Positions 1 through 56,903 of a stretch of 56,903 nucleotides of DNA are shown one piece after another. A model generated the notes under the pieces. It worked only from the letters and a program-made list of their open reading frames with translations, did no database searches and had not been told where the DNA came from. Origin of the DNA: Candidatus Poseidoniales archaeon. GTDB lineage: Archaea > Thermoplasmatota > Poseidoniia > Poseidoniales > Thalassarchaeaceae. The translations under genes and the position numbers were made by a program. Each line of letters opens with the position of its first letter. Within the stretch, counting starts at the first letter, position 1. The stretch covers positions 1 through 56,903 of the forward strand of contig DUDF01000172.1 in assembly GCA_012959435.1 (NCBI GenBank), written 5' to 3'.

Positions 1-1176
1 AACGAGACCGCTGATACTGAACCCCCATGGCAAGGATGCTCTGCAAGTCAGAAAGATACTGACAATGATGGAGTCTCGGATGCAATGGATCAATGCCCGG
101 GATACAATGACAGCATTGATGTTGATGCGGATGGCATTCCTGATGGATGTGATTCGCTGATTGATAATGATGGAGATGGAGTCAACAATACAGCTGACCT
201 CTGTCCAGGCCATGATGATAGCATTGATGTTGACCAAGATGGAGTTCCAGATGGGTGCGACAACATAGTCGATAGCGACTTTGATGGTGTTGCTGATGCT
301 GTAGATGAATGCATGGGTTACGATGACACAATTGATGTTGATCAAGATGGAATCGTCGATGGATGTGACACAATTATTGATTCAGATGGAGATGGCGTTG
401 CTGATTCATTTGAAGTATGCCCAGGGTATGATGACAATGTTGACATTGACGCCGATGGAAAACCAGATGGTTGTGATGATATCATTGATTCAGATAATGA
501 CGGAGTTTCCAACTCTAATGATACCTGTGAAGGACATGATGACAGCGTTGATTTAGATGGAGATGGAATTGCTGACGGATGTGATAATCTCATTGACTCT
601 GATGCTGATGGAGTAGCAGATGTTGATGACAAGTGTGCAGGACATGATGATAGTATTGACATTGATAATGACCAAATCGCTGATGGATGCGATACTCTTC
701 TTGATAACGATGCAGACGGGATTGCAAATGAAAATGACAATTGTGTAAGCACACCCGCAGGAACTGAAATAGACAGTACTGGGTGTGAAAAACCAGCGGC
801 TGGATTATCAGGTGGAATAATCAGTTCACCAATAGTGATAGGTGGAATTCTTGGTGTTGTGGGTGTTGTTGTCTTAGTAGCCGCTATTACAATCATGCGC
901 CGAGGAAAGGATGACGGCGATGATGGGGATGAATTACTATTTGACGAACCACGAAGTAACCTACAATTTAGTGGAGCAGGGATGCCAACTAGAAGTTCTC
1001 AGCCACTTAATTCCTACCCTACATCAGGTGCACCTACGGTAGCATCAACTCCACACCCATCACAGGTTGGAAAAATGCAGCAAGATGGATACGAGTATCT
1101 CGAACACCCCCCTAACTCAGGGACTTGGTGGCATAGGGATCAACAAACTAATCACTGGATGAAATACCAAGGTTGA
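1..1176 (+). CDS. Thrombospondin type-3 (Ca-binding) repeat surface protein with C-terminal membrane anchor, 5'-truncated
   Basis: Frame is open from base 1. Six ~36-aa units (CxGxDDxxDxDxDGxxDGCD...DxDxDG) are followed by a hydrophobic helix (IVIGGILGVVGVVVLVAAITIM), RRGK, an acidic linker and a GYEYLEHPPNSGTWW tail. Confidence 0.85.
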   Translation, partial: NETADTEPPWQGCSASQKDTDNDGVSDAMDQCPGYNDSIDVDADGIPDGCDSLIDNDGDGVNNTADLCPGHDDSIDVDQDGVPDGCDNIVDSDFDGVADAVDECMGYDDTIDVDQDGIVDGCDTIIDSDGDGVADSFEVCPGYDDNVDIDADGKPDGCDDIIDSDNDGVSNSNDTCEGHDDSVDLDGDGIADGCDNLIDSDADGVADVDDKCAGHDDSIDIDNDQIADGCDTLLDNDADGIANENDNCVSTPAGTEIDSTGCEKPAAGLSGGIISSPIVIGGILGVVGVVVLVAAITIMRRGKDDGDDGDELLFDEPRSNLQFSGAGMPTRSSQPLNSYPTSGAPTVASTPHPSQVGKMQQDGYEYLEHPPNSGTWWHRDQQTNHWMKYQG

Positions 1177-1271
1177 AAAAAAACTAATCAGCATAATTTG
1201 ACCCCCTTTAGGGGTCATACCCCTTTGCGCAAAGTTTTGAAGGTGACCCCACCTCTCAACAATTGGTCAAC

Positions 1272-2216
1272 ATGACTTCAGGAACAGGAATTCGATTAAA
1301 CGGCGCGCTAAGTATTCTTCTAGTAATGCTACTAGTTTTGGGCGGCATGGCATCTATGTCATCCCTTGAGATGAATGATACTGCCGCTGCCGGTGATAGC
1401 GGTAATGACGCTGCAAACAGCGACGAAAAGAAGGCCGGTTTAACTCTAGAAAAGAGTGAATCTGCTTGGTTAGAGCGCTGTAAAGAAATGAAGAGCAATA
1501 TGCCTGACCGAAATGACTGGGCCTGGGAAGTAGAAACCCCGCTAAGAGACCGTGATGCAGCTACAGGACGCCAAGCAAATAATGATGGAAACAATGAGTC
1601 AACTGACAATAATTCAGACAACACAGATGTTGATATTGACTGGCATCTACCTGGCAACATTGTAGTTTCTAGAACTGCATCTGGTGAGTATGTAATTCGA
1701 ATTGTTAGCGCAGATGGCACAGTTACTGAGGAAGTCCTAACTGAGGATGGATTCGCTGTGTTCCTTAGAAACCACGGCTGGGACACGACTGATGAGGTTG
1801 AACAGAACCAAACTGACATTGTTGAGCACGACCGGGTTAGAGAGGAAATGGCGGCGTTAGACCTTGAAATTCTTGAGGATGGAACAATCATCATCACTCG
1901 TACCCGCGGCGACTGGATTGAGTACGAGATTATTCGAACTAGTGAGGATGGCTCAACTACTGTGATTAAAGTTAATCCACGGGGTACCGAAGTAGTGCAC
2001 CCACAACCTCCACGTGAGCACCACCAAAGAGAAAACATGGGGGACCGTGACAGAGGCGAGGAAGGTTTTGCGCCTCTCTTTTCATTCGCTGGTGAAATGA
2101 ATGAGGATGTCATGGATCGATGCCGAGAACTCATGCAAAACGATAAGACAACAATAGATGTTGATGTTTTGCGAATTGGCCGACCACTTGCAGAGCGAGA
2201 TGCTCAACGCAATTAG
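1272..2216 (+). CDS. Hypothetical secreted/membrane-anchored acidic protein
   Basis: Long ORF with an N-terminal hydrophobic signal-like helix (LSILLVMLLVLGG); no recognisable domain. Confidence 0.7.
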   Translation: MTSGTGIRLNGALSILLVMLLVLGGMASMSSLEMNDTAAAGDSGNDAANSDEKKAGLTLEKSESAWLERCKEMKSNMPDRNDWAWEVETPLRDRDAATGRQANNDGNNESTDNNSDNTDVDIDWHLPGNIVVSRTASGEYVIRIVSADGTVTEEVLTEDGFAVFLRNHGWDTTDEVEQNQTDIVEHDRVREEMAALDLEILEDGTIIITRTRGDWIEYEIIRTSEDGSTTVIKVNPRGTEVVHPQPPREHHQRENMGDRDRGEEGFAPLFSFAGEMNEDVMDRCRELMQNDKTTIDVDVLRIGRPLAERDAQRN

Positions 2217-2322
2217 AGCGACTTTTGAATCGTAATCGGGTCATTTTTGATGCCCCTCGCATAGCGAAGCCTTTTGAGCCTTCTTTGAAAGACACGTTAC
2301 ATCGCAGGGGTATGGGACCGAC

Positions 2323-3066
2323 ATGATGAACATAACAGCCCGAACAGAAACCTTCAGAATGATAGTGGACATATTGTCAACTTTGGTGGAGGAGGCTCGC
2401 TTTAATTTTGAAGATGATAAACTCGTGGTGAGGGTCGTAGACCCTAGCCACGTAGCAATGATTCAGATGGAAGTTGACTCTGCGGCCTTTGAATCATATG
2501 AAGTAACAGAATCAGTTCTAGGATTGGAATTGTCAAAAATTTCCAAACTAGTACAACTTGCTGGCGCAGGTGATTTGATTGTTATCAACTACAATGACAG
2601 CGTTGGTAAAGTTGAATTTCAAGTTGGTGAAATTGAGCGAACTATTCGCCCACTTGACCGCCAAAATATGCAAGAGCCGAAAGTCCCTGAACTTGATACT
2701 GATATCTCAGTCAGCCTTTCTGGTGCTAAATTTGCCCGCGCTTTGAAGGCAGCAGATCAAGTTGGTGACTTAGTCACATTTTCAATTGACCAGACACGAT
2801 TCAGTGTCAATGTAACTGGTGAGTCAGATGCAGTTAATGTGAGTTATGACGCTGGAGAATTACAGGAATTAAATTGTGATAGCCCTGTCAAGAGTCAGTA
2901 CAGTTTGCAATATCTACTCCCATTAGCCAAGCGAATAGAATCAACTGTCGATAAAGTGACTGCTAGGTTTGGCGAAAACTATCCACTTCGTTTAGAATTT
3001 GAATTCGCTGATGGCGGTGCTAATGTTGTATATTTCCTAGCTCCTCGTGTCGAAGGCGATGCTTGA
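2323..3066 (+). CDS. pcn: DNA polymerase sliding clamp (PCNA)
   Basis: VDPSHVAM motif, 247 aa, C-terminal YPLRLEF...YFLAPRVE typical of archaeal PCNA. Confidence 0.97.
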   Translation: MMNITARTETFRMIVDILSTLVEEARFNFEDDKLVVRVVDPSHVAMIQMEVDSAAFESYEVTESVLGLELSKISKLVQLAGAGDLIVINYNDSVGKVEFQVGEIERTIRPLDRQNMQEPKVPELDTDISVSLSGAKFARALKAADQVGDLVTFSIDQTRFSVNVTGESDAVNVSYDAGELQELNCDSPVKSQYSLQYLLPLAKRIESTVDKVTARFGENYPLRLEFEFADGGANVVYFLAPRVEGDA

Positions 3067-3143
3067 GTAATTCATCCGGTATAATCTGCAACTACCAACG
3101 GTTAGCAGTGTAACTAAAGTCGGACATATCGCTAGAATCTCAA

Positions 3144-3214
3144 TGCGCTCGCCGGGATTTGAACCCGGGCGAAGAGGTTGGAAACCTCTGATGCTACCCC
3201 TACATCACGAACGC
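3144..3214 (-). tRNA. tRNA-Gly (anticodon TCC), CCA not encoded
   Basis: Reverse complement GCGTTCGTGATGTAGGGGTAGCATCAGAGGTTTCCAACCTCTTCGCCCGGGTTCAAATCCCGGCGAGCGCA folds into a cloverleaf. Anticodon stem AGAGG/CCTCT encloses loop TTTCCAA; T-loop is TTCAAAT. Confidence 0.96.
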
Positions 3215-3292
3215 GTAGCCCGCCGACCGACATCTTAGACTTAACCGCGTCTATGGGAGGCTTGATGTTTAGTAGCCCCCGCACCTCAAATT

Positions 3293-3511
3293 ATGAGAGG
3301 CCGAAACTGGGTTGGAGTCGCTTTCATCTTTCTATTTCTACCCGTGAATGTGCCATTATGGGATATTGTACTTCCAAAACTAGGCATCAATATAATGGCT
3401 GTTTTTATTGTCCCACTATTCTTTTTCCTCGGAATATTGCTCGTCTTCTATCCTAGTAGAGAAGATAGAATCTCCACCATCCCATCAAACCAAGCGAATG
3501 AGGAGGAGTGA
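3293..3511 (+). CDS. Small two-TM membrane protein
   Basis: 72 aa with two hydrophobic segments. Its stop codon overlaps the RBS region (GGAGGAGTGA) of the downstream MFS gene. Confidence 0.7.
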   Translation: MRGRNWVGVAFIFLFLPVNVPLWDIVLPKLGINIMAVFIVPLFFFLGILLVFYPSREDRISTIPSNQANEEE

Positions 3512-3513
3512 AA

Positions 3514-5841
3514 ATGAAGAAAATCATTGTTATCAGCCTCATTTTGATATTGTCAACCCTTGCCTTACCATTGGCTATTGCTCAGGAAGAGGTGCTTCCT
3601 CCTGATGTGGATTATGAACCGGAAATGCGGATGACTAGACTATTCGCATATAGTCAAGATACGCTATCTCCCGAACTCGTTGAGCGGGCCGAGATGTACA
3701 CTCACAATTTCCCCTTGGGTTTCGGTTCTTTTTCATCCGATGGTCCGACTCTTACCACTCCTAGTTTCGTTCGTGATGCTCCAATTGGAAGTGAAGATTG
3801 GAATTTCTCACTTTGGGCAAGTGGTAATGCCCAGGTTGATATTGACCTCTTCCTGTTCATTGATGGCACCGAATTAGACCAAATTAATAGTGGCGGGATT
3901 ACACTTTCTGAAGTAAAACAACGTATTGATTTCACGGGTGGGAATTTACCAGATAACATTTCAATTGACCAAACTCTTTCAATCCGCTGGACTGTCAATA
4001 GCGGCGCTACTCCATTAATAGAGAATAGTGATTGCACAATCCACTGGGGCTCAGCCGAAACTCCAACAAATCTAACAATCTCTGCAGGAATGTATCAAAT
4101 TGATGACCCTTACCTTGAGAATGAAGGTACCCCATTCAGGGGTGATGGAGAGAACTACTCACGCAGTGAATTAGTTTGGGCTGTTCAAGCACGTTGGGCT
4201 CTTGATGAAAACCAACTTGAAAAAGGAACCCTAGTATTACACGCTGATGACGGAGGAAATGAACTCATCATTGAACCGAATGGAGAGGGCATCAAGTCAG
4301 ACAGCGGAATCTACCGCTGGGAAATTGAAGAGTGGGAAGATGGAGTAATCCTCTCAGCCCATGTGATGTGGAATGATTCGTCAGGACTCCACGGAATGAC
4401 AAATCAAGTTATAGAAATGATGGACCCAAAGGGGCCGAGCATCCTATCTAGTGGGCTCAAAACCACATTGTTTTTCCTAACAATACCAGTTCTCATTGGA
4501 GTTGGATTTTGGCTCAAAGGACGATTTGAAACACTTGAGGAGAATGGAAAGGAGTTAGGGCATGGACCAGGTAAAGAAGGTGATTTAAAACGCCTGATTG
4601 TGGCTACTACATTTTTAATTGCTGGAATAAACAATGCACTGATACTCTACAGTTTCCACACACGAGAGTTGGGGGCGTCGGAGGATATCGTAATTCTCCA
4701 CCTTTGTTTACTTGCTTTTGCACTTGGGGCTTTTGGCCCTATTTGGGGTGCAATTGCTGATAAATGGGGCCATCGTAAGCAACTGATGGCATTTGCAATC
4801 ATTGGAGCAAGTTTACTGATGTTAACATTCCCGTTCCTGCCTCTTGAGGGTTATATCCTTGTCTCAGCTTTACAGGTTGCTCTATTCTCAGCCGTGCGCA
4901 TGGGAGTTGCAGTCGGAACAGAATGGTACCCTGAACAAAAGGGTGAGTTCCTTGGAGTGCTGTATGCATTCGCATCCTTTGCAGCAGCAATTGGTTCAAT
5001 GTTGTGCAGTAAATTGTATGTGACTCTATTACCCACTAGCACCACATTTGCGATGCTAGGTATAGTGGGGGTATCAGTTCCCGCCTTACTATTTGGTGCG
5101 TGGATGATATTACAATTTGAAGGTGATGAATTCTCTTGGCCGGTATGGATGTTGAAAGGTGGTAAGAAACCTGATGTGGTTAAGTTAACAATTTCTGAAA
5201 AAATGTCAATGTTCAGAGGCATGCTTCGCTTTGAAAGTAAATGGGCACTTCTCTGTCTCTTAGGAGTAATCTTGGTTGCAATTCCACGTGGTGCTGTTGT
5301 TCTAACTGCCTTGCGTTACCTCGAAGTTGTTGGGTTTGATGTTGACTTCACTGGCTTGTTAGAAGCATGGGCTGTGATTGCTGTCCTAATTTTGTACGCG
5401 GTAATTGGAAAGGTGTGCGATGATCGTGGGCCCCAGACCGTTTTGCTTTGGTCAGCTGCCGCCTATGGTACTCTGTGGTCAATCTTCAGCATCGGCCTTC
5501 CGCCAATGATTGCTGTACTCATCTTTGTGGTCCCAATTTACCCGATGCTGTTGGTGTCAAATGATGCTTTGATGGCAAAATTCACGAACAATGAAGAGAG
5601 GAATCGTGGAATCGGTATGGCCAGCCTTGTTGCTTTCTTAGGCCAATCTATCGGCATACTGGCTGGATTCTTTGCACTTGGGTACCTTATTAGTTCAGGG
5701 AAAACTGACATTATTGCCTACGAAACTTTCTACCGAGCAAATGTGCCTCTTTGGATACTTGCAATTGGTTTCACGTTTTGGCTTGCAAAACGTATTGATG
5801 CCAGTGAGGAGGGTGTAATTGATGCAGAGATTAGCGAGTAA
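3514..5841 (+). CDS. MFS transporter fused to an N-terminal ~300-aa extracellular domain
   Basis: Signal peptide, soluble beta-rich region, then ~12-13 TM helices with MFS motif A twice (GAIADKWGHRK; GKVCDDRGPQ). RBS GGAGGAG. Confidence 0.85.
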   Translation: MKKIIVISLILILSTLALPLAIAQEEVLPPDVDYEPEMRMTRLFAYSQDTLSPELVERAEMYTHNFPLGFGSFSSDGPTLTTPSFVRDAPIGSEDWNFSLWASGNAQVDIDLFLFIDGTELDQINSGGITLSEVKQRIDFTGGNLPDNISIDQTLSIRWTVNSGATPLIENSDCTIHWGSAETPTNLTISAGMYQIDDPYLENEGTPFRGDGENYSRSELVWAVQARWALDENQLEKGTLVLHADDGGNELIIEPNGEGIKSDSGIYRWEIEEWEDGVILSAHVMWNDSSGLHGMTNQVIEMMDPKGPSILSSGLKTTLFFLTIPVLIGVGFWLKGRFETLEENGKELGHGPGKEGDLKRLIVATTFLIAGINNALILYSFHTRELGASEDIVILHLCLLAFALGAFGPIWGAIADKWGHRKQLMAFAIIGASLLMLTFPFLPLEGYILVSALQVALFSAVRMGVAVGTEWYPEQKGEFLGVLYAFASFAAAIGSMLCSKLYVTLLPTSTTFAMLGIVGVSVPALLFGAWMILQFEGDEFSWPVWMLKGGKKPDVVKLTISEKMSMFRGMLRFESKWALLCLLGVILVAIPRGAVVLTALRYLEVVGFDVDFTGLLEAWAVIAVLILYAVIGKVCDDRGPQTVLLWSAAAYGTLWSIFSIGLPPMIAVLIFVVPIYPMLLVSNDALMAKFTNNEERNRGIGMASLVAFLGQSIGILAGFFALGYLISSGKTDIIAYETFYRANVPLWILAIGFTFWLAKRIDASEEGVIDAEISE

Positions 5842-5846
5842 CACTA

Positions 5847-6566
5847 CTACGCTGTATCTGTGATATGGGCTAGAGCCACATTGGTCACCTGACCTGAAAG
5901 AAGTGGTTGCCAGGAATGTATACGATATAATTGAGAATTAATTGTGATTACTTCTTTGTCTAGCACCTCAAAAGATTGTGGTGCAAGACCCATCCCAAGA
6001 CCTGTGGCCTTCTGAATAGCTTCTTTTACAACCCAAACCAAATTGGTTAGTGTGCTTGCTGCACCGGGATTTTGGTCCCATGCTTCCTCAAGTTTAGTCA
6101 ATTCATCTCCTGATGCCATAAGTGGTAACAAATTGCGTTGCCGACCGGAATCAGGTTCAACATCGATTCCCACTGATAACTCAGTTGGAGCAATAATCGC
6201 AATGGCTAGTCCACCACTATGTGTGATAGAGATTGAAAGAGGTTGTGGGCCAATTAAAATTGGTCTCCGGTATTCATTCCTTTTAATTTGATAATCCTTG
6301 ACATCATATCCATTTTGTTGTAGGAGATGGGCGATAAGATACCGACCCGCCGCATGTTCTTCTGCACGTTTTGCAACTTTGAATGACTGAGCCTCAATCG
6401 CATCTACAAAATGGAGATGAGAAATATCTGGTATAGAATCTGATGGAGGGGGGTTGCGTGTCTTCATCCAAACCGCATGAAATTCGCCTTCAACGGTTTC
6501 TGGAAGATTCAACAAAAGAGGGGTTGAAGCCGGTTCCCACATCCCATTCACCAATTGGAAATTCAA
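5847..6566 (-). CDS. 4'-phosphopantetheinyl transferase, Sfp/EntD type
   Basis: Motifs HAAGRYL, YRRP, SISITHS, VGIDVE and WVVKEAIQKATGLG; starts 4 nt after the PKS stop. Confidence 0.92.
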   Translation of the reverse strand: MNFQLVNGMWEPASTPLLLNLPETVEGEFHAVWMKTRNPPPSDSIPDISHLHFVDAIEAQSFKVAKRAEEHAAGRYLIAHLLQQNGYDVKDYQIKRNEYRRPILIGPQPLSISITHSGGLAIAIIAPTELSVGIDVEPDSGRQRNLLPLMASGDELTKLEEAWDQNPGAASTLTNLVWVVKEAIQKATGLGMGLAPQSFEVLDKEVITINSQLYRIHSWQPLLSGQVTNVALAHITDTA

Positions 6567-6570
6567 TTTT

Positions 6571-9500
6571 TCAATTGCGATTCAACGAAAAGGAATCGCT
6601 TTCTGAAATAGGTGCCATGCCCTTCAATCGCAACCCTTTCATAGAAACAACTGGTTTGCCATCCTGGTTCACAACCAAGCAATCGTGAACGGTGACTCCG
6701 TCATCTTCTGCACCTCTCCTCAAAGCGCGCATTCTTAGTGAATCTGTCTTTTCAGGAGTTCTAATCAACTCAAGCATCTCAATTCCTACAGGTAAAGATT
6801 GCAAACCGTCAATTTCCATTGCCACCATTCCAGCGTTCTGGAAACATGCTTCAATCAACATAGGTTGGGATTCTAATGTGACTTCTTCAGAAGAGAATTG
6901 ATTTGTATTTGGTAACTGATGACGTGATAATGCAATGCCGTCCGCACCAAACATCTCATCGATACTACATCCACTCAATATCCCACCATGTGATTGGAAT
7001 CTAGGCCCATGGAAGAATCGCTGGTACACGAAATCTGATCCAAGAACAACACCACCTCTTGAAGGAGTCCCAATTGATGGTAACTTCAACAACCCTCTGC
7101 CAGCATCTTTCTTTAGCATCCTAACTAAACATCTGTGATGTATTCTTGGCTCTCCAAATATCTCTCCAGATTTGTTAATCAAATCTGATTCTAATCTGCA
7201 TTTAACCCACACATTTTCTGAGTTTTGATGTGAGAATTCGGAAACTACTCTCAACTTTTGCTCGGGCTTTAGTAATTTGATTGGCAAACCAAACCTCACC
7301 CCTGCAAATCCTATTACTGAGCATGGAGGCCACAACAATTGTGCACCTTGTGAAAACATTTCAAGAGCCATCACCCCAGGATGATATGGGACATCATCGA
7401 TAGCATGGTCTTCTAAGAATGGGTAACTATTGACATCTATTGTACACTCGTATGATAGTGAGTCGAATGGTTGGTGGGCCACAACTTTGTCTACAAACGG
7501 GAAGCGCTTGGCGTCAGCTAACAACTCTGAAACATCATGTGGTAATCGTTGTGGAGGCTCTCGGTCAGAACCATCATCATTCAGAACTCCAAGACTTCCT
7601 GCAAGGACGACTCTGCGTTTACCGCCTCTCATCACTTCATCAACGAACAGGGAAACTCCCTTCTCAACTGATACGGTCTCAATTCCTGCTTCCTCGAACA
7701 CCCTTTCAATCGAGCCACGGGTTGCCATCCCAACATCTTGCCAACCAGTCCACGCCAAAGCAACAGCGTGAGGTTCTGAATCAGTGTGTGCAAGGCGTGA
7801 CATTTCAGCATCAAGAATACAATTTGCTGCGGCATAATCAACTTGCCCTCCATTGCCAAATCGGCCTGCAATTGATGTAAAAGCACAACAATATCGTAAT
7901 TCTGAGCTATGGTCTTTAACGGCATTAACTAGAGACTGCCAGCCATCAACTTTGACAGACATTACATTGTTGAAGGTATCCCAATCTTTGTCAGCAACCA
8001 TCTTTGAATCTTCAATACCAGCCCCGTGAATTATTCCCGTTATTGGTGAACGCCTCTTCTTCAACTTCTTGATAACCTTTCTAACCTGTTTACTAACTGT
8101 TACATTACAAGCATGATAGGTCGCAGTATTGCCACTTTCCTCTATATCTGAAAGTGTTTTATGAATGTCAATTGAACGCTTAATCTTTGACCATGCCTTT
8201 TCCCAATCAACGATTGTAACTTTGCCAGACTTTGAATCGCCTTGCATCTGGATTCTCAATTCCTTCTTCATTTGCAGTAATGTTTCTTCTGAGGCATCGG
8301 CTAAACTTGATAGAGAACCATCAAGTTTAGTTCGTCCAAGTAATGCAAAGTGGCAACCAATTCCTCGATTCGCTTGTGCTAGGCCAACGATACAGGCAGC
8401 AGTAACCCCTGAGCCGCCCCCAGATACAATGAACACATCATCTGATTTTAGTGACTGCGGCTCAGATTCGTGGGCTTCATCATAAATGCAAACCTGCCAT
8501 CTTCTCCCATCGCCATCAATCCCAAGTTCGCGCGGACCCATGCGCTCTATTTCGCTGAGTATTGTTGATGCCAATTTATCTGCGTCCACCAAGAGTTCAG
8601 GTGCAACATCAATTGCTCTAGCCCGAATGTTTGGCCTCTCTCTCCCAAACGATTTGACTATCCCATGTGCACCAGCACCTAGTGGATTGAATCGATATCC
8701 GCCATTTCCATGTCGGCCATCAAGTGCTGAAATTGAACAAACAATTCCGTCACTACGGTCCGCCAACTTTGCATCTATTTGTTGCAGCACCCCAAATAAA
8801 CCATGGCAAACCATCTGTGTTTGTTGTTGGCTAGTGACCTCGGCCCAAGCAATTCCCGCTAAAGTACAAGGAGCAGTGTGGATAACTCCTACAATATCCA
8901 AATCACTAATGATATCACCAAATTGAGATAGGTGATCTCGATTCCCAGGGTCTAATCTGATAATATCAATCTCACCATCTTTTTCAATTTTAATGTTTGA
9001 AGTGATGCTAGGGTCTAGCATCAACCTAACAGCTTCAGAACCGCTTGATTCAAGTTGCTGGCAGATAGCATTTCCAAGCCCCCAAGAATCATCAGTCACA
9101 ATGATGTATGAACCAGCCATATCAATTGGGTGGGACTCAGATTCATCAGCCTCCTCAACTTCAACTACCCAGCGACGAACTGTACTTTCAACAGAAATTT
9201 GTGGAGATGGTGGTTCAACTACCACTAACTCTGACTTGTCAGGGGCCACTTCTTTTTTCTCCGGTTCAGAATCCACTATCACAACATTATCTGCTGGCTC
9301 ACCCCCACGCATTGAAACAATATAGGATATCATATGAGCAAGAGTTGGGTAATCACGCAATTGGAATGACTCATCTACAGGTAAGGAAAATTGTTCACGG
9401 CAATCAGCCATTATTTCCGCTTGTTTGACTGTATCAATCCCCAATTCACCTTCTAAATCTTGATCCAACTCAAGGAAATCTTCTGGATAACCAGTGTGCC

Positions 9501-12500
9501 TTACAACAATTGATAGGACACCTGACTCGACATCGCTATCGGTATTCTCTAGGTTTGGAGGATTACTCTCCACCGACTGTTCGTCCACAGAACTACTCAG
9601 CACAGGTTGCTCCTCTTGTGGGTTTGCTTGCTCTTCTCTTCCCCCACCCATACTGGCGATGTAACTAATCATGTGATTTAGTGTTGGGTGTTCACGTAAC
9701 TGAAATGAATCATCAACTGGCAAGGAAAATGTCTCCCTTAAATCAGCCATTATTTCTGCCTGCTTTACTGTATCAATTCCTAATTCACCTTCTAGGTCTT
9801 GGTCCAGTTCAATGAAATCAGTAGGGTAACCTGTATGCTTTGCAACAGTTTCTACCACCTTATGAGCAAGTCCTACTGGATGTTCGCCAGCAATTGTTTC
9901 AGTAACAGTTTGACTTACTAGCACAGTAGGGGGGGTCTCTTCAGCGACCGCTTTCACTTCCTCTTTTGGTATCACATCGGGTTGCGATGGGGCTGATTTC
10001 AGAGGCATTGTTGATGGAAGGGTAGAATCGGGTTGTGCATCTTGCTTGGAAACCTGCCAATCACTACCTTCAACGCCACCTATCAATGAATCATCAGGGG
10101 CAATGTATGCAACTAATTTTCGCTTCAATAAGCGTAATTCGACATCATCTCCTGCTTGACGTACTGCCCATTTCTCAACACTTTCTCTATCAACTCTATT
10201 GAGAGTTCTAGCAATTCGTTTGAACATTGTCAGAGCAATTTGACTGCCAAATCCTGCGGCATGACGAAGCATGTATTCAACATCATATTCTCCACCTTCA
10301 GAAAGTCGGAGGTTTCCTAATGCAGGATCTGGTTGTTGGAAGTTAGCAATCGGTGGTAACCGACCTGATGCTAGACCATACAATCCGGTGGCATCTTCAA
10401 CACCAACACCCATCGGATGACCTGTGAATCCCTTGGTATTGGTTATGATTAAACTCTCAGCAGAGTCCTTGAAAGCACCTCTAAGAGATTCAATCTCAGC
10501 AGCAGCCGAACCGCCTCTAGGAGGAGTGAATGGTTCATGTGACATGAAAGTCGTTTTAGGTGCGATCTCATGTCTATCAATTCCCCAACGGTTTTCCATA
10601 TCGGTCACGAACTCATCAAAAGTTGATGCTACATGTGCAACATCTAGCCTTGTAGGATGGTATGCCGAATTTCCGATATGAGCACCTAATAATTCTGCGT
10701 ATGGAACTACTCCCCTCTCATCAGCATGAGTTGATTTCTCAACTACGAAGGCAGCCCCACCCATACCAAGCAACATGCCGTTGCGTCTGACATCAAATGG
10801 TAACGCTACTTCTTCCACTACATTACCCATTGAATGGGCACCTGCAGCAGCAAAACCTGCACCGATCCATTCCATCAAATCGTCACCGGTGGAATCGTCG
10901 CCGCTGATTACAATCACTCTGTCACAGCGACCTGAGTCTAACCAATCCTCAGCGATTGCAAAGGCGGCTGGAGTAGAGGCACATGCGTTATTGATGGCCA
11001 AATTCGGGCCACGCGCCCCAATCCATTGAGCGAACTGTGCGTGCCCCATTGTTAGAATTTGGAGTAAGAATTTTCTATCAAAAGTGCCGTTTTTGTCAGC
11101 CCCATTATTCAGTGCGTGCCGCATGGCCATACCTATGCCAGGGAATACTGAGGCGAAAATCACGCCAGTTCTTTCACGAATTGAGTTGGGAAGATTCCAC
11201 CCTCTTACTAATCTCTTACCAGCACTACTCACCTGTTCGACAGGTAGGAGTGGGAGTGCTGCATCTTTGAGAGCCTCCAATCCAGCAGCAAAAGAAAGAG
11301 TAGTGGAAACATCCATTGCCGCCACTATTTTAGGATCAATCCCATATTGCTCCGCCAAATCAAAGTAGCCACCAACTCCTGCTAGTTGAGGTATGCTAGC
11401 AAAGGATTCACAGGGTAAAAATTCAGCTCTTCCATCAGGATGTTTAACGATTCTAACCATGTTTTTGTCGAGTAAACGCTGTTTGATATCATCGGGTAAT
11501 TCAGTGATGAAATTCTCTCCAGCAATTATTCTCTCTAATGCATCTGGCTCAAATACTTCATTCATCCCAGGAAGCCCAAGGCTTACTCCTGTCACAACAT
11601 AGGGATTGATTCTTCGTTCAGCATGGGGGTCTGAAGAGACTACAACATTTGTTGCACCTTTCACCTTTTGAGAAACTGTGAATCCACTAGGAGGGGCTAT
11701 CACCCACTCGTTTAGGGCTGCTAAGGTTGTTAATTGCTCAGCGTCAGCAGGACCTGAAACTGATGCCTCAGAAGCGATGCTTGCTAGTAAATCAGGTAAT
11801 GTTTCATCAGTAATCCCAAGGGCCAAAAGATGGAGTTCACCTTTGATGAGGCGAGCGGGATAGCCAGTAATATCTGAAATACGGCTTGCAAGGTAACCCT
11901 CTTTGTCAACAACCTGTTGGACCGCATGGTGCCCTCCATCAATCACAATTGTTTGCGATTGGGTATTCTGAGAGGTTGTGGCCATTTGACTATTTGAGGA
12001 ACTTACCGGTAGTGGCCTAGCGCGAACCCTTAATTCTTCCATCTGTTCACTGCTGATTGAAGAAGAATCATCATTAACAATTCCATTTTTCTGCCACACC
12101 TCAATGGGTCCAGCCCTGAATCCTTCAGTGAGGCGGCTTGAATCGACAGAGTACATTGACGGTAATCGTCCTGAAAGTGCGCATACTGCCAGGGAAGAAA
12201 GGAATGATGCTACACCCCCAACCTTTGGGTGGTTTGTGTTGGTAACAACCTTTGATTGTCCATCAAGAATCTGCTCAGCAAAAAGAGATAACGCCCGTTT
12301 TGGTCCAACCTCTATGAATAAGCGTCCACCTCGGCCATACATCTCTTGAATCTGCCCAGTCCATTCTACTGCAGATGACATCTGTGGCGCCAATTGATTT
12401 AGGATTGCATCGTGAACGGTTTCACCATCCCCCAGACTTTCGGGATAGAATTTCCCATCATAGTTGGCAGTGATAGGAATTGAAGGTAATGACAACTCTA

Positions 12501-15060
12501 ATCCTTCGAGGAAACGATGTAGTGGTTCGTTAGCAGGAGCAACAATACGTGAATGGAATGCGTGACTTGTCTGAAGAGTAACGCATGGAATATTCATTTC
12601 TCCAAAGCGTCGAATAATATCTTGCATCGGTTCTGTTTCACCTGCGATGACAGCCATCATCGGAGAATTTTTGTTGGCAGCAATTATGTAACCATCAACC
12701 GAATCAATGACCTCCTGTATTTTCTCAAGTGGTGCAGTGACGCTCGCCATCAACCCCTTGTCCTTTACTTCCACGTTACCCATTTCAGTACCACGGGCAG
12801 CTGCAGCACGCAATGCGTCGTGGAATTTCATGATTCCAGAAACCATCAAGGCAGCGTATTCTCCCAAACTATGGCCAGCAACCATATCAGGATTGATTCC
12901 ATGCTCGCTTAGCAATCTGTAAATTGCTAAATCAGCCGTCAACATTGCTGGTTGGGTGAATTCTGTTTGCTTCAACTTCTCTTCAGCAACTTTGGCCTGC
13001 TCCTCGGTAAGGTTATCGCACAAAACAAACTCAGAAAGTTTTTCACCATCAAGAATTTCAGACATGGTTAAATCCGCTTCATCCCATGTTTCACCAATCA
13101 CTTCGAATCTCTTTGAAAGGTCTAGCGTCATACCAACATATTGACTACCTTGGCCAGGAAACATCTGTACCAATTTTGCATCGGCTGGCAATGCTTCCTC
13201 TTCAGTAATGAAAACCATCTGTTTTGCTAAGAATTCCCATTTTGATGGATCAGAGAGATTATCAGTCAATAAATCCATTCTCTTAGCCAATTGTCCCCAA
13301 TTAGTGGCGACAATACCACAACGAGCACCTTTTGCTTCAAAATCAAATGATAAATCTGAAAGTACTGCTGAGAGTCTGCGGCCTGCTGGGTCGGCATCAA
13401 AGTTTGAAAATGATGATGAAAAGAGAGTTGATTTAACTCGTTCAATTTCTGAGGCTAAAGACTCAATATCATCAGCATTCAGAAGCAATATACCTCCTTC
13501 AATCTCAAGTAATTCTTGATGGCTCATTGAAGGAGTTACAGTTGAATCAAGAACACTTGGAACAATTGGAGTTTGCACTTTAGAAAATGATTGGTCAGAA
13601 AAACTGCGAATGAGGTTTTTGTGGTGCACGGGGTCGTATTGCTCAATAGCACAATGGAAATTTGTCCCACCAAAACCAAACGCAGATACACCTGCTCGTC
13701 TGGGTGCTTTAGATTGTGGAACAGGCCAATCAGAAGATATTGTTGGAACATAAAACGGGATTTCGTCCCAGTTTACTGAAGTATTTGGTTGTTCAAATCC
13801 TGCAGATGGCGGTAAGGTTCTGTGATGAAGCGCTAAACTCGCTTTCAGTAAACCAGCCATCCCAGCAGCTGCTTTAAGGTGGCCAATCTGGCTTTTTACT
13901 GATCCTACTGCAACAAAATCACCAGCGCCACGGTCTGCAAATACCCCAGCAAGAGTTGACAACTCTGTTGCATCTCCAACCTTAGTGCTAGTACCATGGG
14001 CTTCAATTAATTCTACTGAGGACGGAGAATATCCAGCCTGCTGATACGCCCGCATCACTGCCTGCTTTTGACCTCTAGTTGACGGAGCAGTGATTCCTTT
14101 TCCTCTACCATCACTTGATGAACCGATTCCGCGAATAACGCTGTAAATTGTATCACCATCTGCTATGGCGTCCTCTAACCGCTTGAGGACTACACAACCG
14201 GCCCCTTCCCCCATTACAAATCCATTCGCACGTGCATCAAATGGACGGGAATGAAGTGGTGAGAGCGCACCGATAGCACTGAATTTAGCGTATGTCCCAG
14301 GGTCCATGGTCCGATCACTTGCCCCACACAGCATCAAATCGGTTTGACCGGTTTGTAGCATCTGACAAGCAGAGACTAATGCGGCAAAAGTCGACGCACA
14401 AGCAGCATCAGCACTGAAATTTGGTCCTTGTAAGTCAAGCAAGTTGGCCACTCGGCCAGCAACTACATTGGCTAGTTCCCCAGCCATTGTATCTTCATCA
14501 ATACGTGGTGTACCCTCAGTGATTGCATCTTTGAATTGTTCACTACTTGTTGCTGGCATACCAGCTTCAACTGCCTTTCTTGCAATTTGATCTGCGTAAA
14601 CACGCTTACTTGACTGTACTCGATTTTCCCCACCTAAGGCATTAGCGAAAATTACGCCACAACGAGCATTTGGGAGTTGTAAACGACTATTTTCACCTAT
14701 GTAACCAGCATCTTCCAACGCTGCTGCTGAAACCTCAACAGCCCACAATTGGGTATCATCAATTTGAGATAGTGTTCCTGGCGGTTGTTTCCAACGCCTC
14801 CAATCAAACTCAAAATCTTCAACAAAGGCCCCAATCTTAGAGTAGGTTTTGCCTTCTATTGCACTACCTGGCTCACCTTCAACCCAAAAATCGTCTGGGT
14901 TCCACCTATCATGAGGCACTTCACGAATTGCAACTTTAGCATTCAACACATTATCCCAAAATGCGTCAATATCTGGTGCATCTGGTAAAAGAGCGGACTG
15001 ACCTACAATCGCAATCGGTGCGAAAGGTTGTTGGGGGACTTCATCCAGTTGTTCAGTCAT
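6571..15060 (-). CDS. Type I polyketide/fatty-acid megasynthase, PfaA/HglE-like (KS-AT-ACP-like-KS-ACP-ACP-KR-DH)
   Basis: KS1: DAACAS, EAHGTST, KSQIGHLK. AT: FPGQGSQ, GHSLGE, HAFHS. KS2: NNACAS, SHEPFT, KGFTGH. Two ACPs: ELGIDTVKQAEI. KR: GGGSGVT, HGAG, DYAAAN. DH: HAIDDVPYHP and EACFQ. RBS GAGGTGG overlaps the fabI stop. Confidence 0.96.
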   Translation of the reverse strand: MTEQLDEVPQQPFAPIAIVGQSALLPDAPDIDAFWDNVLNAKVAIREVPHDRWNPDDFWVEGEPGSAIEGKTYSKIGAFVEDFEFDWRRWKQPPGTLSQIDDTQLWAVEVSAAALEDAGYIGENSRLQLPNARCGVIFANALGGENRVQSSKRVYADQIARKAVEAGMPATSSEQFKDAITEGTPRIDEDTMAGELANVVAGRVANLLDLQGPNFSADAACASTFAALVSACQMLQTGQTDLMLCGASDRTMDPGTYAKFSAIGALSPLHSRPFDARANGFVMGEGAGCVVLKRLEDAIADGDTIYSVIRGIGSSSDGRGKGITAPSTRGQKQAVMRAYQQAGYSPSSVELIEAHGTSTKVGDATELSTLAGVFADRGAGDFVAVGSVKSQIGHLKAAAGMAGLLKASLALHHRTLPPSAGFEQPNTSVNWDEIPFYVPTISSDWPVPQSKAPRRAGVSAFGFGGTNFHCAIEQYDPVHHKNLIRSFSDQSFSKVQTPIVPSVLDSTVTPSMSHQELLEIEGGILLLNADDIESLASEIERVKSTLFSSSFSNFDADPAGRRLSAVLSDLSFDFEAKGARCGIVATNWGQLAKRMDLLTDNLSDPSKWEFLAKQMVFITEEEALPADAKLVQMFPGQGSQYVGMTLDLSKRFEVIGETWDEADLTMSEILDGEKLSEFVLCDNLTEEQAKVAEEKLKQTEFTQPAMLTADLAIYRLLSEHGINPDMVAGHSLGEYAALMVSGIMKFHDALRAAAARGTEMGNVEVKDKGLMASVTAPLEKIQEVIDSVDGYIIAANKNSPMMAVIAGETEPMQDIIRRFGEMNIPCVTLQTSHAFHSRIVAPANEPLHRFLEGLELSLPSIPITANYDGKFYPESLGDGETVHDAILNQLAPQMSSAVEWTGQIQEMYGRGGRLFIEVGPKRALSLFAEQILDGQSKVVTNTNHPKVGGVASFLSSLAVCALSGRLPSMYSVDSSRLTEGFRAGPIEVWQKNGIVNDDSSSISSEQMEELRVRARPLPVSSSNSQMATTSQNTQSQTIVIDGGHHAVQQVVDKEGYLASRISDITGYPARLIKGELHLLALGITDETLPDLLASIASEASVSGPADAEQLTTLAALNEWVIAPPSGFTVSQKVKGATNVVVSSDPHAERRINPYVVTGVSLGLPGMNEVFEPDALERIIAGENFITELPDDIKQRLLDKNMVRIVKHPDGRAEFLPCESFASIPQLAGVGGYFDLAEQYGIDPKIVAAMDVSTTLSFAAGLEALKDAALPLLPVEQVSSAGKRLVRGWNLPNSIRERTGVIFASVFPGIGMAMRHALNNGADKNGTFDRKFLLQILTMGHAQFAQWIGARGPNLAINNACASTPAAFAIAEDWLDSGRCDRVIVISGDDSTGDDLMEWIGAGFAAAGAHSMGNVVEEVALPFDVRRNGMLLGMGGAAFVVEKSTHADERGVVPYAELLGAHIGNSAYHPTRLDVAHVASTFDEFVTDMENRWGIDRHEIAPKTTFMSHEPFTPPRGGSAAAEIESLRGAFKDSAESLIITNTKGFTGHPMGVGVEDATGLYGLASGRLPPIANFQQPDPALGNLRLSEGGEYDVEYMLRHAAGFGSQIALTMFKRIARTLNRVDRESVEKWAVRQAGDDVELRLLKRKLVAYIAPDDSLIGGVEGSDWQVSKQDAQPDSTLPSTMPLKSAPSQPDVIPKEEVKAVAEETPPTVLVSQTVTETIAGEHPVGLAHKVVETVAKHTGYPTDFIELDQDLEGELGIDTVKQAEIMADLRETFSLPVDDSFQLREHPTLNHMISYIASMGGGREEQANPQEEQPVLSSSVDEQSVESNPPNLENTDSDVESGVLSIVVRHTGYPEDFLELDQDLEGELGIDTVKQAEIMADCREQFSLPVDESFQLRDYPTLAHMISYIVSMRGGEPADNVVIVDSEPEKKEVAPDKSELVVVEPPSPQISVESTVRRWVVEVEEADESESHPIDMAGSYIIVTDDSWGLGNAICQQLESSGSEAVRLMLDPSITSNIKIEKDGEIDIIRLDPGNRDHLSQFGDIISDLDIVGVIHTAPCTLAGIAWAEVTSQQQTQMVCHGLFGVLQQIDAKLADRSDGIVCSISALDGRHGNGGYRFNPLGAGAHGIVKSFGRERPNIRARAIDVAPELLVDADKLASTILSEIERMGPRELGIDGDGRRWQVCIYDEAHESEPQSLKSDDVFIVSGGGSGVTAACIVGLAQANRGIGCHFALLGRTKLDGSLSSLADASEETLLQMKKELRIQMQGDSKSGKVTIVDWEKAWSKIKRSIDIHKTLSDIEESGNTATYHACNVTVSKQVRKVIKKLKKRRSPITGIIHGAGIEDSKMVADKDWDTFNNVMSVKVDGWQSLVNAVKDHSSELRYCCAFTSIAGRFGNGGQVDYAAANCILDAEMSRLAHTDSEPHAVALAWTGWQDVGMATRGSIERVFEEAGIETVSVEKGVSLFVDEVMRGGKRRVVLAGSLGVLNDDGSDREPPQRLPHDVSELLADAKRFPFVDKVVAHQPFDSLSYECTIDVNSYPFLEDHAIDDVPYHPGVMALEMFSQGAQLLWPPCSVIGFAGVRFGLPIKLLKPEQKLRVVSEFSHQNSENVWVKCRLESDLINKSGEIFGEPRIHHRCLVRMLKKDAGRGLLKLPSIGTPSRGGVVLGSDFVYQRFFHGPRFQSHGGILSGCSIDEMFGADGIALSRHQLPNTNQFSSEEVTLESQPMLIEACFQNAGMVAMEIDGLQSLPVGIEMLELIRTPEKTDSLRMRALRRGAEDDGVTVHDCLVVNQDGKPVVSMKGLRLKGMAPISESDSFSLNRN

Positions 15061-15069
15061 ATTACCACC

Positions 15070-15861
15070 TCAATCTGAGATACTGTCTGGTACCATAATG
15101 CTGGAATAACCTGCATCAACATGAATGATTTGTCCTGTTACTCCTGATGACAACGGCGATGATAACCAAGTTGCGCATCCTGCAACATCTTTCTGTGTGA
15201 CATTTCGACGTAATGGTGAGTTTCTCTCAACATGGTCTAAAATATCATCAAATCCAGGGATGCCTCCTGCGGCTAAGGTTTTGATTGGCCCCGATGAAAT
15301 CGCATTCACTCGATGGCCATCTGGGCCAACATGATTTGCAAGTTCGCGAGTCCATGCTTCTAATGCCGCTTTTGCTATACTCATCACCCCGTAGTTTGGA
15401 ACCCACCTAGTTGAGGCAGCATAGGTTAGAGTGATTGTTGATGAGTTAGGGGCAAGATGTGGCAAAGCATAGCGCATTACTCTTTGTAATGAATGAGCAC
15501 TGATTGTCAATGCTGTGTTTATCGGGTCATTTTCCACGAATAACACTGGTCGGTCAAAACATGGGCGCGGAGCAAATCCAATGGCATGAATGACAATATC
15601 CGCTTTTGCACCAGGGTTTGCATTTTGCCATTCTGTGAAAAATTCGGCTGTTAATTCATTGGTTTCAACATCAATTGGGTAAAATGCTTCGATATTATCT
15701 AATTTCTCTTTCAATTGAAATACACGGCTCATAAATCGCTTCTGAAAACCAAGAATTAACTTGCATCCAGCAGCTGATAATTGCTCGCAAATAGCCCATG
15801 CAATGCTTTCTTCGCTAGCCACACCGAATACTAGTGCAGTTTTTCCCTTTAGTTCCAACAT
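15070..15861 (-). CDS. fabI: Enoyl-ACP reductase, FabI-type SDR
   Basis: LVFGVASEESIAWAI, HAIGFAP, catalytic Y-x6-K (YGVMSIAK), ISSGPIKTLAA, TGQIIHVDAG. Probable start at MLELKGK. Confidence 0.92.
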   Translation of the reverse strand: MLELKGKTALVFGVASEESIAWAICEQLSAAGCKLILGFQKRFMSRVFQLKEKLDNIEAFYPIDVETNELTAEFFTEWQNANPGAKADIVIHAIGFAPRPCFDRPVLFVENDPINTALTISAHSLQRVMRYALPHLAPNSSTITLTYAASTRWVPNYGVMSIAKAALEAWTRELANHVGPDGHRVNAISSGPIKTLAAGGIPGFDDILDHVERNSPLRRNVTQKDVAGCATWLSSPLSSGVTGQIIHVDAGYSSIMVPDSISD

Positions 15862-16123
15862 AAAAGCACCTGTTTCTACCAACATCGGTTCGCCGGCGAA
15901 GGCGCCTTCAAGACCTTTGCCTACTCTGTGAGCCAAGAGCGTCATTCACTAGGGGATGTAAGTATCCCAAAAATGTGCCATATGCACACCTATTTGAGTG
16001 CAAATATCAAAATCCCGACCGTAGGTCGGGTTGAAACTCTTGGGAAATAGCAAAAAAACAGAAATTTAACACATCATATTCAAAATAATTCAAATTATGA
16101 TGATATTGATCGATGATATGACT

Positions 16124-17005
16124 TCACTCGTACTCACCATACAAAGCCTCAGGCAGATCAATATGGATTGCACTCAACACGGCTTCTGCATCTAATCCCC
16201 TACCGATTAGAGAGGTTGCAAGAGCTTGGGACCTACGAGGTACGGTCTTTGGACCTAATACTGCACCTGGTCTACGTGGGTCATCCATGTAGTCAGTCTC
16301 CATTAGGAACCCGCCTTCATTTTGCCATATTGTATCAGAAATATCCTTGATTGAGTCACGGCCAACTACTACAGATGAAGTCAAGCCATGGGTGAAATTT
16401 TTACTGATGTCTGCATCTGCGTGGTGGTGAATCGCGCCAAATCTAGGGAACCCTACGTGGTCACAAATCTTAGCAATTTCACGATTAGTTTTCTCACCGT
16501 TTGCGTCGAGATGAAGTTGGGCAGGAACATTTGCCCTTTTACACATTGAAAGCACTTCAATCAAAATCTCATCAGCCTGGTCTAATACTTCATCGCCAAC
16601 ATCCCAGTGAGGCCGCCCCACTTCACCAACCCCTACCGCTAAATTTTCTTCACAGAATTCGATTGCTAATTCGACTGCTTGAAGATGTAATTCATTTGAT
16701 TTTTCAACCCCTAGTGATGCACACTGATGGACCCATGAAGCGGGGTGAGGGCCCAGTACTACCCGAACTCTCAAGTCACATTCCAAGCGAACTTGCTCGG
16801 CCATTGCTACAGTATCTTCGTATGCCTTTCGTACACCCTCTACATTATTTGGGAGGTTATCAAAATCTGGCTTGTGAACTAATACCAAATCAGTACCGCC
16901 AACACGCTGGAAATCGGCCGCTGCATCAAGATAACGCCCAACTCTATCCAAATGGAAATGGTTGTCTAAAATAGGGCCATTCCACTGCCCATCAACAAGA
17001 GTCAT
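16124..17005 (-). CDS. TatD-related metal-dependent hydrolase (archaeal type)
   Basis: DNHFH, GPHP, GEVGRPH, QLH and METDYMDDPRRPGAVLGPKTVP motifs. Confidence 0.88.
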   Translation of the reverse strand: MTLVDGQWNGPILDNHFHLDRVGRYLDAAADFQRVGGTDLVLVHKPDFDNLPNNVEGVRKAYEDTVAMAEQVRLECDLRVRVVLGPHPASWVHQCASLGVEKSNELHLQAVELAIEFCEENLAVGVGEVGRPHWDVGDEVLDQADEILIEVLSMCKRANVPAQLHLDANGEKTNREIAKICDHVGFPRFGAIHHHADADISKNFTHGLTSSVVVGRDSIKDISDTIWQNEGGFLMETDYMDDPRRPGAVLGPKTVPRRSQALATSLIGRGLDAEAVLSAIHIDLPEALYGEYE

Positions 17006-17014
17006 TGAGACACC

Positions 17015-17638
17015 TCACGATTCTTCTTCTTCCTCTACTACTTCAAGCGCGGCTTCTTCAGGCTCTGAATCAACTTTTTCTTCAGTCTCATTAGATTTCA
17101 CTAATACTTCCACGAATAGATTCTCGGAATCAAATCTTGTGCCCCAATGTGTTGCCGCCATCTCAACCAAATTTTTGTGCCTAGCACCAAGTGCAATTCC
17201 AATTCCGTTTGAAAAAAATAGTAAATCCATCTCGTGTAACTCATCACTAATGCGAATGCACTCAAGACGCCCATCAACCTCAAAATCAGGATAATATTCT
17301 GAAACCTGGTCAGTTCTAAGTGGCTGACCATAGTCAAACGAAACTACAAGAGGCCCTTTCTCAGTAGTAATCCCTTCATCGGGCCGGCCTAATCTGAGTA
17401 ACATTTCACGAGCTGCTGCCCAAGCAACCTCTGAATGATTCGTACCGTGTACTACCAGCCTACCTTCTTCGTCGACTAAAAGAGTTGCACGTGGGTTCTT
17501 GAGAGCCAGTATGACATACTTGCCGCTCTTCTTCCCCCCAAGTGAATTAATGACCTCTTCGGCCTCAAATGGTTGAGGGGCTGTGAACCGAACTAATTGG
17601 TTCTCTACCCTAACTTTGACTGCACTTCGACGACCCAT
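17015..17638 (-). CDS. Divergent TATA-box-binding-protein (TBP)-fold protein
   Basis: Two TBP-like half repeats (VRVENQLVRF...NPRATLLVDEEGRLVVHG; LVVSFD...LLFFSNGIGIALGA), ~200 aa, with an acidic C-terminal tail. Confidence 0.65.
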   Translation of the reverse strand: MGRRSAVKVRVENQLVRFTAPQPFEAEEVINSLGGKKSGKYVILALKNPRATLLVDEEGRLVVHGTNHSEVAWAAAREMLLRLGRPDEGITTEKGPLVVSFDYGQPLRTDQVSEYYPDFEVDGRLECIRISDELHEMDLLFFSNGIGIALGARHKNLVEMAATHWGTRFDSENLFVEVLVKSNETEEKVDSEPEEAALEVVEEEEES

Positions 17639-17640
17639 TA

Positions 17641-18423
17641 TCACTCCTCCTTCCCGACTGCTTCAACTGCTTCCACTTCTGTATTGGTCTTGAGCGTTGC
17701 GAGTATATCTCCCATCCAATCTTGGTAAATTGGAACAATCAATACTGGGTCCTCTTTGATTGATGAAAGATTTGCGAGTGCTCCGCGTAACCGTCCTGCA
17801 AACCTGCGATTTCTATTCCCTTGCAATTCTTCTGTCGAAAATGATTCAGAAACTCGCCACCAAGTCCCTGCTAATCCTGCTGCTATGGCAAGTGATTCCG
17901 AACCTTCTGAGATCGGAGGCTCGCTAACTTCTGGCTGAGTTCGTTTCCATGTTTTAGCAAATCGCCGCCGAGCAAATAATTGCAAAAACAGTCGTGATAA
18001 TTTTGCAGCCTCATCCGCAGTATTCTCTAAATAAGTGAGCCAATCCTCGTCTTCAACCCCCGGCTCTATGAAATAAGTGGGAATACTATCTCTATCTGCT
18101 AACTTGAGTAAGCGCCGAGGTTCAGGGTCAGGGAATTTTGCTCCCTTGACATCTTCTAACAACTGCATGCGAATTAACATCCGTGCTAAATCTCCACCAC
18201 CGTGAATTGCTAACATTGTTGAAGACCCCTTTCCAGACTTCTCCATCTTCTCTTCATCTTCCCATGATTCCCGCTCTTCTGGATGGAGTAAAAATGCAAG
18301 CCCATCCCAGTCATCTCGAGGACGGAGATTACGTGGTAATACAACTGTGGGAATGTAAGGGAAAAATCTGATTACCCCTCCTTTGGGGTCTTTCCAATCC
18401 ACTGATTTCCAAGGCCAAGACAA
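17641..18423 (-). CDS. Hypothetical protein
   Basis: 260-aa ORF with a GAGGTG RBS, translationally coupled to its neighbours. Confidence 0.75.
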   Translation of the reverse strand: MSWPWKSVDWKDPKGGVIRFFPYIPTVVLPRNLRPRDDWDGLAFLLHPEERESWEDEEKMEKSGKGSSTMLAIHGGGDLARMLIRMQLLEDVKGAKFPDPEPRRLLKLADRDSIPTYFIEPGVEDEDWLTYLENTADEAAKLSRLFLQLFARRRFAKTWKRTQPEVSEPPISEGSESLAIAAGLAGTWWRVSESFSTEELQGNRNRRFAGRLRGALANLSSIKEDPVLIVPIYQDWMGDILATLKTNTEVEAVEAVGKEE

Positions 18424-18432
18424 GAGAACACC

Positions 18433-19638
18433 TCAACCTAGAATTGATGAATCCTTAGCTAAATCTTTCGTGATGTTCTTCTGGTGGCTCTCCAAGGTCC
18501 CACCACCAATTTCAAGCAGTTTTGCGTCACGCCATAATCTCTCAACCACATATTCTCCGACGTAGCCATAGCCACCCATTACTTGCATAGCACGGTCAGC
18601 AATATCTTTCGCTAGGGTTGTTGCGACCAACTTAATACCATCAGAATCCAAACGGTTTCCACTCTGCTCAACATCCATTTGCCTTGCCACGTTGTAGAGG
18701 TAAGCCTCCATACCACGCCATTCAGCGAATGATTGCCCGATGTAACGTTGTATTTGACCAAAATCTCTAATCGGCCGCCCAAATGCTTCTCTCTCGGTAG
18801 CATAGCGGTTCATTTCTTTGACACAGCGACGAGCAATCCCTAGACTCATCGCCGCTAAAGTAAGCCGCTCCAATTCGAGATTACGCATCATGTGAATCAT
18901 TGATTCACCACATTCCCCAACTAGGCTTTCAGGGCCAACTATACAGTCATCATAGACTAATTCAGCAGTGTTGGAACCGCGCATCCCAGTTTTATCCTCA
19001 ATCTTTTGTCCAACTGAAAACCCAGGCGAATCTGCGAACACTAGGAAGGTTGAAATCTCAGCCCTACCATTTTCATTCATTCCTGTTTTCGCATAAGTCC
19101 AAACAACGTCACATGGTGTACCTTCTTCATCAATACAGCCGTTAGTAATCCACATTTTACGACCGTTGATTACCCAATTCCCGTCATCTCTTTGCTGAGC
19201 AGTAGTGCCCATTGACATTACATCTGTACCGACATCTGGTTCAGACATTGCCATGGCTCCTATCCACTCGCCACTGCAAACTTTAGGAAGTATCTCTTGC
19301 TTTTGATTAGAACTTCCATTTCGTGAAAGGTTGTTGACAAACAACATGCTATGGGCAAGATACGCTAACGCAAACCCCGGGTCACTATAGGATAATTCCT
19401 CGTGAACAATTGTAGCGGCTAAGGCGTCCATTCCGGCCCCACCATACTCCTCTGGAGCGGTAATCCCCAGAAGACCTAGCTCACCCATATCACGTAATAA
19501 TTGGAGATTGAACTTCTCATTTCGATCAAACTCAAGTGCTTGAGGCTCAACTTCCGAACTGACCCAGTCACGAACCATTTCTCTTAGCATTGCATGCTCT
19601 TCGGTCGGATTGGCAATGTCAAGCGTCTTGTAATCCAC
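18433..19638 (-). CDS. Acyl-CoA dehydrogenase, isovaleryl-CoA dehydrogenase-like
   Basis: AMSEPDVGTD, NGRKMWITNG, GMRGSNTAEL, REAFGRPI, GGYGYVGEY, RDAKLLEIGGGT. GTG start after GAGGGTGG. Confidence 0.92.
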   Translation of the reverse strand: MDYKTLDIANPTEEHAMLREMVRDWVSSEVEPQALEFDRNEKFNLQLLRDMGELGLLGITAPEEYGGAGMDALAATIVHEELSYSDPGFALAYLAHSMLFVNNLSRNGSSNQKQEILPKVCSGEWIGAMAMSEPDVGTDVMSMGTTAQQRDDGNWVINGRKMWITNGCIDEEGTPCDVVWTYAKTGMNENGRAEISTFLVFADSPGFSVGQKIEDKTGMRGSNTAELVYDDCIVGPESLVGECGESMIHMMRNLELERLTLAAMSLGIARRCVKEMNRYATEREAFGRPIRDFGQIQRYIGQSFAEWRGMEAYLYNVARQMDVEQSGNRLDSDGIKLVATTLAKDIADRAMQVMGGYGYVGEYVVERLWRDAKLLEIGGGTLESHQKNITKDLAKDSSILG

Positions 19639-19667
19639 GCTTCCACCCTCATCTAATTGACGTGATC

Positions 19668-22600
19668 TCACTTGTTCTCTCGTACCCAATCCTGAAGTTG
19701 TTGTAATGACCAGCCTTGGTCAAAGTAACCTTGGATTGTTGCGTCATCCCAGAATGGGAAGAGGCGCTTTGCACGGTCCATCTGTGAGTCTCCTCCAGCA
19801 GCAGGTCCACCACCATAACCAGGTGGGCCACTACTCTGAGTAGCATAGTCCGAACTGCCGCCAGTTTCGGCACGAGGCGGACCTCTTGACATTGGAGTTA
19901 CAGCCTCGCCAGGAGGCAAGTAATCCTCATCCTCAACAAAGAAATCACCTTCTTCTTCATCTTCTCTTCCCATGACCATCATGATACCAACAACTAGTGC
20001 GATAAGAACTAGGATTACAGCAGCAATGCCACCATAAAGTGCCCAACTAGTCTCTGTACCTCCAGAACTACCTGCTTCACGAATATGGAATGAAGGAGAT
20101 TCACCTAATTCATTTCCAGATGCATCATGTATTTTGAACATTACAGATGATACCGGCTCGGGGAAGGCATCTACATGTACTCTACAAATGCTGTTCATTG
20201 CAGGTTCAAAAGTGGTGCCACATGAGTAGTTGAAGTTGCTCAGTTGGCGGCCTTCAATTACTGTAAAGATTTGTAATTCTAATTCACCAGCGTCAGTACC
20301 TACATTGGTTACATCTACGAGCAGTTCGAATGATTGGCCCGCCTCTGGTTGGCCAGGTGAAACGATAATTTTGTTGATGACGAATTCTGCTTCCTTGTAG
20401 GTCAAGGCGAAATCTCCGCCTTCTACAGCAGAGCCAAACTGTCCGCCAAGAGTAACTCCATTACCTGCTGAATCTGTACCTGTGACCCAGAATCTCAAAT
20501 CAACTCCATCAAGGTCTGATGGCAATTCATGACCTGGCCACAAATCAACACAGTAGCCAAATGCTCGATTTGGTGATGCTGACAAATCTAATTGAAGATC
20601 GGCAGTATGCCAAGCATTAGGGAAGGTTGAGCGGTATTGGCTCCAATTTAAATCGTGCTCGTAGTACATCCAGTTGATTTGCATTGAGTTCGCCACTAAT
20701 TTTTGTCTCTCTTGTATTGGGAAATTGATATTCACGCAATGAATAGTTGAAGAAGGTAATATTCCATCAAACCCTTCAGCGTCAGAGCCTGAAGTTAGTT
20801 TCCATGAACCAAACGGTACACTAGGTGCCTCGTTGTCCACCTTCACATAGAAGGTTCTGTCATCAGTCATTGAGAAATCGTTGGCACCAGCTGGCAAGGT
20901 ATACTCGCAATCGGGGTCGTTAACATCGGTCGAGTCGCATACTCTGAAGACATATCGATATTCGTTGGTTGACAGTGCTGCTGGAATAACTAAGTCAAAT
21001 GTTCCATTTTCAAAACTGTAATAGAATACTTCTGTAGCTGCTGCCACATATCCACTGTTAGGCTTATCAGATTCACCACCGGGATAAATTGGTGTGCGAG
21101 TCAATTCCATTGTCATAGGAATCTCTGGTTGGACGTCAACTCCTGACTCCAATGCTGCCTTGAAATAATATTCACCATGTAATTGTAAAAGGTCACCAGG
21201 GCGAACAAAGCCACCATCTTGAGTACCAACTGAGTTTGTGATGAAACCTGAGGTGTCATCAGCAGTTAGAGATTCACTATCAAACTTCAAACCTGAAGAA
21301 TATGCCAATAGTTGGATGTAGCGACTGCTTGAGAGTTTGCTTTCACCATTCTCTGGGTCCAAATCCTTCATGAAAACTTCTGGGGTTATTACGCCCTGAA
21401 GATTAACTACGCCCCAACGCATACGTATTGGTATGTCAACTAGGAATTCTGTTTCAAACGCGTCAATTAGTGCAGTCCCATCCAAGCGTGTGATTCGTGG
21501 GCCTATTCCATCTCCATTAAAAGTCAGCATATCTGCTGAAGTACTATCACTCCAAGAAGTTCCGTTACGAGGTGAGAAATAAACCACGAGGTCATCACTG
21601 ATTGCTGGATTAAGATCCACCTTGACGTAATCTACATCTCTCCAACCATTGTCATCATTACCCTCAACTAACAAATGGTAAACATTGCCAGCATATACTG
21701 ATTTGTTAAATTCTGTTAATGGGTTTCCACCAGCATCGCTAACATGGAATGAGTATACCCCAGGCGGGCGAGATTGCTTACCGATATAGGTAACCAAATC
21801 TGATATGAAACCTGCATCTCCTCCATCGATTGAATTGCCAGAAATATCAGTACCGGAAACAAACAAACTAGTTCGAGGGGCTGGTTCACCATTAGGGATT
21901 GACAAACCCGTTTGGCGGTCATCTATGCAATCATTTGTTGGTTGGCAAGCCAAGTTGGAGATGAAGTAAGTTGTATTTCCATTAATATCCGTCGAATCCT
22001 CATTAAGGGGTACCGACTGATATTCACTCAACTCTGGAATCCTATTGCCGTTAGTGTCATGTTGTGCTTCAACCCAGAAATTCAGAGTGAACGAGGGTGG
22101 GGTTTCTGGAATGTCTCTAACAATAACTCGGAACTTCTGGTTAGCCTGGGGCGGTATCCATGTATCGTCAGCAAGGTCTCTCCAGTTCTGCAAACCCATC
22201 ACACTGATGTTGATGAGATACGGAGAATACTGGTCAATGTAAACCGTCATTGGTATCCCACATTCTAAATCAGGTGATAACTCAGCAGGTGGGCAATTAG
22301 TGTCGCCCCCAGTATAATTATCCATGCGTAGGCGATAGGTATCATTTCCTGCTGAAAGTACTGGAATTGAAGGTTGCCATGAGAAATTACCGCCGAGGAC
22401 TCCCGGGAGTCGATCAATTTCATTCCATTGGCTGATGTTTGAGTCATTCTGTAATTCAAAGACAAGTGTGTAAGATGCTGGGTCAGGAGAAACCCCTAAA
22501 TCCTCAAAACGCACAGTCCCTTCCAAAGTCAACACATTATTACTGTGGATATTCCCTAGGTCGGTTTGCTCTGCATTTGCTTGATTCAAAACGGTCAAGG

Positions 22601-25511
22601 AATTAATTGATGCGTCGTTCTCAACGGCATTACCAACCAATAAATCAAACATAATTGCTGCAGGAAGCCCTTCAGAACCTGAATCCGTAATTAATGTGGC
22701 AAACAATCTTGCAGAGTTTGAGTCATCCCATGCTGAGTTTATTCTGAAACGCCATGTTATCTGCTTGCCATCCGCAATATCGGTTGAACTTGACAGAGCA
22801 ACCATTACCGAAACTAATTCGGAGCCACTTTCTGACCAAAATGAACCATTACTTGCAGCCCAACGAATTTCTGACAAGCCACTTTCTGATTCAAATTGTA
22901 GACTAGCACCAGCGATTGTTGCCCCTGTACCAACAGCAACAGAGTGAGTTGTAATTACTTCATAAACCTCACCAGAAGCATACAATCCAGTGAAATTACC
23001 GCTCATATTTATTGTAGAATCATAACCATTCTCGGTGGTAATTTGAAGATTGTCTAAGACAATCCCGCCACCATCGTCAGATGTAAACTTCATTGGCACC
23101 ACAACTTGGCCACCCATTGGTTGGCCAAGAGCGACTCCTTGGTTCAATTCACGAGCAATTGCGTTACCATCGGTTAGTTCCTTACTCCATGTGTAAAAGA
23201 TATCAAGGTCTTTCAGATTAATACTTGTAGCAGCCTGAGCAGTTGGATTGGTGAATTTGAAACGGAATTGAACCCATTCGTTGCCATACGCATCAATATG
23301 ACCCACTGGCACATTGGGGTCATCTAACAAAGCCTGGACTTGATTGAAAAATTCTGATAATTCAGCGTAAGCATCGGGAGTTCTCCTCTCTTGATTTTGA
23401 GTATATCCAAGATTCTGTGATGAAGGCCCTGCCAATAACTCAATTGAAGCATTTCCAATAGCGGAATTATCCCATGATAATTCAGCGTGATTGACAACTG
23501 CACCCTTTGGCAAGAAGAAAACGGCTCCTTCTGCTTCCCCATTGATGTTCATCGCCAAAGTAGTGTTGTCTGAACCATAATTGATTCCATTTACCATCTG
23601 TGTCCTAAACATTTGCTGGCGCCCAAGTGAGCCGAATGCACTTTCAACCATGCCCCATTCAATATCACCATCACCAGCAACATCAAGTTTGACATTTGAC
23701 ATTGTATGCGCAAACCTGACTTCCAACCATATTGAATAAACCGTACAAGCATCAGAATATTGTGCTCCAAAGGCCACTGTTGTAGAAGGGGAGGCAAATG
23801 TCAGCCATTGATTATTTACTGGGCTGAACTGTCCAGACTGGTTACTGTTAGTCATCAAAATTAGGTTACGATTTGCGCTTCCACAAGAATCAACAACCAT
23901 TGGTTTAACAGCCATTATGGGAGCTTTGAAACGGTTTTTCTCCAACATTGGGGACCAACTAGTATCGTTCATTTTTGGCATATATACAATCATGCCACCA
24001 GAAGAATCCACGGTCCATTCACCATCATTTAAGTATCCCACATCATAGAATATACCGTCGGAGGAATTGAGTCCTGAACCAATTTTTGTTCCAAGTGTGA
24101 AACTATGCATTATTGGAGTATTCATTCGATTTGCACCAGCATTGTAGTTGAAGCGGAGGTCAATTAACCCATACTGATCGCTATCAATGTCCCAAAGCTC
24201 AATCAATTCACCTTCTAAGCCAATCATTGATTTGCCGTATTTATCAACAACTGTTTGACCATTTGAAGAATCTAGAACATCAACGGTAAAAGATCCAGGG
24301 CCAGCAGTAGCAACTTCAACATCAAGAATCCCATATCCATTAGGGAATCCGGGATTGGGATGAGAACGCGGAGCAAATGATTTCATCACTACGTTTCCTG
24401 ATTGAGGTAATGCATCACCAATTCTCAGAGAATCAATATACCATCCTGGCATCGTGCTATTTACTGGAGGCCATTGCATTGGATTTTTCTCCAATACAAA
24501 CTTCAGTTTGACATATTTCCCTTCATGTGCTGAAAGGTCAAGGGCAATGTTTGCCCACCCATTTTGGTTGTTTGCCCAAGTACTCATTCCAGCCAAAACC
24601 CAAGCGTCAGGCGGCACTGTAAGTCCATTCTTTCCACTACAAGCGGACTGGACCTTGTTGACCCCAGTCCCCTTCTGAAATAGTCCTTGAGTGCCCTGCT
24701 GTAACCCAGAAGTAGCCCCAATGTCAATGTCAACGAATTCCCATGGAGACCAACCGACAGCGTCTGATGAATTTTGAACAGCAACATAAGCACAATCTTC
24801 GTAATATTTGTTGCTTCCAGTTGCTACACGATTGTAGAGGCTGTGATAGGAGTTGAATGTCGCTGCCCCTTTAGTCGGATATACCCAGATAGCTGAGGTA
24901 TCCATTGTATAATCGAAACTTGCATCTGGCGCATCATCAGTATAATCAGGGTCATCAAAATTAGTGCCCCAACAAAAATTTCCGGTCGCACAACCGGATG
25001 CGGGAATTTGCATCATTCCTTGTGTCTTCCTTTCCCAATTGAATATGTCCACTGGTTGTTGGGGGTTCATTCCTTGGCTCCCAGTTTCAAAGTCAGCATT
25101 GAATCCCTTGCTGGTTAGAGATAACGTTGTTGCAGTGGATGTGAAAGAACAATCCATAGGATTTGATGAATGACAATTAGGATCGTTGTAGGTGGTTAAT
25201 CCGCTGTTGTAGCGAGCATCCCAAATCCCTCCACCCCCAGTTGGCATGAGAGATTGGTCGTATGTTGTAAAATCATCGTGCATCGCAAAACCTGTTGATA
25301 CATTGACGCTAGCAGAGGTAATTGTTTCTCCTTCTGGCAGTGAAATAGCTCCCGTCATACTATCCATAAAGTTGCCCGGTTCTCTCAATTCAACCTCAAC
25401 ACTAGCACTGCCATCGGAAAACGTTGTGACCGATGCAGCAGTTGCTGTGGTTGAGAGAATCATCAATCCAAGGATTAGGTAACTGGTTGCCTTCTTGTTC
25501 TTATCATTCAT
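19668..25511 (-). CDS. Very large secreted/surface protein with C-terminal CARDB/Ig-like domain and membrane anchor
   Basis: Signal peptide after a GGAGTGA RBS, ~1800 aa beta-rich body, VTNVGTDAG CARDB-like motif, TM helix, acidic/Pro-Gly linker and WDDATIQGYFDQGWS tail. Confidence 0.8.
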   Translation of the reverse strand: MNDKNKKATSYLILGLMILSTTATAASVTTFSDGSASVEVELREPGNFMDSMTGAISLPEGETITSASVNVSTGFAMHDDFTTYDQSLMPTGGGGIWDARYNSGLTTYNDPNCHSSNPMDCSFTSTATTLSLTSKGFNADFETGSQGMNPQQPVDIFNWERKTQGMMQIPASGCATGNFCWGTNFDDPDYTDDAPDASFDYTMDTSAIWVYPTKGAATFNSYHSLYNRVATGSNKYYEDCAYVAVQNSSDAVGWSPWEFVDIDIGATSGLQQGTQGLFQKGTGVNKVQSACSGKNGLTVPPDAWVLAGMSTWANNQNGWANIALDLSAHEGKYVKLKFVLEKNPMQWPPVNSTMPGWYIDSLRIGDALPQSGNVVMKSFAPRSHPNPGFPNGYGILDVEVATAGPGSFTVDVLDSSNGQTVVDKYGKSMIGLEGELIELWDIDSDQYGLIDLRFNYNAGANRMNTPIMHSFTLGTKIGSGLNSSDGIFYDVGYLNDGEWTVDSSGGMIVYMPKMNDTSWSPMLEKNRFKAPIMAVKPMVVDSCGSANRNLILMTNSNQSGQFSPVNNQWLTFASPSTTVAFGAQYSDACTVYSIWLEVRFAHTMSNVKLDVAGDGDIEWGMVESAFGSLGRQQMFRTQMVNGINYGSDNTTLAMNINGEAEGAVFFLPKGAVVNHAELSWDNSAIGNASIELLAGPSSQNLGYTQNQERRTPDAYAELSEFFNQVQALLDDPNVPVGHIDAYGNEWVQFRFKFTNPTAQAATSINLKDLDIFYTWSKELTDGNAIARELNQGVALGQPMGGQVVVPMKFTSDDGGGIVLDNLQITTENGYDSTINMSGNFTGLYASGEVYEVITTHSVAVGTGATIAGASLQFESESGLSEIRWAASNGSFWSESGSELVSVMVALSSSTDIADGKQITWRFRINSAWDDSNSARLFATLITDSGSEGLPAAIMFDLLVGNAVENDASINSLTVLNQANAEQTDLGNIHSNNVLTLEGTVRFEDLGVSPDPASYTLVFELQNDSNISQWNEIDRLPGVLGGNFSWQPSIPVLSAGNDTYRLRMDNYTGGDTNCPPAELSPDLECGIPMTVYIDQYSPYLINISVMGLQNWRDLADDTWIPPQANQKFRVIVRDIPETPPSFTLNFWVEAQHDTNGNRIPELSEYQSVPLNEDSTDINGNTTYFISNLACQPTNDCIDDRQTGLSIPNGEPAPRTSLFVSGTDISGNSIDGGDAGFISDLVTYIGKQSRPPGVYSFHVSDAGGNPLTEFNKSVYAGNVYHLLVEGNDDNGWRDVDYVKVDLNPAISDDLVVYFSPRNGTSWSDSTSADMLTFNGDGIGPRITRLDGTALIDAFETEFLVDIPIRMRWGVVNLQGVITPEVFMKDLDPENGESKLSSSRYIQLLAYSSGLKFDSESLTADDTSGFITNSVGTQDGGFVRPGDLLQLHGEYYFKAALESGVDVQPEIPMTMELTRTPIYPGGESDKPNSGYVAAATEVFYYSFENGTFDLVIPAALSTNEYRYVFRVCDSTDVNDPDCEYTLPAGANDFSMTDDRTFYVKVDNEAPSVPFGSWKLTSGSDAEGFDGILPSSTIHCVNINFPIQERQKLVANSMQINWMYYEHDLNWSQYRSTFPNAWHTADLQLDLSASPNRAFGYCVDLWPGHELPSDLDGVDLRFWVTGTDSAGNGVTLGGQFGSAVEGGDFALTYKEAEFVINKIIVSPGQPEAGQSFELLVDVTNVGTDAGELELQIFTVIEGRQLSNFNYSCGTTFEPAMNSICRVHVDAFPEPVSSVMFKIHDASGNELGESPSFHIREAGSSGGTETSWALYGGIAAVILVLIALVVGIMMVMGREDEEEGDFFVEDEDYLPPGEAVTPMSRGPPRAETGGSSDYATQSSGPPGYGGGPAAGGDSQMDRAKRLFPFWDDATIQGYFDQGWSLQQLQDWVRENK

Positions 25512-25597
25512 GTCTATCACTCCGGAACCGCTATGCGGCTCGTGAAAGCGAGCACAGAGTTGCATTTAATCTCAATGGGCTAATGACTATGGCGAAG

Positions 25598-26278
25598 TTA
25601 CTGCAAAAGTGGTTCCTCACGGCGTTGAGAATAACATTTTTCAGCCAAATTAGTCAAACCTCCAAGGTTTTCTTCATTCGCTTCAAGTCTGACTATATTA
25701 GCCACCGTTGTCGGATGTTTTGGCCCCAAAGCATCGCATAATTCTGGCCCTTTACTTACATCAAATGTACCCAACGTTCTCGCTTCATCGATTATCTCTT
25801 GTTTGTCCAACCCTAGAAGTGGCCTTAGAATCGGCCTGTTTGATGATTTTTCCACCGCACCAAGGTTCCCCAAAGTTTGACTTGATACCTGCCCAAGATT
25901 TTCACCAGTTAATAGGTGAGTTGCACCAACTTCATCTGCAACCATGCAACCAAGTACATTGAACAATCTCTTCATATGAACGAAATAATCACGATGGGAT
26001 TCTGAAGCAGTAAACATCGCTAGTGTTTCACCTACTGGAATGACTGTAAGTTTATCACAAATTTTGCCGCCATTCTCGGCTAATGGGCCGTTGAGGTTCG
26101 CGAGTAATGAAAGCGTACCAAGTGTTTTCTCTTCTGCTTCTCGACCAGTAATTGGTTCTTGTGAACAATGCATTGAATGAATTGTCCAGCCTGACTGAAC
26201 CATGCGAGCTACAGCAACTGGTGAATCAATTCCACCTGACACTAAGGCCACAGCCACCTTGTCACCCCCGCCTTCCAT
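25598..26278 (-). CDS. ThiI-like PP-loop sulfurtransferase/adenylyltransferase, catalytic domain only
   Basis: SGGIDS PP-loop, TGENLGQVSSQT, RPLLGLDKQEII. At 226 aa it has no THUMP domain. Confidence 0.85.
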   Translation of the reverse strand: MEGGGDKVAVALVSGGIDSPVAVARMVQSGWTIHSMHCSQEPITGREAEEKTLGTLSLLANLNGPLAENGGKICDKLTVIPVGETLAMFTASESHRDYFVHMKRLFNVLGCMVADEVGATHLLTGENLGQVSSQTLGNLGAVEKSSNRPILRPLLGLDKQEIIDEARTLGTFDVSKGPELCDALGPKHPTTVANIVRLEANEENLGGLTNLAEKCYSQRREEPLLQ

Positions 26279-26363
26279 AGGGGTCCGAGAACACTCTTAC
26301 GCATGAGCACTTCTCTTACAACCTCCATTCTTTGAGTGTAGAGTGAACAAGGATTGATGAGGG

Positions 26364-26852
26364 ATGAGCACGGCCAAGGTTACGATTACGATGCCGAATG
26401 AGCCCTTCACAACTGAGCCAGTAGTACTACTTCAGGAGGTTTTTCCTGGTGACACAAATGCCTATAACACCCTTTTTGGTGGGCGATTACTTTCAATAAT
26501 GGATACTGCTGCTGGGATTGTCTCTAGTAAATTCGCCCACCGTGAGTTCGTTACAGTCAGCATTGATTCCCTGAAGTTCAAACGACCTGCGTTCCAAGGG
26601 GATTTGATTGAAGTTACTGCACAGGTGGTTTTTACTTCGACTCACACTGCTGGATGCCACGTTATTGGCCGGAGATTAGACCGAAGTGTTTGGGAATCTG
26701 AAGAGATATGTACTGGCTTTTTCTTCATGGTTGCAATTGATAATCAAATGAGACCAATCCCAATCCCACAGTTCACTCCAAAAAGTGATGATGAAAAGAA
26801 ACTGTGGAAAGCAGCAGAGTCTGCTCGCGATGCAATGAAGGCATCTGACTGA
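26364..26852 (+). CDS. Acyl-CoA thioesterase, hotdog fold (YciA-like)
   Basis: DTNAYNTLFGGRLLSIMD...VTVSIDSLKFKRP motif. Confidence 0.9.
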   Translation: MSTAKVTITMPNEPFTTEPVVLLQEVFPGDTNAYNTLFGGRLLSIMDTAAGIVSSKFAHREFVTVSIDSLKFKRPAFQGDLIEVTAQVVFTSTHTAGCHVIGRRLDRSVWESEEICTGFFFMVAIDNQMRPIPIPQFTPKSDDEKKLWKAAESARDAMKASD

Positions 26853-26890
26853 GCGACGGGTTCAATTCAGATGGGTTATCTGCCACCACC

Positions 26891-27895
26891 ATGACGGTGT
26901 TGAATGTGGCTTTCGTCGGCTCTCAGGAATTCGCTAAGAGCATCGCTAAACTCAATGACACTAGAGACATTGAGAGTTACGTATTCAAAATGGTGCAAGA
27001 TGATGAAGTGAAGATACTCTCACTTCTTCGACCGTTACGCCACCCAGAAAAACTCAGGCCATTACTCAGTATTCTCAACGTTGCTAGAGCAGGAGTTGTT
27101 GAAATTTCTAAAGTTGATGCCTCACTTGGAGAAATTCTTGTTGCTTTTGGTTGTTCGGGAATTGAGAATGGGCACATCATAATTCATCCCGCTGATGGAG
27201 AATGGGTTGACCCAGAGCAAGTAAAGATGATTCAACAACAAGCCGGATTATCATCTTGGACATTGCACGAAAACCCACTTGATGAGCACCAAATGCGTAC
27301 ACTCCTCTTTGCTGAATTGGATAAGTTAGCAGACCATTCCGAACAGCGTCTAGTGATACCAGTTGATCAATATTTCAATGTCAAAGGGGTTGGCTTAGTG
27401 GCAATTGGTTATGTACAATCTGGAACTGTAAACAAACACGACCGATTGTTAGCTCTACCCACCGCTGAATCTGGAGTGACTCGCTCATTACAAGTCATGG
27501 ATGATGATGTCGATACTGCAAGGGCTGGTGACAGGGTAGGCGTGGCAATGCGAGATTTACGCGAAGCAGCACTTGAGCGGGGAAGTATCCTAGTTCATCC
27601 TGATGAAGATGGGAATTACGTTGAGTCTATGAGTAGACATATGAAAAGCCGCTTAGAATTAGTCAGAGCACCATTCCAGCAGAAAGAAATTGCAGTCGGA
27701 GATGTGATTCATGCAGCAGTTGACTTACAATTTGTTGTTGGACGAGTTGAATCAATTGATGGAAATGAGTTAGAGGTTACTTGGGAGCAACCATTGTTCT
27801 TACGACCTGTTTCACAACCAAGAGTACTAATTAACCAACTAGATGCAAAAATGAGGCTCCTTGGCTTCAGTACAAATCTAATCCCTTTAGAATAA
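26891..27895 (+). CDS. SelB/EF-Tu-like protein with degenerate G domain
   Basis: EF-Tu domain II signature VDQYFNVKGVGLVAIGYVQSG...RSLQVMD...GDRVGVA; no GxxxxGK[ST] P-loop. Confidence 0.8.
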   Translation: MTVLNVAFVGSQEFAKSIAKLNDTRDIESYVFKMVQDDEVKILSLLRPLRHPEKLRPLLSILNVARAGVVEISKVDASLGEILVAFGCSGIENGHIIIHPADGEWVDPEQVKMIQQQAGLSSWTLHENPLDEHQMRTLLFAELDKLADHSEQRLVIPVDQYFNVKGVGLVAIGYVQSGTVNKHDRLLALPTAESGVTRSLQVMDDDVDTARAGDRVGVAMRDLREAALERGSILVHPDEDGNYVESMSRHMKSRLELVRAPFQQKEIAVGDVIHAAVDLQFVVGRVESIDGNELEVTWEQPLFLRPVSQPRVLINQLDAKMRLLGFSTNLIPLE

Positions 27896-28077
27896 GCATT
27901 AGACATACTCCGTTAAGTGAGGTAATTTTTACCGCACTCAAAGAACCACCTACTAGACCGGCCTTAACACCCTCTTCCCTTGGGTAATATGTATAAGCAG
28001 ACCGCTATCCTGCTAGTTCCGGGATGCACACAAGGGCTCGGCCCTAAACGATGGATAGAGTAGAAGGGGGCAGGTGA

Positions 28078-29883
28078 TTGGAGAACGAAAAATTTGGCCC
28101 TTTGAAAATGGCTGGCGTTGAAGGCCAAGTCACTGCCGTTCTGACCAATGAAAATCTTCTATTGGAGCGTAGCGACCGTAAAGGTATGAGAATTGATTTG
28201 GATACAATAACTCGTATTCGCCACCATCATGTTGCCTTCACTCCACCACTAGTGACATTGTTTGGTGTACTCGCCATCCTCTCTAGTTTCAGAGTTTGGA
28301 CTGGGGCAGTACAATATTACGCTTTTATTCTAGGTGTCATCGCATTACTCGCATGGTTGTTAGGAAGAAGACCTGCTCTTTGTATTGATACAAGACAAGG
28401 TGACCGCCACCTATTACATGGGCGCGACCACTTGTTACATCGCCTATACACTATTCTTGATCGCATGTCAGATGGTTACACTCTAGAAGATGCAGTAATA
28501 GGAATGGAAGAATTACAACAACCCGAGTTAGCTCTCATCGGTGATATTGAGGATATTCGTCATGAAGCCGGTTCAGTTGCTATTGCTGAGGCTGAATTGC
28601 AGATGGTTGGTGTTGATGAATCTCTTGAGCAAGCCCTTGCAAAATTACATAAGAACAAAAGTCCAAACACAATTCCCTCTGAGATGGTGAGTAGAGTCTC
28701 CAACTCCCCTCAGCCAACTGATAGTTCTGCATATGAGAAAGTTTGGGGAAGGGGAGAACCTGATTGGTACTCGGAAAAAGAAAAAGAATCGAATCAAACC
28801 AGTATGATGGAACGTTCCACAAAGGCATTGGCGGAGCAGAGAGTACATAGAAAAGCCGCGGCCTTAAGTTATGACACCCCATTCCAATTACCTGATTATT
28901 CAAACCAACCAAGTTCATCTAGTGTGACCACATTACCAGCAGATGGCATTACACCAAGTCCACCATTGAATAGAGCACATGCTGCTGCCCTTGAGGCAAG
29001 TGAGGCTAACTTTGATTCAGGTGGACTATTCGATATGTTTGATGAATTGGATAGTGCTAGTGAATATTCAGCAATCGTACCCCCTCAAAATGAAATACCC
29101 CCACCAACCTCCCAATTACCCGCAGTAACTCAACCTAGTTGGAAAACATCTACTGACTCAAATGTTTCATCCTATACAATGTTGAGTGATGCTGCTGGCC
29201 CTAATTTGCCAGAACCAACCCGTGTTGCATTACGTTCCAACCTCCCAACAAGTCCGGGTCTTGTCGCATCTGCAGCGACTAGAATCACACATGAACAACC
29301 ACCATTGCCAGAACAACTCCAAAGGTCATTCAATCAACTTAACAAGCCTCATCCATTAGAATCATACCCCGCTCTTAATCGGATGCAGAAACAATATGCA
29401 CGTGATTCTCGAATAAGGGTAAATCGTTCTTACAATCGTAACCGTGGCGCACTCAAAGCAATTGGGGAATGGGTCAAACCTGGACTAAAGAGAATTGAAA
29501 GTAGTAGAAAGAACATCACTCGGAAAATAATTGGTGCGGGTGACGGTTACAGAGAGGTTTACGGCGATGATGATGGAAACCAAAATGATGATTACAAAGA
29601 TACCCCACTTAATTCCACCCAAATTCTACGCTTGCGAGCGGACCAAGATTCACAGTCTGATGTTCAAGCACGCTTGCGCTTGTTAACTACAAATGGAGGC
29701 GGTGCAATCGCTGATGACCTAGCAAACCGCACATTACGCGGAATCTCAAGCAGTAGTAAAAGCGAGGGATTCACCCTTTCAGGAATGGAATCTAAGAAAT
29801 TAAACACCCCTGAAAATTTCAATGGTATGGTTGCTAGCAACGAGCCAGCACCAAGGTTTGCTGGTATGCAACGCCTTGGATGA
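28078..29883 (+). CDS. Hypothetical membrane protein with two N-terminal TM helices and a long low-complexity C-terminus
   Basis: 601-aa ORF, TTG start after AGGTGA. Two hydrophobic helices sit within a beta-rich N-terminal region; the rest is Pro/Ser-rich. Confidence 0.72.
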   Translation: MENEKFGPLKMAGVEGQVTAVLTNENLLLERSDRKGMRIDLDTITRIRHHHVAFTPPLVTLFGVLAILSSFRVWTGAVQYYAFILGVIALLAWLLGRRPALCIDTRQGDRHLLHGRDHLLHRLYTILDRMSDGYTLEDAVIGMEELQQPELALIGDIEDIRHEAGSVAIAEAELQMVGVDESLEQALAKLHKNKSPNTIPSEMVSRVSNSPQPTDSSAYEKVWGRGEPDWYSEKEKESNQTSMMERSTKALAEQRVHRKAAALSYDTPFQLPDYSNQPSSSSVTTLPADGITPSPPLNRAHAAALEASEANFDSGGLFDMFDELDSASEYSAIVPPQNEIPPPTSQLPAVTQPSWKTSTDSNVSSYTMLSDAAGPNLPEPTRVALRSNLPTSPGLVASAATRITHEQPPLPEQLQRSFNQLNKPHPLESYPALNRMQKQYARDSRIRVNRSYNRNRGALKAIGEWVKPGLKRIESSRKNITRKIIGAGDGYREVYGDDDGNQNDDYKDTPLNSTQILRLRADQDSQSDVQARLRLLTTNGGGAIADDLANRTLRGISSSSKSEGFTLSGMESKKLNTPENFNGMVASNEPAPRFAGMQRLG

Positions 29884-29902
29884 TTGGAAACCCACTGTAA
29901 AA

Positions 29903-31237
29903 TCACAGTAAGTTTGGATGCTCTTCGATATACTGGATAGTAATATCCTGAGCCAAATAATCAGGCTCATTCAAAATTGCCTTATGCAAAGGAATAACTG
30001 TCTCAACCCCTACCAATACAGTTTCATCTAGAGCTGTTTTCATCCCAGCAATCGCATCTTCTCTAGTGGGGCCCCAAACAACCATCTTGGCTAGTAGGGA
30101 GTCAAAACATCCTGGCATCTCGTAACCAACATGTGCATGCGTGTCAACTCTTACTCCGAAACCTGCAGGGAAGTGACAATCCCAAAGTCGCCCTGGAGAT
30201 GGTACAAAGTTCACCGGGTCTTCAGCATTAATCCGGCATTGGATGGCGTGCCCTGAAATTTCAATTTCATCTTGGGTAAAGGGTAATGATTCACCAGCAG
30301 CAATACGGATTCCAAGACTCACTAAGTCATGGCCAGTAATCATCTCCGTTATTGTGTGCTCCACTTGTACTCTCGGGTTCACTTCCAAAAAATAAAACTC
30401 TCCACTTGAATCGCGTAAGAATTCAAAGGTTGCCAATCCCTTGTAACCGACTGCTTCTGCACCGGCACAAACCCTCGCCCCTATTTCCTCACGCTCTTCT
30501 AGACTAAGCCATGGGCCTTCTTCCAGTAGTTTCTGGTGTCGGCGTTGTATGGAACAAAAACGCTCGCCGAAATGAATAGCATTTTTTCCATCAGCAAGAA
30601 CTTGGAATTCTATGTGTTGTGCTCCTTCAATGTATTTCTCAATAAATACACGCTCGTCTCCAAAAGCTGAACGTGCTCGTGATTGACAGAGTTTGAGAGC
30701 AGAATTAAACTCGCCCTCTTGATGAACAATTTGCATCCCAATCCCGCCACCACCAGCAGCAGCCTTGATAATAACTGGATAACCGATTTCAGTAGCAATT
30801 GTTGCCGCTTCTGAGGCACTTTCTACAGGCTTGCTACTGCCTTTAGCAACAGGGAGGCCAGCTGCCTCCATAGCCCTTCGAGCCTCTATCTTGTCACCAA
30901 GCAATGAAATTACATCTGATGAAGGGCCAATAAAAGCAATTCCTTCTTCTTCACAACGGCGAACAAATTCAGCATTCTCAGCCAAGAACCCGTAGCCGGG
31001 ATGAATTGCTTGAGCACCAACCTCCTTCGCTGCCTCTATCACCTTTTCATAATCAAGGTAAGCATCTAGTGGATTGGAAGAATAATTTGGTATTGCAATA
31101 TCTGAAAATCGCACCGGCAAAGAAAGGCGATCTTCGCGACCATGAATGATTGCAACTTCACAACCCAAAGTACGTAGTGCTCTAGAAATTCTGAGAGCGA
31201 TTTCACCGCGGTTAGCAATGAGCACCCTCTCAAACAT
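29903..31237 (-). CDS. accC: Biotin carboxylase subunit of an acyl-CoA carboxylase
   Basis: VLIANRGEIA, HPGYGFLAEN, KAAAGGGGIGM, CSIQRRHQK, FLEVNPRVQVEH, RINAEDP, DSLLAK. Confidence 0.93.
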   Translation of the reverse strand: MFERVLIANRGEIALRISRALRTLGCEVAIIHGREDRLSLPVRFSDIAIPNYSSNPLDAYLDYEKVIEAAKEVGAQAIHPGYGFLAENAEFVRRCEEEGIAFIGPSSDVISLLGDKIEARRAMEAAGLPVAKGSSKPVESASEAATIATEIGYPVIIKAAAGGGGIGMQIVHQEGEFNSALKLCQSRARSAFGDERVFIEKYIEGAQHIEFQVLADGKNAIHFGERFCSIQRRHQKLLEEGPWLSLEEREEIGARVCAGAEAVGYKGLATFEFLRDSSGEFYFLEVNPRVQVEHTITEMITGHDLVSLGIRIAAGESLPFTQDEIEISGHAIQCRINAEDPVNFVPSPGRLWDCHFPAGFGVRVDTHAHVGYEMPGCFDSLLAKMVVWGPTREDAIAGMKTALDETVLVGVETVIPLHKAILNEPDYLAQDITIQYIEEHPNLL

Positions 31238-31289
31238 GGAATGCCACGAGAGGACCCGGTTCAATAGAATGACTATCCCTGATATCTAA

Positions 31290-32573
31290 TTAGTAGACAT
31301 CTCTGAGGTAGCGCTTCTCTTGCTTCATCATCCGCTGTTCAACGAATTCCTTGGCATCGTCTGCACTCATTCCACCATGCTCCTCACAAATATTGATGAG
31401 AGTTTTGTGAACGTCCTTCGCCATACGGTTTTTGTCACCACAAACGTAGAAGTATGCTCCACCGTCAATCCATGACCACATCTCTTCACCATTTTCGGCC
31501 ATCAAATTCTGTACGTAGGTTTTGGGAATTTCTGTCATCCGTGACCATGCAAGGTCAAGGTGAGTCAAGTGTCCACTGTCTGACCAATCACTCAACTCCT
31601 CACGATAGAGGTATTCATGAGTTGAAGTTCGGTCACCAAAAAATAACCAATTTCGGCCTTTAGCTTTGTCAAATTTTCTTTGTTCGAGGAAGGCTCGAAA
31701 TGGTGCGATACCAGTACCAGGTCCAACCATGATAATGTCTGTATCACCGTTTTCGGGTAGCACGAAACTACGAGTTGGCGACATAAACATTGGAATTGTA
31801 TCCTCATTGAGAGGGGCTGAGTCTGCCATGTAAACTGTACACAATCCACCACGATCCCGACCATGGTGGTTGTATCTTACAATCGCAACTGTCAACTCAA
31901 CTTGACTAGGGTGTGCGTCAAGAGATGAAGCGATTGAGTATAGACGTGGTTTTAGCCGGTCTAAATTTGAAACAAACTCTTGTGGTGTAAAAGAGAGGTT
32001 GGGCATATCCGATAACAAATCTATGTAGTCACGACTCCATAGATAATCTTCCATTGCATCTGGATTATTTACTAGTGATTCCCATAACATGAGAGATGGG
32101 TCTCCCATTGCACCAACAGGTGTGAATCCATCTGGGTAATCTTGTTCTTCACCTGACCAACCCCATTGAACACTGTTTGAATCACCATTTGTGGAAACTC
32201 TACTTCGTCCAACTAATCTAACTGATATTTTGGGACTTGTTGATGAAAACTTCATCTCAAGGCCTTGGATGAACTTCTTGCATAATCGGTGAACTTCGTA
32301 GTGGTTTGCTAATGCTTCACCCACATTTGTCTCACCAAGGTGCGTCTTAACCACTTCCTCACCAGTGAAATTGAGAAGTCCGAGTAAATCTGAAACTAAT
32401 TCTGCAGGATTTTCTGGTATGATTCCAAGTGCATCTCCGACTTTATATTCCAAGCCGGAATCACCGAGGTCGAAAACAACGTGGCGAGTTTCTTTTGTTG
32501 AGTCGGGGTGAGTGATTATCCTCTTCTCAACCATTTTTCCAAGGTAGGGATTTTTGCTGCTGTATTCACTCAT
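31290..32573 (-). CDS. CysJ/diflavin-reductase-like FAD/NADPH oxidoreductase lacking the flavodoxin domain
   Basis: RLYSIASS, GLCTVY, MVGPGTGIAPFRAF, WLFFG, YVCGD, C-terminal RYLRDVY; no FMN domain upstream. Confidence 0.88.
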   Translation of the reverse strand: MSEYSSKNPYLGKMVEKRIITHPDSTKETRHVVFDLGDSGLEYKVGDALGIIPENPAELVSDLLGLLNFTGEEVVKTHLGETNVGEALANHYEVHRLCKKFIQGLEMKFSSTSPKISVRLVGRSRVSTNGDSNSVQWGWSGEEQDYPDGFTPVGAMGDPSLMLWESLVNNPDAMEDYLWSRDYIDLLSDMPNLSFTPQEFVSNLDRLKPRLYSIASSLDAHPSQVELTVAIVRYNHHGRDRGGLCTVYMADSAPLNEDTIPMFMSPTRSFVLPENGDTDIIMVGPGTGIAPFRAFLEQRKFDKAKGRNWLFFGDRTSTHEYLYREELSDWSDSGHLTHLDLAWSRMTEIPKTYVQNLMAENGEEMWSWIDGGAYFYVCGDKNRMAKDVHKTLINICEEHGGMSADDAKEFVEQRMMKQEKRYLRDVY

Positions 32574-32728
32574 TGCGCCATCTCCTAATGTCACTCCGCC
32601 TACGGCGGGATGACTATCCGTCAAGACTACTGTTTATCAAGCGAATGGAAAGGCGTGTTGTTTTGAGTCAAATGAATTACGACGCGCAACTAAAGCACTC
32701 ATGCACTCTCCGACTGTTTGAGCGTAGC

Positions 32729-33505
32729 ATGGTTGAAGTCAAATTTCTAGGCAGTGGAAATGCCTTTTGTCCAGATGGGCGCATGCACTCACTTGTCTTG
32801 CTTGATGGGAAAATTCTCATTGATACACCACCAACTATCCTACCTCAATTAGGACAAGCTGGACTCAGCCCTGCTGATATCAACACAATACTGTTCACCC
32901 ACTGGCATGGTGACCACATTTTCGGGTTTCCATTTTTCATACTTGAGCGCAAGTACATATCTGACCGTGAAGGCCACAACACCCTAGATGTCCACCTGCA
33001 TGAAGGTGGGGGCAAGAAATTGAAAGAACTCTCTGAAATTGCATTCCCTGGTTCTTTGACTGATGTACTCGAAAATCGTGTGAGGTTTCACCACTCCAAA
33101 AATGGACCAGTTACAGGTACATCAGATTGGGTGTTTGAAAGGTTCCCAGTAAACCATGAACCCGCCACAGAACCACACGGTTACCAATTGCACCACACTT
33201 CGGGATTGACAATAATCCATTGTGGAGATTCTGGACCTTGTGAAGAAATTGAACAGAGAGTAGGGGGTGCTGACATAGTCATTATTGAAGTCGGTGTTCC
33301 GGATGGGGTTCCGACTGATTTTCATTTCAAGCCATCGAGTTTATCTGATTTAGCACAGAAAAACCCCTCGACAATATTTCTAGCAACTCATCTTTATACA
33401 ACAAAAGATGAAACAATATCTGATTTACCAGATAATGTTATTCAAGTACAAGATGGGGACGTGTTTAATTGCGGAACTGGTGGAATTATCACAAATTCCA
33501 ATTGA
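32729..33505 (+). CDS. Metallo-beta-lactamase-fold hydrolase, RNase Z/ElaC-like
   Basis: FLGSGNAF, THWHGDHIFG (HxHxDH), HCGDSGP, ATHL. Confidence 0.88.
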   Translation: MVEVKFLGSGNAFCPDGRMHSLVLLDGKILIDTPPTILPQLGQAGLSPADINTILFTHWHGDHIFGFPFFILERKYISDREGHNTLDVHLHEGGGKKLKELSEIAFPGSLTDVLENRVRFHHSKNGPVTGTSDWVFERFPVNHEPATEPHGYQLHHTSGLTIIHCGDSGPCEEIEQRVGGADIVIIEVGVPDGVPTDFHFKPSSLSDLAQKNPSTIFLATHLYTTKDETISDLPDNVIQVQDGDVFNCGTGGIITNSN

Positions 33506-33984
33506 ATTGTTTTTCCTCGATGATACAATAATAATAATTTTAATATCACCGCATTGTAGGAATAATAATTTGGAGCCGTTTTTGTTCGGATGCAATAATT
33601 TACAAGGGGTCGATTTTGAATTATGCACTTTTGCAATCTAAAAATGTTACAAAATATCGCTTGAAAAATTCACTTCTTTTGATTCTTCATTCTGAACCAT
33701 TCTCTTTACCTATTCTGAGAGGGCGCGACTGCCAAGGTCTGGCGTCATAATTGTAAAAACACGATACAGAGGCTTTGAAATCGTTATTTTTTCACTCATT
33801 CCAATTGGGACTTAATATACTATAATTATATTCCACTAGGGCGAAAAAATAAGGGCACGTTTGAGATTTAGCAAGTATCCTTATTAGACCGACACACCTC
33901 CTGCAGAATCTCCGTAACAGTTGAGACCACCACTCACAAAACAAAGTCGGAGAAATTGAAGGGAAATGGAGTCGGTGTTATAAA
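33506..33984. other. Candidate replication origin (AT-rich intergenic region upstream of cdc6/orc1)
   Basis: ~480-nt non-coding, AT-rich stretch with repeated AATAATTT and two weak mini-ORB-like TTCCAnTnG sites (33799-33810, 33831-33855), directly before cdc6. Confidence 0.45.
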
Positions 33985-35223
33985 ATGGGCGAAAATATTT
34001 TCAACCACTTACTCGGTGATGATAGCCTATTTAAGAACCGCGATGTACTTCACCATGGCTTCACACCTGATAACCTACCACATAGGGAAAATGAGATTAA
34101 AACTTTGGTTCATAATTTAGTTGAAGCACTTCATGGGCAGATGCCTTCCAATATGATACTGTACGGACAACCAGGTTTAGGGAAAACTGCTGTCACTCGT
34201 TATGTCTGTAAACAATTATTAGATCGTGGAAAAGAAATCGGGCGTACAATTAGCGCAGTTGAAGTCAACTGTTGCTCAATTGATACCAAGTATCGTGTAC
34301 TCGCTAAGTTGGCAAATGACCTAGCACCTGATAATGAAAGCCTCGTACCCTTCACCGGATGGCCCACCGATAAAGTTCTTCAACAGCTTCAACAAAATAT
34401 GGAATCACAAGGTGGCGTCCACATCTTTGTATTAGACGAAATTGACCATTTAGTAAAACGGCATGGTGACGACATTCTCTACCCACTTACTAGCCTAAAC
34501 TACGAATTGAGAAATTCTAAGTGTTGTGTAATAGGAATTACAAACGACCTACAATTCACTGAGATGCTTGATGCAAGAATTGCCTCACGACTTGGCTCAG
34601 AAGACTTGGCATTTTCACCGTATAACGCTAGTCAAATTGGAGATATCCTATCCCAACGCGCGCTCGTGGGCGTACGCGAGGGTGTACTTGAGAACGGAGT
34701 CATCAAACTCTGCTCTGCCTTAGCGGCACAAGAACATGGAGATGCGCGGCGCGCATTGGATTTACTGAGAGTTGCCATTCACAAAGCTGATGTCATGGGA
34801 GACAAACTCGTTTCTACAGAACATGTTCGTTTAGCCCAAAATCAATTACAATTTGACCAAATGACTCCAGTAATTTCTAGTCTACCGTTCCATCAAAAGC
34901 TGGTTCTTTACAGCATCCTACTCAATGAGAGTAATGGTTTGACAAATATTTCAACAGGAGAGGTGTTCTCAGTTTACCAAATGACTTGTAATAACGCATC
35001 GGTCACACCACTAGTTTCACGCTCTATTGGAAATGTGATTAAAAATCTCGATAGCCTTGGATTAGTTACGGCCAAAACAACCAGCCTAGGACGTTATGGC
35101 AGAAGTAATAGAATTAATTCTTGCATACCTCAAAACATCAATGCCATAACCATCATGACTGAGGCTGATGAAGCGATGAAACCGGTGGTAAACAGCACAT
35201 ATCGCCTACAAGCAAGGCTTTGA
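33985..35223 (+). CDS. cdc6: Cdc6/Orc1 replication initiator
   Basis: LPHRENEI, Walker A GQPGLGKT, Walker B LDEID, GDARRALDLL, C-terminal wHTH ending SLGRYGRS. Confidence 0.96.
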   Translation: MGENIFNHLLGDDSLFKNRDVLHHGFTPDNLPHRENEIKTLVHNLVEALHGQMPSNMILYGQPGLGKTAVTRYVCKQLLDRGKEIGRTISAVEVNCCSIDTKYRVLAKLANDLAPDNESLVPFTGWPTDKVLQQLQQNMESQGGVHIFVLDEIDHLVKRHGDDILYPLTSLNYELRNSKCCVIGITNDLQFTEMLDARIASRLGSEDLAFSPYNASQIGDILSQRALVGVREGVLENGVIKLCSALAAQEHGDARRALDLLRVAIHKADVMGDKLVSTEHVRLAQNQLQFDQMTPVISSLPFHQKLVLYSILLNESNGLTNISTGEVFSVYQMTCNNASVTPLVSRSIGNVIKNLDSLGLVTAKTTSLGRYGRSNRINSCIPQNINAITIMTEADEAMKPVVNSTYRLQARL

Positions 35224-35288
35224 GTACCAAAACCTCGCCAATTCTTCGCTAAGAATTGTTAAGAGAGGGTCGCCGGTCGGCCGCCTTG

Positions 35289-35879
35289 ATGAGCGACGAT
35301 AGTGGAGACAGCGGGAACGAGTCTGTCAGCATGATTGTAGATTGGGTTAAGTCACCAGGCAAGGCGTTTTCATCTCTAGTCTTTGGACTTGGAGTATGGG
35401 GACTAATACTTGGTATCATCAATGTGGTGTTTGGAGCAGTTGTTTCTGGTGAGCGAAAGATCGTTTGGGCTGGATACCTTACAATGGGTTACCTCTGGGA
35501 TGAACCTTACTCCGAGATGATTTATCGACCGTGGTCTGACACCGTATTCTTGGCAATGGCAATTACCGGTATTGCATGGGGAGCCTGGGGGCTTCACCAA
35601 AAAGTAGAGGGCGGATTCCAAGCTTGGATCAAAGGAATTTTCTTTCACCCAATTTGGACTAGCCTAGTTTCTGGGCGTGAAGAAGGTGGAATGACAATGA
35701 CCGCCGCTGCTTGGTGCTTACTACTAGGATTCGGATTCTACACCTATTGGTCAATCGTCCATTGGGCGTGGACTGATGTCGGTGTTTACGCAGTAACAGC
35801 CCCACTCCTTGCATTCGGATTTGGATTGCGCTTCTTGGCATTGATTGATGATAGTGACAGTTTACTATCAGAATCTTGA
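35289..35879 (+). CDS. Hypothetical integral membrane protein (about 4 TM)
   Basis: Four hydrophobic Trp/Gly-rich helices. Confidence 0.75.
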   Translation: MSDDSGDSGNESVSMIVDWVKSPGKAFSSLVFGLGVWGLILGIINVVFGAVVSGERKIVWAGYLTMGYLWDEPYSEMIYRPWSDTVFLAMAITGIAWGAWGLHQKVEGGFQAWIKGIFFHPIWTSLVSGREEGGMTMTAAAWCLLLGFGFYTYWSIVHWAWTDVGVYAVTAPLLAFGFGLRFLALIDDSDSLLSES

Positions 35880-35907
35880 ACGGTTAACACCTTTCTTCCA
35901 ACTGCAA

Positions 35908-36843
35908 TTAATGCCCATTCCTACTGAGTATTGCGTCTAAACATCCTTCAAATGTCCCCAACCAAAGGGCTACGCTCCATAACAGATAGTTACGGAAAAT
36001 AATAGCAGATACTAGAATTACTGCTGTTGCGATTACAGGGTCAAGAAAATTTGCGACCGAAACTGATAATGCAGCATATGGAATTAATAGGAATGCAATA
36101 AGCATTCCATCCTTAGAAAAATCGTGTTTCACTCCACGGTATTTTCTCATTATTCGTGTGTGTGCGCGGGCATCTCTACGACGCTTTTGAAGAAATATTT
36201 TGAGACGGCTCTCCGCTACATGGTCCACGACTGCTTCCGGCTCATATCGAATACTCCCTCCAGATTGTATTATTTTCATTGAGACCTCCATGTCCTCTGC
36301 ATGATACCAAGATGGGTCAAAGCCGCCTCGTGAAATGAGACGCTCTCTCCTGAACATTGAACATGGGCCATTAGCCAAAGTAGTTTTATCTGAACGTGAT
36401 GAGTATTTCCAAGCAATGGTACGAGACCGCAATCTGCTGACCGAAGTTCTACCTTCGTCAAAGATAACTCTGCCCGTTACAGCATCCACCCCGTCACTTG
36501 AGGTAAACATCCTCTCAAGCCAATCTGGTCTTGGGCGACAATCAATGTCAGTTATCGCTACCCACTCTCCCTTTGCAATGTTTAGTGCCTTGTTCCTACC
36601 TGCAGACAGACCCAGCGGTTCTTGTGAAAGAATTTGAATAGGAATCCCGTCAGAAGAATCATCTTCTGAGATTTGCCATTTTTGAAGTAGCTCATTGCTT
36701 CCATCTGTTGAGCCGTCATCAACAGCGATGATTTCCAGCGGCCGGTATGTTTGAGCGCATAATGCAGTCATGCAATCGTCAACCCAGTGTGCTCCGTTAC
36801 GAACACAAACTGTGATGCTAATTAGTGGAGAAGTCACTCTCAC
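35908..36843 (-). CDS. Glycosyltransferase family 2
   Basis: IIAVDDGSTDGS, GRNKAL, DID (DxD), GGFD...AEDME and C-terminal TM helices. Confidence 0.92.
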   Translation of the reverse strand: MRVTSPLISITVCVRNGAHWVDDCMTALCAQTYRPLEIIAVDDGSTDGSNELLQKWQISEDDSSDGIPIQILSQEPLGLSAGRNKALNIAKGEWVAITDIDCRPRPDWLERMFTSSDGVDAVTGRVIFDEGRTSVSRLRSRTIAWKYSSRSDKTTLANGPCSMFRRERLISRGGFDPSWYHAEDMEVSMKIIQSGGSIRYEPEAVVDHVAESRLKIFLQKRRRDARAHTRIMRKYRGVKHDFSKDGMLIAFLLIPYAALSVSVANFLDPVIATAVILVSAIIFRNYLLWSVALWLGTFEGCLDAILSRNGH

Positions 36844-37856
36844 AGCTCCTTAGTGAATACATCAAGAAGTCTACGGCAATTTTCTTTGGTCTCTTGGCTA
36901 GTAATCCTGACGACAACCCCTTTTCCTGGTTGACCATATATTACAGCACAACCTATTGGAGCGAGTAAGTGAACAATGATGGGCGCTAAGTCCTCTTCAC
37001 CATTTACCACAATAAGAGTTGGGCGGCTATTCAAGAGTGCTACCTTTGTAGTTAATTTCAAGTCTGCAGTGATGAGCCCTGGGGGATTTGAACAAGTTGA
37101 TAGATGTGCAAATAATTCTCTGTCAAGGTTTTCTGCTTCAGCCCAAATCTCACGCTTTGTCATTCCGTCGATGAACGATATGTCTGGAATCTCTCCCATG
37201 TCAACTAATGTTTGTACAGTAACATCTCCGACAGCAATCAATTTTGGTGATGACTCTGAAATTGAGGCAATGGCTCTTCGCATCGCTACTTCAGGCCTTG
37301 ACTCGGGTCCTTCATGAAGGGTTCCAAATGGTTGTTTTAATTCGTCGTCTAAGATTTCTGGCATTCGCTGGTCAAGGTACATCTCAGCCTCTCCGAGCCA
37401 AGGCTGACCTTGACGGTCAATTTCACCATCTCGTATTCTGCTTGAAGAAATGATTTCACCAGCCGGCCCCACAATATGTTCTACCACAATAATACTCAAA
37501 GGAGGCAAGTCTCCACGTTTTCTTGAACTATTGATCTCTTCACATGCAGGTTTGGTTTCAGGGGTGCATCCTATCGAATCGGCCTCTAAACTAGTTGAGG
37601 CGGGGCCTACTTCATTCTCTAATAAATGAATAGATACCCGATCATTACCATCTTCAGAAACCACCCAATCCAAAATGTCTTTTTTACGGGTGTCCCAATC
37701 TAAAACAATCGAGGTTTTTAATTGGGCCATATTATCGCTTGTCAGCCATATCTGAACCTTGTCAGATTGTTCCAAACAAGTAGTGATAAGATGATGATGG
37801 CCAGCATGAAGGCGGTCAAATGTGCCACCTAGTAAACACAGTGAGTGCCTTCCCAT
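36840..37856 (-). CDS. Fused phosphopantetheine adenylyltransferase / GTP-dependent dephospho-CoA kinase (DUF359)
   Basis: N-terminal GGTFDRLHAGH and ISSSRIR (cytidylyltransferase-like PPAT); C-terminal AVGDVT, DGMTKR, NPPG, GEEDL, YGQPGKG (archaeal DPCK). Confidence 0.9.
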   Translation of the reverse strand: MGRHSLCLLGGTFDRLHAGHHHLITTCLEQSDKVQIWLTSDNMAQLKTSIVLDWDTRKKDILDWVVSEDGNDRVSIHLLENEVGPASTSLEADSIGCTPETKPACEEINSSRKRGDLPPLSIIVVEHIVGPAGEIISSSRIRDGEIDRQGQPWLGEAEMYLDQRMPEILDDELKQPFGTLHEGPESRPEVAMRRAIASISESSPKLIAVGDVTVQTLVDMGEIPDISFIDGMTKREIWAEAENLDRELFAHLSTCSNPPGLITADLKLTTKVALLNSRPTLIVVNGEEDLAPIIVHLLAPIGCAVIYGQPGKGVVVRITSQETKENCRRLLDVFTKEL

Positions 37857-37916
37857 TAAAACATCTGAGAGGTTGAACCCCAATCAAACCTACGGATAAA
37901 AAGAAGATGAAAAATG

Positions 37917-38186
37917 TGCCCCGGGGAGTAACGAACCGCCTCATCGCTTTTGGCTTGGAGGTTCTGACCCACCCCGGGGCGTCTGTCGGACAAGTGGGTG
38001 GTTCCAGTAGTCATTCCGCGCACAGCAGTCGTATGGAGACCTTCTCGCCCTGCCGCCATTTTGCACCGAGGTTCATTCCCCGAAGGGTCACCACGGCCTT
38101 CGAAGGCGGCGATACCCCGCACTTGGTACCACAGTTCATCCCTCGCCGGCGAAGGCCAAGGTCCGTGTGGTGTTGCAGCCGGGGCA
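37917..38186 (-). ncRNA. Unclassified ~270-nt structured RNA with multiple kink-turn-like hairpins
   Basis: GC-rich island between two genes, closed by the terminal stem TGCCCCGG/CCGGGGCA. On the minus strand it has a C(UUCG)G tetraloop, k-turn patterns, TATA-like elements upstream (38208-38227) and T-rich runs downstream (about 37897-37914). Confidence 0.72.
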
Positions 38187-38237
38187 AACTTTTGGGTAAA
38201 ACCACCCCTTTTGAATCCTCTTATATGTGGGAAAGTG

Positions 38238-40889
38238 TCATAATCGCCGCTGAGATGACTCTCTGAGTCCATCGTGGTAACCACTTTTTCCCGCTGCTAA
38301 TCGTGCAGCAACTTCGGAGTTCCCGCTGATAATTTCAGTAGCAGTGAAGGATGGCCACCTCTCGCGAGGTTGTAACAACCATCCAACCATTGGATGGATT
38401 TGTCCTACAACTGGTTTAGTACCGATAAGAATTGACTTCAACGCATTTAGAATGTCAGTCAACTCAGCAAACCCCTGTAACTCCACATCAATATCAACCC
38501 CCTGAAGAATTCTCTCCAAACGGGATACAAGGTCAGAGGGGCAACCTGGGTGTTCAATCGCACCTATTCCAGGAATAGTATGTATCTCACCGATTGGACG
38601 GAATAGAGCAGACGCCCATGGAATGTTCTCTCCAATAAGCATCTCACGTCCCTCTACTCCTTCAGTAATTGTGGTGAATAATTGTGGTGAAAATGGAGCC
38701 CACCATTCAATGGGTAATGATGTGATTCCCCTAATTTCTTCAATCGTTGGAGTTCTATCATCTCTCACTGTCGAGAGCAATGATATCCAGCCATTAATGA
38801 TAGGTGATGATCTTTGAGATGTCTCAATATCCCTTGCCCAACTATCATCTAATTCTCCTTGAGAAGATAGCCAAGTCAAACCCGTTAAAGCAGGAATTAT
38901 ATTTGATGGGAGAGATTTAGATATGCTTTTTGGGGCCCAACGAGCCAAATCAGAAGCAAGTTCGGGTGGTAACCATGCAACCTGGGAAAGTAAGGTAGAA
39001 GTTAGCCATGCCGAGGCAACATCATTGAAGTGATGTGAATCGATTAGAGTTCTCAACCTCAATGCTAAATCATCTTCATTACGAATCCTTTGTACCAGAT
39101 AATTGTGAGCCAACTCCTGCCAATCATAGGGCGCACTTCCTGCAACTTCTGCTAGAAATTCTATCGGGACTTTTTGTACAGGTAGCAGTGAAATCCAATC
39201 AACACCCAACCGATTACCTTGACGACGCCACAATGGCCAACGATTATCATCAGGACAAGCAATCCATGCCGCTAATGGATCAACTGATTCTATTCTATCA
39301 GCCCAATCAGCATCACCTTCTGGATAACGGAGTGATGCAGCAAACAATCTCATTTCTTCAGATGATTCTTCGGATGCATTTGGTGGCGCAGATGCACCAG
39401 CCGCAAGTCTCGCTGCTGCAACGACCCCACTTAGGGCGGAAGCAGAATGGGGAGGCACCCAAAGTGGTGGAGGAGATGTGAAACTAGGTGGTGGGCGATG
39501 GGATACCTTGCATGGTAATTCAACATCCCCAGCCAATTTCAAGAGGTACCAAGAAAGGGGGCGGATTGGATCGGGCCTAAGCGTGGGGTACGCCAGCGGT
39601 TCTTCGGGTTCTTGAGAGAGTATTGCGAGTCTAGTCCTAGGGTCTCGGAAAACTGAATGCAATTGCCCTGAATCATGTTGACCTGGAGGATATTGCAAAA
39701 CTACAGGAGTTGTTTCTTGTCGCGACAAAGACCAATCTATCAGAGAAAGCCAAGCTGTAGATGATAATCCTTGGACATCAATAATAGTATTCTCTACCTC
39801 GGTTTTTTTGCTCCATTGATGATTTGACCAATCTGATTGAAAACGTCTCCAAGTCGATTCTTCAACCCTAATGTTACCACTTCGTTTGCGGCGCCCTTTG
39901 CGAATTGCTTGAGTCAATCCTTGTAATCGGTGTTGACGCTCTTTTTCCGTAAGACGTGGGTGAGCGCGATTAATCCATGAATCAAGAATTGAAAGGGGCA
40001 GGGCATCGCCTTGGCGTCCTAAAAGTGATGCTTCCGCAATTACTAGAGCCCCGTTTGAAGCCGCTGAAAGTATAGTTGTTGTTGAAAGCCGGTCGGGCAA
40101 GATTGCACAAATAGGACATTGTGATTGAAGAGGCGAAACTGATTCATGGGCTGTCCCAAGGGTCCATGATTCTGATTCACCCATTGGCATTGGGAGGTCT
40201 GGCCACCTATCTACTGGTGGTTCACCAAACCAACTTCCAATTGCTAATTTTAGAGATTGACGCGGATCCAATAATCGAGCGCGAACTAATCCAATCACCG
40301 GTGCTGGTTCTACCCAATCAGACAATGAGGTTGTAGATTGTTCATCAGAAGGTGCGGCAACCTGCTCAAAAGATTCTAAATCGTACCATCTCACTTCTGC
40401 CTCACGTGCAACCGCCCAAACATATTCCTCCTTCACCCCTTGGATTCCACTAGAGATTACTGTTTGGTCGGAATGACTGAAACCCCCACCCCAAGGTAAT
40501 GGGATGAGGGGGCTAGAGAGAGGTTTCGTGTAAGCAAGAAGAAGTTGAGGGCCATTTTTTGCAAGTAATTTCCCAATAGCGTGTTCGGGAATTGAATCAA
40601 TGCTGCTATCAGCTAATCTAGCCAATTCATCACCAATGAAAACCTGCCAACCAGTAGCGGTGAGATGCTGTTTCGCACCTCTTTGCCCTGGTCCAGAATC
40701 TGACTGAATCAGGCCCTCCTCCCTCATTCTCTTCAATTCTGCAGATGCATGAGGCAAGCGTAGACCAACTGCTTTACTTGATCCAGTGACAGTTGATGGA
40801 CCGTCGGAAAGATGGCCCAATAACCTCCGCCTGTAACTGCCGCGGATTCGTGAAAAAGTCACCGGATTTCCACTCTTGGCCATGACCAT
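38238..40889 (-). CDS. Large hypothetical protein with N-terminal winged helix-turn-helix
   Basis: N-terminus RRRLLGHLSDGPSTVT...LPHASAELKRMREEGLI...HLTATG resembles ArsR/MarR wHTH; the Trp/Pro-rich remainder is unrecognised. Confidence 0.75.
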   Translation of the reverse strand: MVMAKSGNPVTFSRIRGSYRRRLLGHLSDGPSTVTGSSKAVGLRLPHASAELKRMREEGLIQSDSGPGQRGAKQHLTATGWQVFIGDELARLADSSIDSIPEHAIGKLLAKNGPQLLLAYTKPLSSPLIPLPWGGGFSHSDQTVISSGIQGVKEEYVWAVAREAEVRWYDLESFEQVAAPSDEQSTTSLSDWVEPAPVIGLVRARLLDPRQSLKLAIGSWFGEPPVDRWPDLPMPMGESESWTLGTAHESVSPLQSQCPICAILPDRLSTTTILSAASNGALVIAEASLLGRQGDALPLSILDSWINRAHPRLTEKERQHRLQGLTQAIRKGRRKRSGNIRVEESTWRRFQSDWSNHQWSKKTEVENTIIDVQGLSSTAWLSLIDWSLSRQETTPVVLQYPPGQHDSGQLHSVFRDPRTRLAILSQEPEEPLAYPTLRPDPIRPLSWYLLKLAGDVELPCKVSHRPPPSFTSPPPLWVPPHSASALSGVVAAARLAAGASAPPNASEESSEEMRLFAASLRYPEGDADWADRIESVDPLAAWIACPDDNRWPLWRRQGNRLGVDWISLLPVQKVPIEFLAEVAGSAPYDWQELAHNYLVQRIRNEDDLALRLRTLIDSHHFNDVASAWLTSTLLSQVAWLPPELASDLARWAPKSISKSLPSNIIPALTGLTWLSSQGELDDSWARDIETSQRSSPIINGWISLLSTVRDDRTPTIEEIRGITSLPIEWWAPFSPQLFTTITEGVEGREMLIGENIPWASALFRPIGEIHTIPGIGAIEHPGCPSDLVSRLERILQGVDIDVELQGFAELTDILNALKSILIGTKPVVGQIHPMVGWLLQPRERWPSFTATEIISGNSEVAARLAAGKSGYHDGLRESSQRRL

Positions 40890-41174
40890 CTCTCCGACAC
40901 CTCAACAGGGGGCTTGGCGCAAGGGAGTCGTTGATAGTACTTCAATTATTTCATTAGTTACCATTTGTTACAGATTTCCACTGGAGAACGTTCGGTTTTA
41001 CTAACTCACCGTTTATTTTATTCACTAACCATGCAATTAATATGTCACCACATGTAACAACAATGCGTCATCTGTGGCAACGGTTATATCAGCGACAGCA
41101 TTCGCTCAGGTCACACGGCGTAAAGTACCCCTATGGATACCCGTTAGATGACTTGGAGGAAAAGGTGAAAAAAA

Positions 41175-41477
41175 ATGAAGACAGTTAGAATCAGACAGAA
41201 GATCAAGGCATTCCTTGCCGAGAGACCCCGTAATACTGCGGAAATTCTTGAGCACATCAATACCACAATGAGACACGGGACAACAAGCCAACAACTTGGA
41301 AATGTTCTCTCGAAAGATAAAGACATAGTGAAGGTAGGATACATCAAGAGAAGTGGAATTCTCTCAGGTGGTTATGATATCTGTGAGTGGGCAATTGTCG
41401 ACTGGGTAAAGGACAAGCACCCAGAATGGAGCCCTGGCCAACCATTTCTTCTTGACCGCGATAATTCCGCATACTGA
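41175..41477 (+). CDS. Small conserved wHTH-like protein (DUF3860-like)
   Basis: NTAEILEHIN...HGTTSQQLGNVLSKD...YDICEW; RBS GGAGG/AGGTGA. Confidence 0.75.
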   Translation: MKTVRIRQKIKAFLAERPRNTAEILEHINTTMRHGTTSQQLGNVLSKDKDIVKVGYIKRSGILSGGYDICEWAIVDWVKDKHPEWSPGQPFLLDRDNSAY

Positions 41478-41574
41478 AGCAGTTGATTAACAATCAACTT
41501 CGCCAATAGTGTGATTGGTTTACAAGTTGCTAAAGTAAAGTTAGACTTGTGACATTAGAGAGACTTTTCAGCCA

Positions 41575-42594
41575 TCAATCTTCAAGAGTATCGTCCCAAT
41601 CACCTGAACGTGCAAGGCTATTCATCTTAGCACGGTGTGAAAATGCATTTTGACTATCTTCTGGAGTACCGCTAGCCCAAGATTGGAGTGCTGCTGCCTG
41701 AAGAGCTCTGCCGTAGGAATACGAAAGTTGCCACGACGGGTTTTCATCCATTGTATTCATCAAATTAAGATGGGCGGTGGCATCCTCATCAGATTGGCCG
41801 CCAGAAAGGAAAACAATACCAGGTAAATTTTGCGGGACGTTCTCACTTAGACACTTGAGAGTTAACCGAGCCACCTCTTCTCTAGAGATTTGCTCAGCAC
41901 AATCATTTCCAGCAATTATCATATTTGGTTTCAGTAGTGCACCAGGAATGTGTACCCCTTGGTCTTCACAAGCTGCAAAGGTTGCAGTAAGGATTTCTGC
42001 AGTGACAGAATAACAACGAGCTGCGTCGTGGTCCCCCTCCATCAACACTTCAGGCTCAATAATTGGGACCAATCCTTGCTCTTGACATATTGCTGAATAG
42101 CGGGCTAATGCATGTGCGTTCGCACTGATGCAAGCCTTGGAAGGGGTCCCGTCAGCAATCGTAATGACCGCACGCCATTTTGCAAATCGCGCACCCAAAT
42201 TGAAATATTCCATGCATCGAGTCCTCAATCCATCCAACCCTTCAGTGATTTTTTCGCCATCATGATTGGCTAAAGGATAAGCGCCAGTGTCAACTTTGAT
42301 TCCAGGAAGAATACCTTGTGCCATTAGGTAATCGGGTACCGCTGTCCCATCATCCATCATCTGCCTGATAGTCTCATCATAGAGGATTACCCCGCTTACT
42401 GCTGCTTCACAACCTGGTGTCGCGAACAAGTTCGCCCGGTAAGATCGGCGTGCCTCTCCAGAGGGGTCAACTCCAACTCCTTGAAGTCGGCTGCTCATTG
42501 TCCCCGTACTTTCATCTGCAGCTAGAATCCCTCGCCCTGGGGAGACCAATTTATTGGCATTTTCTTCAAGCATCATAGTGTCCATGAGTACCAC
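41575..42594 (-). CDS. fba: Class I fructose-bisphosphate aldolase (bacterial/eukaryotic type)
   Basis: GILAADES, GIKVDTG, FAKWRAV, PIIEPEV, Schiff-base LLKPNM, FLSGGQ, SYGRALQ. Confidence 0.95.
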   Translation of the reverse strand: MVLMDTMMLEENANKLVSPGRGILAADESTGTMSSRLQGVGVDPSGEARRSYRANLFATPGCEAAVSGVILYDETIRQMMDDGTAVPDYLMAQGILPGIKVDTGAYPLANHDGEKITEGLDGLRTRCMEYFNLGARFAKWRAVITIADGTPSKACISANAHALARYSAICQEQGLVPIIEPEVLMEGDHDAARCYSVTAEILTATFAACEDQGVHIPGALLKPNMIIAGNDCAEQISREEVARLTLKCLSENVPQNLPGIVFLSGGQSDEDATAHLNLMNTMDENPSWQLSYSYGRALQAAALQSWASGTPEDSQNAFSHRAKMNSLARSGDWDDTLED

Positions 42595-42750
42595 TTAAGA
42601 GACACGAGTCGGCTTGGTATTTTCAAGTCATCGCTGAAAGCCAACAGAAGATATTAGTGGCATTATCATTTAAATTAATTAAATTGTCATCCGAAAATTA
42701 GTAACCAATTAATATAACTACATAATCGAACGTGTCTAGAGGAGACTGAG

Positions 42751-42936
42751 ATGGCTGAAAGTAACTTAACCTGCCCGAAATGCAGTCATGTTCAAACAAT
42801 TGAAATGCCGACTGATTGCTGCCTATTCTTCCATCAGTGTATTAATTGTAAAATAACTTTGAAGCCAAAAAAAGGCGACTGCTGTGTATTTTGCAGTTAT
42901 GGAGACAAGTTGTGTCCACCAAAAGGTGGTTGCTAA
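42751..42936 (+). CDS. GDCCVxC-domain small Cys-rich protein
   Basis: CPKC...MPTDCC...CINC...KPKKGDCCVFCSYG...CPP; GAGGAG RBS. Confidence 0.88.
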   Translation: MAESNLTCPKCSHVQTIEMPTDCCLFFHQCINCKITLKPKKGDCCVFCSYGDKLCPPKGGC

Positions 42937-42940
42937 CAAC

Positions 42941-43894
42941 TCATTGAGGATATTCAGTGCTGATGAAGCGTCTTACTCCACTTGCCACATCAATTACTTC
43001 TGAGTGTACTACCACCCGGCCCCCAAGGTCTTCTACCCCTGGAAGATATCCCGAGCAAACTCCACTGGCAACGAACAATGCGTCTGAACTTGAACACAAA
43101 TCATCTCTACCCCATAGCCGATAAACGTCATCTCCAAGCATCTCCTTTGCTCGGCGCTCGTGGTCCTCATTCGTAGTTACGAGCCTCCCTTCAAAATGTC
43201 CATCTAAGCCTCTCAATGCCGCCGCTGTTATCACGCCTTCAGGAGCGGCCCCAATCCCCATCAAAAGATCGATGTCACTTTCTGGGTTGGCAGCATCAAG
43301 AGCAGCTGCAACGTCACCATCACCAATAAGTGGGACTGAGACGCCGAAATTTCTCAGTTCTTTAATCAATTCAATGTGGCGGTCTCGGTCCATTACTACA
43401 ATTTTTAGGTCTGTGACTTTTTTGTCTAGAGCAGCGGCAGCGGCTTCTACATTGTATGCAACATCTGCCTCAAGTGAAATTTCCCCTGCTACTTCAGCAG
43501 GTCCTGCGAGTTTGTCCATGTAACAATCTGGAGCGTGCAAAAGAGAGCCGCGCGGAGCGGCTGCCAGCACCGCTATTGCATTCGGTAAATCCTTAGCAAC
43601 ATGATTAGTACATTCAAGAGGGTCGACTGCAATGTCTATCTTTTGTGCCCCTGCCACGCCCTGCATTGAACCAAGTGGCTCACCAATCCACAACATTGGT
43701 GCGTCATCTCTCTCGCCCTCACCGATAGCTACGCGGCCATCAAATGGAACTGAGTCAAAGACACTACGCATTGCTTCCACAGCAGCACCATCAGCCAATT
43801 TACCATCGCCGCGACCGCGCCATTTCGCTGCGGCTATAGCCGCTGCTTCAGTCGCTTTCACAAAGTGAGATGTCAAATCACTAGTCTTCGCCAT
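42941..43894 (-). CDS. glpX: Class II fructose-1,6-bisphosphatase
   Basis: ADGAAVEAMR, IGEGERDDAPML, DIAVDPLE, DRDRH, DGDV, GIGAAPEGVI. Confidence 0.94.
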   Translation of the reverse strand: MAKTSDLTSHFVKATEAAAIAAAKWRGRGDGKLADGAAVEAMRSVFDSVPFDGRVAIGEGERDDAPMLWIGEPLGSMQGVAGAQKIDIAVDPLECTNHVAKDLPNAIAVLAAAPRGSLLHAPDCYMDKLAGPAEVAGEISLEADVAYNVEAAAAALDKKVTDLKIVVMDRDRHIELIKELRNFGVSVPLIGDGDVAAALDAANPESDIDLLMGIGAAPEGVITAAALRGLDGHFEGRLVTTNEDHERRAKEMLGDDVYRLWGRDDLCSSSDALFVASGVCSGYLPGVEDLGGRVVVHSEVIDVASGVRRFISTEYPQ

Positions 43895-43930
43895 GGTTGC
43901 CGGAGGACCTACCGGTTCTCAATGTGGCGG

Positions 43931-44380
43931 TCACGAACCCTTATTCTTTTCAAGAACTTGGATAGACTCTATTTGGGTTTCAGGATATTGACCTTGTTCA
44001 TCCTTTTCTAATGATTTCACCATATCCCAAGCGCATAGAAGACCTGCTGAAACACCAACAATCGCTTCCATCTCGACACCAGTTTTCCAATGCGCAGAAA
44101 CCGACAATGTACAACGCAGAGAATTTTCTTCCCAATCCCAAGACACATTACAGCCTTCAATGGGGATGACATGGCAATGAGGAATAATTCTTGGTGTGTC
44201 TTTTACTGCTTGAATGGCAGCAACAGTAGATGCTTCCAATACATCCCCCTTGGCAATTAGTCCATTCCTAATTGCATCTGCTGAGTCAGAGGACAAGCGC
44301 AGTAATCCTGTAGCAACCGCGCTTCTCTCAACAATTGGTTTATGCCCAATTGGTACTATTCCATCAATGCCGTCACTCAT
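43931..44380 (-). CDS. moaC: Cyclic pyranopterin monophosphate synthase
   Basis: KGDVL, IPHCH, KTGVEMEA, WDMVKS...VLEKNK. Its ATG overlaps the moaE stop (ATGA). Confidence 0.93.
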   Translation of the reverse strand: MSDGIDGIVPIGHKPIVERSAVATGLLRLSSDSADAIRNGLIAKGDVLEASTVAAIQAVKDTPRIIPHCHVIPIEGCNVSWDWEENSLRCTLSVSAHWKTGVEMEAIVGVSAGLLCAWDMVKSLEKDEQGQYPETQIESIQVLEKNKGS

Positions 44381-44808
44381 CCCAAACCACCTTTCCATAT
44401 CGTGCCATCAGCCCTAACTTCTTTTTTCCACAGGGGGGCTTGGGACTTCAGTTCATCTATCAACCAACTACAGGCCTCAAATCCCTCGGCTCTATGCGGA
44501 CTTGCAACATGAATCGCTACAATTGGCTCACTAGGCCCCACACTCCCAGTTCGATGTGCCATTGAAACCGATGAAACGCCAAACTTCGAAAGTGCTTCAT
44601 GTCCAAGGTTTGAAAGAACTTGAGGCAATTTTTCTTCCCAAGCATCAAATTCTAACCTTTCAATCTCCACCCCATCATCTAAACCTCTAGTAATGCCAAG
44701 AAATGAAACAATGCTCCCACAACCATCTAGGTGGAGTTTTTCTCTGACTGCAGTTGAATCTAGAGAATCGGCTGCGGCAACTACGATGACTCTCTCATCT
44801 ACAGTCAT
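44377..44808 (-). CDS. moaE: Molybdopterin synthase catalytic subunit
   Basis: GSIVSFLGITR, HRTG, SPHR, LKSQAPLWKKE. Confidence 0.93.
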   Translation of the reverse strand: MTVDERVIVVAAADSLDSTAVREKLHLDGCGSIVSFLGITRGLDDGVEIERLEFDAWEEKLPQVLSNLGHEALSKFGVSSVSMAHRTGSVGPSEPIVAIHVASPHRAEGFEACSWLIDELKSQAPLWKKEVRADGTIWKGGLG

Positions 44809-44889
44809 TTGAATTATCTGAAAAAGCACCCCTGCATTAAACCGCCGATGGCGAATGCTTCATGATTGAAGGGCCTCCCGACGAAATTG

Positions 44890-46131
44890 ATGGTAACGGT
44901 GTCTAGTACAGATGAGCCCATTCAAATCATGGGTGCAGGACTCTCAGGGTTATCCGCTGCCATCATTTTAGCTAAAGCCGGTCGCGAGGTGCATGTACAT
45001 GATATTCGTAACGATTCGGGAGCAAGATTTGACGGGGATTTTCAAGGGATTGAAAATTGGACTAGCGATGATGATTTCTTAGACGAAATGAGGGGATGGG
45101 GAATTGACCCTGATGAATTCAAGACTACAGATTTTCACCAAGTTGACGTCATTCATCCCGATGATGTCATCACTCAAGCTTGGAGCCCCACTGTTGCGTT
45201 CAGAGTTATTGAAAGAGGGACTGCGCCTCATACAATAGACCAGGGACTGAAACGTCAAGCTGTCACAGCAGGTGCGAATATCCACTACAAATCAAGGGTA
45301 AAGCCAGAGGACTGCCACATTATCGCTGCTGGCCCGAAAGATACCTCAGCACTAGCCTACGGTGAAATATTCGAGACTTCACACCCAGACCATGTGGCTT
45401 TCCACTTCAATGATAAATTAGCACCTGGTGCCTACGCCTACCTAATTGTCATCGATGGAATCGGATTGATCTGCACCTGTCTTTGGAGAAAACAACAGAA
45501 GAGTGGGCGCTACCTCAATGAAACCATAGCTTGGTACGACAAGCATTATCCTGAACTTGATAGAAAGCCGATTAAACGGGTTGGTGGTAAAGGTGACTTC
45601 ACGATTAATCGTAATTACACAGTTGATGGCCGCCACTATGTAGGCGAAGCAGGAGGGCTTCAAGACTTCATGTGGGGTTTTGGTATGCGGTGTGCTATCA
45701 CGAGTGGAGTATTTGCGGCAAAGGACATTCTTGGTGAATGCAATTATGACACGGAAGTCCGCAAACGACTATTGCCTACTGTCAAAACTTCAGTATCTAA
45801 TCGCTGGCTGATGAATCGAGTTGGAAATCGCGCCTTCAAGCGAATCTCCCTCTCTTGGATGAAGGACCAAAAGAAGAGACAGGATGGTCTACCCTTCATC
45901 GGTCGGCTCTTCCGACCCGACATTTTCAGGAAATTAGTCTATCACCTCGCTGCAAAGTGGATGCTGAAAAAAGTCGATGTAGCAGATGGAAGAGTTATCC
46001 ATCGTCTACCCTATCGAAAAGCCCTGAAAAGAGATGTTTGGGAGCCAAGTGAGGAAGCCATTGCCATTGAGAAAGAGTGGAAACTTTCGCGCAAGAGTGG
46101 AATAACTGAATCATTCTCAGAAGAGGAATGA
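44890..46131 (+). CDS. NAD(P)/FAD-dependent oxidoreductase, geranylgeranyl-reductase-like
   Basis: GAGLSG dinucleotide-binding motif, APGAYAY, VGEAGG...GFGMRCAITSG. Confidence 0.8.
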   Translation: MVTVSSTDEPIQIMGAGLSGLSAAIILAKAGREVHVHDIRNDSGARFDGDFQGIENWTSDDDFLDEMRGWGIDPDEFKTTDFHQVDVIHPDDVITQAWSPTVAFRVIERGTAPHTIDQGLKRQAVTAGANIHYKSRVKPEDCHIIAAGPKDTSALAYGEIFETSHPDHVAFHFNDKLAPGAYAYLIVIDGIGLICTCLWRKQQKSGRYLNETIAWYDKHYPELDRKPIKRVGGKGDFTINRNYTVDGRHYVGEAGGLQDFMWGFGMRCAITSGVFAAKDILGECNYDTEVRKRLLPTVKTSVSNRWLMNRVGNRAFKRISLSWMKDQKKRQDGLPFIGRLFRPDIFRKLVYHLAAKWMLKKVDVADGRVIHRLPYRKALKRDVWEPSEEAIAIEKEWKLSRKSGITESFSEEE

Positions 46132-46132
46132 C

Positions 46133-46777
46133 TCAAGGTAACATATTGGATGATCGGTATTCACGAGTTATGTCTTTGCCGGGGAATTGGTCCTCAGACT
46201 CTCGATAGACTGTTCTTAGATTATTCACCCAATTCATTTGCTGGGTCACAATCCAGAACTCCTTTACTCCAATATCCTCAGCGGTGTCCATCCAACCCAT
46301 CACAATCTCCATTGTCATTCTCGCACCTTCGCGATGAGGGTAGGCAAATACATCCATACTGAGTGGTGGTGTGGCTACAATCGCTCTATCTTTGACATTT
46401 GAAAGTTGTTCAAATAATGTTTCATAGGCCTTTTTGATGAGACTGCGCCTTGAATCATCTTGGGTTGGTCTGCGGCAATCTGGGCCAACAACATGAATTA
46501 ATTTCTTAGTAGCTAAACCGTATGCATCAGTGATAACTGAGGTCCCAACAGGGCAAGGTTGCAAGTTATCTTTCCTGCGTTCAACAGCAATAGCCTCACA
46601 CTCTGCCCGTAGTTCTGGACCGGCCTGATTGTGAATTGCTGCATCAACTCCTTCTCTTCCTGCGAGACGGTTGTTTGCAGTAGTAATCATCACATCTGCC
46701 TCAATCTTGGAAATGTCACCAATAATGACCTTTACCAAGCCATTCTTGCACTGCCGCGCCATGAATACATCTACCAT
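46133..46777 (-). CDS. Macro-domain (ADP-ribose binding/hydrolase) protein
   Basis: GDIS...ANNRLAGREGVDAAIH..AGPEL, IHVVGP. Confidence 0.88.
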   Translation of the reverse strand: MVDVFMARQCKNGLVKVIIGDISKIEADVMITTANNRLAGREGVDAAIHNQAGPELRAECEAIAVERRKDNLQPCPVGTSVITDAYGLATKKLIHVVGPDCRRPTQDDSRRSLIKKAYETLFEQLSNVKDRAIVATPPLSMDVFAYPHREGARMTMEIVMGWMDTAEDIGVKEFWIVTQQMNWVNNLRTVYRESEDQFPGKDITREYRSSNMLP

Positions 46778-46877
46778 GTTTAGAGCAGGGGGGGCCGTTG
46801 GCAATATACCCCACGCTGAATAGGCCTAAATTAAGACTTTTTTCTAAAAAAAATACTGACACGAATGCGATAATGTA

Positions 46878-49800
46878 TTGAGCAAGAAGAAACTGACAAC
46901 AATTGTGTCGAGCGTACGCTTTAGCCTCGCTTTGGTCTTACTTCTAGTGGCCATGCCATGGGCTAATTTTAGTAGCCAACCTGAGGTGTTAAACACAGAT
47001 GAAACAGTTTCCTTCAGTAACGATATTTGGAATGAGACGCCTTTCAGAAATGTTGCAATCCCAGAAACATTCACTTTTCTAAATCATATTGACTATTCTG
47101 ATGTTGGCGTCCTGATAAACAACAAAAGTGAGGCAAGTAAAACCATAGGTTATGCTTTTGTTGCCGCCCGTAATATTAGCGCTAACCATATTTTTCTTTT
47201 TGATAATGACAGTACCCCTACTGCAGAAACCATCAACCCAACCCAATTTGACACTTATTTCGCAGAGCCGTTACGACAAATGATTAGTGACCGTAATCTG
47301 ACTACAGAACTCAATTATCTAGTCACCACCAAAGGAATCCCTCTTAGAATCAATGGGCCAGGTAATGGCAAAGCTGCCTTCGATTCTGAAATCGGTTTGG
47401 TTAACGGCGCATTCAACTCCACAATACACCAAAACTGGTGGGCATCACATACCTATGGACCAGGTGCTGGTGAGGAAATGAAACAGTTTTCACGCCAAGA
47501 AGAGGGCTTCTATTTGGTCACTAGATTAACAGGATACACAGTGGAAACTGCACTCGGCCTAATTGACAAAGCAAACAATTCGTTCGGCCAGAGAGGACAG
47601 GGTGTGTTGGACCTCGCTACAAACCGTAATAGTTCGGGATACAAATGGTGGAACGATTTGCTCTATGCGGCTAATACGACATTAAATGGTAGCATGGAGA
47701 TTCCAGTCCACTTCAATCAAAATTCTACTTTTGTGACAAATGAATCAAATGTGATGTTGTACGCTTCGTGGGGATCTAATGATGGCTCATGGAATTCCAA
47801 CTGGCTACCAAATTCCGGCTTTGACACTGCTGGTAGCGGATGGGGGACGGGTGCTAAATATTGGAATTCCACTAATCCACCCCTCGTAGGAAATGAGGGT
47901 TTTACTTGGGTTAGGCAAACCGCTGTAAAAAAGAATGGAAATGGAGCACTTGAAGGGGCTTTAACAGCCGATATATGCACAGTAACAGAGGCAAGCGCAA
48001 CCTCTGGTCTACTGGCTGAATATTTTGACAATAGTGGAGTAACATATAACTCTAGTTTGATGCCAGATTTATCTAGTAGGAATCCTGACTATTGGCGCTC
48101 TGAGCCCGATATTAACCACGCAGTAACAGGAGGGACGTGGGCTGGACTTGACAGTAGTCAATTCAGTGAATATTATTCTGCCCGACATAGTGGCGCCATC
48201 ACAATACCAGATAGTGGAAACTGGACTTTCTACCTCAACAGTGATGATGGGTCCAAATTGTGGATTGATGGCATAGAAGTTATCAGCAATATGGGAGTTC
48301 ACGGAATGAGAGAAATCGCTGGGACAATATGGCTCGCCTCTGGGACCCACACGCTCCGCAGTGAGTTCTTTGAGCATGGAGGGCATGCGGGACTCATTCT
48401 TTCTTGGCAAGGGGCAAATCAGAGTAAACAGGTAGTACCCTCCTCTGCTTTCACGAGGGGGGTAGCCGATTCAGTTACTACTGATTTAGCACATCACTGG
48501 TCCTTTGACGATGGCTCTGGAACTAATATCACTGATTCAATAGGATCTGCAAACTTAACTCTATTCAACAGCAATAATGGTATTGGGTGGCAGCAGTGTC
48601 TGTTTGGAAATTGTTACCAATTTGACGGAGTTGACGATTATGCAAAAATCGATGTCAACGACTGGGCTGGGAACTTTTCAGTCTCATTGTGGACCAAAAC
48701 AGGAAATGTTAGCCAAGACCGTTATTCTTCCGCCTTTGCAGTGAATGATGTCGCTGGCGATTCCGCCTCTTTCCAAATTATGACTAGTGGCTCAAATTCT
48801 GGTGATTGGGAAGTTTATCACAACGCCTCGTATTCATTTGGAGCTATTGAAGCTGGAGTTTGGACGCATCTAGCAGTCACCTACGAAAACAACACATTGA
48901 AGCAATATCTCAATGGTAAATTAATACAAACAAACGTCGTACTAAATGGAAGTATTGATAGTATTGAACTATACAAAGTAGGCGTCAACAGGGGTGGAAA
49001 TACCCACTATGAAGGATTGATTGATGACTTGAAAGTTTGGAACAGAACCCTACAGGATTCTGAGGTGGCGGAAATTAATGCTGCTGCTGCTGTAACTTGT
49101 TCCGACTACAGCAATGCAGGAAGTGGTGAAACATCTGTAGAACAAGATTATGATTTCAGTGATGATTTGAAAGATCATGCTTGGATAATCTATGGTTACG
49201 GACTGAAAGATGGTTGGATTGCTGGAAATTATCGAATAGAAGTAGACTCCTTTGACGATAACGGTACACTGCTTGAAACCAATACAAGTTCAACACAAAA
49301 TTTGGCAACCTCGTGGAATTCGAAAACTATGCGTTTCAGGCCACCTGCAAACGCTTCATCATTCAAAGTCAAAATGGTTGCATTACTTGATTCAGGTAGT
49401 AGAAATGGTTCAGTCTACTTTGATACTATGAATCTCAGGGCAATCAGACCACACTTTGAATGGGTTGATGGTAGTATTGCCGAGACCGCTGTGAGCACAG
49501 GTGGCAGGACCTTCGCATGGGGAGCGTCGTACGGGCAGAGCCTAGTGGTCGATCTCTTAGAAGATGGAGTATCAGGAGTGAAGGGGTACGTTTACGAGCC
49601 TTACCTTTCAGCAGTTGGTTATCCAAATATACTTCTCCCCTACTACGCTTATGGTTACAATTTTGCAGAAGTTAATTATGCTGCTAGTCCCTTAATTTCA
49701 TGGATGGGGACTGTGGTTGGCGACCCTAAGATGGCACCTTATTCTGATATTCTTCACGATATCGAAGTAGAGGCAGTTAGAGCAGACGGTCGGTTGACGG

Positions 49801-52124
49801 CTGATGTCAACGGGAGTATTGATGTATTGTTGCAAAATCTCGCACCAGGCCCCGTAAATGGCACCCTAGAGGTGCGAGACAGAAATGGTAATACAATTCT
49901 TGCAAATGTGACAATTCAGATGCCCGGTGGCAATGAAATCGGTTCTCGACGTATTGTTTCAGTAAATATTACTCCAACTAGAATTGGCTTCAACGAGTAT
50001 GTTATCCGCTACATTGCAAGTGACTGGAAAAATCCTGAGCGTGTTGTTGATAACAATCTCGGTATCCTCAATATTCAGGTTAATGAACCCCCTCTTATCA
50101 ATAATTTAGTCTGCTCATCGTGGACTGTTAGCAGAGGGGATACTGTTGGCTGTACAACCACAGCCAGTGATGACTTCGGCGTAGTACAAAGTCGACTCGG
50201 ATGGCGACTTAATGGTAGTGGGGAAAACTGGACTTTCATCAATTCAACTAGTGTTGATTACATCGCTTGGTATAGTGGTTTGACAATCCCAACTAATATT
50301 GAATTAGGTACTCTTGACCTGATTGCTGAAGTTAGAGATGAGCAATCCCAGTACACACTTCTGCAACTTGATAATGCAATGGTGGTAACCAATGCTTTAC
50401 ACAATTGGTTTGGAGTACATATCGCAGGAGTAGATGCAAATGAGTGGAATGGAGTAACAACACTCTCACCATTCACTGCCCCAAAAACCGTGGTTCGTGA
50501 TACTGATATTATACTCACTGCCTGTGTTGTTGATGCAGACCATGACCCCTTAACTGAGTTGCCGATGATACTCACTGATAGCGGTAATGTAAGCGGTGTT
50601 GAGCCAACGGATAGCGAATTTTCAGATGTCTTTTGCTACCAAGCAACTTGGCGTTTAGATTGGGGTAGTGAAACTAGGGATGTCACCGTTTATCTTTACG
50701 ATTCGATTGGTAATCTGTTTACAACTAGATTGGTTTCGGTGCATGACGAGAAATTCATTGCAGATCTCACCCTTGTTGATTTTGGGGGAGACTTACTTAC
50801 TTTGGCGAAAGGCATAGGGGAGAGAATAGTAATCTCCCTATCTGATTATGATGACCCACTCTCAGACTATACTTACAATTTAACAGTTGAATGGCCAGGT
50901 CATTCAGAGTATACTCAGCAAGGAGAAATTAAGGCAGCAGAAATGATGCGTCAAAACTCCTCGGTCACTTTGCCCCCACCAGAGGCGGGATTAGTATTTG
51001 GTGAATTAATTGTCACATTAGAAATTACTGATATTGCAGCAAATGGTGAAAGTCAAGTTGTTGAAATGAATTGGACTATGCATCTGCAACCCCCTCTAGT
51101 ATACGATATTGGCTTCTGTGAGGGCGATGATACACCAATAACACGAGGAGATGAAATTCGTGGCTGGGTAATGATAGACCCTCATCGGATGATTGAAGGG
51201 GCATCAGTCAATCTTGCTCAATCAGGGAATATCAAACCAATGCAATCGAGTAAATGGGACTGGGATGATTGTCAATTCCCCGATTCTGAAGATTATCATT
51301 GGGGATTCATCATCTTAGCAGATAACAGTTTTACAGCTGGAGATGCAACCCTACAGATTATTGCAAGAGACATTGATGGTTTGAGTGCAGTTGGTGAATT
51401 TACTGTTGAAATTGAGTACGGAATTCCTGCAATAGTAAACCAATCAGGAGAAGTAATGGAAGGACAGTTAGGAGAACTTGAAGCAATTGTTCTCGACTCA
51501 GATGGACACGTTGGAACTGTATGCTCTTTCATCATCATTGACAAAAATGGCACGACGGTCATGGAGTCTGAAGGCCCACTACCTAGTACTGGTGTATTCA
51601 CCGCTCGCTGGATGCCACCTACTGGGGGGGCGCCGTTTGCATCAACTATTGGTTGCACTGATGAACAGGGACATCAAGTTGCTCACACTAGAAATGGCAT
51701 CACCCCACAACCGGTAATAGATAACAAAACCGATGATGTATTGAATCAAAGTTCTAATTCATCAGATTCAAATATGAATTTGGTTATGGCAGTTGGGCTT
51801 GCTCTACTAATAATTTCAGCCATTGGTATTACTCTCTTAGTAATGCGGTTACGCCCTCCAGACGAAGAAATTGAAGACGCTGAATTAGATGACGAAGAAA
51901 TTGTTGGATGGGCTGCACCTGCTGATTCACGAGCTGAAGGTGAACAAAATATTGCCATCGCTGAAATGGCCATGGAATCCCTAAGTGATGTCTCTGAATC
52001 CGAAAATAATTTGACAGGGGTTGAAGAAGTTCTCAATTCTGAAACGATAGAAGAACAAGATTCAGAACTTGATTGGATTGATGAAAACCCACTATTAAGC
52101 ACCTCTGATGAGCCAAAGGATTGA
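46878..52124 (+). CDS. Large membrane-anchored surface protein: TIGR03790-like domain interrupted by PA14 and LamG domains
   Basis: TIGR03790-like blocks (YLVTRLTGY, YASWGSND ... AETAVSTGGRTF, GVKGYVYEPYL, VGDP) flank PA14 (LNSDDGSKLWIDG) and LamG (WTHLAVT...YLNG, GLIDDLKVWNRTL). C-terminal TM plus acidic tail. Confidence 0.82.
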   Translation: MSKKKLTTIVSSVRFSLALVLLLVAMPWANFSSQPEVLNTDETVSFSNDIWNETPFRNVAIPETFTFLNHIDYSDVGVLINNKSEASKTIGYAFVAARNISANHIFLFDNDSTPTAETINPTQFDTYFAEPLRQMISDRNLTTELNYLVTTKGIPLRINGPGNGKAAFDSEIGLVNGAFNSTIHQNWWASHTYGPGAGEEMKQFSRQEEGFYLVTRLTGYTVETALGLIDKANNSFGQRGQGVLDLATNRNSSGYKWWNDLLYAANTTLNGSMEIPVHFNQNSTFVTNESNVMLYASWGSNDGSWNSNWLPNSGFDTAGSGWGTGAKYWNSTNPPLVGNEGFTWVRQTAVKKNGNGALEGALTADICTVTEASATSGLLAEYFDNSGVTYNSSLMPDLSSRNPDYWRSEPDINHAVTGGTWAGLDSSQFSEYYSARHSGAITIPDSGNWTFYLNSDDGSKLWIDGIEVISNMGVHGMREIAGTIWLASGTHTLRSEFFEHGGHAGLILSWQGANQSKQVVPSSAFTRGVADSVTTDLAHHWSFDDGSGTNITDSIGSANLTLFNSNNGIGWQQCLFGNCYQFDGVDDYAKIDVNDWAGNFSVSLWTKTGNVSQDRYSSAFAVNDVAGDSASFQIMTSGSNSGDWEVYHNASYSFGAIEAGVWTHLAVTYENNTLKQYLNGKLIQTNVVLNGSIDSIELYKVGVNRGGNTHYEGLIDDLKVWNRTLQDSEVAEINAAAAVTCSDYSNAGSGETSVEQDYDFSDDLKDHAWIIYGYGLKDGWIAGNYRIEVDSFDDNGTLLETNTSSTQNLATSWNSKTMRFRPPANASSFKVKMVALLDSGSRNGSVYFDTMNLRAIRPHFEWVDGSIAETAVSTGGRTFAWGASYGQSLVVDLLEDGVSGVKGYVYEPYLSAVGYPNILLPYYAYGYNFAEVNYAASPLISWMGTVVGDPKMAPYSDILHDIEVEAVRADGRLTADVNGSIDVLLQNLAPGPVNGTLEVRDRNGNTILANVTIQMPGGNEIGSRRIVSVNITPTRIGFNEYVIRYIASDWKNPERVVDNNLGILNIQVNEPPLINNLVCSSWTVSRGDTVGCTTTASDDFGVVQSRLGWRLNGSGENWTFINSTSVDYIAWYSGLTIPTNIELGTLDLIAEVRDEQSQYTLLQLDNAMVVTNALHNWFGVHIAGVDANEWNGVTTLSPFTAPKTVVRDTDIILTACVVDADHDPLTELPMILTDSGNVSGVEPTDSEFSDVFCYQATWRLDWGSETRDVTVYLYDSIGNLFTTRLVSVHDEKFIADLTLVDFGGDLLTLAKGIGERIVISLSDYDDPLSDYTYNLTVEWPGHSEYTQQGEIKAAEMMRQNSSVTLPPPEAGLVFGELIVTLEITDIAANGESQVVEMNWTMHLQPPLVYDIGFCEGDDTPITRGDEIRGWVMIDPHRMIEGASVNLAQSGNIKPMQSSKWDWDDCQFPDSEDYHWGFIILADNSFTAGDATLQIIARDIDGLSAVGEFTVEIEYGIPAIVNQSGEVMEGQLGELEAIVLDSDGHVGTVCSFIIIDKNGTTVMESEGPLPSTGVFTARWMPPTGGAPFASTIGCTDEQGHQVAHTRNGITPQPVIDNKTDDVLNQSSNSSDSNMNLVMAVGLALLIISAIGITLLVMRLRPPDEEIEDAELDDEEIVGWAAPADSRAEGEQNIAIAEMAMESLSDVSESENNLTGVEEVLNSETIEEQDSELDWIDENPLLSTSDEPKD

Positions 52125-52149
52125 ATGCCTAACCATTCTCCTCGGTTAC

Positions 52150-52383
52150 ATGGCAGTTGGATATGTACTCATTAACGTAAAACCAGGCTCAGAATTAGAG
52201 GTACATAGTGCAATCAATGCATTAGATATGGTTGAGGATGCAACTTTATTGTTCGGAGATTATGACCTCTTGGTCAAAATGACTGCTGAATCAATGAGTA
52301 GTATTGCTGCTGCAGTGGTTGAAAACATCCGTTCAATCTCTGGAGTAATTGATACTAAGACCCTTGCTGGTGCAGAACTGTGA
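52150..52383 (+). CDS. Stand-alone Lrp/AsnC ligand-binding domain protein
   Basis: GYVLINVKPG...LFGDYDLLVK...IRSISGVIDTKT; no HTH. Confidence 0.9.
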   Translation: MAVGYVLINVKPGSELEVHSAINALDMVEDATLLFGDYDLLVKMTAESMSSIAAAVVENIRSISGVIDTKTLAGAEL

Positions 52384-52687
52384 TGGATCTAACTAGCAAC
52401 ACCTATTCCCAGCCTATTTTCTAGAAGAAATATCAGGCGTTTCATGATTTCAATTCCCTTTTTCGGGGAATTGTGAAAGTCGTTTCCGTAATTCATCATA
52501 ATGTTATTATTTAATCTCAGATTCTATTAACCAGTTATAAATTTGGAAACGATGGACCTCTAGCCTACGCAAGTATTGCTATTCGCAATGGGGTACAGAG
52601 CCTCTAATGTGGCGCAGTACCACATTTATACGGGGTAATGCTTAAATAACTAATGAAAAAAGGTGGTGGTCACCGAGGTAATCTGAA

Positions 52688-52951
52688 ATGAGTAAGAAAT
52701 ATTTCGTCCTGATGGACGGCGGAAATGATACGAGCCAAGTGTTCGCGAGCAAGCAACCTAGGGGAGCAGCCCTGAAAGCAGCTAGTCGCGGAGAGACAAA
52801 CATCCACTTGCGTGAGCGCGGCGGTGGAGGCCGTGTTCATGTATTCAAGGGATGGAGAGAGCAGGTTGCAAAGCCAGCAAACGGCCCAGCGTGGCTACCT
52901 GACAAGGTCTGGAAGGCCAATGTCAAGAAGATACGCGTGGACCATCTCTGA
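52688..52951 (+). CDS. Non-histone chromosomal protein MC1
   Basis: F..KQPRGAALKAASRG...LRERG...VHVFKGW...PAWLP.KVWKANVKK. Confidence 0.93.
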   Translation: MSKKYFVLMDGGNDTSQVFASKQPRGAALKAASRGETNIHLRERGGGGRVHVFKGWREQVAKPANGPAWLPDKVWKANVKKIRVDHL

Positions 52952-52993
52952 TTGAAGTCAAATCACTTGATGAACTACACAAGTAATGCGAAC

Positions 52994-53039
52994 AGCCCGT
53001 TTGAGGGGGGATTCCTCCTCAAGCGGGCCATTTTTTTTG
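52994..53039 (+). terminator. GC hairpin followed by a T-tract, between convergent MC1 and sdhB
   Basis: GCCCGTTTGAGGGGG-att-CCTCCTCAAGCGGGC followed by TTTTTTTT. Confidence 0.75.
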
Positions 53040-53051
53040 TAAAAAATACGA

Positions 53052-53816
53052 TTACTTACGAAGGCCAACTTTCTTAGCAATCCAAGCGATAGGATCGTAA
53101 TATTCTGTCACAATTCTCTCCTTAAGTGGGATAATTGCATTGTCTGTGATACTTATTCCTGCAGGACATACTTCTGTACAGCAACGGGTGATATTACAAT
53201 ATCCAATACCATAATCATCTTTGATTTTCGCCAATCTATCATCAGTGTCCAAGGGATGCATCTCCAAATTAGCCAAACGAACAAAGAACCGCGGACCTGC
53301 AAATTCGTCAAACAACTTGTGCTCACGTAAAACGTGGCAGGTGTCAATACAAAGCATGCACTCGATGCATGCCCTAAATTCTTGAACACGGTCTGCTTCA
53401 TTTTGCTGGAATTTCCAATCAAACTCTGCCGGACCTGCAAGAGGGGGGATTGTCTTATTCAACTCATAAGCCCAAGAAACATCAACTACCAAATCTTTGG
53501 TTAGTGGAAATGCTTGCATCGGTTTAACCAATACTGGTTGGCCAGAAGGAGTCTCTTCCTCTATATCTGACATCCGAGTCATACACATCAAACGAGGCTT
53601 GCCATTTACTTCAGCGGAACAAGAACCACATTTTCCAGCCTTGCAATTCCAGCGACAAGATAGGTCTGGTGCATGCTCTGCCTGAATCTGATGAATTACA
53701 TCCAGTACGACCATCCCCTCATCCATCTCAACGGTGTAATCAACCATCTCACCACAAGGATCGCCATCCTCATCTGGCTCACCACGGAATACTCTGAAAG
53801 TGACATCTTTGCCCAT
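53052..53816 (-). CDS. sdhB: Succinate dehydrogenase/fumarate reductase iron-sulfur subunit
   Basis: CKAGKCGSC...C [2Fe-2S], CIECMLCIDTC, CNITRCCTEVCP. Confidence 0.94.
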   Translation of the reverse strand: MGKDVTFRVFRGEPDEDGDPCGEMVDYTVEMDEGMVVLDVIHQIQAEHAPDLSCRWNCKAGKCGSCSAEVNGKPRLMCMTRMSDIEEETPSGQPVLVKPMQAFPLTKDLVVDVSWAYELNKTIPPLAGPAEFDWKFQQNEADRVQEFRACIECMLCIDTCHVLREHKLFDEFAGPRFFVRLANLEMHPLDTDDRLAKIKDDYGIGYCNITRCCTEVCPAGISITDNAIIPLKERIVTEYYDPIAWIAKKVGLRK

Positions 53817-53817
53817 C

Positions 53818-55650
53818 TTACTCTTCCTCCTCATGTAAGTCAGATGCGTCAAGCAAATCCTTCAAGTCGTCTCTCATAGATGGATAAGTTCTGTGTTCTA
53901 GAACCATTTCACCTTTCCCATCCATCATAATTACGCTGTTAATTTTACCCCAATAACTGTGATCGGGGGTCGGGAAATCTTCACGGGTGTGCCCGCCTCT
54001 ACTCTCTTCACGAGCTAGTGCCGCCATTGCACACATACGACTGATGTCAATCATGGCATTGATTTCCAATGCTTGATGCCATCCTGGGTTGTATATTCTA
54101 CTACCACCTGGAGATGTTGCTTTGCCGCGTGTGGCGAATTCATTGAGGTCATCTAATGCTTCAGCGAGTAAATCCTTAGTGCGGATGATACCAACCTTTT
54201 CTTGCATCATTTTACGTAATTCATTAACCACTGTAGCAGGATTCTCTCCGCCTTCCCTACTGAAGGGCGCTAGAGTTTCAGCAACTACTTCGTCAATTTC
54301 TGACTGTGATATTTCTTCCCAGCCATCCATCTCCGCTGCAGCCTTTGCCGAATATTCTCCGGAGCGCTTGCCAAAAGTGATTAAATCAGAAAGGGAATTT
54401 CCTCCAAGTCTATTTGCGCCATGTAATCCAGTTGCTGCTTCACCGGCAGCGTACAAACATTGTACGGTTGTTTCCTGAGTTTGTGGGTCAACTTTGACTC
54501 CCCCCATGACATAGTGGGCTGTAGGACCAACCTCCATTGGTTGGGTTGTGATGTCAACTCCTGCTAGTTCTTTGAATTGATGGAACATGCCTGGCAACTT
54601 TTTCCTAACCTGTTCTTCATCTCGCCAAGAGATATCAAGATAAGCGCCACCATGCTCACTTGCTCGGCCTGCTTTAATCTCAGAATTAATAGCCTTAGCA
54701 ACAACATCTCTAGTGAGAAGTTCAGGAGGCCTTCGCTTGGTGGCTAACTTGCCATCAACCACCTCTTGTACCCATTCAAGAGCCTCTGATTCAGTATCAG
54801 CGAATTCAGGCTTGTACATTTCGGGGACATAGTTGAACATGAAACGATCACCTTCTGAGTTACGCAACATTCCACCTTCGCCACGTACTCCTTCAGTCAC
54901 CAAAATTCCTTTGACAGATGGTGGCCAAATCATTCCAGTAGGATGGAATTGGACAAACTCCATGTCACCCATTTCTGCGCCTGCCCAGTAAGCCAGTGCG
55001 TGTCCTTCCCCAGTATACTCCCATGAGCCAGAACAAACTTCCCAGCAACGGGTAATCCCACCGGTAGCAAGTATCATTGTTTTAGCTTTGAAAACGTGCA
55101 GAGTACCATCAGCGCGATTGTAAGCAAAACATCCCGTAGCCTTGCCATCATTAGTGAAAATCTTGCGGACGGTATATTCCATGAATACCTCCATTCCGCT
55201 GTGTATGCCTCTCTCTTGCAGAGTTCGGATCATCTCTAGACCAGTCGCATCCCCAATATGGGCGAGGCGAGGATAGGTGTGCCCTCCGAAGTTCCTTTGA
55301 TTGGTCAAACCGGCTGGTGTACGGTCAAAAATCGCACCCCACTGCTCAAGTTCACGAATCCTGTCAGGAGATTCTTTTGCATGGATTTCAGCCATGCGCC
55401 AATCATTGAGGTATTTACCTCCCTTCATTGTGTCACGAAAATGTGTTTGCCAGTTGTCACGAGGGTCGGCATTTCCTAGAGCAGCGGCGGCTCCACCTTC
55501 AGCCATCACAGTGTGTGCTTTACCAAGCATTGACTTGCAAACTATTGCTACCGATGCACCTTCACGAGTTGCTTCAATTGCGGCCCTCAAGCCCGCTCCA
55601 CCTGCGCCAATAATGACAACATCATACTCATGCGTAGTAACTTCAGTCAT
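53818..55650 (-). CDS. sdhA: Succinate dehydrogenase/fumarate reductase flavoprotein subunit
   Basis: GAGGAG, covalent-FAD His in AHTVMAEGG, QFHPTG, TEGVRGEGG, HYVMGG, HGANRLGGNSL, ESRGGH. Confidence 0.95.
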   Translation of the reverse strand: MTEVTTHEYDVVIIGAGGAGLRAAIEATREGASVAIVCKSMLGKAHTVMAEGGAAAALGNADPRDNWQTHFRDTMKGGKYLNDWRMAEIHAKESPDRIRELEQWGAIFDRTPAGLTNQRNFGGHTYPRLAHIGDATGLEMIRTLQERGIHSGMEVFMEYTVRKIFTNDGKATGCFAYNRADGTLHVFKAKTMILATGGITRCWEVCSGSWEYTGEGHALAYWAGAEMGDMEFVQFHPTGMIWPPSVKGILVTEGVRGEGGMLRNSEGDRFMFNYVPEMYKPEFADTESEALEWVQEVVDGKLATKRRPPELLTRDVVAKAINSEIKAGRASEHGGAYLDISWRDEEQVRKKLPGMFHQFKELAGVDITTQPMEVGPTAHYVMGGVKVDPQTQETTVQCLYAAGEAATGLHGANRLGGNSLSDLITFGKRSGEYSAKAAAEMDGWEEISQSEIDEVVAETLAPFSREGGENPATVVNELRKMMQEKVGIIRTKDLLAEALDDLNEFATRGKATSPGGSRIYNPGWHQALEINAMIDISRMCAMAALAREESRGGHTREDFPTPDHSYWGKINSVIMMDGKGEMVLEHRTYPSMRDDLKDLLDASDLHEEEE

Positions 55651-56522
55651 CACAAACCACCCCACAACACAATGTCAGTCCACCAACCCATTGTACATGC
55701 GTATATGTAAAAGTCAGCAAACATCACCCAAAATAATGAAAATAGCGCCCAATCTTTGTGATGGACATTTAGGAATGAACTCATACTCCACAATTTGTAT
55801 TTGAAACGAGCAACCCGCGAGGAGGTCCAATCATTTGTTCCACCTCCGACAAGATGACGGAAAGCATGGCATCCAAGTGTATAACCAGATAGAAGTATCA
55901 CATTGAGTGCGAGAATTAATGTTCCAACTGAAAAGCCCCAAGAGCCGCCTTCAAAGTGGGTTGAAAGCAATACATCGTACGATAGTATCAGTAGGTAAGC
56001 AAGAGCGGCATACATGAAATATCGATGCAAATTTTGGATGACAAGAAGTTTGGTTTCACCTTTGTAACTCTTCCAAGGGGCTAATGCCGGTTTGCTAACA
56101 GCACATGCTGTTGGTTGTTGCATATATACGCGATAGTATGCCTTACGGTAATAGTAACAGGTACCTCTAAAGCCTGCTGGGAAAATTAGAATGAACATTG
56201 CTGGAGACATCCACCAAAGAAATTCTGGAACTGGGCCACCCAGCCCTTCTCCACCAGGGATGATGAGGGGGCTAAACAGTGGACTAAGAACGTGACTTCC
56301 TTGATTTTCTATCGCCATGGTGCCTGCATGACCTCCCTGCCCCCCGGATAATCCGAAATCAGCAAAAATCCAAAAATCAGCCTCCATAAATCCACGCCAA
56401 GTAGAATATGCAATCATTATTCCAAGATAGATGGCCATTGCTGTAGGGCCTTTCCACCAAGCATCAATTCGGTCTGTAGCACCAAAGCCTTGACGCATTG
56501 GTAGTTTGACTGATTCACCCAT
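55650..56522 (-). CDS. Sdh1-type (Rv0249c-like) membrane anchor subunit
   Basis: Multi-TM protein with LSPLFSP, FRGTCYYYRKAYYR, YKGET, QNLHRYF, GCHAFRH. Its stop overlaps the sdhA start (TGATG). Confidence 0.82.
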   Translation of the reverse strand: MGESVKLPMRQGFGATDRIDAWWKGPTAMAIYLGIMIAYSTWRGFMEADFWIFADFGLSGGQGGHAGTMAIENQGSHVLSPLFSPLIIPGGEGLGGPVPEFLWWMSPAMFILIFPAGFRGTCYYYRKAYYRVYMQQPTACAVSKPALAPWKSYKGETKLLVIQNLHRYFMYAALAYLLILSYDVLLSTHFEGGSWGFSVGTLILALNVILLSGYTLGCHAFRHLVGGGTNDWTSSRVARFKYKLWSMSSFLNVHHKDWALFSLFWVMFADFYIYACTMGWWTDIVLWGGL

Positions 56523-56655
56523 GAACTTCAAACCCTATTCAACTCGCGGCGTGAGTCTATATCCTATCAACTTCACTACTCAAACATCAGTGCGATATTA
56601 CACGCCATGGTTTCAACCGTTAGCCTTGAAAGAGGCCGCTTACATCGATTGAGTA

Positions 56656-56757
56656 ATGGACTACGAGCCGCTGAGTATCTGCCTGAAATGTGGCTTCATG
56701 CCTGGTGCTTTCATCCCTGGGATGAAATGCCCCGAATGTGGACATGTGATGCTTTGA
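56656..56757 (+). CDS. 33-aa CPxCG-type zinc-finger microprotein (below the ORF-track cutoff)
   Basis: Translates as MDYEPLSICLKCGFMPGAFIPGMKCPECGHVML*, with CxxCG and CPxCG knuckles. Confidence 0.7.
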   Translation: MDYEPLSICLKCGFMPGAFIPGMKCPECGHVML

Positions 56758-56790
56758 GCATGCATGGTATTTGAGAACAATGAAGGTGGC

Positions 56791-56903
56791 TCAAGATAAG
56801 GCCGAGTAGTCAACATCGGCTTCCTCGATCTCAATTTCTTCAACATCCATTTGTGCCAACTGTAACTTTCCGCTCAACTCATCGTTGACTGCGTGCCAGT
56901 ATG
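56791..56903 (-). CDS. 3' end of a gene running off the window
   Basis: Open minus frame ...YWHAVNDELSGKLQLAQMDVEEIEIEEADVDYSALS* with an acidic tail like other proteins here. Confidence 0.55.
   Translation of the reverse strand, partial: YWHAVNDELSGKLQLAQMDVEEIEIEEADVDYSALS

What the first reader, a model, noticed from the sequence alone, without database searches (positions are those of the whole stretch)
5847..15861. Apparently complete ACP-dependent type I fatty-acid/polyketide synthase operon (fabI + megasynthase + PPTase) in an archaeon
Seen: three co-oriented genes with gaps of 9 and 4 nt and an archaeal GAGGTG RBS, among archaeal housekeeping genes (PCNA, tRNA, cdc6, MC1). Together they encode KS, malonyl-type AT (HAFH), ACP, KR, DH, a trans-acting FabI enoyl reductase and the PPTase that activates ACPs. 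Established: archaea make isoprenoid ether lipids and generally lack ACP-based FAS. PfaA-type PUFA synthases normally use PfaB/C (CLF, FabA-type DH) and a flavin ER (PfaD), none of which is in this window. Inference: this is a self-contained iterative synthase for fully reduced acyl chains. It could supply fatty acyl chains for mixed archaeal/bacterial-type lipids, protein acylation or a lipid natural product.
Basis: partly seen in the sequence, partly recalled or inferred. Interest (0 to 1): 0.95.

Follow-up and report, generated by a model that had tools for sequence, protein, structure and literature searches.

The report
Archaeal fatty-acid-type megasynthase with threonine carriers
A marine planktonic archaeon carries a real, conserved three-gene operon of bacterial type for building fatty-acyl chains on carrier domains, and those carrier domains have a threonine where all textbook carrier proteins have the cofactor-bearing serine.

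Summary
Three co-oriented minus-strand genes, with gaps of 9 and 4 nt, encode a FabI-type enoyl reductase, a 2829-aa megasynthase and an Sfp-type phosphopantetheinyl transferase (PPTase). The host is a Poseidoniales (Marine Group II) archaeon. It is not a chimera: the megasynthase was found in 39 of 41 relatives, the gene order is intact in 24 of 26 loci, and contigs from four public runs bridge both borders.

The domain order is KS-MAT-KS2-ACP-ACP-KR-DH. This matches the uncharacterised bacterial "Type R secondary lipid synthase" of Shulse and Allen (2011), here with fabI added. No PfaD, FabA/FabZ or free ACP was found in five 93-97% complete relatives, so the unit looks self-contained. Its most likely product is saturated acyl chains.

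It is accessory. Synthase, FabI and PPTase were not found in six small-genome sister genera that keep PlsC-type acyltransferases.

The unexpected finding is in the carrier domains. Both ACPs, and nearly all ACPs of this family in bacteria and archaea, carry Thr at the phosphopantetheine site: 361 Thr, 23 Ser, no other residue. My literature searches found no description of this. No product, expression or cofactor attachment was tested.

The parts
15070..15861 (-). fabI-type enoyl-ACP reductase, the trans-acting ER. The longest ORF reaches 15945; the likely start is M29 at 15861. Catalytic Tyr175, Tyr185 and Lys192 (numbering of the 291-aa ORF).
   Evidence: PF13561, 220.5 bits. The best NCBIfam FabI model scores 226 bits, below its cut-off of 391. 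Orthologs align from residue 24-29 onward. The Tyr/Tyr/Lys positions are kept in 27 of 27 orthologs.
6571..15060 (-). 2829-aa iterative type I megasynthase with domain order KS1-MAT-KS2-ACP-ACP-KR-DH, a Type R-like PfaA homolog.
13621..15018 (-). KS1, residues 15-480, with Cys221, His355 and His394.
   Evidence: PF00109 plus PF02801. The triad motifs are kept in 25 of 25 orthologs.
12172..13164 (-). Malonyl-type acyltransferase, residues 633-963, with GHS731LGE, Arg756 and H833AFH.
   Evidence: PF00698, 119.5 bits; TIGR00128 fabD, 184.7 bits, below its cut-off. The motifs are kept in 25 of 25 orthologs. Reading HAFH as malonyl-specific is recalled knowledge.
10111..11613 (-). KS2, residues about 1150-1650. 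This is the second, FabF-like ketosynthase, the 'CLF' of Shulse and Allen. It has an intact Cys1360, His1508 and His1548.
   Evidence: PF00109, 52.5 bits. The best PDB sequence matches are FabF enzymes, E = 2e-23. The triad is invariant in 112 of 112 family sequences.
9658..9861 (-). ACP1 (PP-binding). The attachment position is Thr1764, codon ACA at 9769-9771.
   Evidence: PF00550. The Thr aligns with the Ser of the PigH and actinorhodin ACPs.
9319..9519 (-). ACP2 (PP-binding). The attachment position is Thr1877, codon ACA at 9430-9432.
7621..9183 (-). Ketoreductase region, residues about 1960-2480. The catalytic part is 2299-2442, with GGGSG at 2214 and Tyr2409.
   Evidence: PF08659, 102.6 bits. 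The motifs are conserved.
6622..7494 (-). PKS-type double-hotdog dehydratase, residues 2523-2813, with His2552 in an H-x8-P motif.
   Evidence: PF14765, 40.1 bits. PF21089 scores 26 bits, just under its cut-off of 27. The motif is conserved.
5847..6566 (-). Sfp-type 4'-phosphopantetheinyl transferase. The start is TTG at 6566 or ATG at 6542. Motifs G-I-D-V-E and W-x-x-K-E-A-x-x-K.
   Evidence: PF01648, 37.5 bits, and PF17837, 35.2 bits. Both motifs are kept in 25 of 25 orthologs. The complex model places it on ACP1.
16124..17005 (-). TatD-family hydrolase gene upstream, in the same orientation. It is a conserved neighbour. Whether it belongs to the unit is not shown.
   Evidence: PF01026. A homolog lies on the fabI side in 27 of 27 loci, with one further gene between in family f3.

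Best explanation
This is a functional operon of bacterial type, inherited within Poseidoniales (Marine Group II archaea). It encodes an ACP-dependent, iterative type I fatty-acid/polyketide-type synthase of the 'Type R secondary lipid synthase' family, together with the two helpers it needs.

Inferred mechanism.
1. The co-encoded Sfp-type PPTase loads 4'-phosphopantetheine onto the two tandem ACP domains. Here, and in almost the whole family, the acceptor is a threonine (Thr1764, Thr1877), not the canonical serine.
2. The malonyl-type AT loads malonyl units.
3. Two catalytically intact ketosynthases (KS1 and KS2) elongate the chain. They probably act as an intramolecular KS/KS pair.
4. KR and the C-terminal DH reduce and dehydrate each beta-keto group.
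5. The separately encoded FabI reduces the enoyl-ACP in trans.
6. The product is most likely a saturated, straight acyl chain carried on the synthase's own ACPs.
7. Release is not encoded in the operon. The likeliest route is transfer by a PlsC-family acyltransferase encoded elsewhere.

The system is accessory: several small-genome sister genera lack all three genes.

Shown here: gene and domain content, conservation of catalytic residues, synteny, joint presence or absence of the three genes, lack of other carrier proteins, PfaD and FabA/FabZ, and the Thr/Ser-only pattern.

Inferred only: attachment of the cofactor to Thr, chain saturation and length, the release route and the physiological role.
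For: Identity of the genes. Catalytic motifs of KS1, AT, KS2, KR and DH are kept in 25 of 25 orthologs. The KS2 triad is invariant in 112 of 112 sequences. FabI Tyr/Tyr/Lys is kept in 27 of 27, and the PPTase motifs in 25 of 25.

Real and conserved. The megasynthase was found in 39 of 41 relatives, and in 17 of 17 that are at least 90% complete. The order fabI-synthase-PPTase is intact in 24 of 26 other loci; one is cut by a contig end and one is frameshifted. Contigs of four runs from four studies bridge both borders with even depth.

Self-contained. PP-binding domains occur only inside the synthase, in the window's own genome and in five genomes 93-97% complete, one of them a single contig. 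PfaD was found in 0 of 5. FabA/FabZ was found in 0 of 5, and not in the window's own genome.

Functional unit. Among 61 genomes of the family at least 85% complete, FabI is in 20 and PF01648 in 18. Both lie in the same seven genera. Neither was found in the 40 genomes of the six other genera. The synthase was not found in the sampled genomes of five of those six genera. In other Thermoplasmatota the PPTase is fused to the synthase in 8 of 16 loci, and FabI is adjacent in 2.

Family. An Elusimicrobium minutum MAG has the same Pfam architecture followed by a PPTase. This matches the Type R description in PMC3098273.

Thr as acceptor. Thr aligns with the Ser of solved ACPs. Thr fills every ACP in 24 of 25 orthologs; the other ortholog has Ser in both ACPs. 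In the top 150 representatives the position holds T 361 times, S 23 times and nothing else. Ser and Thr ACPs are mixed within single proteins. The PPTase/ACP1 model scores 0.94 against a best control of 0.00. That mark was reached by 58 of 80 solved complexes and 2 of 110 mismatched pairs. The three runs agree in at least 93% of contacts, and the partner pLDDT is at least 85. ACP residues 44-46 (Asp-Thr-Val) touch PPTase E129, W170 and E174. PPTase-carrier complexes have been solved, so this pass may reflect likeness only.

Substrate supply and candidate release. Carboxyltransferase genes are in 61 of 61 genomes, and a biotin carboxylase lies in the window. PlsC-family genes are in 61 of 61. 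Orthologs of one 562-aa PlsC-like protein (G000 contig C44) occur only in six of the seven synthase-bearing genera.
Against: - No product, expression or cofactor attachment was measured.
- No thioesterase or other release domain lies in the operon.
- All FabI equivalog models of NCBIfam score below their cut-offs (best 226 against 391). The reductase's substrate is therefore inferred from family and position only.
- In bacterial and Heimdall hosts of the family, FabI is not linked. It was found at E <= 1e-20 in 1 of 5 genomes, about 430 kb away. So the core synthase need not make saturated chains.
- I recall, from no call, that a Ser-to-Thr change in E. coli ACP blocks modification by AcpS. 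If right, Thr would be a poor acceptor for ordinary PPTases.
- The co-loss pattern may reflect one or a few loss events in related, streamlined genera, because kin are not independent.
- The PlsC-like co-occurrence fails in genus g13: 0 of 5 have the ortholog, although 4 of 5 have FabI.
Confidence: 0.62

Rival explanations
1. It is the primary membrane fatty-acid synthase. The operon supplies the bulk acyl chains for bacterial-type or mixed (ester/ether, G3P-based) membranes of MGII archaea, as the 'lipid divide' literature has speculated.
For: Papers citing Villanueva et al. 2017 state that MGII lack G1P dehydrogenase, and have G3P dehydrogenase, PlsC homologs and a putative fatty-acid pathway (PMC6962369, PMC7852524 and PMC6461757, passages read). 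PlsC-family genes are in 61 of 61 family genomes. No other KS/ACP system was found.
Against: Synthase, FabI and PPTase were not found in six genera of the same family. That covers 40 genomes at least 85% complete for FabI and PPTase, among them a single-contig genome (G209, 91% complete). These genera still keep PlsC-family genes. A bulk membrane pathway should not be dispensable unless those genera take up fatty acids.
Confidence: 0.15
2. It makes a specialised, not fully reduced lipid. As in other PfaA-like 'secondary lipid' systems, the product would be a hydroxylated, unsaturated or very-long-chain lipid or hydrocarbon precursor. FabI would act only in some cycles, or serve another pathway.
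For: The family belongs to the PfaA-like 'secondary lipid synthases', whose characterised types make PUFAs, heterocyst glycolipids and phenolic lipids (PMC3098273, passages read). The tandem ACPs and two ketosynthases resemble PUFA synthases. The system is dispensable. FabI is unlinked in most bacterial hosts tested.
Against: fabI is separated from the megasynthase start by only 9 nt, with the GAGGTG ribosome-binding site overlapping its stop codon. It was found or not found in the same genera of the family as the PPTase. No FabA-type isomerising dehydratase was found, so cis double bonds of the PUFA type are unlikely.
Confidence: 0.18
3. It supplies octanoyl-ACP for lipoate synthesis. Like mitochondrial FAS, the synthase would exist mainly to feed LipB/LipA.
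For: A LipB homolog above the TIGR00214 cut-off is present in the window's own genome (G000 contig C31). It is also in 60 of 61 family genomes.
Against: LipB is retained in all six genera in which no synthase, PPTase or carrier protein was found. LipB therefore does not depend on this ACP. A 2829-aa synthase with tandem ACPs is also out of proportion to a cofactor-scale need.
Confidence: 0.03
4. It is an assembly or binning artefact: a bacterial PKS fragment joined to an archaeal contig.
For: The gene family is mostly bacterial. The genome bin has 3.86% estimated contamination.
Against: The GC content is flat. The megasynthase was found in 39 of 41 relatives, including a one-contig genome, and the three-gene order is intact in 24 of 26 loci examined. 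Within the order the KS2 tree follows the families. Independent contigs from four runs bridge both borders, with no joints.
Confidence: 0.01

Closest known systems
'Type R' secondary lipid synthase cluster (Shulse and Allen 2011, PLoS One 6:e20146; PMC3098273, passages read)
   Same: A single PfaA homolog with KS-MAT-'CLF'-ACP(n)-KR is followed by a PPTase gene. The window protein matches the Elusimicrobium minutum MAG protein along its length: residues 15-958 and 1325-1931 at 41-42% identity, and 2110-2809 at 27%. The two have the same Pfam domains. The KS2 domain and the GIDTVKQAE carrier motif are shared.
   Different: The host is archaeal. A fabI gene lies 9 nt upstream of the synthase, with the ribosome-binding site overlapping its stop codon. 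There are 2-4 ACPs instead of 3-6. I find a C-terminal PKS-type DH that the paper's formula does not list. The 'CLF' has a complete Cys-His-His triad (112 of 112), so it is a ketosynthase and not a chain-length factor in the strict sense. The product of Type R was uncharacterised in that paper.
PfaA of the bacterial omega-3 PUFA synthase (NCBIfam TIGR02813)
   Same: It is the best-scoring NCBIfam model (855 bits). The order KS-MAT-tandem ACP-KR-DH and the use of an Sfp/PfaE-type PPTase are the same.
   Different: The score is below the curated cut-off of 1010.1. An extra KS2 sits between MAT and the ACPs. No PfaD, and no PfaC-type FabA dehydratases, were found. The enoyl reductase is a FabI-type SDR, not a flavin enzyme. 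The ACPs carry Thr, not Ser.
Bacterial type II FabI enoyl-ACP reductase
   Same: The SDR fold (PF13561) is present. The Tyr-x9-Tyr-x6-Lys catalytic pattern is kept in 27 of 27 orthologs.
   Different: All NCBIfam FabI equivalog models score below their cut-offs. It works, by inference, on ACP domains of a megasynthase and not on a free AcpP.
Sfp/PfaE/EntD-type 4'-phosphopantetheinyl transferases
   Same: The two-domain PPTase is present (PF17837 plus PF01648). The Mg-binding and catalytic Glu motifs are kept. It lies next to its carrier-bearing synthase, and is fused to it in other Thermoplasmatota and in Heimdallarchaeum.
   Different: Its inferred acceptor residue is Thr. It matches named NCBIfam PPTases only weakly (at most 23 bits).
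Proposed ACP-independent fatty-acid synthesis of archaea (Lombard et al. 2012 and Dibrova et al. 2014; seen only as citations within PMC7852524; content recalled)
   Same: The host domain is the same. The same question is addressed: how archaea could make fatty acids.
   Different: That proposal works without ACP and with thiolase-type condensation. The present system is fully ACP- and PPTase-dependent and of bacterial type.

Membership tests
Type R secondary lipid synthase (Shulse and Allen 2011) | One PfaA homolog with domain order KS-MAT-CLF-ACP(n)-KR. | tested here: met
   Pfam on the whole protein and on segments gives KS, AT, a second KS-like domain, two PP-binding domains and KR, plus DH. 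An Elusimicrobium minutum MAG protein has the same layout.
Type R secondary lipid synthase (Shulse and Allen 2011) | A PPTase gene directly downstream. | tested here: met
   PF01648/PF17837 gene 4 nt after the synthase stop. It is kept in 24 of 26 loci of relatives.
Type R secondary lipid synthase (Shulse and Allen 2011) | The proximal KS groups with the Type R clade in the authors' KS tree. | not tested
   I built a tree of the KS2 domain only. There the Poseidoniales rows sit among Elusimicrobiota, Acidobacteriota, Chloroflexota and other carriers of the family.
PfaA / Pfa PUFA synthase | Score at or above the TIGR02813 curated cut-off. | tested here: not met
   855 bits against 1010.1.
PfaA / Pfa PUFA synthase | Partner genes pfaB, pfaC (KS-CLF plus FabA-type DH) and pfaD in the genome. 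| tested here: not met
   TIGR02814 was found in 0 of 5 genomes 93-97% complete. PF07977 was found in 0 of 5 and not in the window's own genome. PF03060 gave only two short, weak matches in the window's own genome. PfaB was not searched by its own model.
Acyl carrier protein (PF00550, PP-binding) | Domain match above the Pfam cut-off. | tested here: met
   65.2 bits in two stretches. The genome search gave 39.1 and 31.6 bits.
Acyl carrier protein (PF00550, PP-binding) | A conserved Ser at the start of helix II as the 4'-phosphopantetheine attachment site. | tested here: not met
   Thr1764 and Thr1877 align with the Ser of the PigH and actinorhodin ACPs. Family-wide the position holds T 361 times and S 23 times.
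FabI enoyl-ACP reductase | SDR fold with the catalytic Tyr, Tyr and Lys. | tested here: met
   PF13561, 220.5 bits. Tyr175, Tyr185 and Lys192 are kept in 27 of 27 orthologs.
FabI enoyl-ACP reductase | Score above an NCBIfam FabI equivalog cut-off. | tested here: not met
   The best model, PRK07370, scores 226.3 against 391.
Sfp-type PPTase | Two-domain PPTase with the G-x-D-x-E and W/F-x-x-K-E-x-x-x-K motifs. | tested here: met
   PF17837 plus PF01648 are above their cut-offs. The motifs are kept in 25 of 25 orthologs.

The most novel reading that the evidence does not exclude
The whole Type R megasynthase family, including the enzyme of the abundant marine Poseidoniales archaea, attaches 4'-phosphopantetheine to a threonine instead of the otherwise universal serine. 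A dedicated PPTase, co-encoded or fused, is adapted to this acceptor. In Poseidoniales the unit, with FabI recruited into the operon, is a complete ACP-dependent fatty-acid synthase in an archaeon that has no other carrier protein.
Probability: 0.6. Interest if true: 0.85.

Novelty: new variant of a known kind. Interest (0 to 1): 0.72.

Why it matters
Two open questions become testable with three genes.

1. The lipid divide. Poseidoniales are among the most abundant planktonic archaea, they are uncultured, and their lipids are unknown. They lack G1P dehydrogenase according to Rinke et al. (PMC6461757). A defined, self-contained, ACP-dependent acyl-chain synthase tells lipid chemists what to express and which products to look for. 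Its absence from some genera offers natural controls.

2. Carrier-protein chemistry. Every textbook ACP or PCP carries its cofactor on a serine. A large family, spread over many bacterial phyla and at least two archaeal phyla, has Thr there: 361 of 384 domains in the sample. This would either extend PPTase chemistry to threonine or reveal something unexpected about how these domains work. It also matters for annotation and genome mining, because serine-based motif rules would call these ACPs inactive.

Tried and rejected
Chimera or contamination: rejected (see the rival explanations).

Standard Pfa system with partners elsewhere: rejected for PfaD and FabA-type DH. PfaB was not searched with its own model.

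Expression: the look-up of sequencing runs listed no RNA holder, so nothing can be said on expression.

Lipoate-supply idea: the LipB profile does not follow the synthase.

Malonyl-CoA supply as a co-varying trait: carboxyltransferase genes are in 61 of 61 genomes, so this is uninformative.

Downstream MFS gene (3508-5841) as part of the unit: it is a neighbour only within family f1, in 10 loci, and has no informative family match.

Linkers at residues 480-640 and 970-1160: no Pfam family.

Independent transfer into Poseidoniales versus other Thermoplasmatota. The quick KS2 tree has 87 of 112 rows; 25 near-duplicate Poseidoniales rows were dropped. It uses LG+G4 with SH-aLRT support only and is unrooted. 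It puts Poseidoniales (support 100) next to three Myxococcota/Pseudomonadota MAGs (support 97), apart from the other Thermoplasmatota clades. However, an AU test of one all-Thermoplasmatota clade gave p = 0.073, which is not a rejection, and the group was named after the tree had been seen. So no donor and no number of transfers is claimed. In that tree I wrongly grouped row L066 (a Promineifilum record, Chloroflexota) with 'other Thermoplasmatota'.

Literature. In the held library I found no paper that describes a PKS/PUFA-type megasynthase in Poseidoniales or Thermoplasmatota. I found none that describes Thr-type ACPs (and a check of one preprint). Villanueva et al. 2017 is not held and may describe these genes.

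Full report
WHAT IS THERE. On the minus strand lie three ORFs: 15070-15945, 6571-15060 and 5847-6566. The first is a FabI-type SDR (PF13561, 220.5 bits). Orthologs align only from residue 24-29 onward. The second is a 2829-aa megasynthase. The third is a two-domain Sfp-type PPTase (PF17837 plus PF01648). The fabI stop TGA is followed by 9 nt and then the megasynthase ATG, with GAGGTG overlapping the stop. The megasynthase stop is followed by 4 nt and a TTG; an ATG eight codons further on is an alternative start. The 178 nt upstream of the longest fabI ORF are non-coding.

DOMAINS. Pfam on the whole protein and on segments gives the following.
- KS1, residues 15-480.
- Malonyl-type AT, residues 633-963, with GHS731LGE, Arg756 and HAFH.
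- A second KS-like domain, about residues 1150-1650. PF00109 scores 52.5 bits. The best PDB sequence matches are FabF enzymes, E = 2e-23.
- Two PP-binding domains.
- KR, catalytic part 2299-2442.
- A PKS-type DH, residues 2523-2813.

Two linkers (480-640 and 970-1160) match nothing. All catalytic motifs are kept in 25 of 25 full-length orthologs. They include a complete Cys1360-His1508-His1548 triad in KS2, which is invariant in 112 of 112 family sequences from archaea and bacteria.

HOST AND REALITY OF THE LOCUS. The window is a whole contig of a 2.22-Mb bin with 203 contigs, 77% complete and 3.9% contaminated. PCNA, tRNA-Gly and Cdc6 are on the contig. The megasynthase was found in 39 of 41 relatives, including 17 of 17 that are at least 90% complete, three families and one single-contig genome. 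The order fabI-synthase-PPTase is intact in 24 of 26 other loci. L008 ends at a contig end, and L020 has broken frames. Records returned by a motif scan are titled Candidatus Poseidoniales, Poseidoniaceae or Poseidonia. Their KS2 domains fall inside the clade of the window's order-mates. The host is therefore a Poseidoniales (Marine Group II) archaeon. Eight public runs from five studies hold at least 95% of the sampled words. Logan contigs of four runs from four studies cover all 30 bins evenly and bridge both borders, for example 3964-8000, 4153-6757 and 14714-17619. No joints were reported. GC content is flat. Chimerism is excluded for practical purposes.

IS IT SELF-CONTAINED? In the window's own genome the only PP-binding matches are the two in the synthase. 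The same holds in five relatives 93-97% complete, where all 13 matches lie in the synthase ORFs. PF00109 finds KS1, KS2 and two short matches (33 and 46 profile positions) in ORFs of 435 and 394 aa. Those ORFs were not examined further; their sizes are typical of thiolases. PfaD (TIGR02814) was found in 0 of 5 genomes. FabA/FabZ (PF07977) was found in 0 of 5 and not in the window's own genome. PF03060 gave only two short, weak matches. KS, AT, ACP, KR, DH, ER and PPTase activities are thus all supplied by this operon, and no other carrier, KS, PfaD-type ER or FabA/FabZ system was found among the families searched. No release enzyme is encoded in it.

WHAT FAMILY IS IT? The best NCBIfam model is PfaA, at 855 bits, below its cut-off of 1010. 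A search of 1.84 billion cluster representatives with KS2 plus the ACPs gave 955 proteins at E <= 1e-30. Most of the top 150 are 2000-4000 aa, with KS2 at about residue 1200-1500. The few that carry names are called 'Euryarchaeota archaeon', 'bacterium' or 'Polyangiaceae bacterium'. Apart from Poseidoniales, these lie in Elusimicrobiota, Acidobacteriota, Chloroflexota, Actinomycetota, Myxococcota, Gemmatimonadota, Rhodothermota and others, and in Heimdallarchaeum.

Shulse and Allen (PMC3098273, passages read) describe a 'Type R' secondary lipid synthase. It is one pfaA homolog with KS-MAT-CLF-ACP(3-6)-KR plus a downstream PPTase. They report it in Koribacter, Solibacter, Elusimicrobium minutum and Roseiflexus, with the product unknown. 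An E. minutum MAG has a 2898-aa protein with the same Pfam domains as the window protein, four ACPs and the C-terminal DH. It is followed by a PPTase and a carboxyltransferase gene. The window operon is therefore an archaeal Type R system with fabI added.

DISTRIBUTION. In a sample of 301 genomes of the phylum, 107 have the KS2-ACP region. The counts are 42 of 42 in family f3, 9 of 21 in the window's family f1 and 0 of 8 in the sister family f4 of the same class. Several other Thermoplasmatota families have it at 40-50% identity: f10 9 of 9, f19 23 of 24, f28 6 of 6 and f29 10 of 10. In 16 loci of those other families the PPTase is fused to the synthase C-terminus in 8, and FabI is adjacent in 2. 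In Heimdallarchaeum a Type R-like synthase with a fused PPTase follows a protein that combines a PfaD-like NMO domain with KS and AT. An alpha/beta-hydrolase and a biotin carrier protein come next. Of five bacterial or Heimdall hosts, three have FabZ. Only one has a FabI-like gene at E <= 1e-20, about 430 kb from the synthase. Different lineages thus pair the core synthase with different reductases, and the FabI linkage is a feature of the archaeal lineages.

A UNIT THAT IS PRESENT OR NOT FOUND TOGETHER. Among 61 genomes of family f1 at least 85% complete, FabI is in 20 and PF01648 in 18. Both are in the same seven genera. Neither was found in six genera: g4, g12, g14, g15, g16 and g140, 0 of 40 genomes. 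The synthase query found nothing in g12, g14, g15 and g16 (0 of 12) or in g4 (0 of 1). Genus g140 was not searched with the synthase. These genera have 1.2-1.7 Mb genomes, one of them a single contig. Because kin are not independent, this may be one or a few loss events. It does show that the system is dispensable.

Other profiles. PlsC-family acyltransferases are in 61 of 61 genomes. Carboxyltransferases are in 61 of 61. LipB is in 60 of 61. None of these follows the synthase. Orthologs of one 562-aa PlsC-like membrane protein (G000 contig C44) occur only in six of the seven synthase-bearing genera. The exceptions are g13 (0 of 5) and one of four g5 genomes. In the synthase-less genera only 25-32% identical paralogs appear. 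This is a weak lead to the off-loading enzyme.

THE THREONINE. HMMER aligns the GIDT of both ACPs with the GIDS/VDS of the PigH and actinorhodin ACPs. The residues are Thr1764 and Thr1877, both with codon ACA. In 24 of 25 full-length Poseidoniales orthologs, every one of the 2-4 ACPs reads LGIDTV(K/R)QAEI(M/L). One genus reads LGIDSIKQAEIM in both copies.

Of the 150 best representatives, 123 have only Thr, 4 only Ser and 1 both; 22 had no motif match. With the position left free, it holds T 361 times, S 23 times and no other residue. The loci were selected by the Thr motif and are not counted as evidence here. Some proteins have Ser in the first ACP and Thr in the rest.

A position that tolerates only the two hydroxyl residues, next to an invariant Asp, in domains that are the only carriers in the genome, is best read as a functional attachment site that is normally threonine. 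The accompanying PPTase, adjacent or even fused, fits that reading.

A model of the PPTase with ACP1 (CoA and Mg riding along) scored 0.94 against a best control of 0.00. That mark was reached by 58 of 80 solved complexes and 2 of 110 mismatched pairs. The three runs agree in at least 93% of contacts, and the partner pLDDT is at least 85. ACP Asp44-Thr45-Val46 touch PPTase Glu129, Trp170 and Glu174, counted from M9. PPTase-carrier complexes have been solved, so this pass may only reflect likeness, and it cannot show chemistry. The Shulse and Allen text does not contain the word threonine. Four literature searches found no description of Thr-type ACPs.

ORIGIN. In a quick, unrooted KS2 tree Poseidoniales form one clade (support 100), and its inner branching follows the families. 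The clade sits next to three Myxococcota/Pseudomonadota MAGs (support 97) and apart from the other Thermoplasmatota. An AU test does not reject a single Thermoplasmatota clade (p = 0.073). I therefore claim inheritance within the order, and a family that is mostly bacterial. I claim no donor and no number of transfers.

VERDICT. Three qualifications apply. The system belongs to a known but uncharacterised bacterial family. The fatty-acid potential of MGII has been noted before. The operon is accessory, not essential. The new elements are the defined fabI/Type R/PPTase operon as the only carrier-dependent system of these archaea, the intact second ketosynthase, and the near-universal threonine at the carrier site. 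Nothing here was tested biochemically.

Noticed in passing
G000 contig C31, 2424-2933, and 60 of 61 genomes of family f1: A LipB homolog (octanoyl-ACP:protein octanoyltransferase) above the TIGR00214 cut-off is kept even in the six genera where no carrier protein, PPTase or synthase was found. What donates the octanoyl group there is unexplained.
   Followed up: partly
window 3143-3214: Contigs of four public runs end in unlike sequence exactly at the borders of tRNA-Gly(TCC), and two runs share the same alternative sequence. Strains differ on one side of the tRNA, so this may be an island or integration junction.
   Followed up: no
L175 (Heimdallarchaeum aukensis record), 116-13839: An Asgard archaeon has a related cluster: a protein combining a PfaD-like NMO domain with KS and AT, then a Type R-like synthase with a fused PPTase, then an alpha/beta-hydrolase and a biotin carrier protein. 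Its ACP motifs are two Ser and one Thr.
   Followed up: partly
L148-L163 (other Thermoplasmatota): The PPTase is fused to the C-terminus of the megasynthase in 8 of 16 loci. In three loci the first ACP has Ser and the following ones Thr.
   Followed up: partly
G359 (Anaerolinea MAG behind L036): It has the Type R synthase, but no FabA/FabZ (PF07977) match and no FabI-like match at E <= 1e-20. The synthase might be its main fatty-acid synthase. Genome completeness is unknown.
   Followed up: no
window 29903-31264 (-) and 31290-32624 (-): A biotin carboxylase, which is a possible source of malonyl-CoA, lies next to a reductase with FAD_binding_1 and NAD_binding_1 domains, 15 kb from the operon.
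   Followed up: no
window 19668-25565 (-), 38238-40889 (-), 28078-29883 (+): Large ORFs of 1965, 883 and 601 aa have no Pfam family at E <= 1e-5. The 1748-aa ORF at 46878-52124 has PA14 and Laminin_G_3 domains, which suggests a surface protein.
   Followed up: no
window 16124-17005 (-): A TatD-family hydrolase gene is a conserved neighbour on the fabI side in 27 of 27 loci across three families. Any link to the synthase is unknown.
   Followed up: partly

What the first reader, a model, noticed from the sequence alone, without database searches (positions are those of the whole stretch)
9310..9870. Both tandem ACP domains have threonine, not serine, at the phosphopantetheine site (LGIDT)
Seen: both ACPs read DLEGELGIDTVKQAEI. 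The Thr is encoded by ACA at 9769-9771 (about aa 1764) and 9430-9432 (about aa 1877). Neighbouring codons differ synonymously between the copies (GGA/GGG, GTA/GTC, AAG/AAA), which argues against a single sequencing error. Established: carrier proteins are phosphopantetheinylated on the Ser of (L)GxDS. Inference: I see no Ser-type ACP in the megasynthase or window, yet a PPTase is co-encoded, so this may be a Thr-linked carrier system with a dedicated Thr-accepting PPTase.
Basis: partly seen in the sequence, partly recalled or inferred. Interest (0 to 1): 0.92.

Follow-up and report, generated by a model that had tools for sequence, protein, structure and literature searches.

The report
Threonine-type acyl carrier domains
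A giant fatty-acid/polyketide-type enzyme of a marine archaeon, like its many relatives in archaea and bacteria, has threonine instead of the textbook serine at the spot where the swinging cofactor arm is attached, pointing to an undescribed threonine-linked form of a universal protein modification.

Summary
Both ACP domains of the 2,829-aa megasynthase (window 6571-15060, minus strand) read LGIDTVKQAEI, with Thr (ACA) at 9769-9771 and 9430-9432.

- **Position:** the Thr aligns on the phosphopantetheine Ser of solved ACPs. It is the first residue of helix II in a confident model.
- **Family hallmark, not decay:** Thr filled 337 of 357 ACP sites in homologues found through a non-ACP domain. It filled 70 of 76 sites in Poseidoniales genomes, using all four Thr codons, and 24 of 24 motif matches in Chloroflexota.
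- **Ser variants:** these are rare, occur mixed with Thr inside single proteins, and in the archaea form one nested clade.
- **No other carrier:** in 61 Poseidoniales genomes these are the only carrier domains. The single Sfp-type PPTase co-occurs with them (39 both, 18 neither) and lies next to the gene in 36 of 36 archaeal loci.
- **Bacterial hosts:** 24 of 26 other carriers I translated have Ser.

Most likely the Thr is phosphopantetheinylated, but this is not shown. The architecture matches the "Type R" secondary lipid synthases of 2011, which have no known product. I found no report of the Thr.

The parts
6571..15060 (-). Megasynthase, 2,829 aa: KS-AT-KS2-ACP-ACP-KR-DH
   Evidence: ORF, translation, Pfam domains. 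The best NCBIfam match is PfaA (TIGR02813) at 855 bits, below its cut-off of 1010.1. Catalytic motifs are present: DAACAST, EAHGTST, GHSLGE, HAFHS, YAAAN and an H..D....P dehydratase motif.
13621..15018 (-). KS1 (aa 15-480)
   Evidence: PF00109, PF02801 and PF16197.
12172..13164 (-). Acyltransferase (aa 633-963), with GHSLGE and HAFHS motifs
   Evidence: PF00698; motifs located.
9916..11613 (-). KS2, a second FabF-like ketosynthase (called CLF in the 2011 description of Type R clusters)
   Evidence: PF00109. Best PDB relatives are FabF enzymes. Cys, His, His and Lys are invariant in 72 of 72 family members.
9637..9873 (-). ACP1 (aa 1730-1808); Thr1764 is codon ACA at 9769-9771
   Evidence: The Thr aligns on the Ppant Ser of PigH, Streptomyces and Plasmodium ACPs. 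AF2 model pLDDT 89, with helix II starting at this Thr. Foldseek neighbours are ACPs.
9298..9534 (-). ACP2 (aa 1843-1921); Thr1877 is codon ACA at 9430-9432
7735..8166 (-). Ketoreductase core (aa 2299-2442)
   Evidence: PF08659; YAAAN motif at aa 2409.
6622..7494 (-). PKS-type dehydratase (aa 2523-2813)
   Evidence: PF21089 and PF14765.
5847..6566 (-). Sfp-type 4'-phosphopantetheinyl transferase, 239 aa, directly downstream
   Evidence: PF17837 plus PF01648. The ITHSG, GIDVE and WVVKEAIQK motifs align to human AASDHPPT and Sfp. R67, R75, P102, H116, G133, D135, E137, W178, E182 and K186 are invariant in 35 cluster PPTases. It is the only PPTase in the genome.
15070..15945 (-). FabI-like enoyl reductase, directly upstream; synteny conserved
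   Evidence: PF13561. NCBIfam FabI models match but below their cut-offs. Homologues of 68-83% identity lie directly upstream of the megasynthase gene in all 6 related archaeal loci examined.

Best explanation
These are working acyl carrier domains of an iterative type I fatty-acid/polyketide-like synthase (KS-AT-KS-ACP2-KR-DH, plus a FabI-like reductase in trans). The 4'-phosphopantetheine arm is attached to a threonine instead of the canonical serine. The co-encoded Sfp-type PPTase takes the arm from CoA and puts it on Thr1764 and Thr1877. The AT then loads malonyl units, and the two ketosynthases, KR, DH and ER build an acyl chain on the thiol. Thr is the ancestral and selected state of the whole family, which matches the architecture of the 'Type R' secondary lipid synthases. 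The family spans Poseidoniales archaea and at least Myxococcota, Chloroflexota, Actinomycetota, Acidobacteriota and Elusimicrobiota. Its PPTase most likely accepts both Thr and Ser.

Shown here: the residue, its positional homology, its conservation and selection, the absence of other carriers, and the PPTase linkage. Inferred: that the Thr is actually modified, and what the product is.
For: 1. Position. phmmer against PDB puts the Thr on the Ppant Ser of PigH and type II ACPs. In the AF2 model (pLDDT 89.0) helix II starts at the Thr, and the Foldseek neighbours are ACPs with query-normalised TM-scores of 0.76-0.86.

2. Conservation.
- 518 of 520 ACP domains in 121 proteins have Thr (that search was word-seeded and so biased towards the motif).
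- In homologues found through the KS2 domain alone, 337 Thr, 15 Ser and 5 other or gap of 357 domains; 119 of 130 ACP-bearing proteins are all-Thr.
- All 79 loci of species-representative genomes show only Thr, although the search pattern allowed Ser or Thr.
- 24 of 24 matches to G[IVM]D[T/S]VKQ in 6 of 151 Chloroflexota genomes are ACN, and the reversed control pattern gave 0.

3. Selection. In 29 Poseidoniales loci there are 70 Thr codons (ACG 36, ACT 13, ACC 13, ACA 8) and 6 Ser codons (TCA or TCG, one base away from Thr). The three Ser-type genes form one clade nested among Thr-type genes, with all bacterial outgroup rows Thr. Ser and Thr are the only residues seen in well-aligned domains. 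They also occur mixed within single proteins: STTTTT in P0066 (which has a PPTase domain), TTTTS and STS.

4. No alternative carrier. PF00550 matches occur in 41 of 61 Poseidoniales genomes. Every match above the cut-off lies in a long open frame of 1,071-3,058 aa, and all 29 such loci fetched hold this family's ACP arrays.

5. PPTase linkage.
- Each positive genome has exactly one PF01648 match. Of 61 genomes, 39 have both, 2 have the ACP only, 2 have the PPTase only and 18 have neither.
- A PPTase lies downstream in 36 of 36 archaeal loci with room to see it (one of these is a fusion) and in 19 of 22 bacterial loci.
- Catalytic residues are invariant in 35 of 35 PPTases.

6. The rest of the enzyme looks active. 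Motifs of KS1, AT, KR and DH are present, and the KS2 Cys/His/His/Lys is kept in 72 of 72 members.

7. Same-genome contrast. In five bacterial hosts, 24 of 26 carrier domains that I translated have Ser. These include AcpP-like proteins, PCPs and canonical PUFA-type LGIDSIKRVEIL domains. The two with Thr belong to this family.

8. Complex model of PPTase, ACP1, CoA and Mg.
- Score 0.93 against a best control of 0.09.
- That mark was reached by 58 of 80 solved complexes and 2 of 110 mismatched pairs.
- The three runs agree in at least 95% of contacts, and the partner's pLDDT is at least 91.
- ACP residues 34-36 touch PPTase residues E137, W178 and E182.
- Similar complexes have been solved, so this pass shows likeness only.
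Against: No experiment shows a Thr-linked arm. In the paradigm system, E. coli ACP S36T cannot be modified and cannot replace acpP (PMC3340395, passages read), so Thr is not a generally accepted substitute.

I found no residue signature that sets these PPTases apart as Thr-specific. Seventeen columns differ between the two Ser-type PPTases and the archaeal Thr-type ones. In most of them the bacterial Thr-type PPTases carry other residues; for example 16 of 16 have Gly where the archaeal ones have R100. Only K66 (8 of 16) and P109 (11 of 16) are shared. The Ser type is a single lineage, so nothing can be concluded from this.

Three of 22 bacterial loci have no PPTase within 10 kb. One Caldilineaceae MAG shows only a weak, AcpS-like PPTase match.

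The Thr domains score lower against Pfam PP-binding than the Ser-type relatives do. The complex model may score well from memory of solved PPTase-carrier complexes.
Confidence: 0.75

Rival explanations
1. The Thr is not modified. The ACP-like domains are structural or docking modules, and the synthase works on CoA-bound or other free thioesters, as in the ACP-independent fatty-acid synthesis proposed for archaea, or uses an undetected carrier.
For: E. coli ACP S36T is not a PPTase substrate (PMC3340395). Archaea in general lack ACP (my recollection of Lombard et al. 2012 and Dibrova et al. 2014; neither was read here). The window's genome is only 77% complete.
Against: An intact PPTase with invariant catalytic residues is kept only in genomes that have these domains (39 both, 18 neither of 61), and it would then have no substrate. 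The site admits only Thr or Ser in well-aligned domains and uses all four Thr codons. No other PP-binding domain was found in 61 genomes, 48 of which are at least 90% complete. ACP copy number of 2 to 6 is maintained as in PUFA synthases.
Confidence: 0.12
2. The arm is attached to a different residue of the domain, and the Thr merely caps helix II.
For: Thr is a good helix N-cap (general knowledge). T14 (in TGYP) and T64 (in PTL) are also invariant in the 11-row alignment.
Against: No Ser is invariant in the domain. TGYP and a Thr near the start of the last helix are also present in canonical Ser-type PUFA ACPs of the same bacterial genomes (L140 and L132), so they are not substitutes for the site. 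In the complex model it is residues 34-36 that face the PPTase catalytic residues E137 and E182.
Confidence: 0.05
3. Lineage-specific decay: the gene is a dying relic and Thr is a disabling mutation.
For: None beyond the departure from the textbook motif.
Against: Thr is shared by archaeal and bacterial members across several phyla. Related genomes keep long open frames of 1,071-3,058 aa without internal stops. All catalytic motifs are kept. The variation seen in public runs at the Thr codon is synonymous.
Confidence: 0.02
4. One reading: the PPTase is a specialised, Thr-only enzyme, so carrier and transferase form a closed orthogonal pair.
For: The PPTase matches no named NCBIfam PPTase; the best is EntD at 23 bits against a cut-off of 169. 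It travels with the synthase even in bacteria that have other PPTases. The AcpS-type enzyme of E. coli rejects Thr.
Against: Mixed Ser/Thr arrays occur within single proteins, including one with a fused PPTase domain. The Ser-type archaeal genes keep a PPTase in the same position. A 3.5-Mb Myxococcales chromosome has only one PF01648 match. That match is of the cluster type (171 bits to the cluster profile) and lies about 0.9 Mb from the synthase, while the genome also encodes Ser-type ACPs.
Confidence: 0.2

Closest known systems
'Type R' secondary lipid synthase clusters (Shulse & Allen 2011, PMC3098273; passages read)
   Same: A single pfaA-like gene with KS-MAT-'CLF'-ACP(3-6)-KR, followed by a PPTase gene. 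Reported from Acidobacteria, Elusimicrobia and Chloroflexi, phyla that also appear among my homologues. The product is unknown.
   Different: That paper mentions no archaea and no threonine (0 occurrences of either word). Here the window gene has 2 ACPs, a recognisable DH after the KR, and a 'CLF' that keeps Cys/His/His in 72 of 72 members. I could not compare sequences with the named Type R strains.
PfaA of PUFA synthases (TIGR02813) and its tandem ACPs
   Same: Best NCBIfam match. Tandem ACPs share the KTGYP...DLEADLGID motif frame, and a dedicated Sfp-type PPTase is present. Canonical versions with LGIDSIKRVEIL sit in the same bacterial genomes.
   Different: The score of 855 is below the cut-off of 1010.1. 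There is an extra KS between AT and the ACPs, and no PfaB, PfaC or PfaD partners in the window. The motif is DTVKQAE instead of DSIKRVE, that is, Thr at the attachment site.
E. coli ACP S36T
   Same: The same Ser-to-Thr replacement at the attachment site.
   Different: It is an engineered dead control: it is not modified and does not complement an acpP deletion (PMC3340395; also used in PMC13343975). Here Thr is the natural, selected state, paired with an Sfp-type rather than an AcpS-type PPTase.
Sfp, AASDHPPT and PfaE-type (group II) PPTases
   Same: Two-domain fold (4PPT_N plus ACPS). The Asp-x-Glu and W..KE...K motifs align to human AASDHPPT and Sfp.
   Different: Only 21 and 16 bits to the human and Sfp sequences, and no named NCBIfam equivalog. 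In the archaeal genomes sampled, the only carrier domains available to it have Thr (or Ser in one lineage).

Membership tests
Phosphopantetheine-binding carrier domain (Pfam PF00550) | Sequence match above the curated cut-off | tested here: met
   57.3 bits for the protein against a cut-off of 20.8; 39.1 and 31.6 bits for the two domains.
Phosphopantetheine-binding carrier domain (Pfam PF00550) | Helical-bundle ACP fold | tested here: met
   AF2 model with pLDDT 89.0 and pTM 0.76. Foldseek finds ACPs with query-normalised TM-scores of 0.76-0.86, 8 of them at E <= 0.001.
Phosphopantetheine-binding carrier domain (Pfam PF00550) | Conserved Ser at the N-terminus of helix II as the attachment site | tested here: not met
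   Thr stands at exactly that position in both domains. The domains are homologues by sequence and fold but a variant at the defining residue.
Phosphopantetheine-binding carrier domain (Pfam PF00550) | Carries 4'-phosphopantetheine | not testable with these tools
   Needs mass spectrometry of the protein.
PfaA, PUFA synthase subunit (TIGR02813) | Score above the curated cut-off, and KS-MAT-ACPn-KR architecture with PfaB/C/D partners | tested here: not met
   855 bits against 1010.1. There is an extra KS2 domain. The ten neighbouring ORFs scanned show no PfaB, PfaC or PfaD.
Type R secondary lipid synthase (Shulse & Allen 2011) | Single gene KS-MAT-CLF-ACP(3-6)-KR followed by a PPTase gene | tested here: met
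   KS-AT-KS2-ACP2-KR(-DH) plus a downstream PPTase. Relatives have 2-6 ACPs. Two deviations: 2 ACPs here, and the 'CLF' keeps its Cys.
Type R secondary lipid synthase (Shulse & Allen 2011) | Sequence relationship to the named members (Koribacter, Solibacter, Elusimicrobium, Roseiflexus) | not tested
   Those genomes could not be addressed by name. Only the shared phyla among my homologues speak for it.
Sfp-type (group II) PPTase | 4PPT_N plus ACPS domains with the Asp-x-Glu and W..KE...K motifs | tested here: met
   D135, E137, W178, E182 and K186 are invariant in 35 of 35 sequences.
Sfp-type (group II) PPTase | Transfers Ppant from CoA to a carrier hydroxyl | not testable with these tools
   Only a docking model is available: score 0.93 against a best control of 0.09.
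FabI enoyl-ACP reductase | Score above the NCBIfam equivalog cut-off | tested here: inconclusive
   Best FabI model scores 226 bits against a cut-off of 391. Pfam adh_short_C2 gives 220 bits.

The most novel reading that the evidence does not exclude
Thr-O-phosphopantetheine is a natural modification made by a distinct clade of Sfp-type PPTases. The extra methyl group insulates the synthase from AcpS-type transferases and perhaps from holo-ACP hydrolases, giving a naturally orthogonal carrier/transferase pair. In Poseidoniales (Marine Group II), among the most abundant planktonic archaea, this pair would be the only acyl-carrier system and would support ACP-dependent, bacterial-type acyl-chain synthesis acquired from bacteria.
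Probability: 0.3. Interest if true: 0.92.

Novelty: new variant of a known kind. Interest (0 to 1): 0.78.

Why it matters
Every textbook and motif definition of carrier proteins rests on a serine attachment site, and Ser-to-Thr is the standard way to kill an ACP in E. coli. If the Thr here is modified, three things follow.

- **A new linkage.** A large natural family across two domains of life would extend the chemistry of one of the most universal post-translational modifications.
- **A tool.** It could supply an orthogonal carrier/PPTase pair for pathway engineering and protein labelling.
- **Annotation.** Motif-based annotation that demands Ser may miss or mislabel such domains.

It also bears on archaeal lipid biology. 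In the Poseidoniales genomes sampled, this is the only carrier/PPTase system found. It sits with a FabI-like reductase, and a biotin carboxylase gene lies in the same window.

The question is directly testable, because a cultured actinomycete, Nonomuraea gerenzanensis, carries a Thr-type member with its PPTase.

Tried and rejected
**Sequencing or assembly error.** Rejected on the grounds of independent contigs and hundreds of homologues.

**Misalignment of the site.** Rejected by the PDB alignments and the model.

**A Thr-specific signature in the PPTase.** I looked for one and did not find it. There is only one Ser-type lineage to compare, so the test has no power.

**A third, degenerate ACP-like segment.** By eye, aa ~1040-1110 (TGYP...LGITDE) resembles an ACP. 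BLASTP against ACP1 gave no alignment, and the ACP profile did not detect it even with filters off. Dropped.

**Expression.** No RNA holder was listed by the look-up of sequencing runs, so nothing can be said about expression.

**Literature.**
- Searches for a Thr-linked phosphopantetheine found 0 papers.
- Searches for the motif letters found only unrelated proteins; I checked one of them.
- Searches on Poseidoniales or MGII with PKS, FAS, ACP or PPTase terms found nothing relevant; I opened two of the listed papers.
- A search for follow-ups of the Type R cluster found only the 2011 paper.
- The library lacks most subscription journals, so 'not found' is not 'not in print'.
I did not request those of Shulse & Allen (a PPTase alignment figure and cluster files are mentioned). 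They might show the motif.

**Rows dropped.**
- 20 of 150 representatives had no ACP hit; many of them are short sequences.
- only rows with more than 450 aligned KS2 residues were kept, which left 72.
- loci with under 900 nt after the gene were left out, leaving 36 of 55 archaeal and 22 of 24 bacterial loci.
- the pattern does not cover the AGY serine codons.

Full report
**Observation.** On the minus strand the two stretches read GGA ATT GAT ACA GTA AAG CAG GCA GAA ATA and GGG ATT GAT ACA GTC AAA CAA GCG GAA ATA. Both lie inside DLEGELGIDTVKQAEI of a 2,829-aa open frame, window 6571-15060. Five neighbouring codons differ synonymously between the two copies.

**What the gene is.**
- Pfam finds KS (aa 15-480), AT (633-963), a second ketosynthase (about 1150-1715), two PP-binding domains (1730-1808 and 1843-1921), KR (2299-2442) and a PKS-type DH (2523-2813).
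- The best NCBIfam model is PfaA, but below its cut-off: 855 against 1010.1 bits.
- Catalytic motifs of KS1, AT, KR and DH are present. The Cys, two His and Lys of KS2 are invariant in 72 of 72 family members.
- A FabI-like reductase lies directly upstream (15070-15945) and a two-domain Sfp-type PPTase directly downstream (5847-6566).
- PCNA, a weak TBP match and Cdc6/Orc1 in the window show an archaeal host. Several of the closest homologues are named Candidatus Poseidoniales, that is, Marine Group II.

**Is the Thr really at the attachment position?** Yes. phmmer against PDB aligns it on the Ser of the DS motif in both PigH ACPs and in Streptomyces and Plasmodium ACPs. An AlphaFold2 model of ACP1 (pLDDT 89.0, pTM 0.76) starts helix II at this residue. 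Its Foldseek neighbours are acyl carrier proteins with query-normalised TM-scores of 0.76-0.86.

**Is it lineage-specific decay?** No. I made four surveys with different biases.
1. A word-seeded search with the ACP region found 2,838 proteins. In the 120 listed plus the query, 518 of 520 ACP domains have Thr, 1 has Ser and 1 is a poor hit with Asp. This search favours the motif.
2. I searched 1.84 billion cluster representatives with the KS2 domain only, which is blind to the ACP. Of the best 150, 130 contain ACPs. Of 357 domains, 337 have Thr, 15 have Ser and 5 are gaps or poor hits. Of the 130 proteins, 119 are all-Thr, 4 are all-Ser and a few are mixed, such as TTTTS and STS.
3. A scan of species-representative genomes with E[AG][DE]LGID[TS]V matched at least 599 stretches. 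All 79 loci kept show only Thr. They come from Poseidoniales and other Thermoplasmatota, Myxococcota, Actinomycetota, Chloroflexota and Acidobacteriota.
4. A DNA pattern for G[IVM]D[T/S]VKQ[AV] in 151 Chloroflexota genomes hit 6 genomes, including the one I centred the search on. All 24 matches were ACN and none TCN, and the reversed control gave 0. AGY codons were not covered.

**Selection.** In 29 loci from a 61-genome sample of the order, 70 sites are Thr, encoded by ACG (36), ACT (13), ACC (13) and ACA (8). Six sites are Ser (TCA or TCG), and one is a gap. The six Ser sites are both ACPs of three genomes. On a KS2 tree of 72 genes these three form one well-supported clade. That clade lies inside the 12-gene clade that also holds the window's gene. 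All 19 bacterial outgroup rows are Thr, so one change suffices, and with that rooting it runs from Thr to Ser (quick tree, root assumed). In public runs, three contigs from three studies match 9250-9930 without a difference. Among the rows shown, the one variant inside a Thr codon is ACA>ACG. So the site tolerates only the two hydroxyl residues, which is what an attachment site predicts.

**No other carrier, and a linked transferase.**
- The window's genome (77% complete) has only these two PP-binding matches and one PPTase.
- In the 61 genomes, PP-binding occurs in 41. Every match above the cut-off lies in a long frame of 1,071-3,058 aa, and the 29 loci I fetched all hold this family's ACP arrays.
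- PF01648 also occurs in 41 genomes, always once.
- Of the 61 genomes, 39 have both and 18 have neither. Two have the ACP only. They are Ser-type genomes of one genus, and an iterated profile finds a divergent PPTase downstream in one of them. Two fragmented genomes have the PPTase only.
- The PPTase follows the synthase in 36 of 36 archaeal loci that extend far enough. It is within 700 nt in 33, behind a broken frame in two, and fused in one. It lies within 10 kb in 19 of 22 bacterial loci.
- Ten residues, including the Asp-x-Glu and W..KE...K motifs, are invariant in 35 of these PPTases (aligned to Sfp and human AASDHPPT).
- An enzyme kept intact only where Thr-ACPs exist argues that they are its substrate.
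- A complex model of PPTase, ACP1, CoA and Mg scored 0.93 against a best control of 0.09. That mark was reached by 58 of 80 solved complexes and 2 of 110 mismatched pairs. The runs agree in at least 95% of contacts, and the partner's pLDDT is at least 91. ACP residues 34-36 touch E137, W178 and E182. From memory, PPTase-carrier complexes such as 4MRT and 2CG5 have been solved, so this shows likeness, not binding.

**Bacterial hosts.** In five genomes with a Thr-type synthase, 24 of the 26 carrier domains I translated have Ser. They include AcpP-like proteins, NRPS and PKS carriers, and canonical PUFA-type LGIDSIKRVEIL domains. The 2 with Thr belong to this family. These genomes have 3, 1, 3, 1 and 2 PF01648 matches. 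In one 3.5-Mb Myxococcales chromosome the single PPTase is of the cluster type (171 bits) and lies far from the synthase. Together with the mixed Ser/Thr arrays, this suggests an enzyme that takes both residues rather than Thr only. I found no Thr-specific residue signature in the PPTases, but with one Ser lineage the comparison has no power.

**What is known.** Shulse & Allen (2011, PMC3098273; passages read) describe 'Type R' clusters. These consist of a pfaA homologue with KS-MAT-CLF-ACP(3-6)-KR and a downstream PPTase. They occur in Koribacter, Solibacter, Elusimicrobium and Roseiflexus, and their product is unknown. The paper contains neither 'threonine' nor 'archaea'. The architecture and the phyla fit, but I could not compare sequences with the named strains. 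E. coli ACP S36T 'cannot be post-translationally modified' and does not complement an acpP deletion (PMC3340395, passages). I found no paper on a Thr-linked arm or on this motif. The library lacks most subscription journals, and supplements were closed.

**Mechanism.** Shown here are the residue, its position, its conservation, the sole-carrier status in the archaea and the PPTase linkage. I infer that the PPTase transfers the arm from CoA to the Thr hydroxyl. The AT (HAFHS motif, which I recall as malonyl-type) then loads extender units. KS1, KS2, KR, DH and the trans ER build a mostly reduced acyl chain on two carriers. There is no thioesterase domain, so release and product are unknown. Why Thr? 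Possibilities are insulation from AcpS-type enzymes or hydrolases, or a more stable phosphodiester. Both are speculation.

**Verdict.** I put the probability that the Thr carries the arm at about 0.75. The family itself was described by architecture in 2011. The Thr site, its conservation and its presence as the only carrier system of Poseidoniales appear not to have been reported. I rate it a new variant of a known kind, with interest 0.78. A cultured actinomycete makes a direct test practical. Nonomuraea gerenzanensis encodes a member with one LGVDTVKQAEIF ACP and a PPTase-profile match downstream.

Noticed in passing
L033 (G015), L034 (G009), L035 (G059); compare window 9430-9432 and 9769-9771: One Poseidoniaceae lineage (two genera in the sample) has Ser (TCA or TCG) in both ACPs of an otherwise orthologous synthase. 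On the KS2 tree it is nested among Thr-type genes, which looks like a natural Thr-to-Ser switch in both tandem copies at once.
   Followed up: partly
window 9916-11613 (-): The domain called 'CLF' in the 2011 description of Type R clusters keeps the full Cys/His/His/Lys set in 72 of 72 members. These synthases therefore probably have two active ketosynthases rather than a KS/CLF pair.
   Followed up: partly
L098 (a Thermoplasmatota MAG) and P0066: Here the PPTase is fused to the C-terminus of the synthase (3,793 and 3,695 aa). P0066 has Ser in its first ACP and Thr in the other five.
   Followed up: partly
L155 = NZ_LT559118.1 5989475-6013687 (Nonomuraea gerenzanensis): A cultured actinomycete has a family member with a single Thr-type ACP and a PPTase-profile match about 5 kb downstream. 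The record is filed as a 'plasmid' of 11.85 Mb and shows no annotated feature in this stretch.
   Followed up: partly
window 9403-9690: Contigs of two public runs show a joint that 'goes back 288' bases between the two ACP repeats. This could be a variant with another ACP copy or an assembly effect of the tandem repeat. Related Poseidoniales genes have 3 ACPs where this clade has 2.
   Followed up: no
window 29903-31264 (-) and 18433-19689 (-): A biotin carboxylase, a possible acetyl-CoA carboxylase subunit that would supply malonyl-CoA, and an acyl-CoA dehydrogenase lie in the same window as the synthase.
   Followed up: no
window 19668-25565 (-), 46878-52124 (+), 85-1176 (+): Very large probable surface proteins. 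One is 1,965 aa and, by eye, has a hydrophobic stretch near its C-terminus. One is 1,748 aa with PA14 and Laminin_G_3 domains, and there is a thrombospondin-type-3-repeat protein.
   Followed up: no
window 3508-5841 (+): A 777-aa protein with an MFS transporter half (aa 366-720) and an unassigned N-terminal half of about 360 aa lies next to the PPTase on the opposite strand. It might relate to export or handling of the product.
   Followed up: no
window 11716-11973 (-), aa ~1030-1115: Between AT and KS2, a segment reads TGYP...LGITDE by eye and resembles a degenerate ACP. Neither BLASTP nor the ACP profile supports this.
   Followed up: yes

What the first reader, a model, noticed from the sequence alone, without database searches (positions are those of the whole stretch)
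37917..38186. Unclassified ~270-nt structured RNA with several kink-turn hairpins
Seen (minus strand): an 8-bp terminal stem UGCCCCGG/CCGGGGCA enclosing several arms. One is a clean k-turn, GGU-GA-CCC(UUCG)GGG-AAU-GA-ACC (38070-38092). Further k-turn-like arms lie at 38128-38171 (GA-CCU...AGG-GAU-GA), 38022-38056 (GCAG-GGC-GA...GA-CUGC) and 37933-37964 (AA-GC...GC-GAU-GA). A plain hairpin ACCCAC/GUGGGU lies at 37967-37999. There are TATA-like elements upstream and U-tracts downstream. I do not see the RNase P motifs GAGGAAnnUCC and ACAnAAnnnGGCUUA, or the SRP helix-8 motif CAGG-GNRA-AGCA. Established: k-turns bind archaeal L7Ae. Inference: a novel L7Ae-scaffolded RNA or a multi-hairpin guide RNA. 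A highly diverged RNase P RNA is also possible, since GAUGAACUG could pair with CGGUUCGUU in a P4-like position.
Basis: partly seen in the sequence, partly recalled or inferred. Interest (0 to 1): 0.82.

Follow-up and report, generated by a model that had tools for sequence, protein, structure and literature searches.

The report
Four-hairpin H/ACA pseudouridylation guide RNA
This is a small RNA of marine archaea built from four tandem guide hairpins that most likely direct an enzyme to convert four specific uridines at the working centre of the large ribosomal RNA into pseudouridine; it belongs to a known class but has one hairpin more than described for archaea.

Summary
The RNA is real: a 272-nt minus-strand gene (window 38186-37915) conserved across Marine Group II archaea (Poseidoniales). 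It is not an unclassified RNA. It is a box H/ACA guide sRNA made of four tandem hairpins. Each has a lower stem, an open pocket, an upper stem and a K-turn ten stacked layers above the pocket. Across 28 distinct copies the stems covary (43 of 69 pairs change on both sides; 0 of 500 shuffles match), while pocket strands, K-turns and two ACA boxes stay invariant. Rfam gives only a sub-threshold hit to HgcG/Pab40, the three-hairpin archaeal H/ACA RNA (34.6 bits; cut-off 77). Predicted targets are 23S rRNA positions equal to E. coli 1915 (helix 69), 2496, 2554/2555 (A loop) and 2606. By my numbering arithmetic these match yeast pseudouridines 2258, 2865, 2923 and 2975. The genome encodes Cbf5, Nop10 and L7Ae, and has separate canonical RNase P and SRP RNAs. 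The enclosing terminal stem, two other helices and the RNase P idea are not supported. New here: a fourth hairpin, seen only in Poseidoniales among the genomes searched, and no ANA box after hairpins 1 and 2. Pseudouridylation itself is untested.

The parts
37915..38186 (-). Whole four-hairpin box H/ACA sRNA (272 nt). RNA position p corresponds to window 38187-p.
   Evidence: Covariance model R1 matches 37913-38188 at 305.3 bits. 28 distinct homologues are aligned. The four-hairpin structure has 87.6% paired cells and 43 of 69 pairs with changes on both sides; 0 of 500 shuffles reach this. Contigs of four RNA libraries lie inside 37921-38180.
38113..38186 (-). Hairpin 1 (RNA 1-74). Lower stem 7 bp, pocket, upper stem, K-turn. 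No ANA box follows it. Found in every Poseidoniales copy examined and in none of the 22 matches examined from other lineages.
   Evidence: Helices 1-3 are 93-96% paired, and 12 of 16 pairs change on both sides. None of 22 non-Poseidoniales matches carries its guide motifs.
38172..38179 (-). Hairpin 1, 5' guide strand (RNA 8-15).
   Evidence: Five of its columns are invariant in 28 copies. It pairs 5 bp with own 23S 2635-2639.
38120..38127 (-). Hairpin 1, 3' guide strand (RNA 60-67).
   Evidence: Its first four columns are invariant. It pairs only 3 bp with own 23S 2630-2632, next to target U2633.
38136..38163 (-). Hairpin 1 K-turn: tandem sheared G.A pairs, a 3-nt bulge and the capping stem-loop (RNA 24-51).
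   Evidence: Read from the sequence. The G-A and U-G-A columns are invariant. Ten stacked layers lie between the pocket and the second G.A pair.
38052..38110 (-). Hairpin 2 (RNA 77-135), the counterpart of Pab40 motif 1. No ANA box follows it in this genus; one nucleotide separates it from hairpin 3.
   Evidence: It aligns to HgcG model positions 58-120. DNA matches in the sister family cover mainly this hairpin.
38098..38104 (-). Hairpin 2, 5' guide strand (RNA 83-89).
   Evidence: Five columns are invariant. It pairs 6 bp with own 23S 2503-2508.
38058..38064 (-). Hairpin 2, 3' guide strand (RNA 123-129).
   Evidence: Its first four columns are invariant or nearly so. It pairs 4 bp with own 23S 2497-2500, next to target U2501.
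38073..38089 (-). Hairpin 2 K-turn with a 3-bp capping stem and tetraloop (RNA 98-114).
   Evidence: Read from the sequence. Columns are invariant. Helix 6 is 100% paired.
37988..38050 (-). Hairpin 3 (RNA 137-199).
   Evidence: Helices 8-10: 11 of 16 pairs change on both sides. Conserved in other Thermoplasmatota.
38038..38043 (-). Hairpin 3, 5' guide strand (RNA 144-149).
   Evidence: Four columns are invariant. It pairs with the 3' side of the A-loop site: 3 bp in this genus and 6 bp in the Marine Group IIa copy.
37995..38002 (-). Hairpin 3, 3' guide strand (RNA 185-192).
   Evidence: Five columns are invariant. It pairs with own 23S 2575-2581 with one internal mismatch in this genus. The pairing is contiguous in other lineages.
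38011..38030 (-). Hairpin 3 K-turn (RNA 157-176).
   Evidence: Read from the sequence. Columns are invariant.
37984..37986 (-). ACA box of hairpin 3 (RNA 201-203).
   Evidence: Invariant in 28 of 28 copies. It lies 15 nt from RNA 186 and 16 nt from RNA 185.
37918..37980 (-). Hairpin 4 (RNA 207-269), the counterpart of Pab40 motif 3. Canonical 10/6/9 geometry.
   Evidence: It aligns to HgcG model positions 197-268. The lower stem is 100% paired with 5 of 9 pairs changed on both sides.
37965..37971 (-). Hairpin 4, 5' guide strand (RNA 216-222).
   Evidence: It pairs 6 bp with own 23S 1930-1935.
37927..37932 (-). Hairpin 4, 3' guide strand (RNA 255-260).
   Evidence: Invariant core. It pairs 5-6 bp with own 23S 1922-1927 within its own length, next to target U1928. 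The scan counts 9 contiguous bp because the run continues into the lower-stem letters.
37941..37956 (-). Hairpin 4 K-turn (RNA 231-246). In this genome one sheared pair is A.A; in most relatives it is G.A.
   Evidence: Read from the sequence and from the alignment.
37915..37917 (-). Terminal ACA box (RNA 270-272).
   Evidence: Invariant in 28 of 28 copies. It lies 15 nt after the first 3'-guide nucleotide.
37898..37914 (-). T-rich tract directly after the terminal ACA box; a likely archaeal transcription stop.
   Evidence: Read. Its role as a terminator is inferred.
38221..38226 (-). TATA-like hexamer 35-40 nt upstream of hairpin 1; a possible promoter element.
   Evidence: Read. Not tested. 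No transcript 5' end is available.

Best explanation
The minus strand of 38186-37915 encodes one small RNA that is a box H/ACA pseudouridylation guide with four tandem guide hairpins.

Proposed mechanism:
- Each hairpin binds L7Ae at its K-turn, and Cbf5-Nop10 at the pocket and lower stem.
- Precursor 23S rRNA pairs with the two pocket strands. The target U and one or two neighbouring nucleotides stay unpaired at the foot of the upper stem.
- Cbf5 then isomerises that U to pseudouridine.

Predicted targets in the organism's own 23S rRNA:
- Hairpin 4: U1928, equal to E. coli 1915 in helix 69.
- Hairpin 2: U2501, equal to E. coli 2496 at the peptidyl-transferase centre.
- Hairpin 3: U2581 or U2582, equal to E. 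coli 2554/2555 in the A loop.
- Hairpin 1: U2633, equal to E. coli 2606.

Hairpins 2 to 4 correspond to the three motifs of the known Pab40/Pf7/Afu4 RNA. Hairpin 1 was found in Poseidoniales only.

Shown here: the fold, its conservation, the guide complementarity and the presence of the protein partners. Inferred: RNP assembly and pseudouridine formation.
For: Family signal. The best Rfam match is HgcG/Pab40, an H/ACA sRNA: 34.6 bits, E = 8.9e-8, over 37919-38110. Hairpin 2 aligns to its motif 1 and hairpin 4 to its motif 3. Two further weak hits are also H/ACA families.

Structure. On 28 distinct copies the four-hairpin structure has 87.6% paired cells, 43 of 69 pairs with changes on both sides and 209 such cells. 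None of 500 shuffles reaches this. Slid controls give 37-47% paired cells and 11-15 such pairs. RNAalifold independently predicts local hairpins, with 26 of 47 pairs compensatory.

Conservation pattern. The invariant columns are the pocket strands, the K-turn G-A and U-G-A letters and the two ACA boxes. This is the pattern expected of a guide RNA.

Geometry (read from the sequence).
- Hairpins 1, 2 and 4 have ten stacked layers from pocket to second sheared pair. Hairpin 3 has nine, or ten if an invariant C.A apposition is counted.
- Hairpin 4 is 10/6/9, with ACA 15 nt from the pocket. This matches the published rules of 14-15 nt and a 10-layer GA stem (PMC2377435 abstract and sections 22 and 31; PMC4652768 passages).

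Targets with fixed geometry and contiguous pairing.
- Hairpin 4 hits U1928 with 6+9 bp; chance expectation in the rRNAs is 0.002.
- Hairpin 2 hits U2501 with 6+4 bp; expectation 0.017.
- Hairpin 1 hits U2633 with 5+3 bp, the only site passing; expectation 0.048.
- The Marine Group IIa copy of hairpin 3 hits the A-loop U with 5+6 bp as top site, in a U-N-N register.

Numbering. E. coli numbering comes from an alignment. With the yeast table of PMC5699541, the sites fall on yeast pseudouridines 2258, 2865, 2923 and 2975. This last step is my own arithmetic.

Protein partners. Cbf5 (314.4 bits), Nop10 (49.1 bits) and two L7Ae-family genes are present in the genome.

Distribution and synteny.
- Full-length model matches occur in 10 of 10 Thalassarchaeaceae-family genomes and 17 of 17 sister-family genomes.
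- The RNA sits upstream of the same gene in 12 of 13 loci.

RNA libraries. Contigs from four RNA libraries of four studies lie within 37921-38180. One has depth 106.6.
Against: - No pseudouridine mapping exists for this organism.
- The Rfam score is far below the family cut-off (34.6 against 77).
- Hairpins 1 and 2 have no ANA box at 14-15 nt. That box is a defining anchor for Cbf5.
- The 3' guide of hairpin 1 pairs only 3 bp, whereas Muller et al. found the 3' duplex to be the more important one.
- In this genus the 3' guide of hairpin 3 has an internal mismatch. Its register (U2581 or U2582) is unresolved, and its A-loop site is not recovered by the strict scan.
- Gar1 was not found in this genome (77% complete) or in 5 of 5 near-complete relatives. 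The same search also misses Gar1 in the Sulfolobus control.
- The target letters are identical in the three other 23S genes examined, so guide-target covariation cannot be tested.
- Contigs cannot show the strand, the ends or the level of the RNA.
- Folding energy alone is not significant.
Confidence: 0.88

Rival explanations
1. Only hairpins 3 and 4, which carry ACA boxes, are active guides. Hairpins 1 and 2 lack the box. They would be inactive relics, or would act without catalysis as rRNA-folding chaperones or L7Ae platforms.
For: No ANA triplet lies 14-15 nt after the pocket of hairpin 1 or 2 in this genus (read). The review PMC7991803 (passage) states that the box elements are needed for accumulation and activity. 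The 3' duplex of hairpin 1 is only 3 bp.
Against: The pocket strands of hairpins 1 and 2 are invariant across two families while their stems covary. That indicates selection on the guide letters. Their best sites stand out against chance (expectations 0.048 and 0.017), and by my arithmetic they fall on positions that are pseudouridines in yeast. Hairpin 2 is the counterpart of Pab40 motif 1, which is active in vitro (PMC2377435 Table 1). Guide motifs without an ANA or NCA box are reported in Pyrobaculum (14% of motifs; PMC4652768 passage).
Confidence: 0.25
2. One reading: a new kind of L7Ae-scaffolded RNA, closed by a terminal stem that encloses several K-turn arms, with a function other than H/ACA guiding.
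For: The 5' and 3' ends are complementary over 8 bp in this genome. Four K-turns are present.
Against: The terminal stem shows no covariation: 83.0% paired against a shuffled mean of 83.3%, with 378 of 500 shuffles as good, and it is broken in 7-13 of 28 rows at three pairs. Local lower stems explain the same letters and do covary. The pockets, ACA boxes and rRNA complementarity are unexplained by this model.
Confidence: 0.03
3. A highly diverged RNase P RNA or SRP RNA.
Against: The same genome holds a canonical RNase P RNA (C145:37867-38164, 209.1 bits) and an SRP RNA (C130:93-399, 130.1 bits). Neither family hits this region even at E up to 10.
Confidence: 0.005
4. Not a separate RNA gene. 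The region would be a structured 3' or 5' untranslated region of a flanking gene, or part of the 142-aa open frame at 37856-38284.
For: The region lies 51 nt after the stop of the 883-aa frame and 31 nt before the next gene, on the same strand. Open frames overlap it.
Against: The 142-aa frame matches no Pfam family. The substitutions are stem-compensatory, not codon-like. The element carries ACA boxes, K-turns and rRNA complementarity. RNA-library contigs are confined to the element (a weak hint only).
Confidence: 0.03

Closest known systems
Pab40 / Pf7 / Afu4 three-hairpin H/ACA sRNA of Pyrococcus and Archaeoglobus (Rfam RF00064, HgcG)
   Same: Both are tandem H/ACA hairpins with K-turns. 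Hairpins 2 and 4 align to its motifs 1 and 3. Pab40 motif 1 targets 23S 2588 and motif 3 targets 2016 in helix 69. Muller et al. describe both as conserved with eukaryotes (PMC2377435 Table 1 and section 26). The middle motif of Afu4 was proposed to target the position that my arithmetic equates with own U2582.
   Different: The score is below the family cut-off (34.6 against 77). There are four hairpins, not three, with the extra one at the 5' end. No ACA box follows hairpins 1 and 2, whereas the HgcG consensus shows ACA after each motif. Pab40 motif 2 itself acts at a different site (23S 1932).
Haloferax volcanii two-hairpin H/ACA sRNA guiding pseudouridines 1940, 1942 and 2605
   Same: A single multi-hairpin sRNA supplies the Cbf5-dependent pseudouridines of 23S rRNA, including helix 69 (E. 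coli 1915 and 1917) (PMC5029457 passage).
   Different: It has two hairpins. Its third site equals E. coli 2572, which is not among the sites predicted here. No sequence comparison was made.
Pyrobaculum H/ACA-like sRNAs (sR203-sR210)
   Same: They are guide hairpins with a K-turn in which the ANA box can be degenerate or missing (14% of motifs) (PMC4652768 passage).
   Different: Those are single hairpins that have lost the lower stem. Hairpins 1 and 2 here keep a covarying lower stem of 6-7 bp and sit inside a tandem array.
Yeast snoRNAs snR191, snR46, snR10 and snR42
   Same: They guide pseudouridines 2258/2260, 2865, 2923 and 2975 of 25S rRNA (table in PMC5699541). By my arithmetic these positions coincide with the four sites predicted here.
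   Different: These are eukaryotic two-hairpin H/ACA snoRNAs with H and ACA boxes, encoded by four separate genes. No sequence homology was tested.
Pab35 motif 2 of Pyrococcus abyssi
   Same: It guides pseudouridine 2697. Muller et al. say the neighbouring position 2698 is frequently modified in eukaryotes (PMC2377435 section 26). By my arithmetic that neighbour equals the hairpin 1 target.
   Different: It lies on a different sRNA and modifies the adjacent nucleotide. No sequence comparison was made.

Membership tests
Archaeal box H/ACA guide sRNA | A hairpin made of a lower stem, an internal loop (the pseudouridylation pocket) and an upper stem | tested here: met
   All four hairpins are supported by covariation on 28 copies. 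RNAalifold predicts local hairpins.
Archaeal box H/ACA guide sRNA | A K-turn or K-loop in the upper stem, ten stacked layers from the pocket (PMC4652768) | tested here: met
   Read from the sequence. Hairpins 1, 2 and 4 have exactly ten layers. Hairpin 3 has nine plus a bulge, or ten if the invariant C.A apposition is counted. The K-turn letters are invariant.
Archaeal box H/ACA guide sRNA | An ANA (usually ACA) box 14-15 nt downstream of the pocket (PMC2377435) | tested here: inconclusive
   Met for hairpin 4 (15 nt) and for hairpin 3 (15 or 16 nt, depending on register); both boxes are invariant. Not met for hairpins 1 and 2 in this genus. Non-Poseidoniales relatives do have ACA after hairpin 2.
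Archaeal box H/ACA guide sRNA | Both pocket strands complementary to rRNA around an unpaired U-N | tested here: met
   Hairpin 4 gives 6+9 bp, hairpin 2 gives 6+4 bp and hairpin 1 gives 5+3 bp. Hairpin 3 gives 5+6 bp in the Marine Group IIa copy in a U-N-N register and is weaker in this genus. The case is strong for hairpins 4 and 2 and modest for hairpins 1 and 3.
Archaeal box H/ACA guide sRNA | The partner proteins Cbf5, Nop10, L7Ae and Gar1 are encoded in the genome | tested here: inconclusive
   Cbf5, Nop10 and L7Ae are found. Gar1 (PF04410) is not found in this genome or in 5 near-complete relatives, but the same search also misses the Sulfolobus control.
Archaeal box H/ACA guide sRNA | Pseudouridine is present at the guided positions, and the RNP is active | not testable with these tools
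   This needs chemical or nanopore pseudouridine mapping, or in vitro reconstitution.
Rfam RF00064 HgcG (Pab40) | A score at or above the curated gathering cut-off (77 bits) | tested here: not met
   The score is 34.6 bits with E = 8.9e-8. Model positions 58-268 of 276 are matched, with the middle motif skipped. There is no hit in gathering mode.
Rfam RF00064 HgcG (Pab40) | Three H/ACA motifs, each followed by ACA | tested here: not met
   There are four hairpins, and ACA follows only the last two.
Archaeal RNase P RNA (RF00373) | A match to the family model, and being the only such gene in the genome | tested here: not met
   There is no hit here at E up to 10. A canonical gene lies on contig C145.
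Archaeal SRP RNA (RF01857) | A match to the family model | tested here: not met
   There is no hit here. A canonical gene lies on contig C130.

The most novel reading that the evidence does not exclude
Hairpins 1 and 2 are fully active guide modules even though they have no ANA box. Cbf5 would be positioned by something other than the box, for example by the tightly abutting lower stems of neighbouring hairpins, whose linkers are only 2 nt and 1 nt. The RNP might also work without a recognisable Gar1. This would be a box-independent way of assembling H/ACA RNPs in a lineage far from Pyrobaculum. One transcript would then install four ribosomal pseudouridines that eukaryotes make with four separate snoRNAs.
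Probability: 0.35. Interest if true: 0.6.

Novelty: new variant of a known kind. Interest (0 to 1): 0.42.

Why it matters
Marine Group II archaea are among the most abundant archaea of the surface ocean and have never been cultured. Nothing was found in print on their RNA-guided modification machinery.

- **Modification sites.** This gene predicts four pseudouridines at the functional core of their large ribosomal subunit: helix 69, the peptidyl-transferase ring, the A loop and helix 93. By my arithmetic these are positions where yeast also has pseudouridines. That would support the view of Muller et al. that these sites are ancient.
- **Architecture.** A 2021 review describes archaeal H/ACA sRNAs as having one hairpin, and rarely two or three (PMC7991803 passage). 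A conserved four-hairpin form extends that range.
- **Mechanism.** Two internal modules without an ANA box offer a natural test of how far Cbf5 depends on the box.
- **Annotation.** The family falls below Rfam's cut-off, so standard annotation misses it. The 28-copy alignment and model built here could seed a family covering Poseidoniales and the three-hairpin relatives in other Thermoplasmatota.

Tried and rejected
- **Folding energy.** It does not set the region apart from shuffles: z = -1.16, and 24 of 200 shuffles fold as well.
- **RNase P and SRP.** Both are rejected.
- **Alternative targets for hairpin 1.** Short target patterns scanned over the whole genome gave only scattered sites, about as many as chance would give (10 strict and 108 wobble matches).
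- **Alternative target for hairpin 3.** Own U2612/2613 (E. coli 2585/2586) gives 4+4 bp. I set it aside because it leaves the invariant distal part of the 3' guide unpaired and needs a shorter upper stem.
- **Strict scan for hairpin 3.** It does not recover the A-loop site with this genome's own copy.
- **Guide-target covariation.** It could not be tested, because the target letters are identical in the three other 23S genes examined.
- **Other H/ACA sRNAs in the genome.** A home-made descriptor search gave 280 raw candidates, none convincing. It also failed to re-find hairpins 3 and 4, so it is uninformative. A G+C-island screen gave 354 islands, too many to be useful. Whether other H/ACA sRNAs exist here stays open.
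- **Gar1.** It was not found. The Pfam search also misses one archaeal control, so this does not show absence.
- **Read cover.** The flanks of the RNA (37600-37754 and 38189-38500) have no contig cover in the four RNA libraries. 37755-37909 has depth 1.3-2 in one run.
- **Run shares.** Shares of 0.32-0.59 in 20 runs were laid for only four runs.
- **Tool limits.** Supplementary files, such as Figure S1 of Muller et al. on Afu4/Pf7 motif 2 and the listings of Toffano-Nioche et al., could not be seen. They may bear on the register of hairpin 3.
- **Masked rRNA.** Own 23S positions 2510-2554 read N, so targets there cannot be excluded.
Full report
**What is at the coordinates**

The minus strand of 38186-37915 was read and folded. 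The minimum-energy fold is four consecutive local hairpins. The energy is not exceptional: z = -1.16, and 24 of 200 shuffles fold as well.

A whole-window Rfam scan at gathering thresholds finds only a tRNA at 3144-3214. A permissive scan of 37600-38500 gives these hits:
- RF00064 HgcG (Pab40): 34.6 bits against a cut-off of 77, E = 8.9e-8, covering 37919-38110.
- Two other H/ACA families: TB11Cs5H3 at 25 bits and Pab160 at 19.3 bits.
- No hit to RNase P or SRP.

In the HgcG alignment, hairpin 2 lies on Pab40 motif 1 and hairpin 4 on motif 3. There are no insertions or deletions between pocket and K-turn.

**Organism and rivals**

Relatives' contigs that encode the downstream gene are titled Candidatus Thalassarchaeaceae or Poseidoniales, that is, Marine Group II archaea. 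The assembly holding the window is 2.22 Mb and 77% complete. It contains:
- a full 23S rRNA and 16S rRNA;
- a canonical RNase P RNA at 209.1 bits;
- an SRP RNA at 130.1 bits.

This disposes of the RNase P and SRP readings. The assembly also encodes Cbf5 (314.4 bits, matched over positions 8-321 of 322, so the C-terminal PUA region is included), Nop10 (49.1 bits) and two L7Ae-family proteins. Gar1 (PF04410) was not found here or in 5 of 5 near-complete relatives. That search also misses one archaeal control, so absence is not shown.

**Conservation and structure**

A DNA search of 41 genomes, own included, found the element in 33.
- It was full length in 18 of 20 genomes of the same genus and in two other genera of the family.
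- In 12 of 14 sister-family genomes only the hairpin 2 part matched.

Reading those sister-family loci showed the same four-hairpin layout with very different stems. I aligned 28 distinct copies, 20 from Marine Group IIb and 8 from IIa. One identical duplicate and one truncated copy were dropped.

The invariant columns are the pocket strands, the K-turn letters and the two ACA boxes. The stems vary.

| Structure tested on the 28 copies | Cells paired | Shuffle control |
|---|---|---|
| Four-hairpin structure | 87.6% (shuffled mean 77.2%) | 0 of 500 shuffles reach it |

For the four-hairpin structure, 43 of 69 pairs change on both sides, giving 209 such cells. Slid controls give 37-47% paired cells and 11-15 such pairs. 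RNAalifold on the same alignment predicts local hairpins, with 26 of 47 pairs compensatory. One caution applies: the alignment comes from MAFFT and is shifted in places, mainly the 5' side of hairpin 4 in the distant rows. The counts for helices 4, 8 and 12 are therefore underestimates.

**Anatomy against the published rules**

The published rules are:
- Muller et al. 2008 (PMC2377435; abstract and sections 22, 26, 27 and 31 read). Active Pyrococcus motifs have the ANA box 14 or 15 nt from the target. The 3' guide duplex matters more than the 5' one. A U-N-N gap is tolerated.
- Toffano-Nioche et al. 2015 (PMC4652768; passages read). The stem from the pocket to the second sheared G.A pair is exactly ten layers. 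Canonical motifs are 10/5/9 or 10/6/9.

Read from the sequence, the four hairpins compare as follows:
- Hairpins 1, 2 and 4 have exactly ten layers.
- Hairpin 3 has nine plus one bulged nucleotide, or ten if an invariant C.A apposition at the foot is counted.
- Hairpin 4 is 10/6/9, with ACA after 15 nt.
- Hairpin 3 has ACA after 15 nt counted from RNA position 186, or 16 nt from position 185.
- Hairpins 1 and 2 have covarying lower stems of 7 and 6 bp but no ANA triplet at the expected place. Only 2 nt and 1 nt separate them from the next hairpin.

**Targets**

The ten-layer rule fixes where each guide strand starts. With that geometry I scanned the organism's own 16S and 23S rRNA (933 uridines) for contiguous pairing, and used the whole genome as background.

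| Hairpin | Best site (own 23S) | Pairing (5' + 3' guide) | Sites expected by chance in the rRNAs |
|---|---|---|---|
| 4 | U1928 | 6+9 bp | 0.002 |
| 2 | U2501 | 6+4 bp | 0.017 |
| 1 | U2633 (only site passing) | 5+3 bp | 0.048 |

In this genus the 3' guide of hairpin 3 has one internal mismatch, and no site passes for it. In most other lineages that position is complementary. The Marine Group IIa copy, scanned against its own 23S, gives the A-loop uridine as top site with 5+6 bp in the U-N-N register. Looser scans gave the same sites.

An alignment with E. coli rrlH places the sites as follows:
- U1928 equals E. coli 1915.
- U2501 equals E. coli 2496.
- U2581 and U2582 equal E. coli 2554 and 2555.
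- U2633 equals E. coli 2606.

The target letters are the same in three other 23S genes of the phylum. The invariance of the guides therefore fits the invariance of the targets, but guide-target covariation cannot be tested.

**Link to known pseudouridines**

This step is partly my own arithmetic. The yeast table in PMC5699541 lists:
- pseudouridines 2258 and 2260 (snR191);
- pseudouridine 2865 (snR46);
- m5C2870, Um2921 and Gm2922;
- pseudouridine 2923 (snR10);
- pseudouridine 2975 (snR42).

PMC1766470 (passage) equates E. coli Um2552 with the yeast Um, which it numbers 2920. With an offset of 369 in the current numbering, E. coli 2496, 2554 and 2606 fall on yeast 2865, 2923 and 2975.

The spacings inside the own sequence agree:
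- The hairpin 2 target lies 5 nt before the C that equals m5C2870.
- The hairpin 3 target U2581 lies 2 nt after the U that equals Um2921.
- The hairpin 1 target lies 54 nt after that same U.

That helix 69 position 1915 equals yeast 2258 is recalled, not tested. For hairpin 3 the coincidence holds only if the target is U2581.

Muller et al. state that P. abyssi positions 2016, 2549, 2588 and 2603 are conserved with eukaryotes, and that 2698 is a frequent eukaryotic site. Pab40 motif 1 guides 2588 and motif 3 guides 2016. This agrees with the Rfam alignment of hairpins 2 and 4.

**Distribution**

A covariance model was built from the alignment (R1: 275 positions, 68 pairs). It was searched in 151 genomes of the phylum, own included, and matched in 60.
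- Own family: 10 of 10 genomes matched at full length.
- Sister family: 17 of 17 genomes matched at full length. Across both families the scores were 142.6-205.7 bits.
- Other Thermoplasmatota families matched more weakly, at 22.5-82.5 bits.

In the six best non-Poseidoniales alignments shown, hairpins 2, 3 and 4 keep the same guide letters. In five of the six an ACA follows hairpin 2; the sixth has no clear ACA there. The hairpin 1 region is short or unrelated. None of the 22 matches examined has the hairpin 1 guide motifs; in 8 of them my anchor for hairpin 2 was not found either. The simplest reading is a three-hairpin ancestor like Pab40, with a 5' hairpin gained and the internal ACA lost in Poseidoniales. 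This is an inference; no tree was built.

Gene order is conserved. In 12 of 13 loci fetched through the downstream DUF359/cytidylyltransferase gene, the RNA ends 30-103 nt before the start of the protein match to that gene, on the same strand. The 13th locus is a gene fragment lacking the upstream part.

**Expression**

Twenty public runs hold part of the stretch, and 17 are recorded as RNA. Four runs from four studies were laid. Each gave a contig lying inside the predicted RNA:
- 37921-38175, at depth 106.6. Its non-matching ends look like library adapters, which I recognise from memory.
- 37949-38178.
- 37985-38180.
- 37984-38176.

Contigs show presence in RNA libraries. They do not show strand, ends or level.

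**Verdict**

The observation of a K-turn-rich structured RNA is right, but its proposed global fold is wrong. The element is a member of the H/ACA guide class and a divergent relative of Pab40/Pf7/Afu4.

It has two unusual features: four guide hairpins, and two of them without a box. A 2021 review gives one to three hairpins for archaea (PMC7991803 passage). Literature searches found no precedent:
- No paper pairs an archaeal H/ACA sRNA with four hairpins (6 papers listed, none relevant).
- None of the 12 top-ranked of 529 papers pairs Marine Group II with H/ACA sRNAs or Cbf5.

Pseudouridine formation remains to be shown.

Noticed in passing
G000 contig C56:1344-4254 (own 23S rRNA), own positions 2510-2554: This stretch reads N because it is withheld. 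It spans 45 positions where E. coli has 23 (2505-2527). The 23S gene of a complete relative is 2859 nt, against 2911 nt here. There may be an insertion near helix 90-91, or the length may be an effect of masking. Targets inside the stretch could not be examined.
   Followed up: partly
G000 contig C177:3-1743: This 1.75-kb contig carries a second, partial 23S rRNA in three pieces (220-391 bits), beside the full gene on C56. It could be a second operon, a strain variant or contamination (contamination is estimated at 3.86%).
   Followed up: no
Whole genomes G000, G021, G022, G026, G031, G045: Gar1 (PF04410) was found in none of 6 Poseidoniales genomes. Five of them are 96-98% complete and one is a single contig. 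Cbf5, Nop10 and L7Ae are present in G000. The search also misses the Sulfolobus control, so Gar1 may be divergent rather than absent.
   Followed up: partly
window 38238-40889 (-): An 883-aa open frame lies directly upstream of the sRNA on the same strand and matches no Pfam family.
   Followed up: no
window 36840-37883 (-): The downstream gene combines a cytidylyltransferase-like N-terminus with a DUF359 C-terminus. Its position next to the sRNA is conserved in 12 of 13 loci.
   Followed up: partly
Loci L082-L103 (other Thermoplasmatota): Three-hairpin relatives of this RNA occur in several other families of the phylum, for example in 13 of 15 genomes of one family. They keep the same guide letters for the sites equal to E. 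coli 2496, the A loop and helix 69. Whether Rfam's HgcG model detects them was not tested.
   Followed up: partly
window 37956 (RNA position 231): In this genome and in six relatives, one of the two sheared K-turn pairs of hairpin 4 is A.A rather than G.A. The contigs of two RNA libraries carry the G variant at this place (T>C on the plus strand), which suggests strain variation.
   Followed up: no
window 38343-38400 (-): A weak match to the Chlorobi-RRM motif (22.8 bits, cut-off 45, E = 0.041) lies inside the 883-aa frame. It is probably chance.
   Followed up: no
window 3144-3214 (-): A tRNA gene (57.3 bits) is the only Rfam match in the window above a gathering threshold.
   Followed up: no
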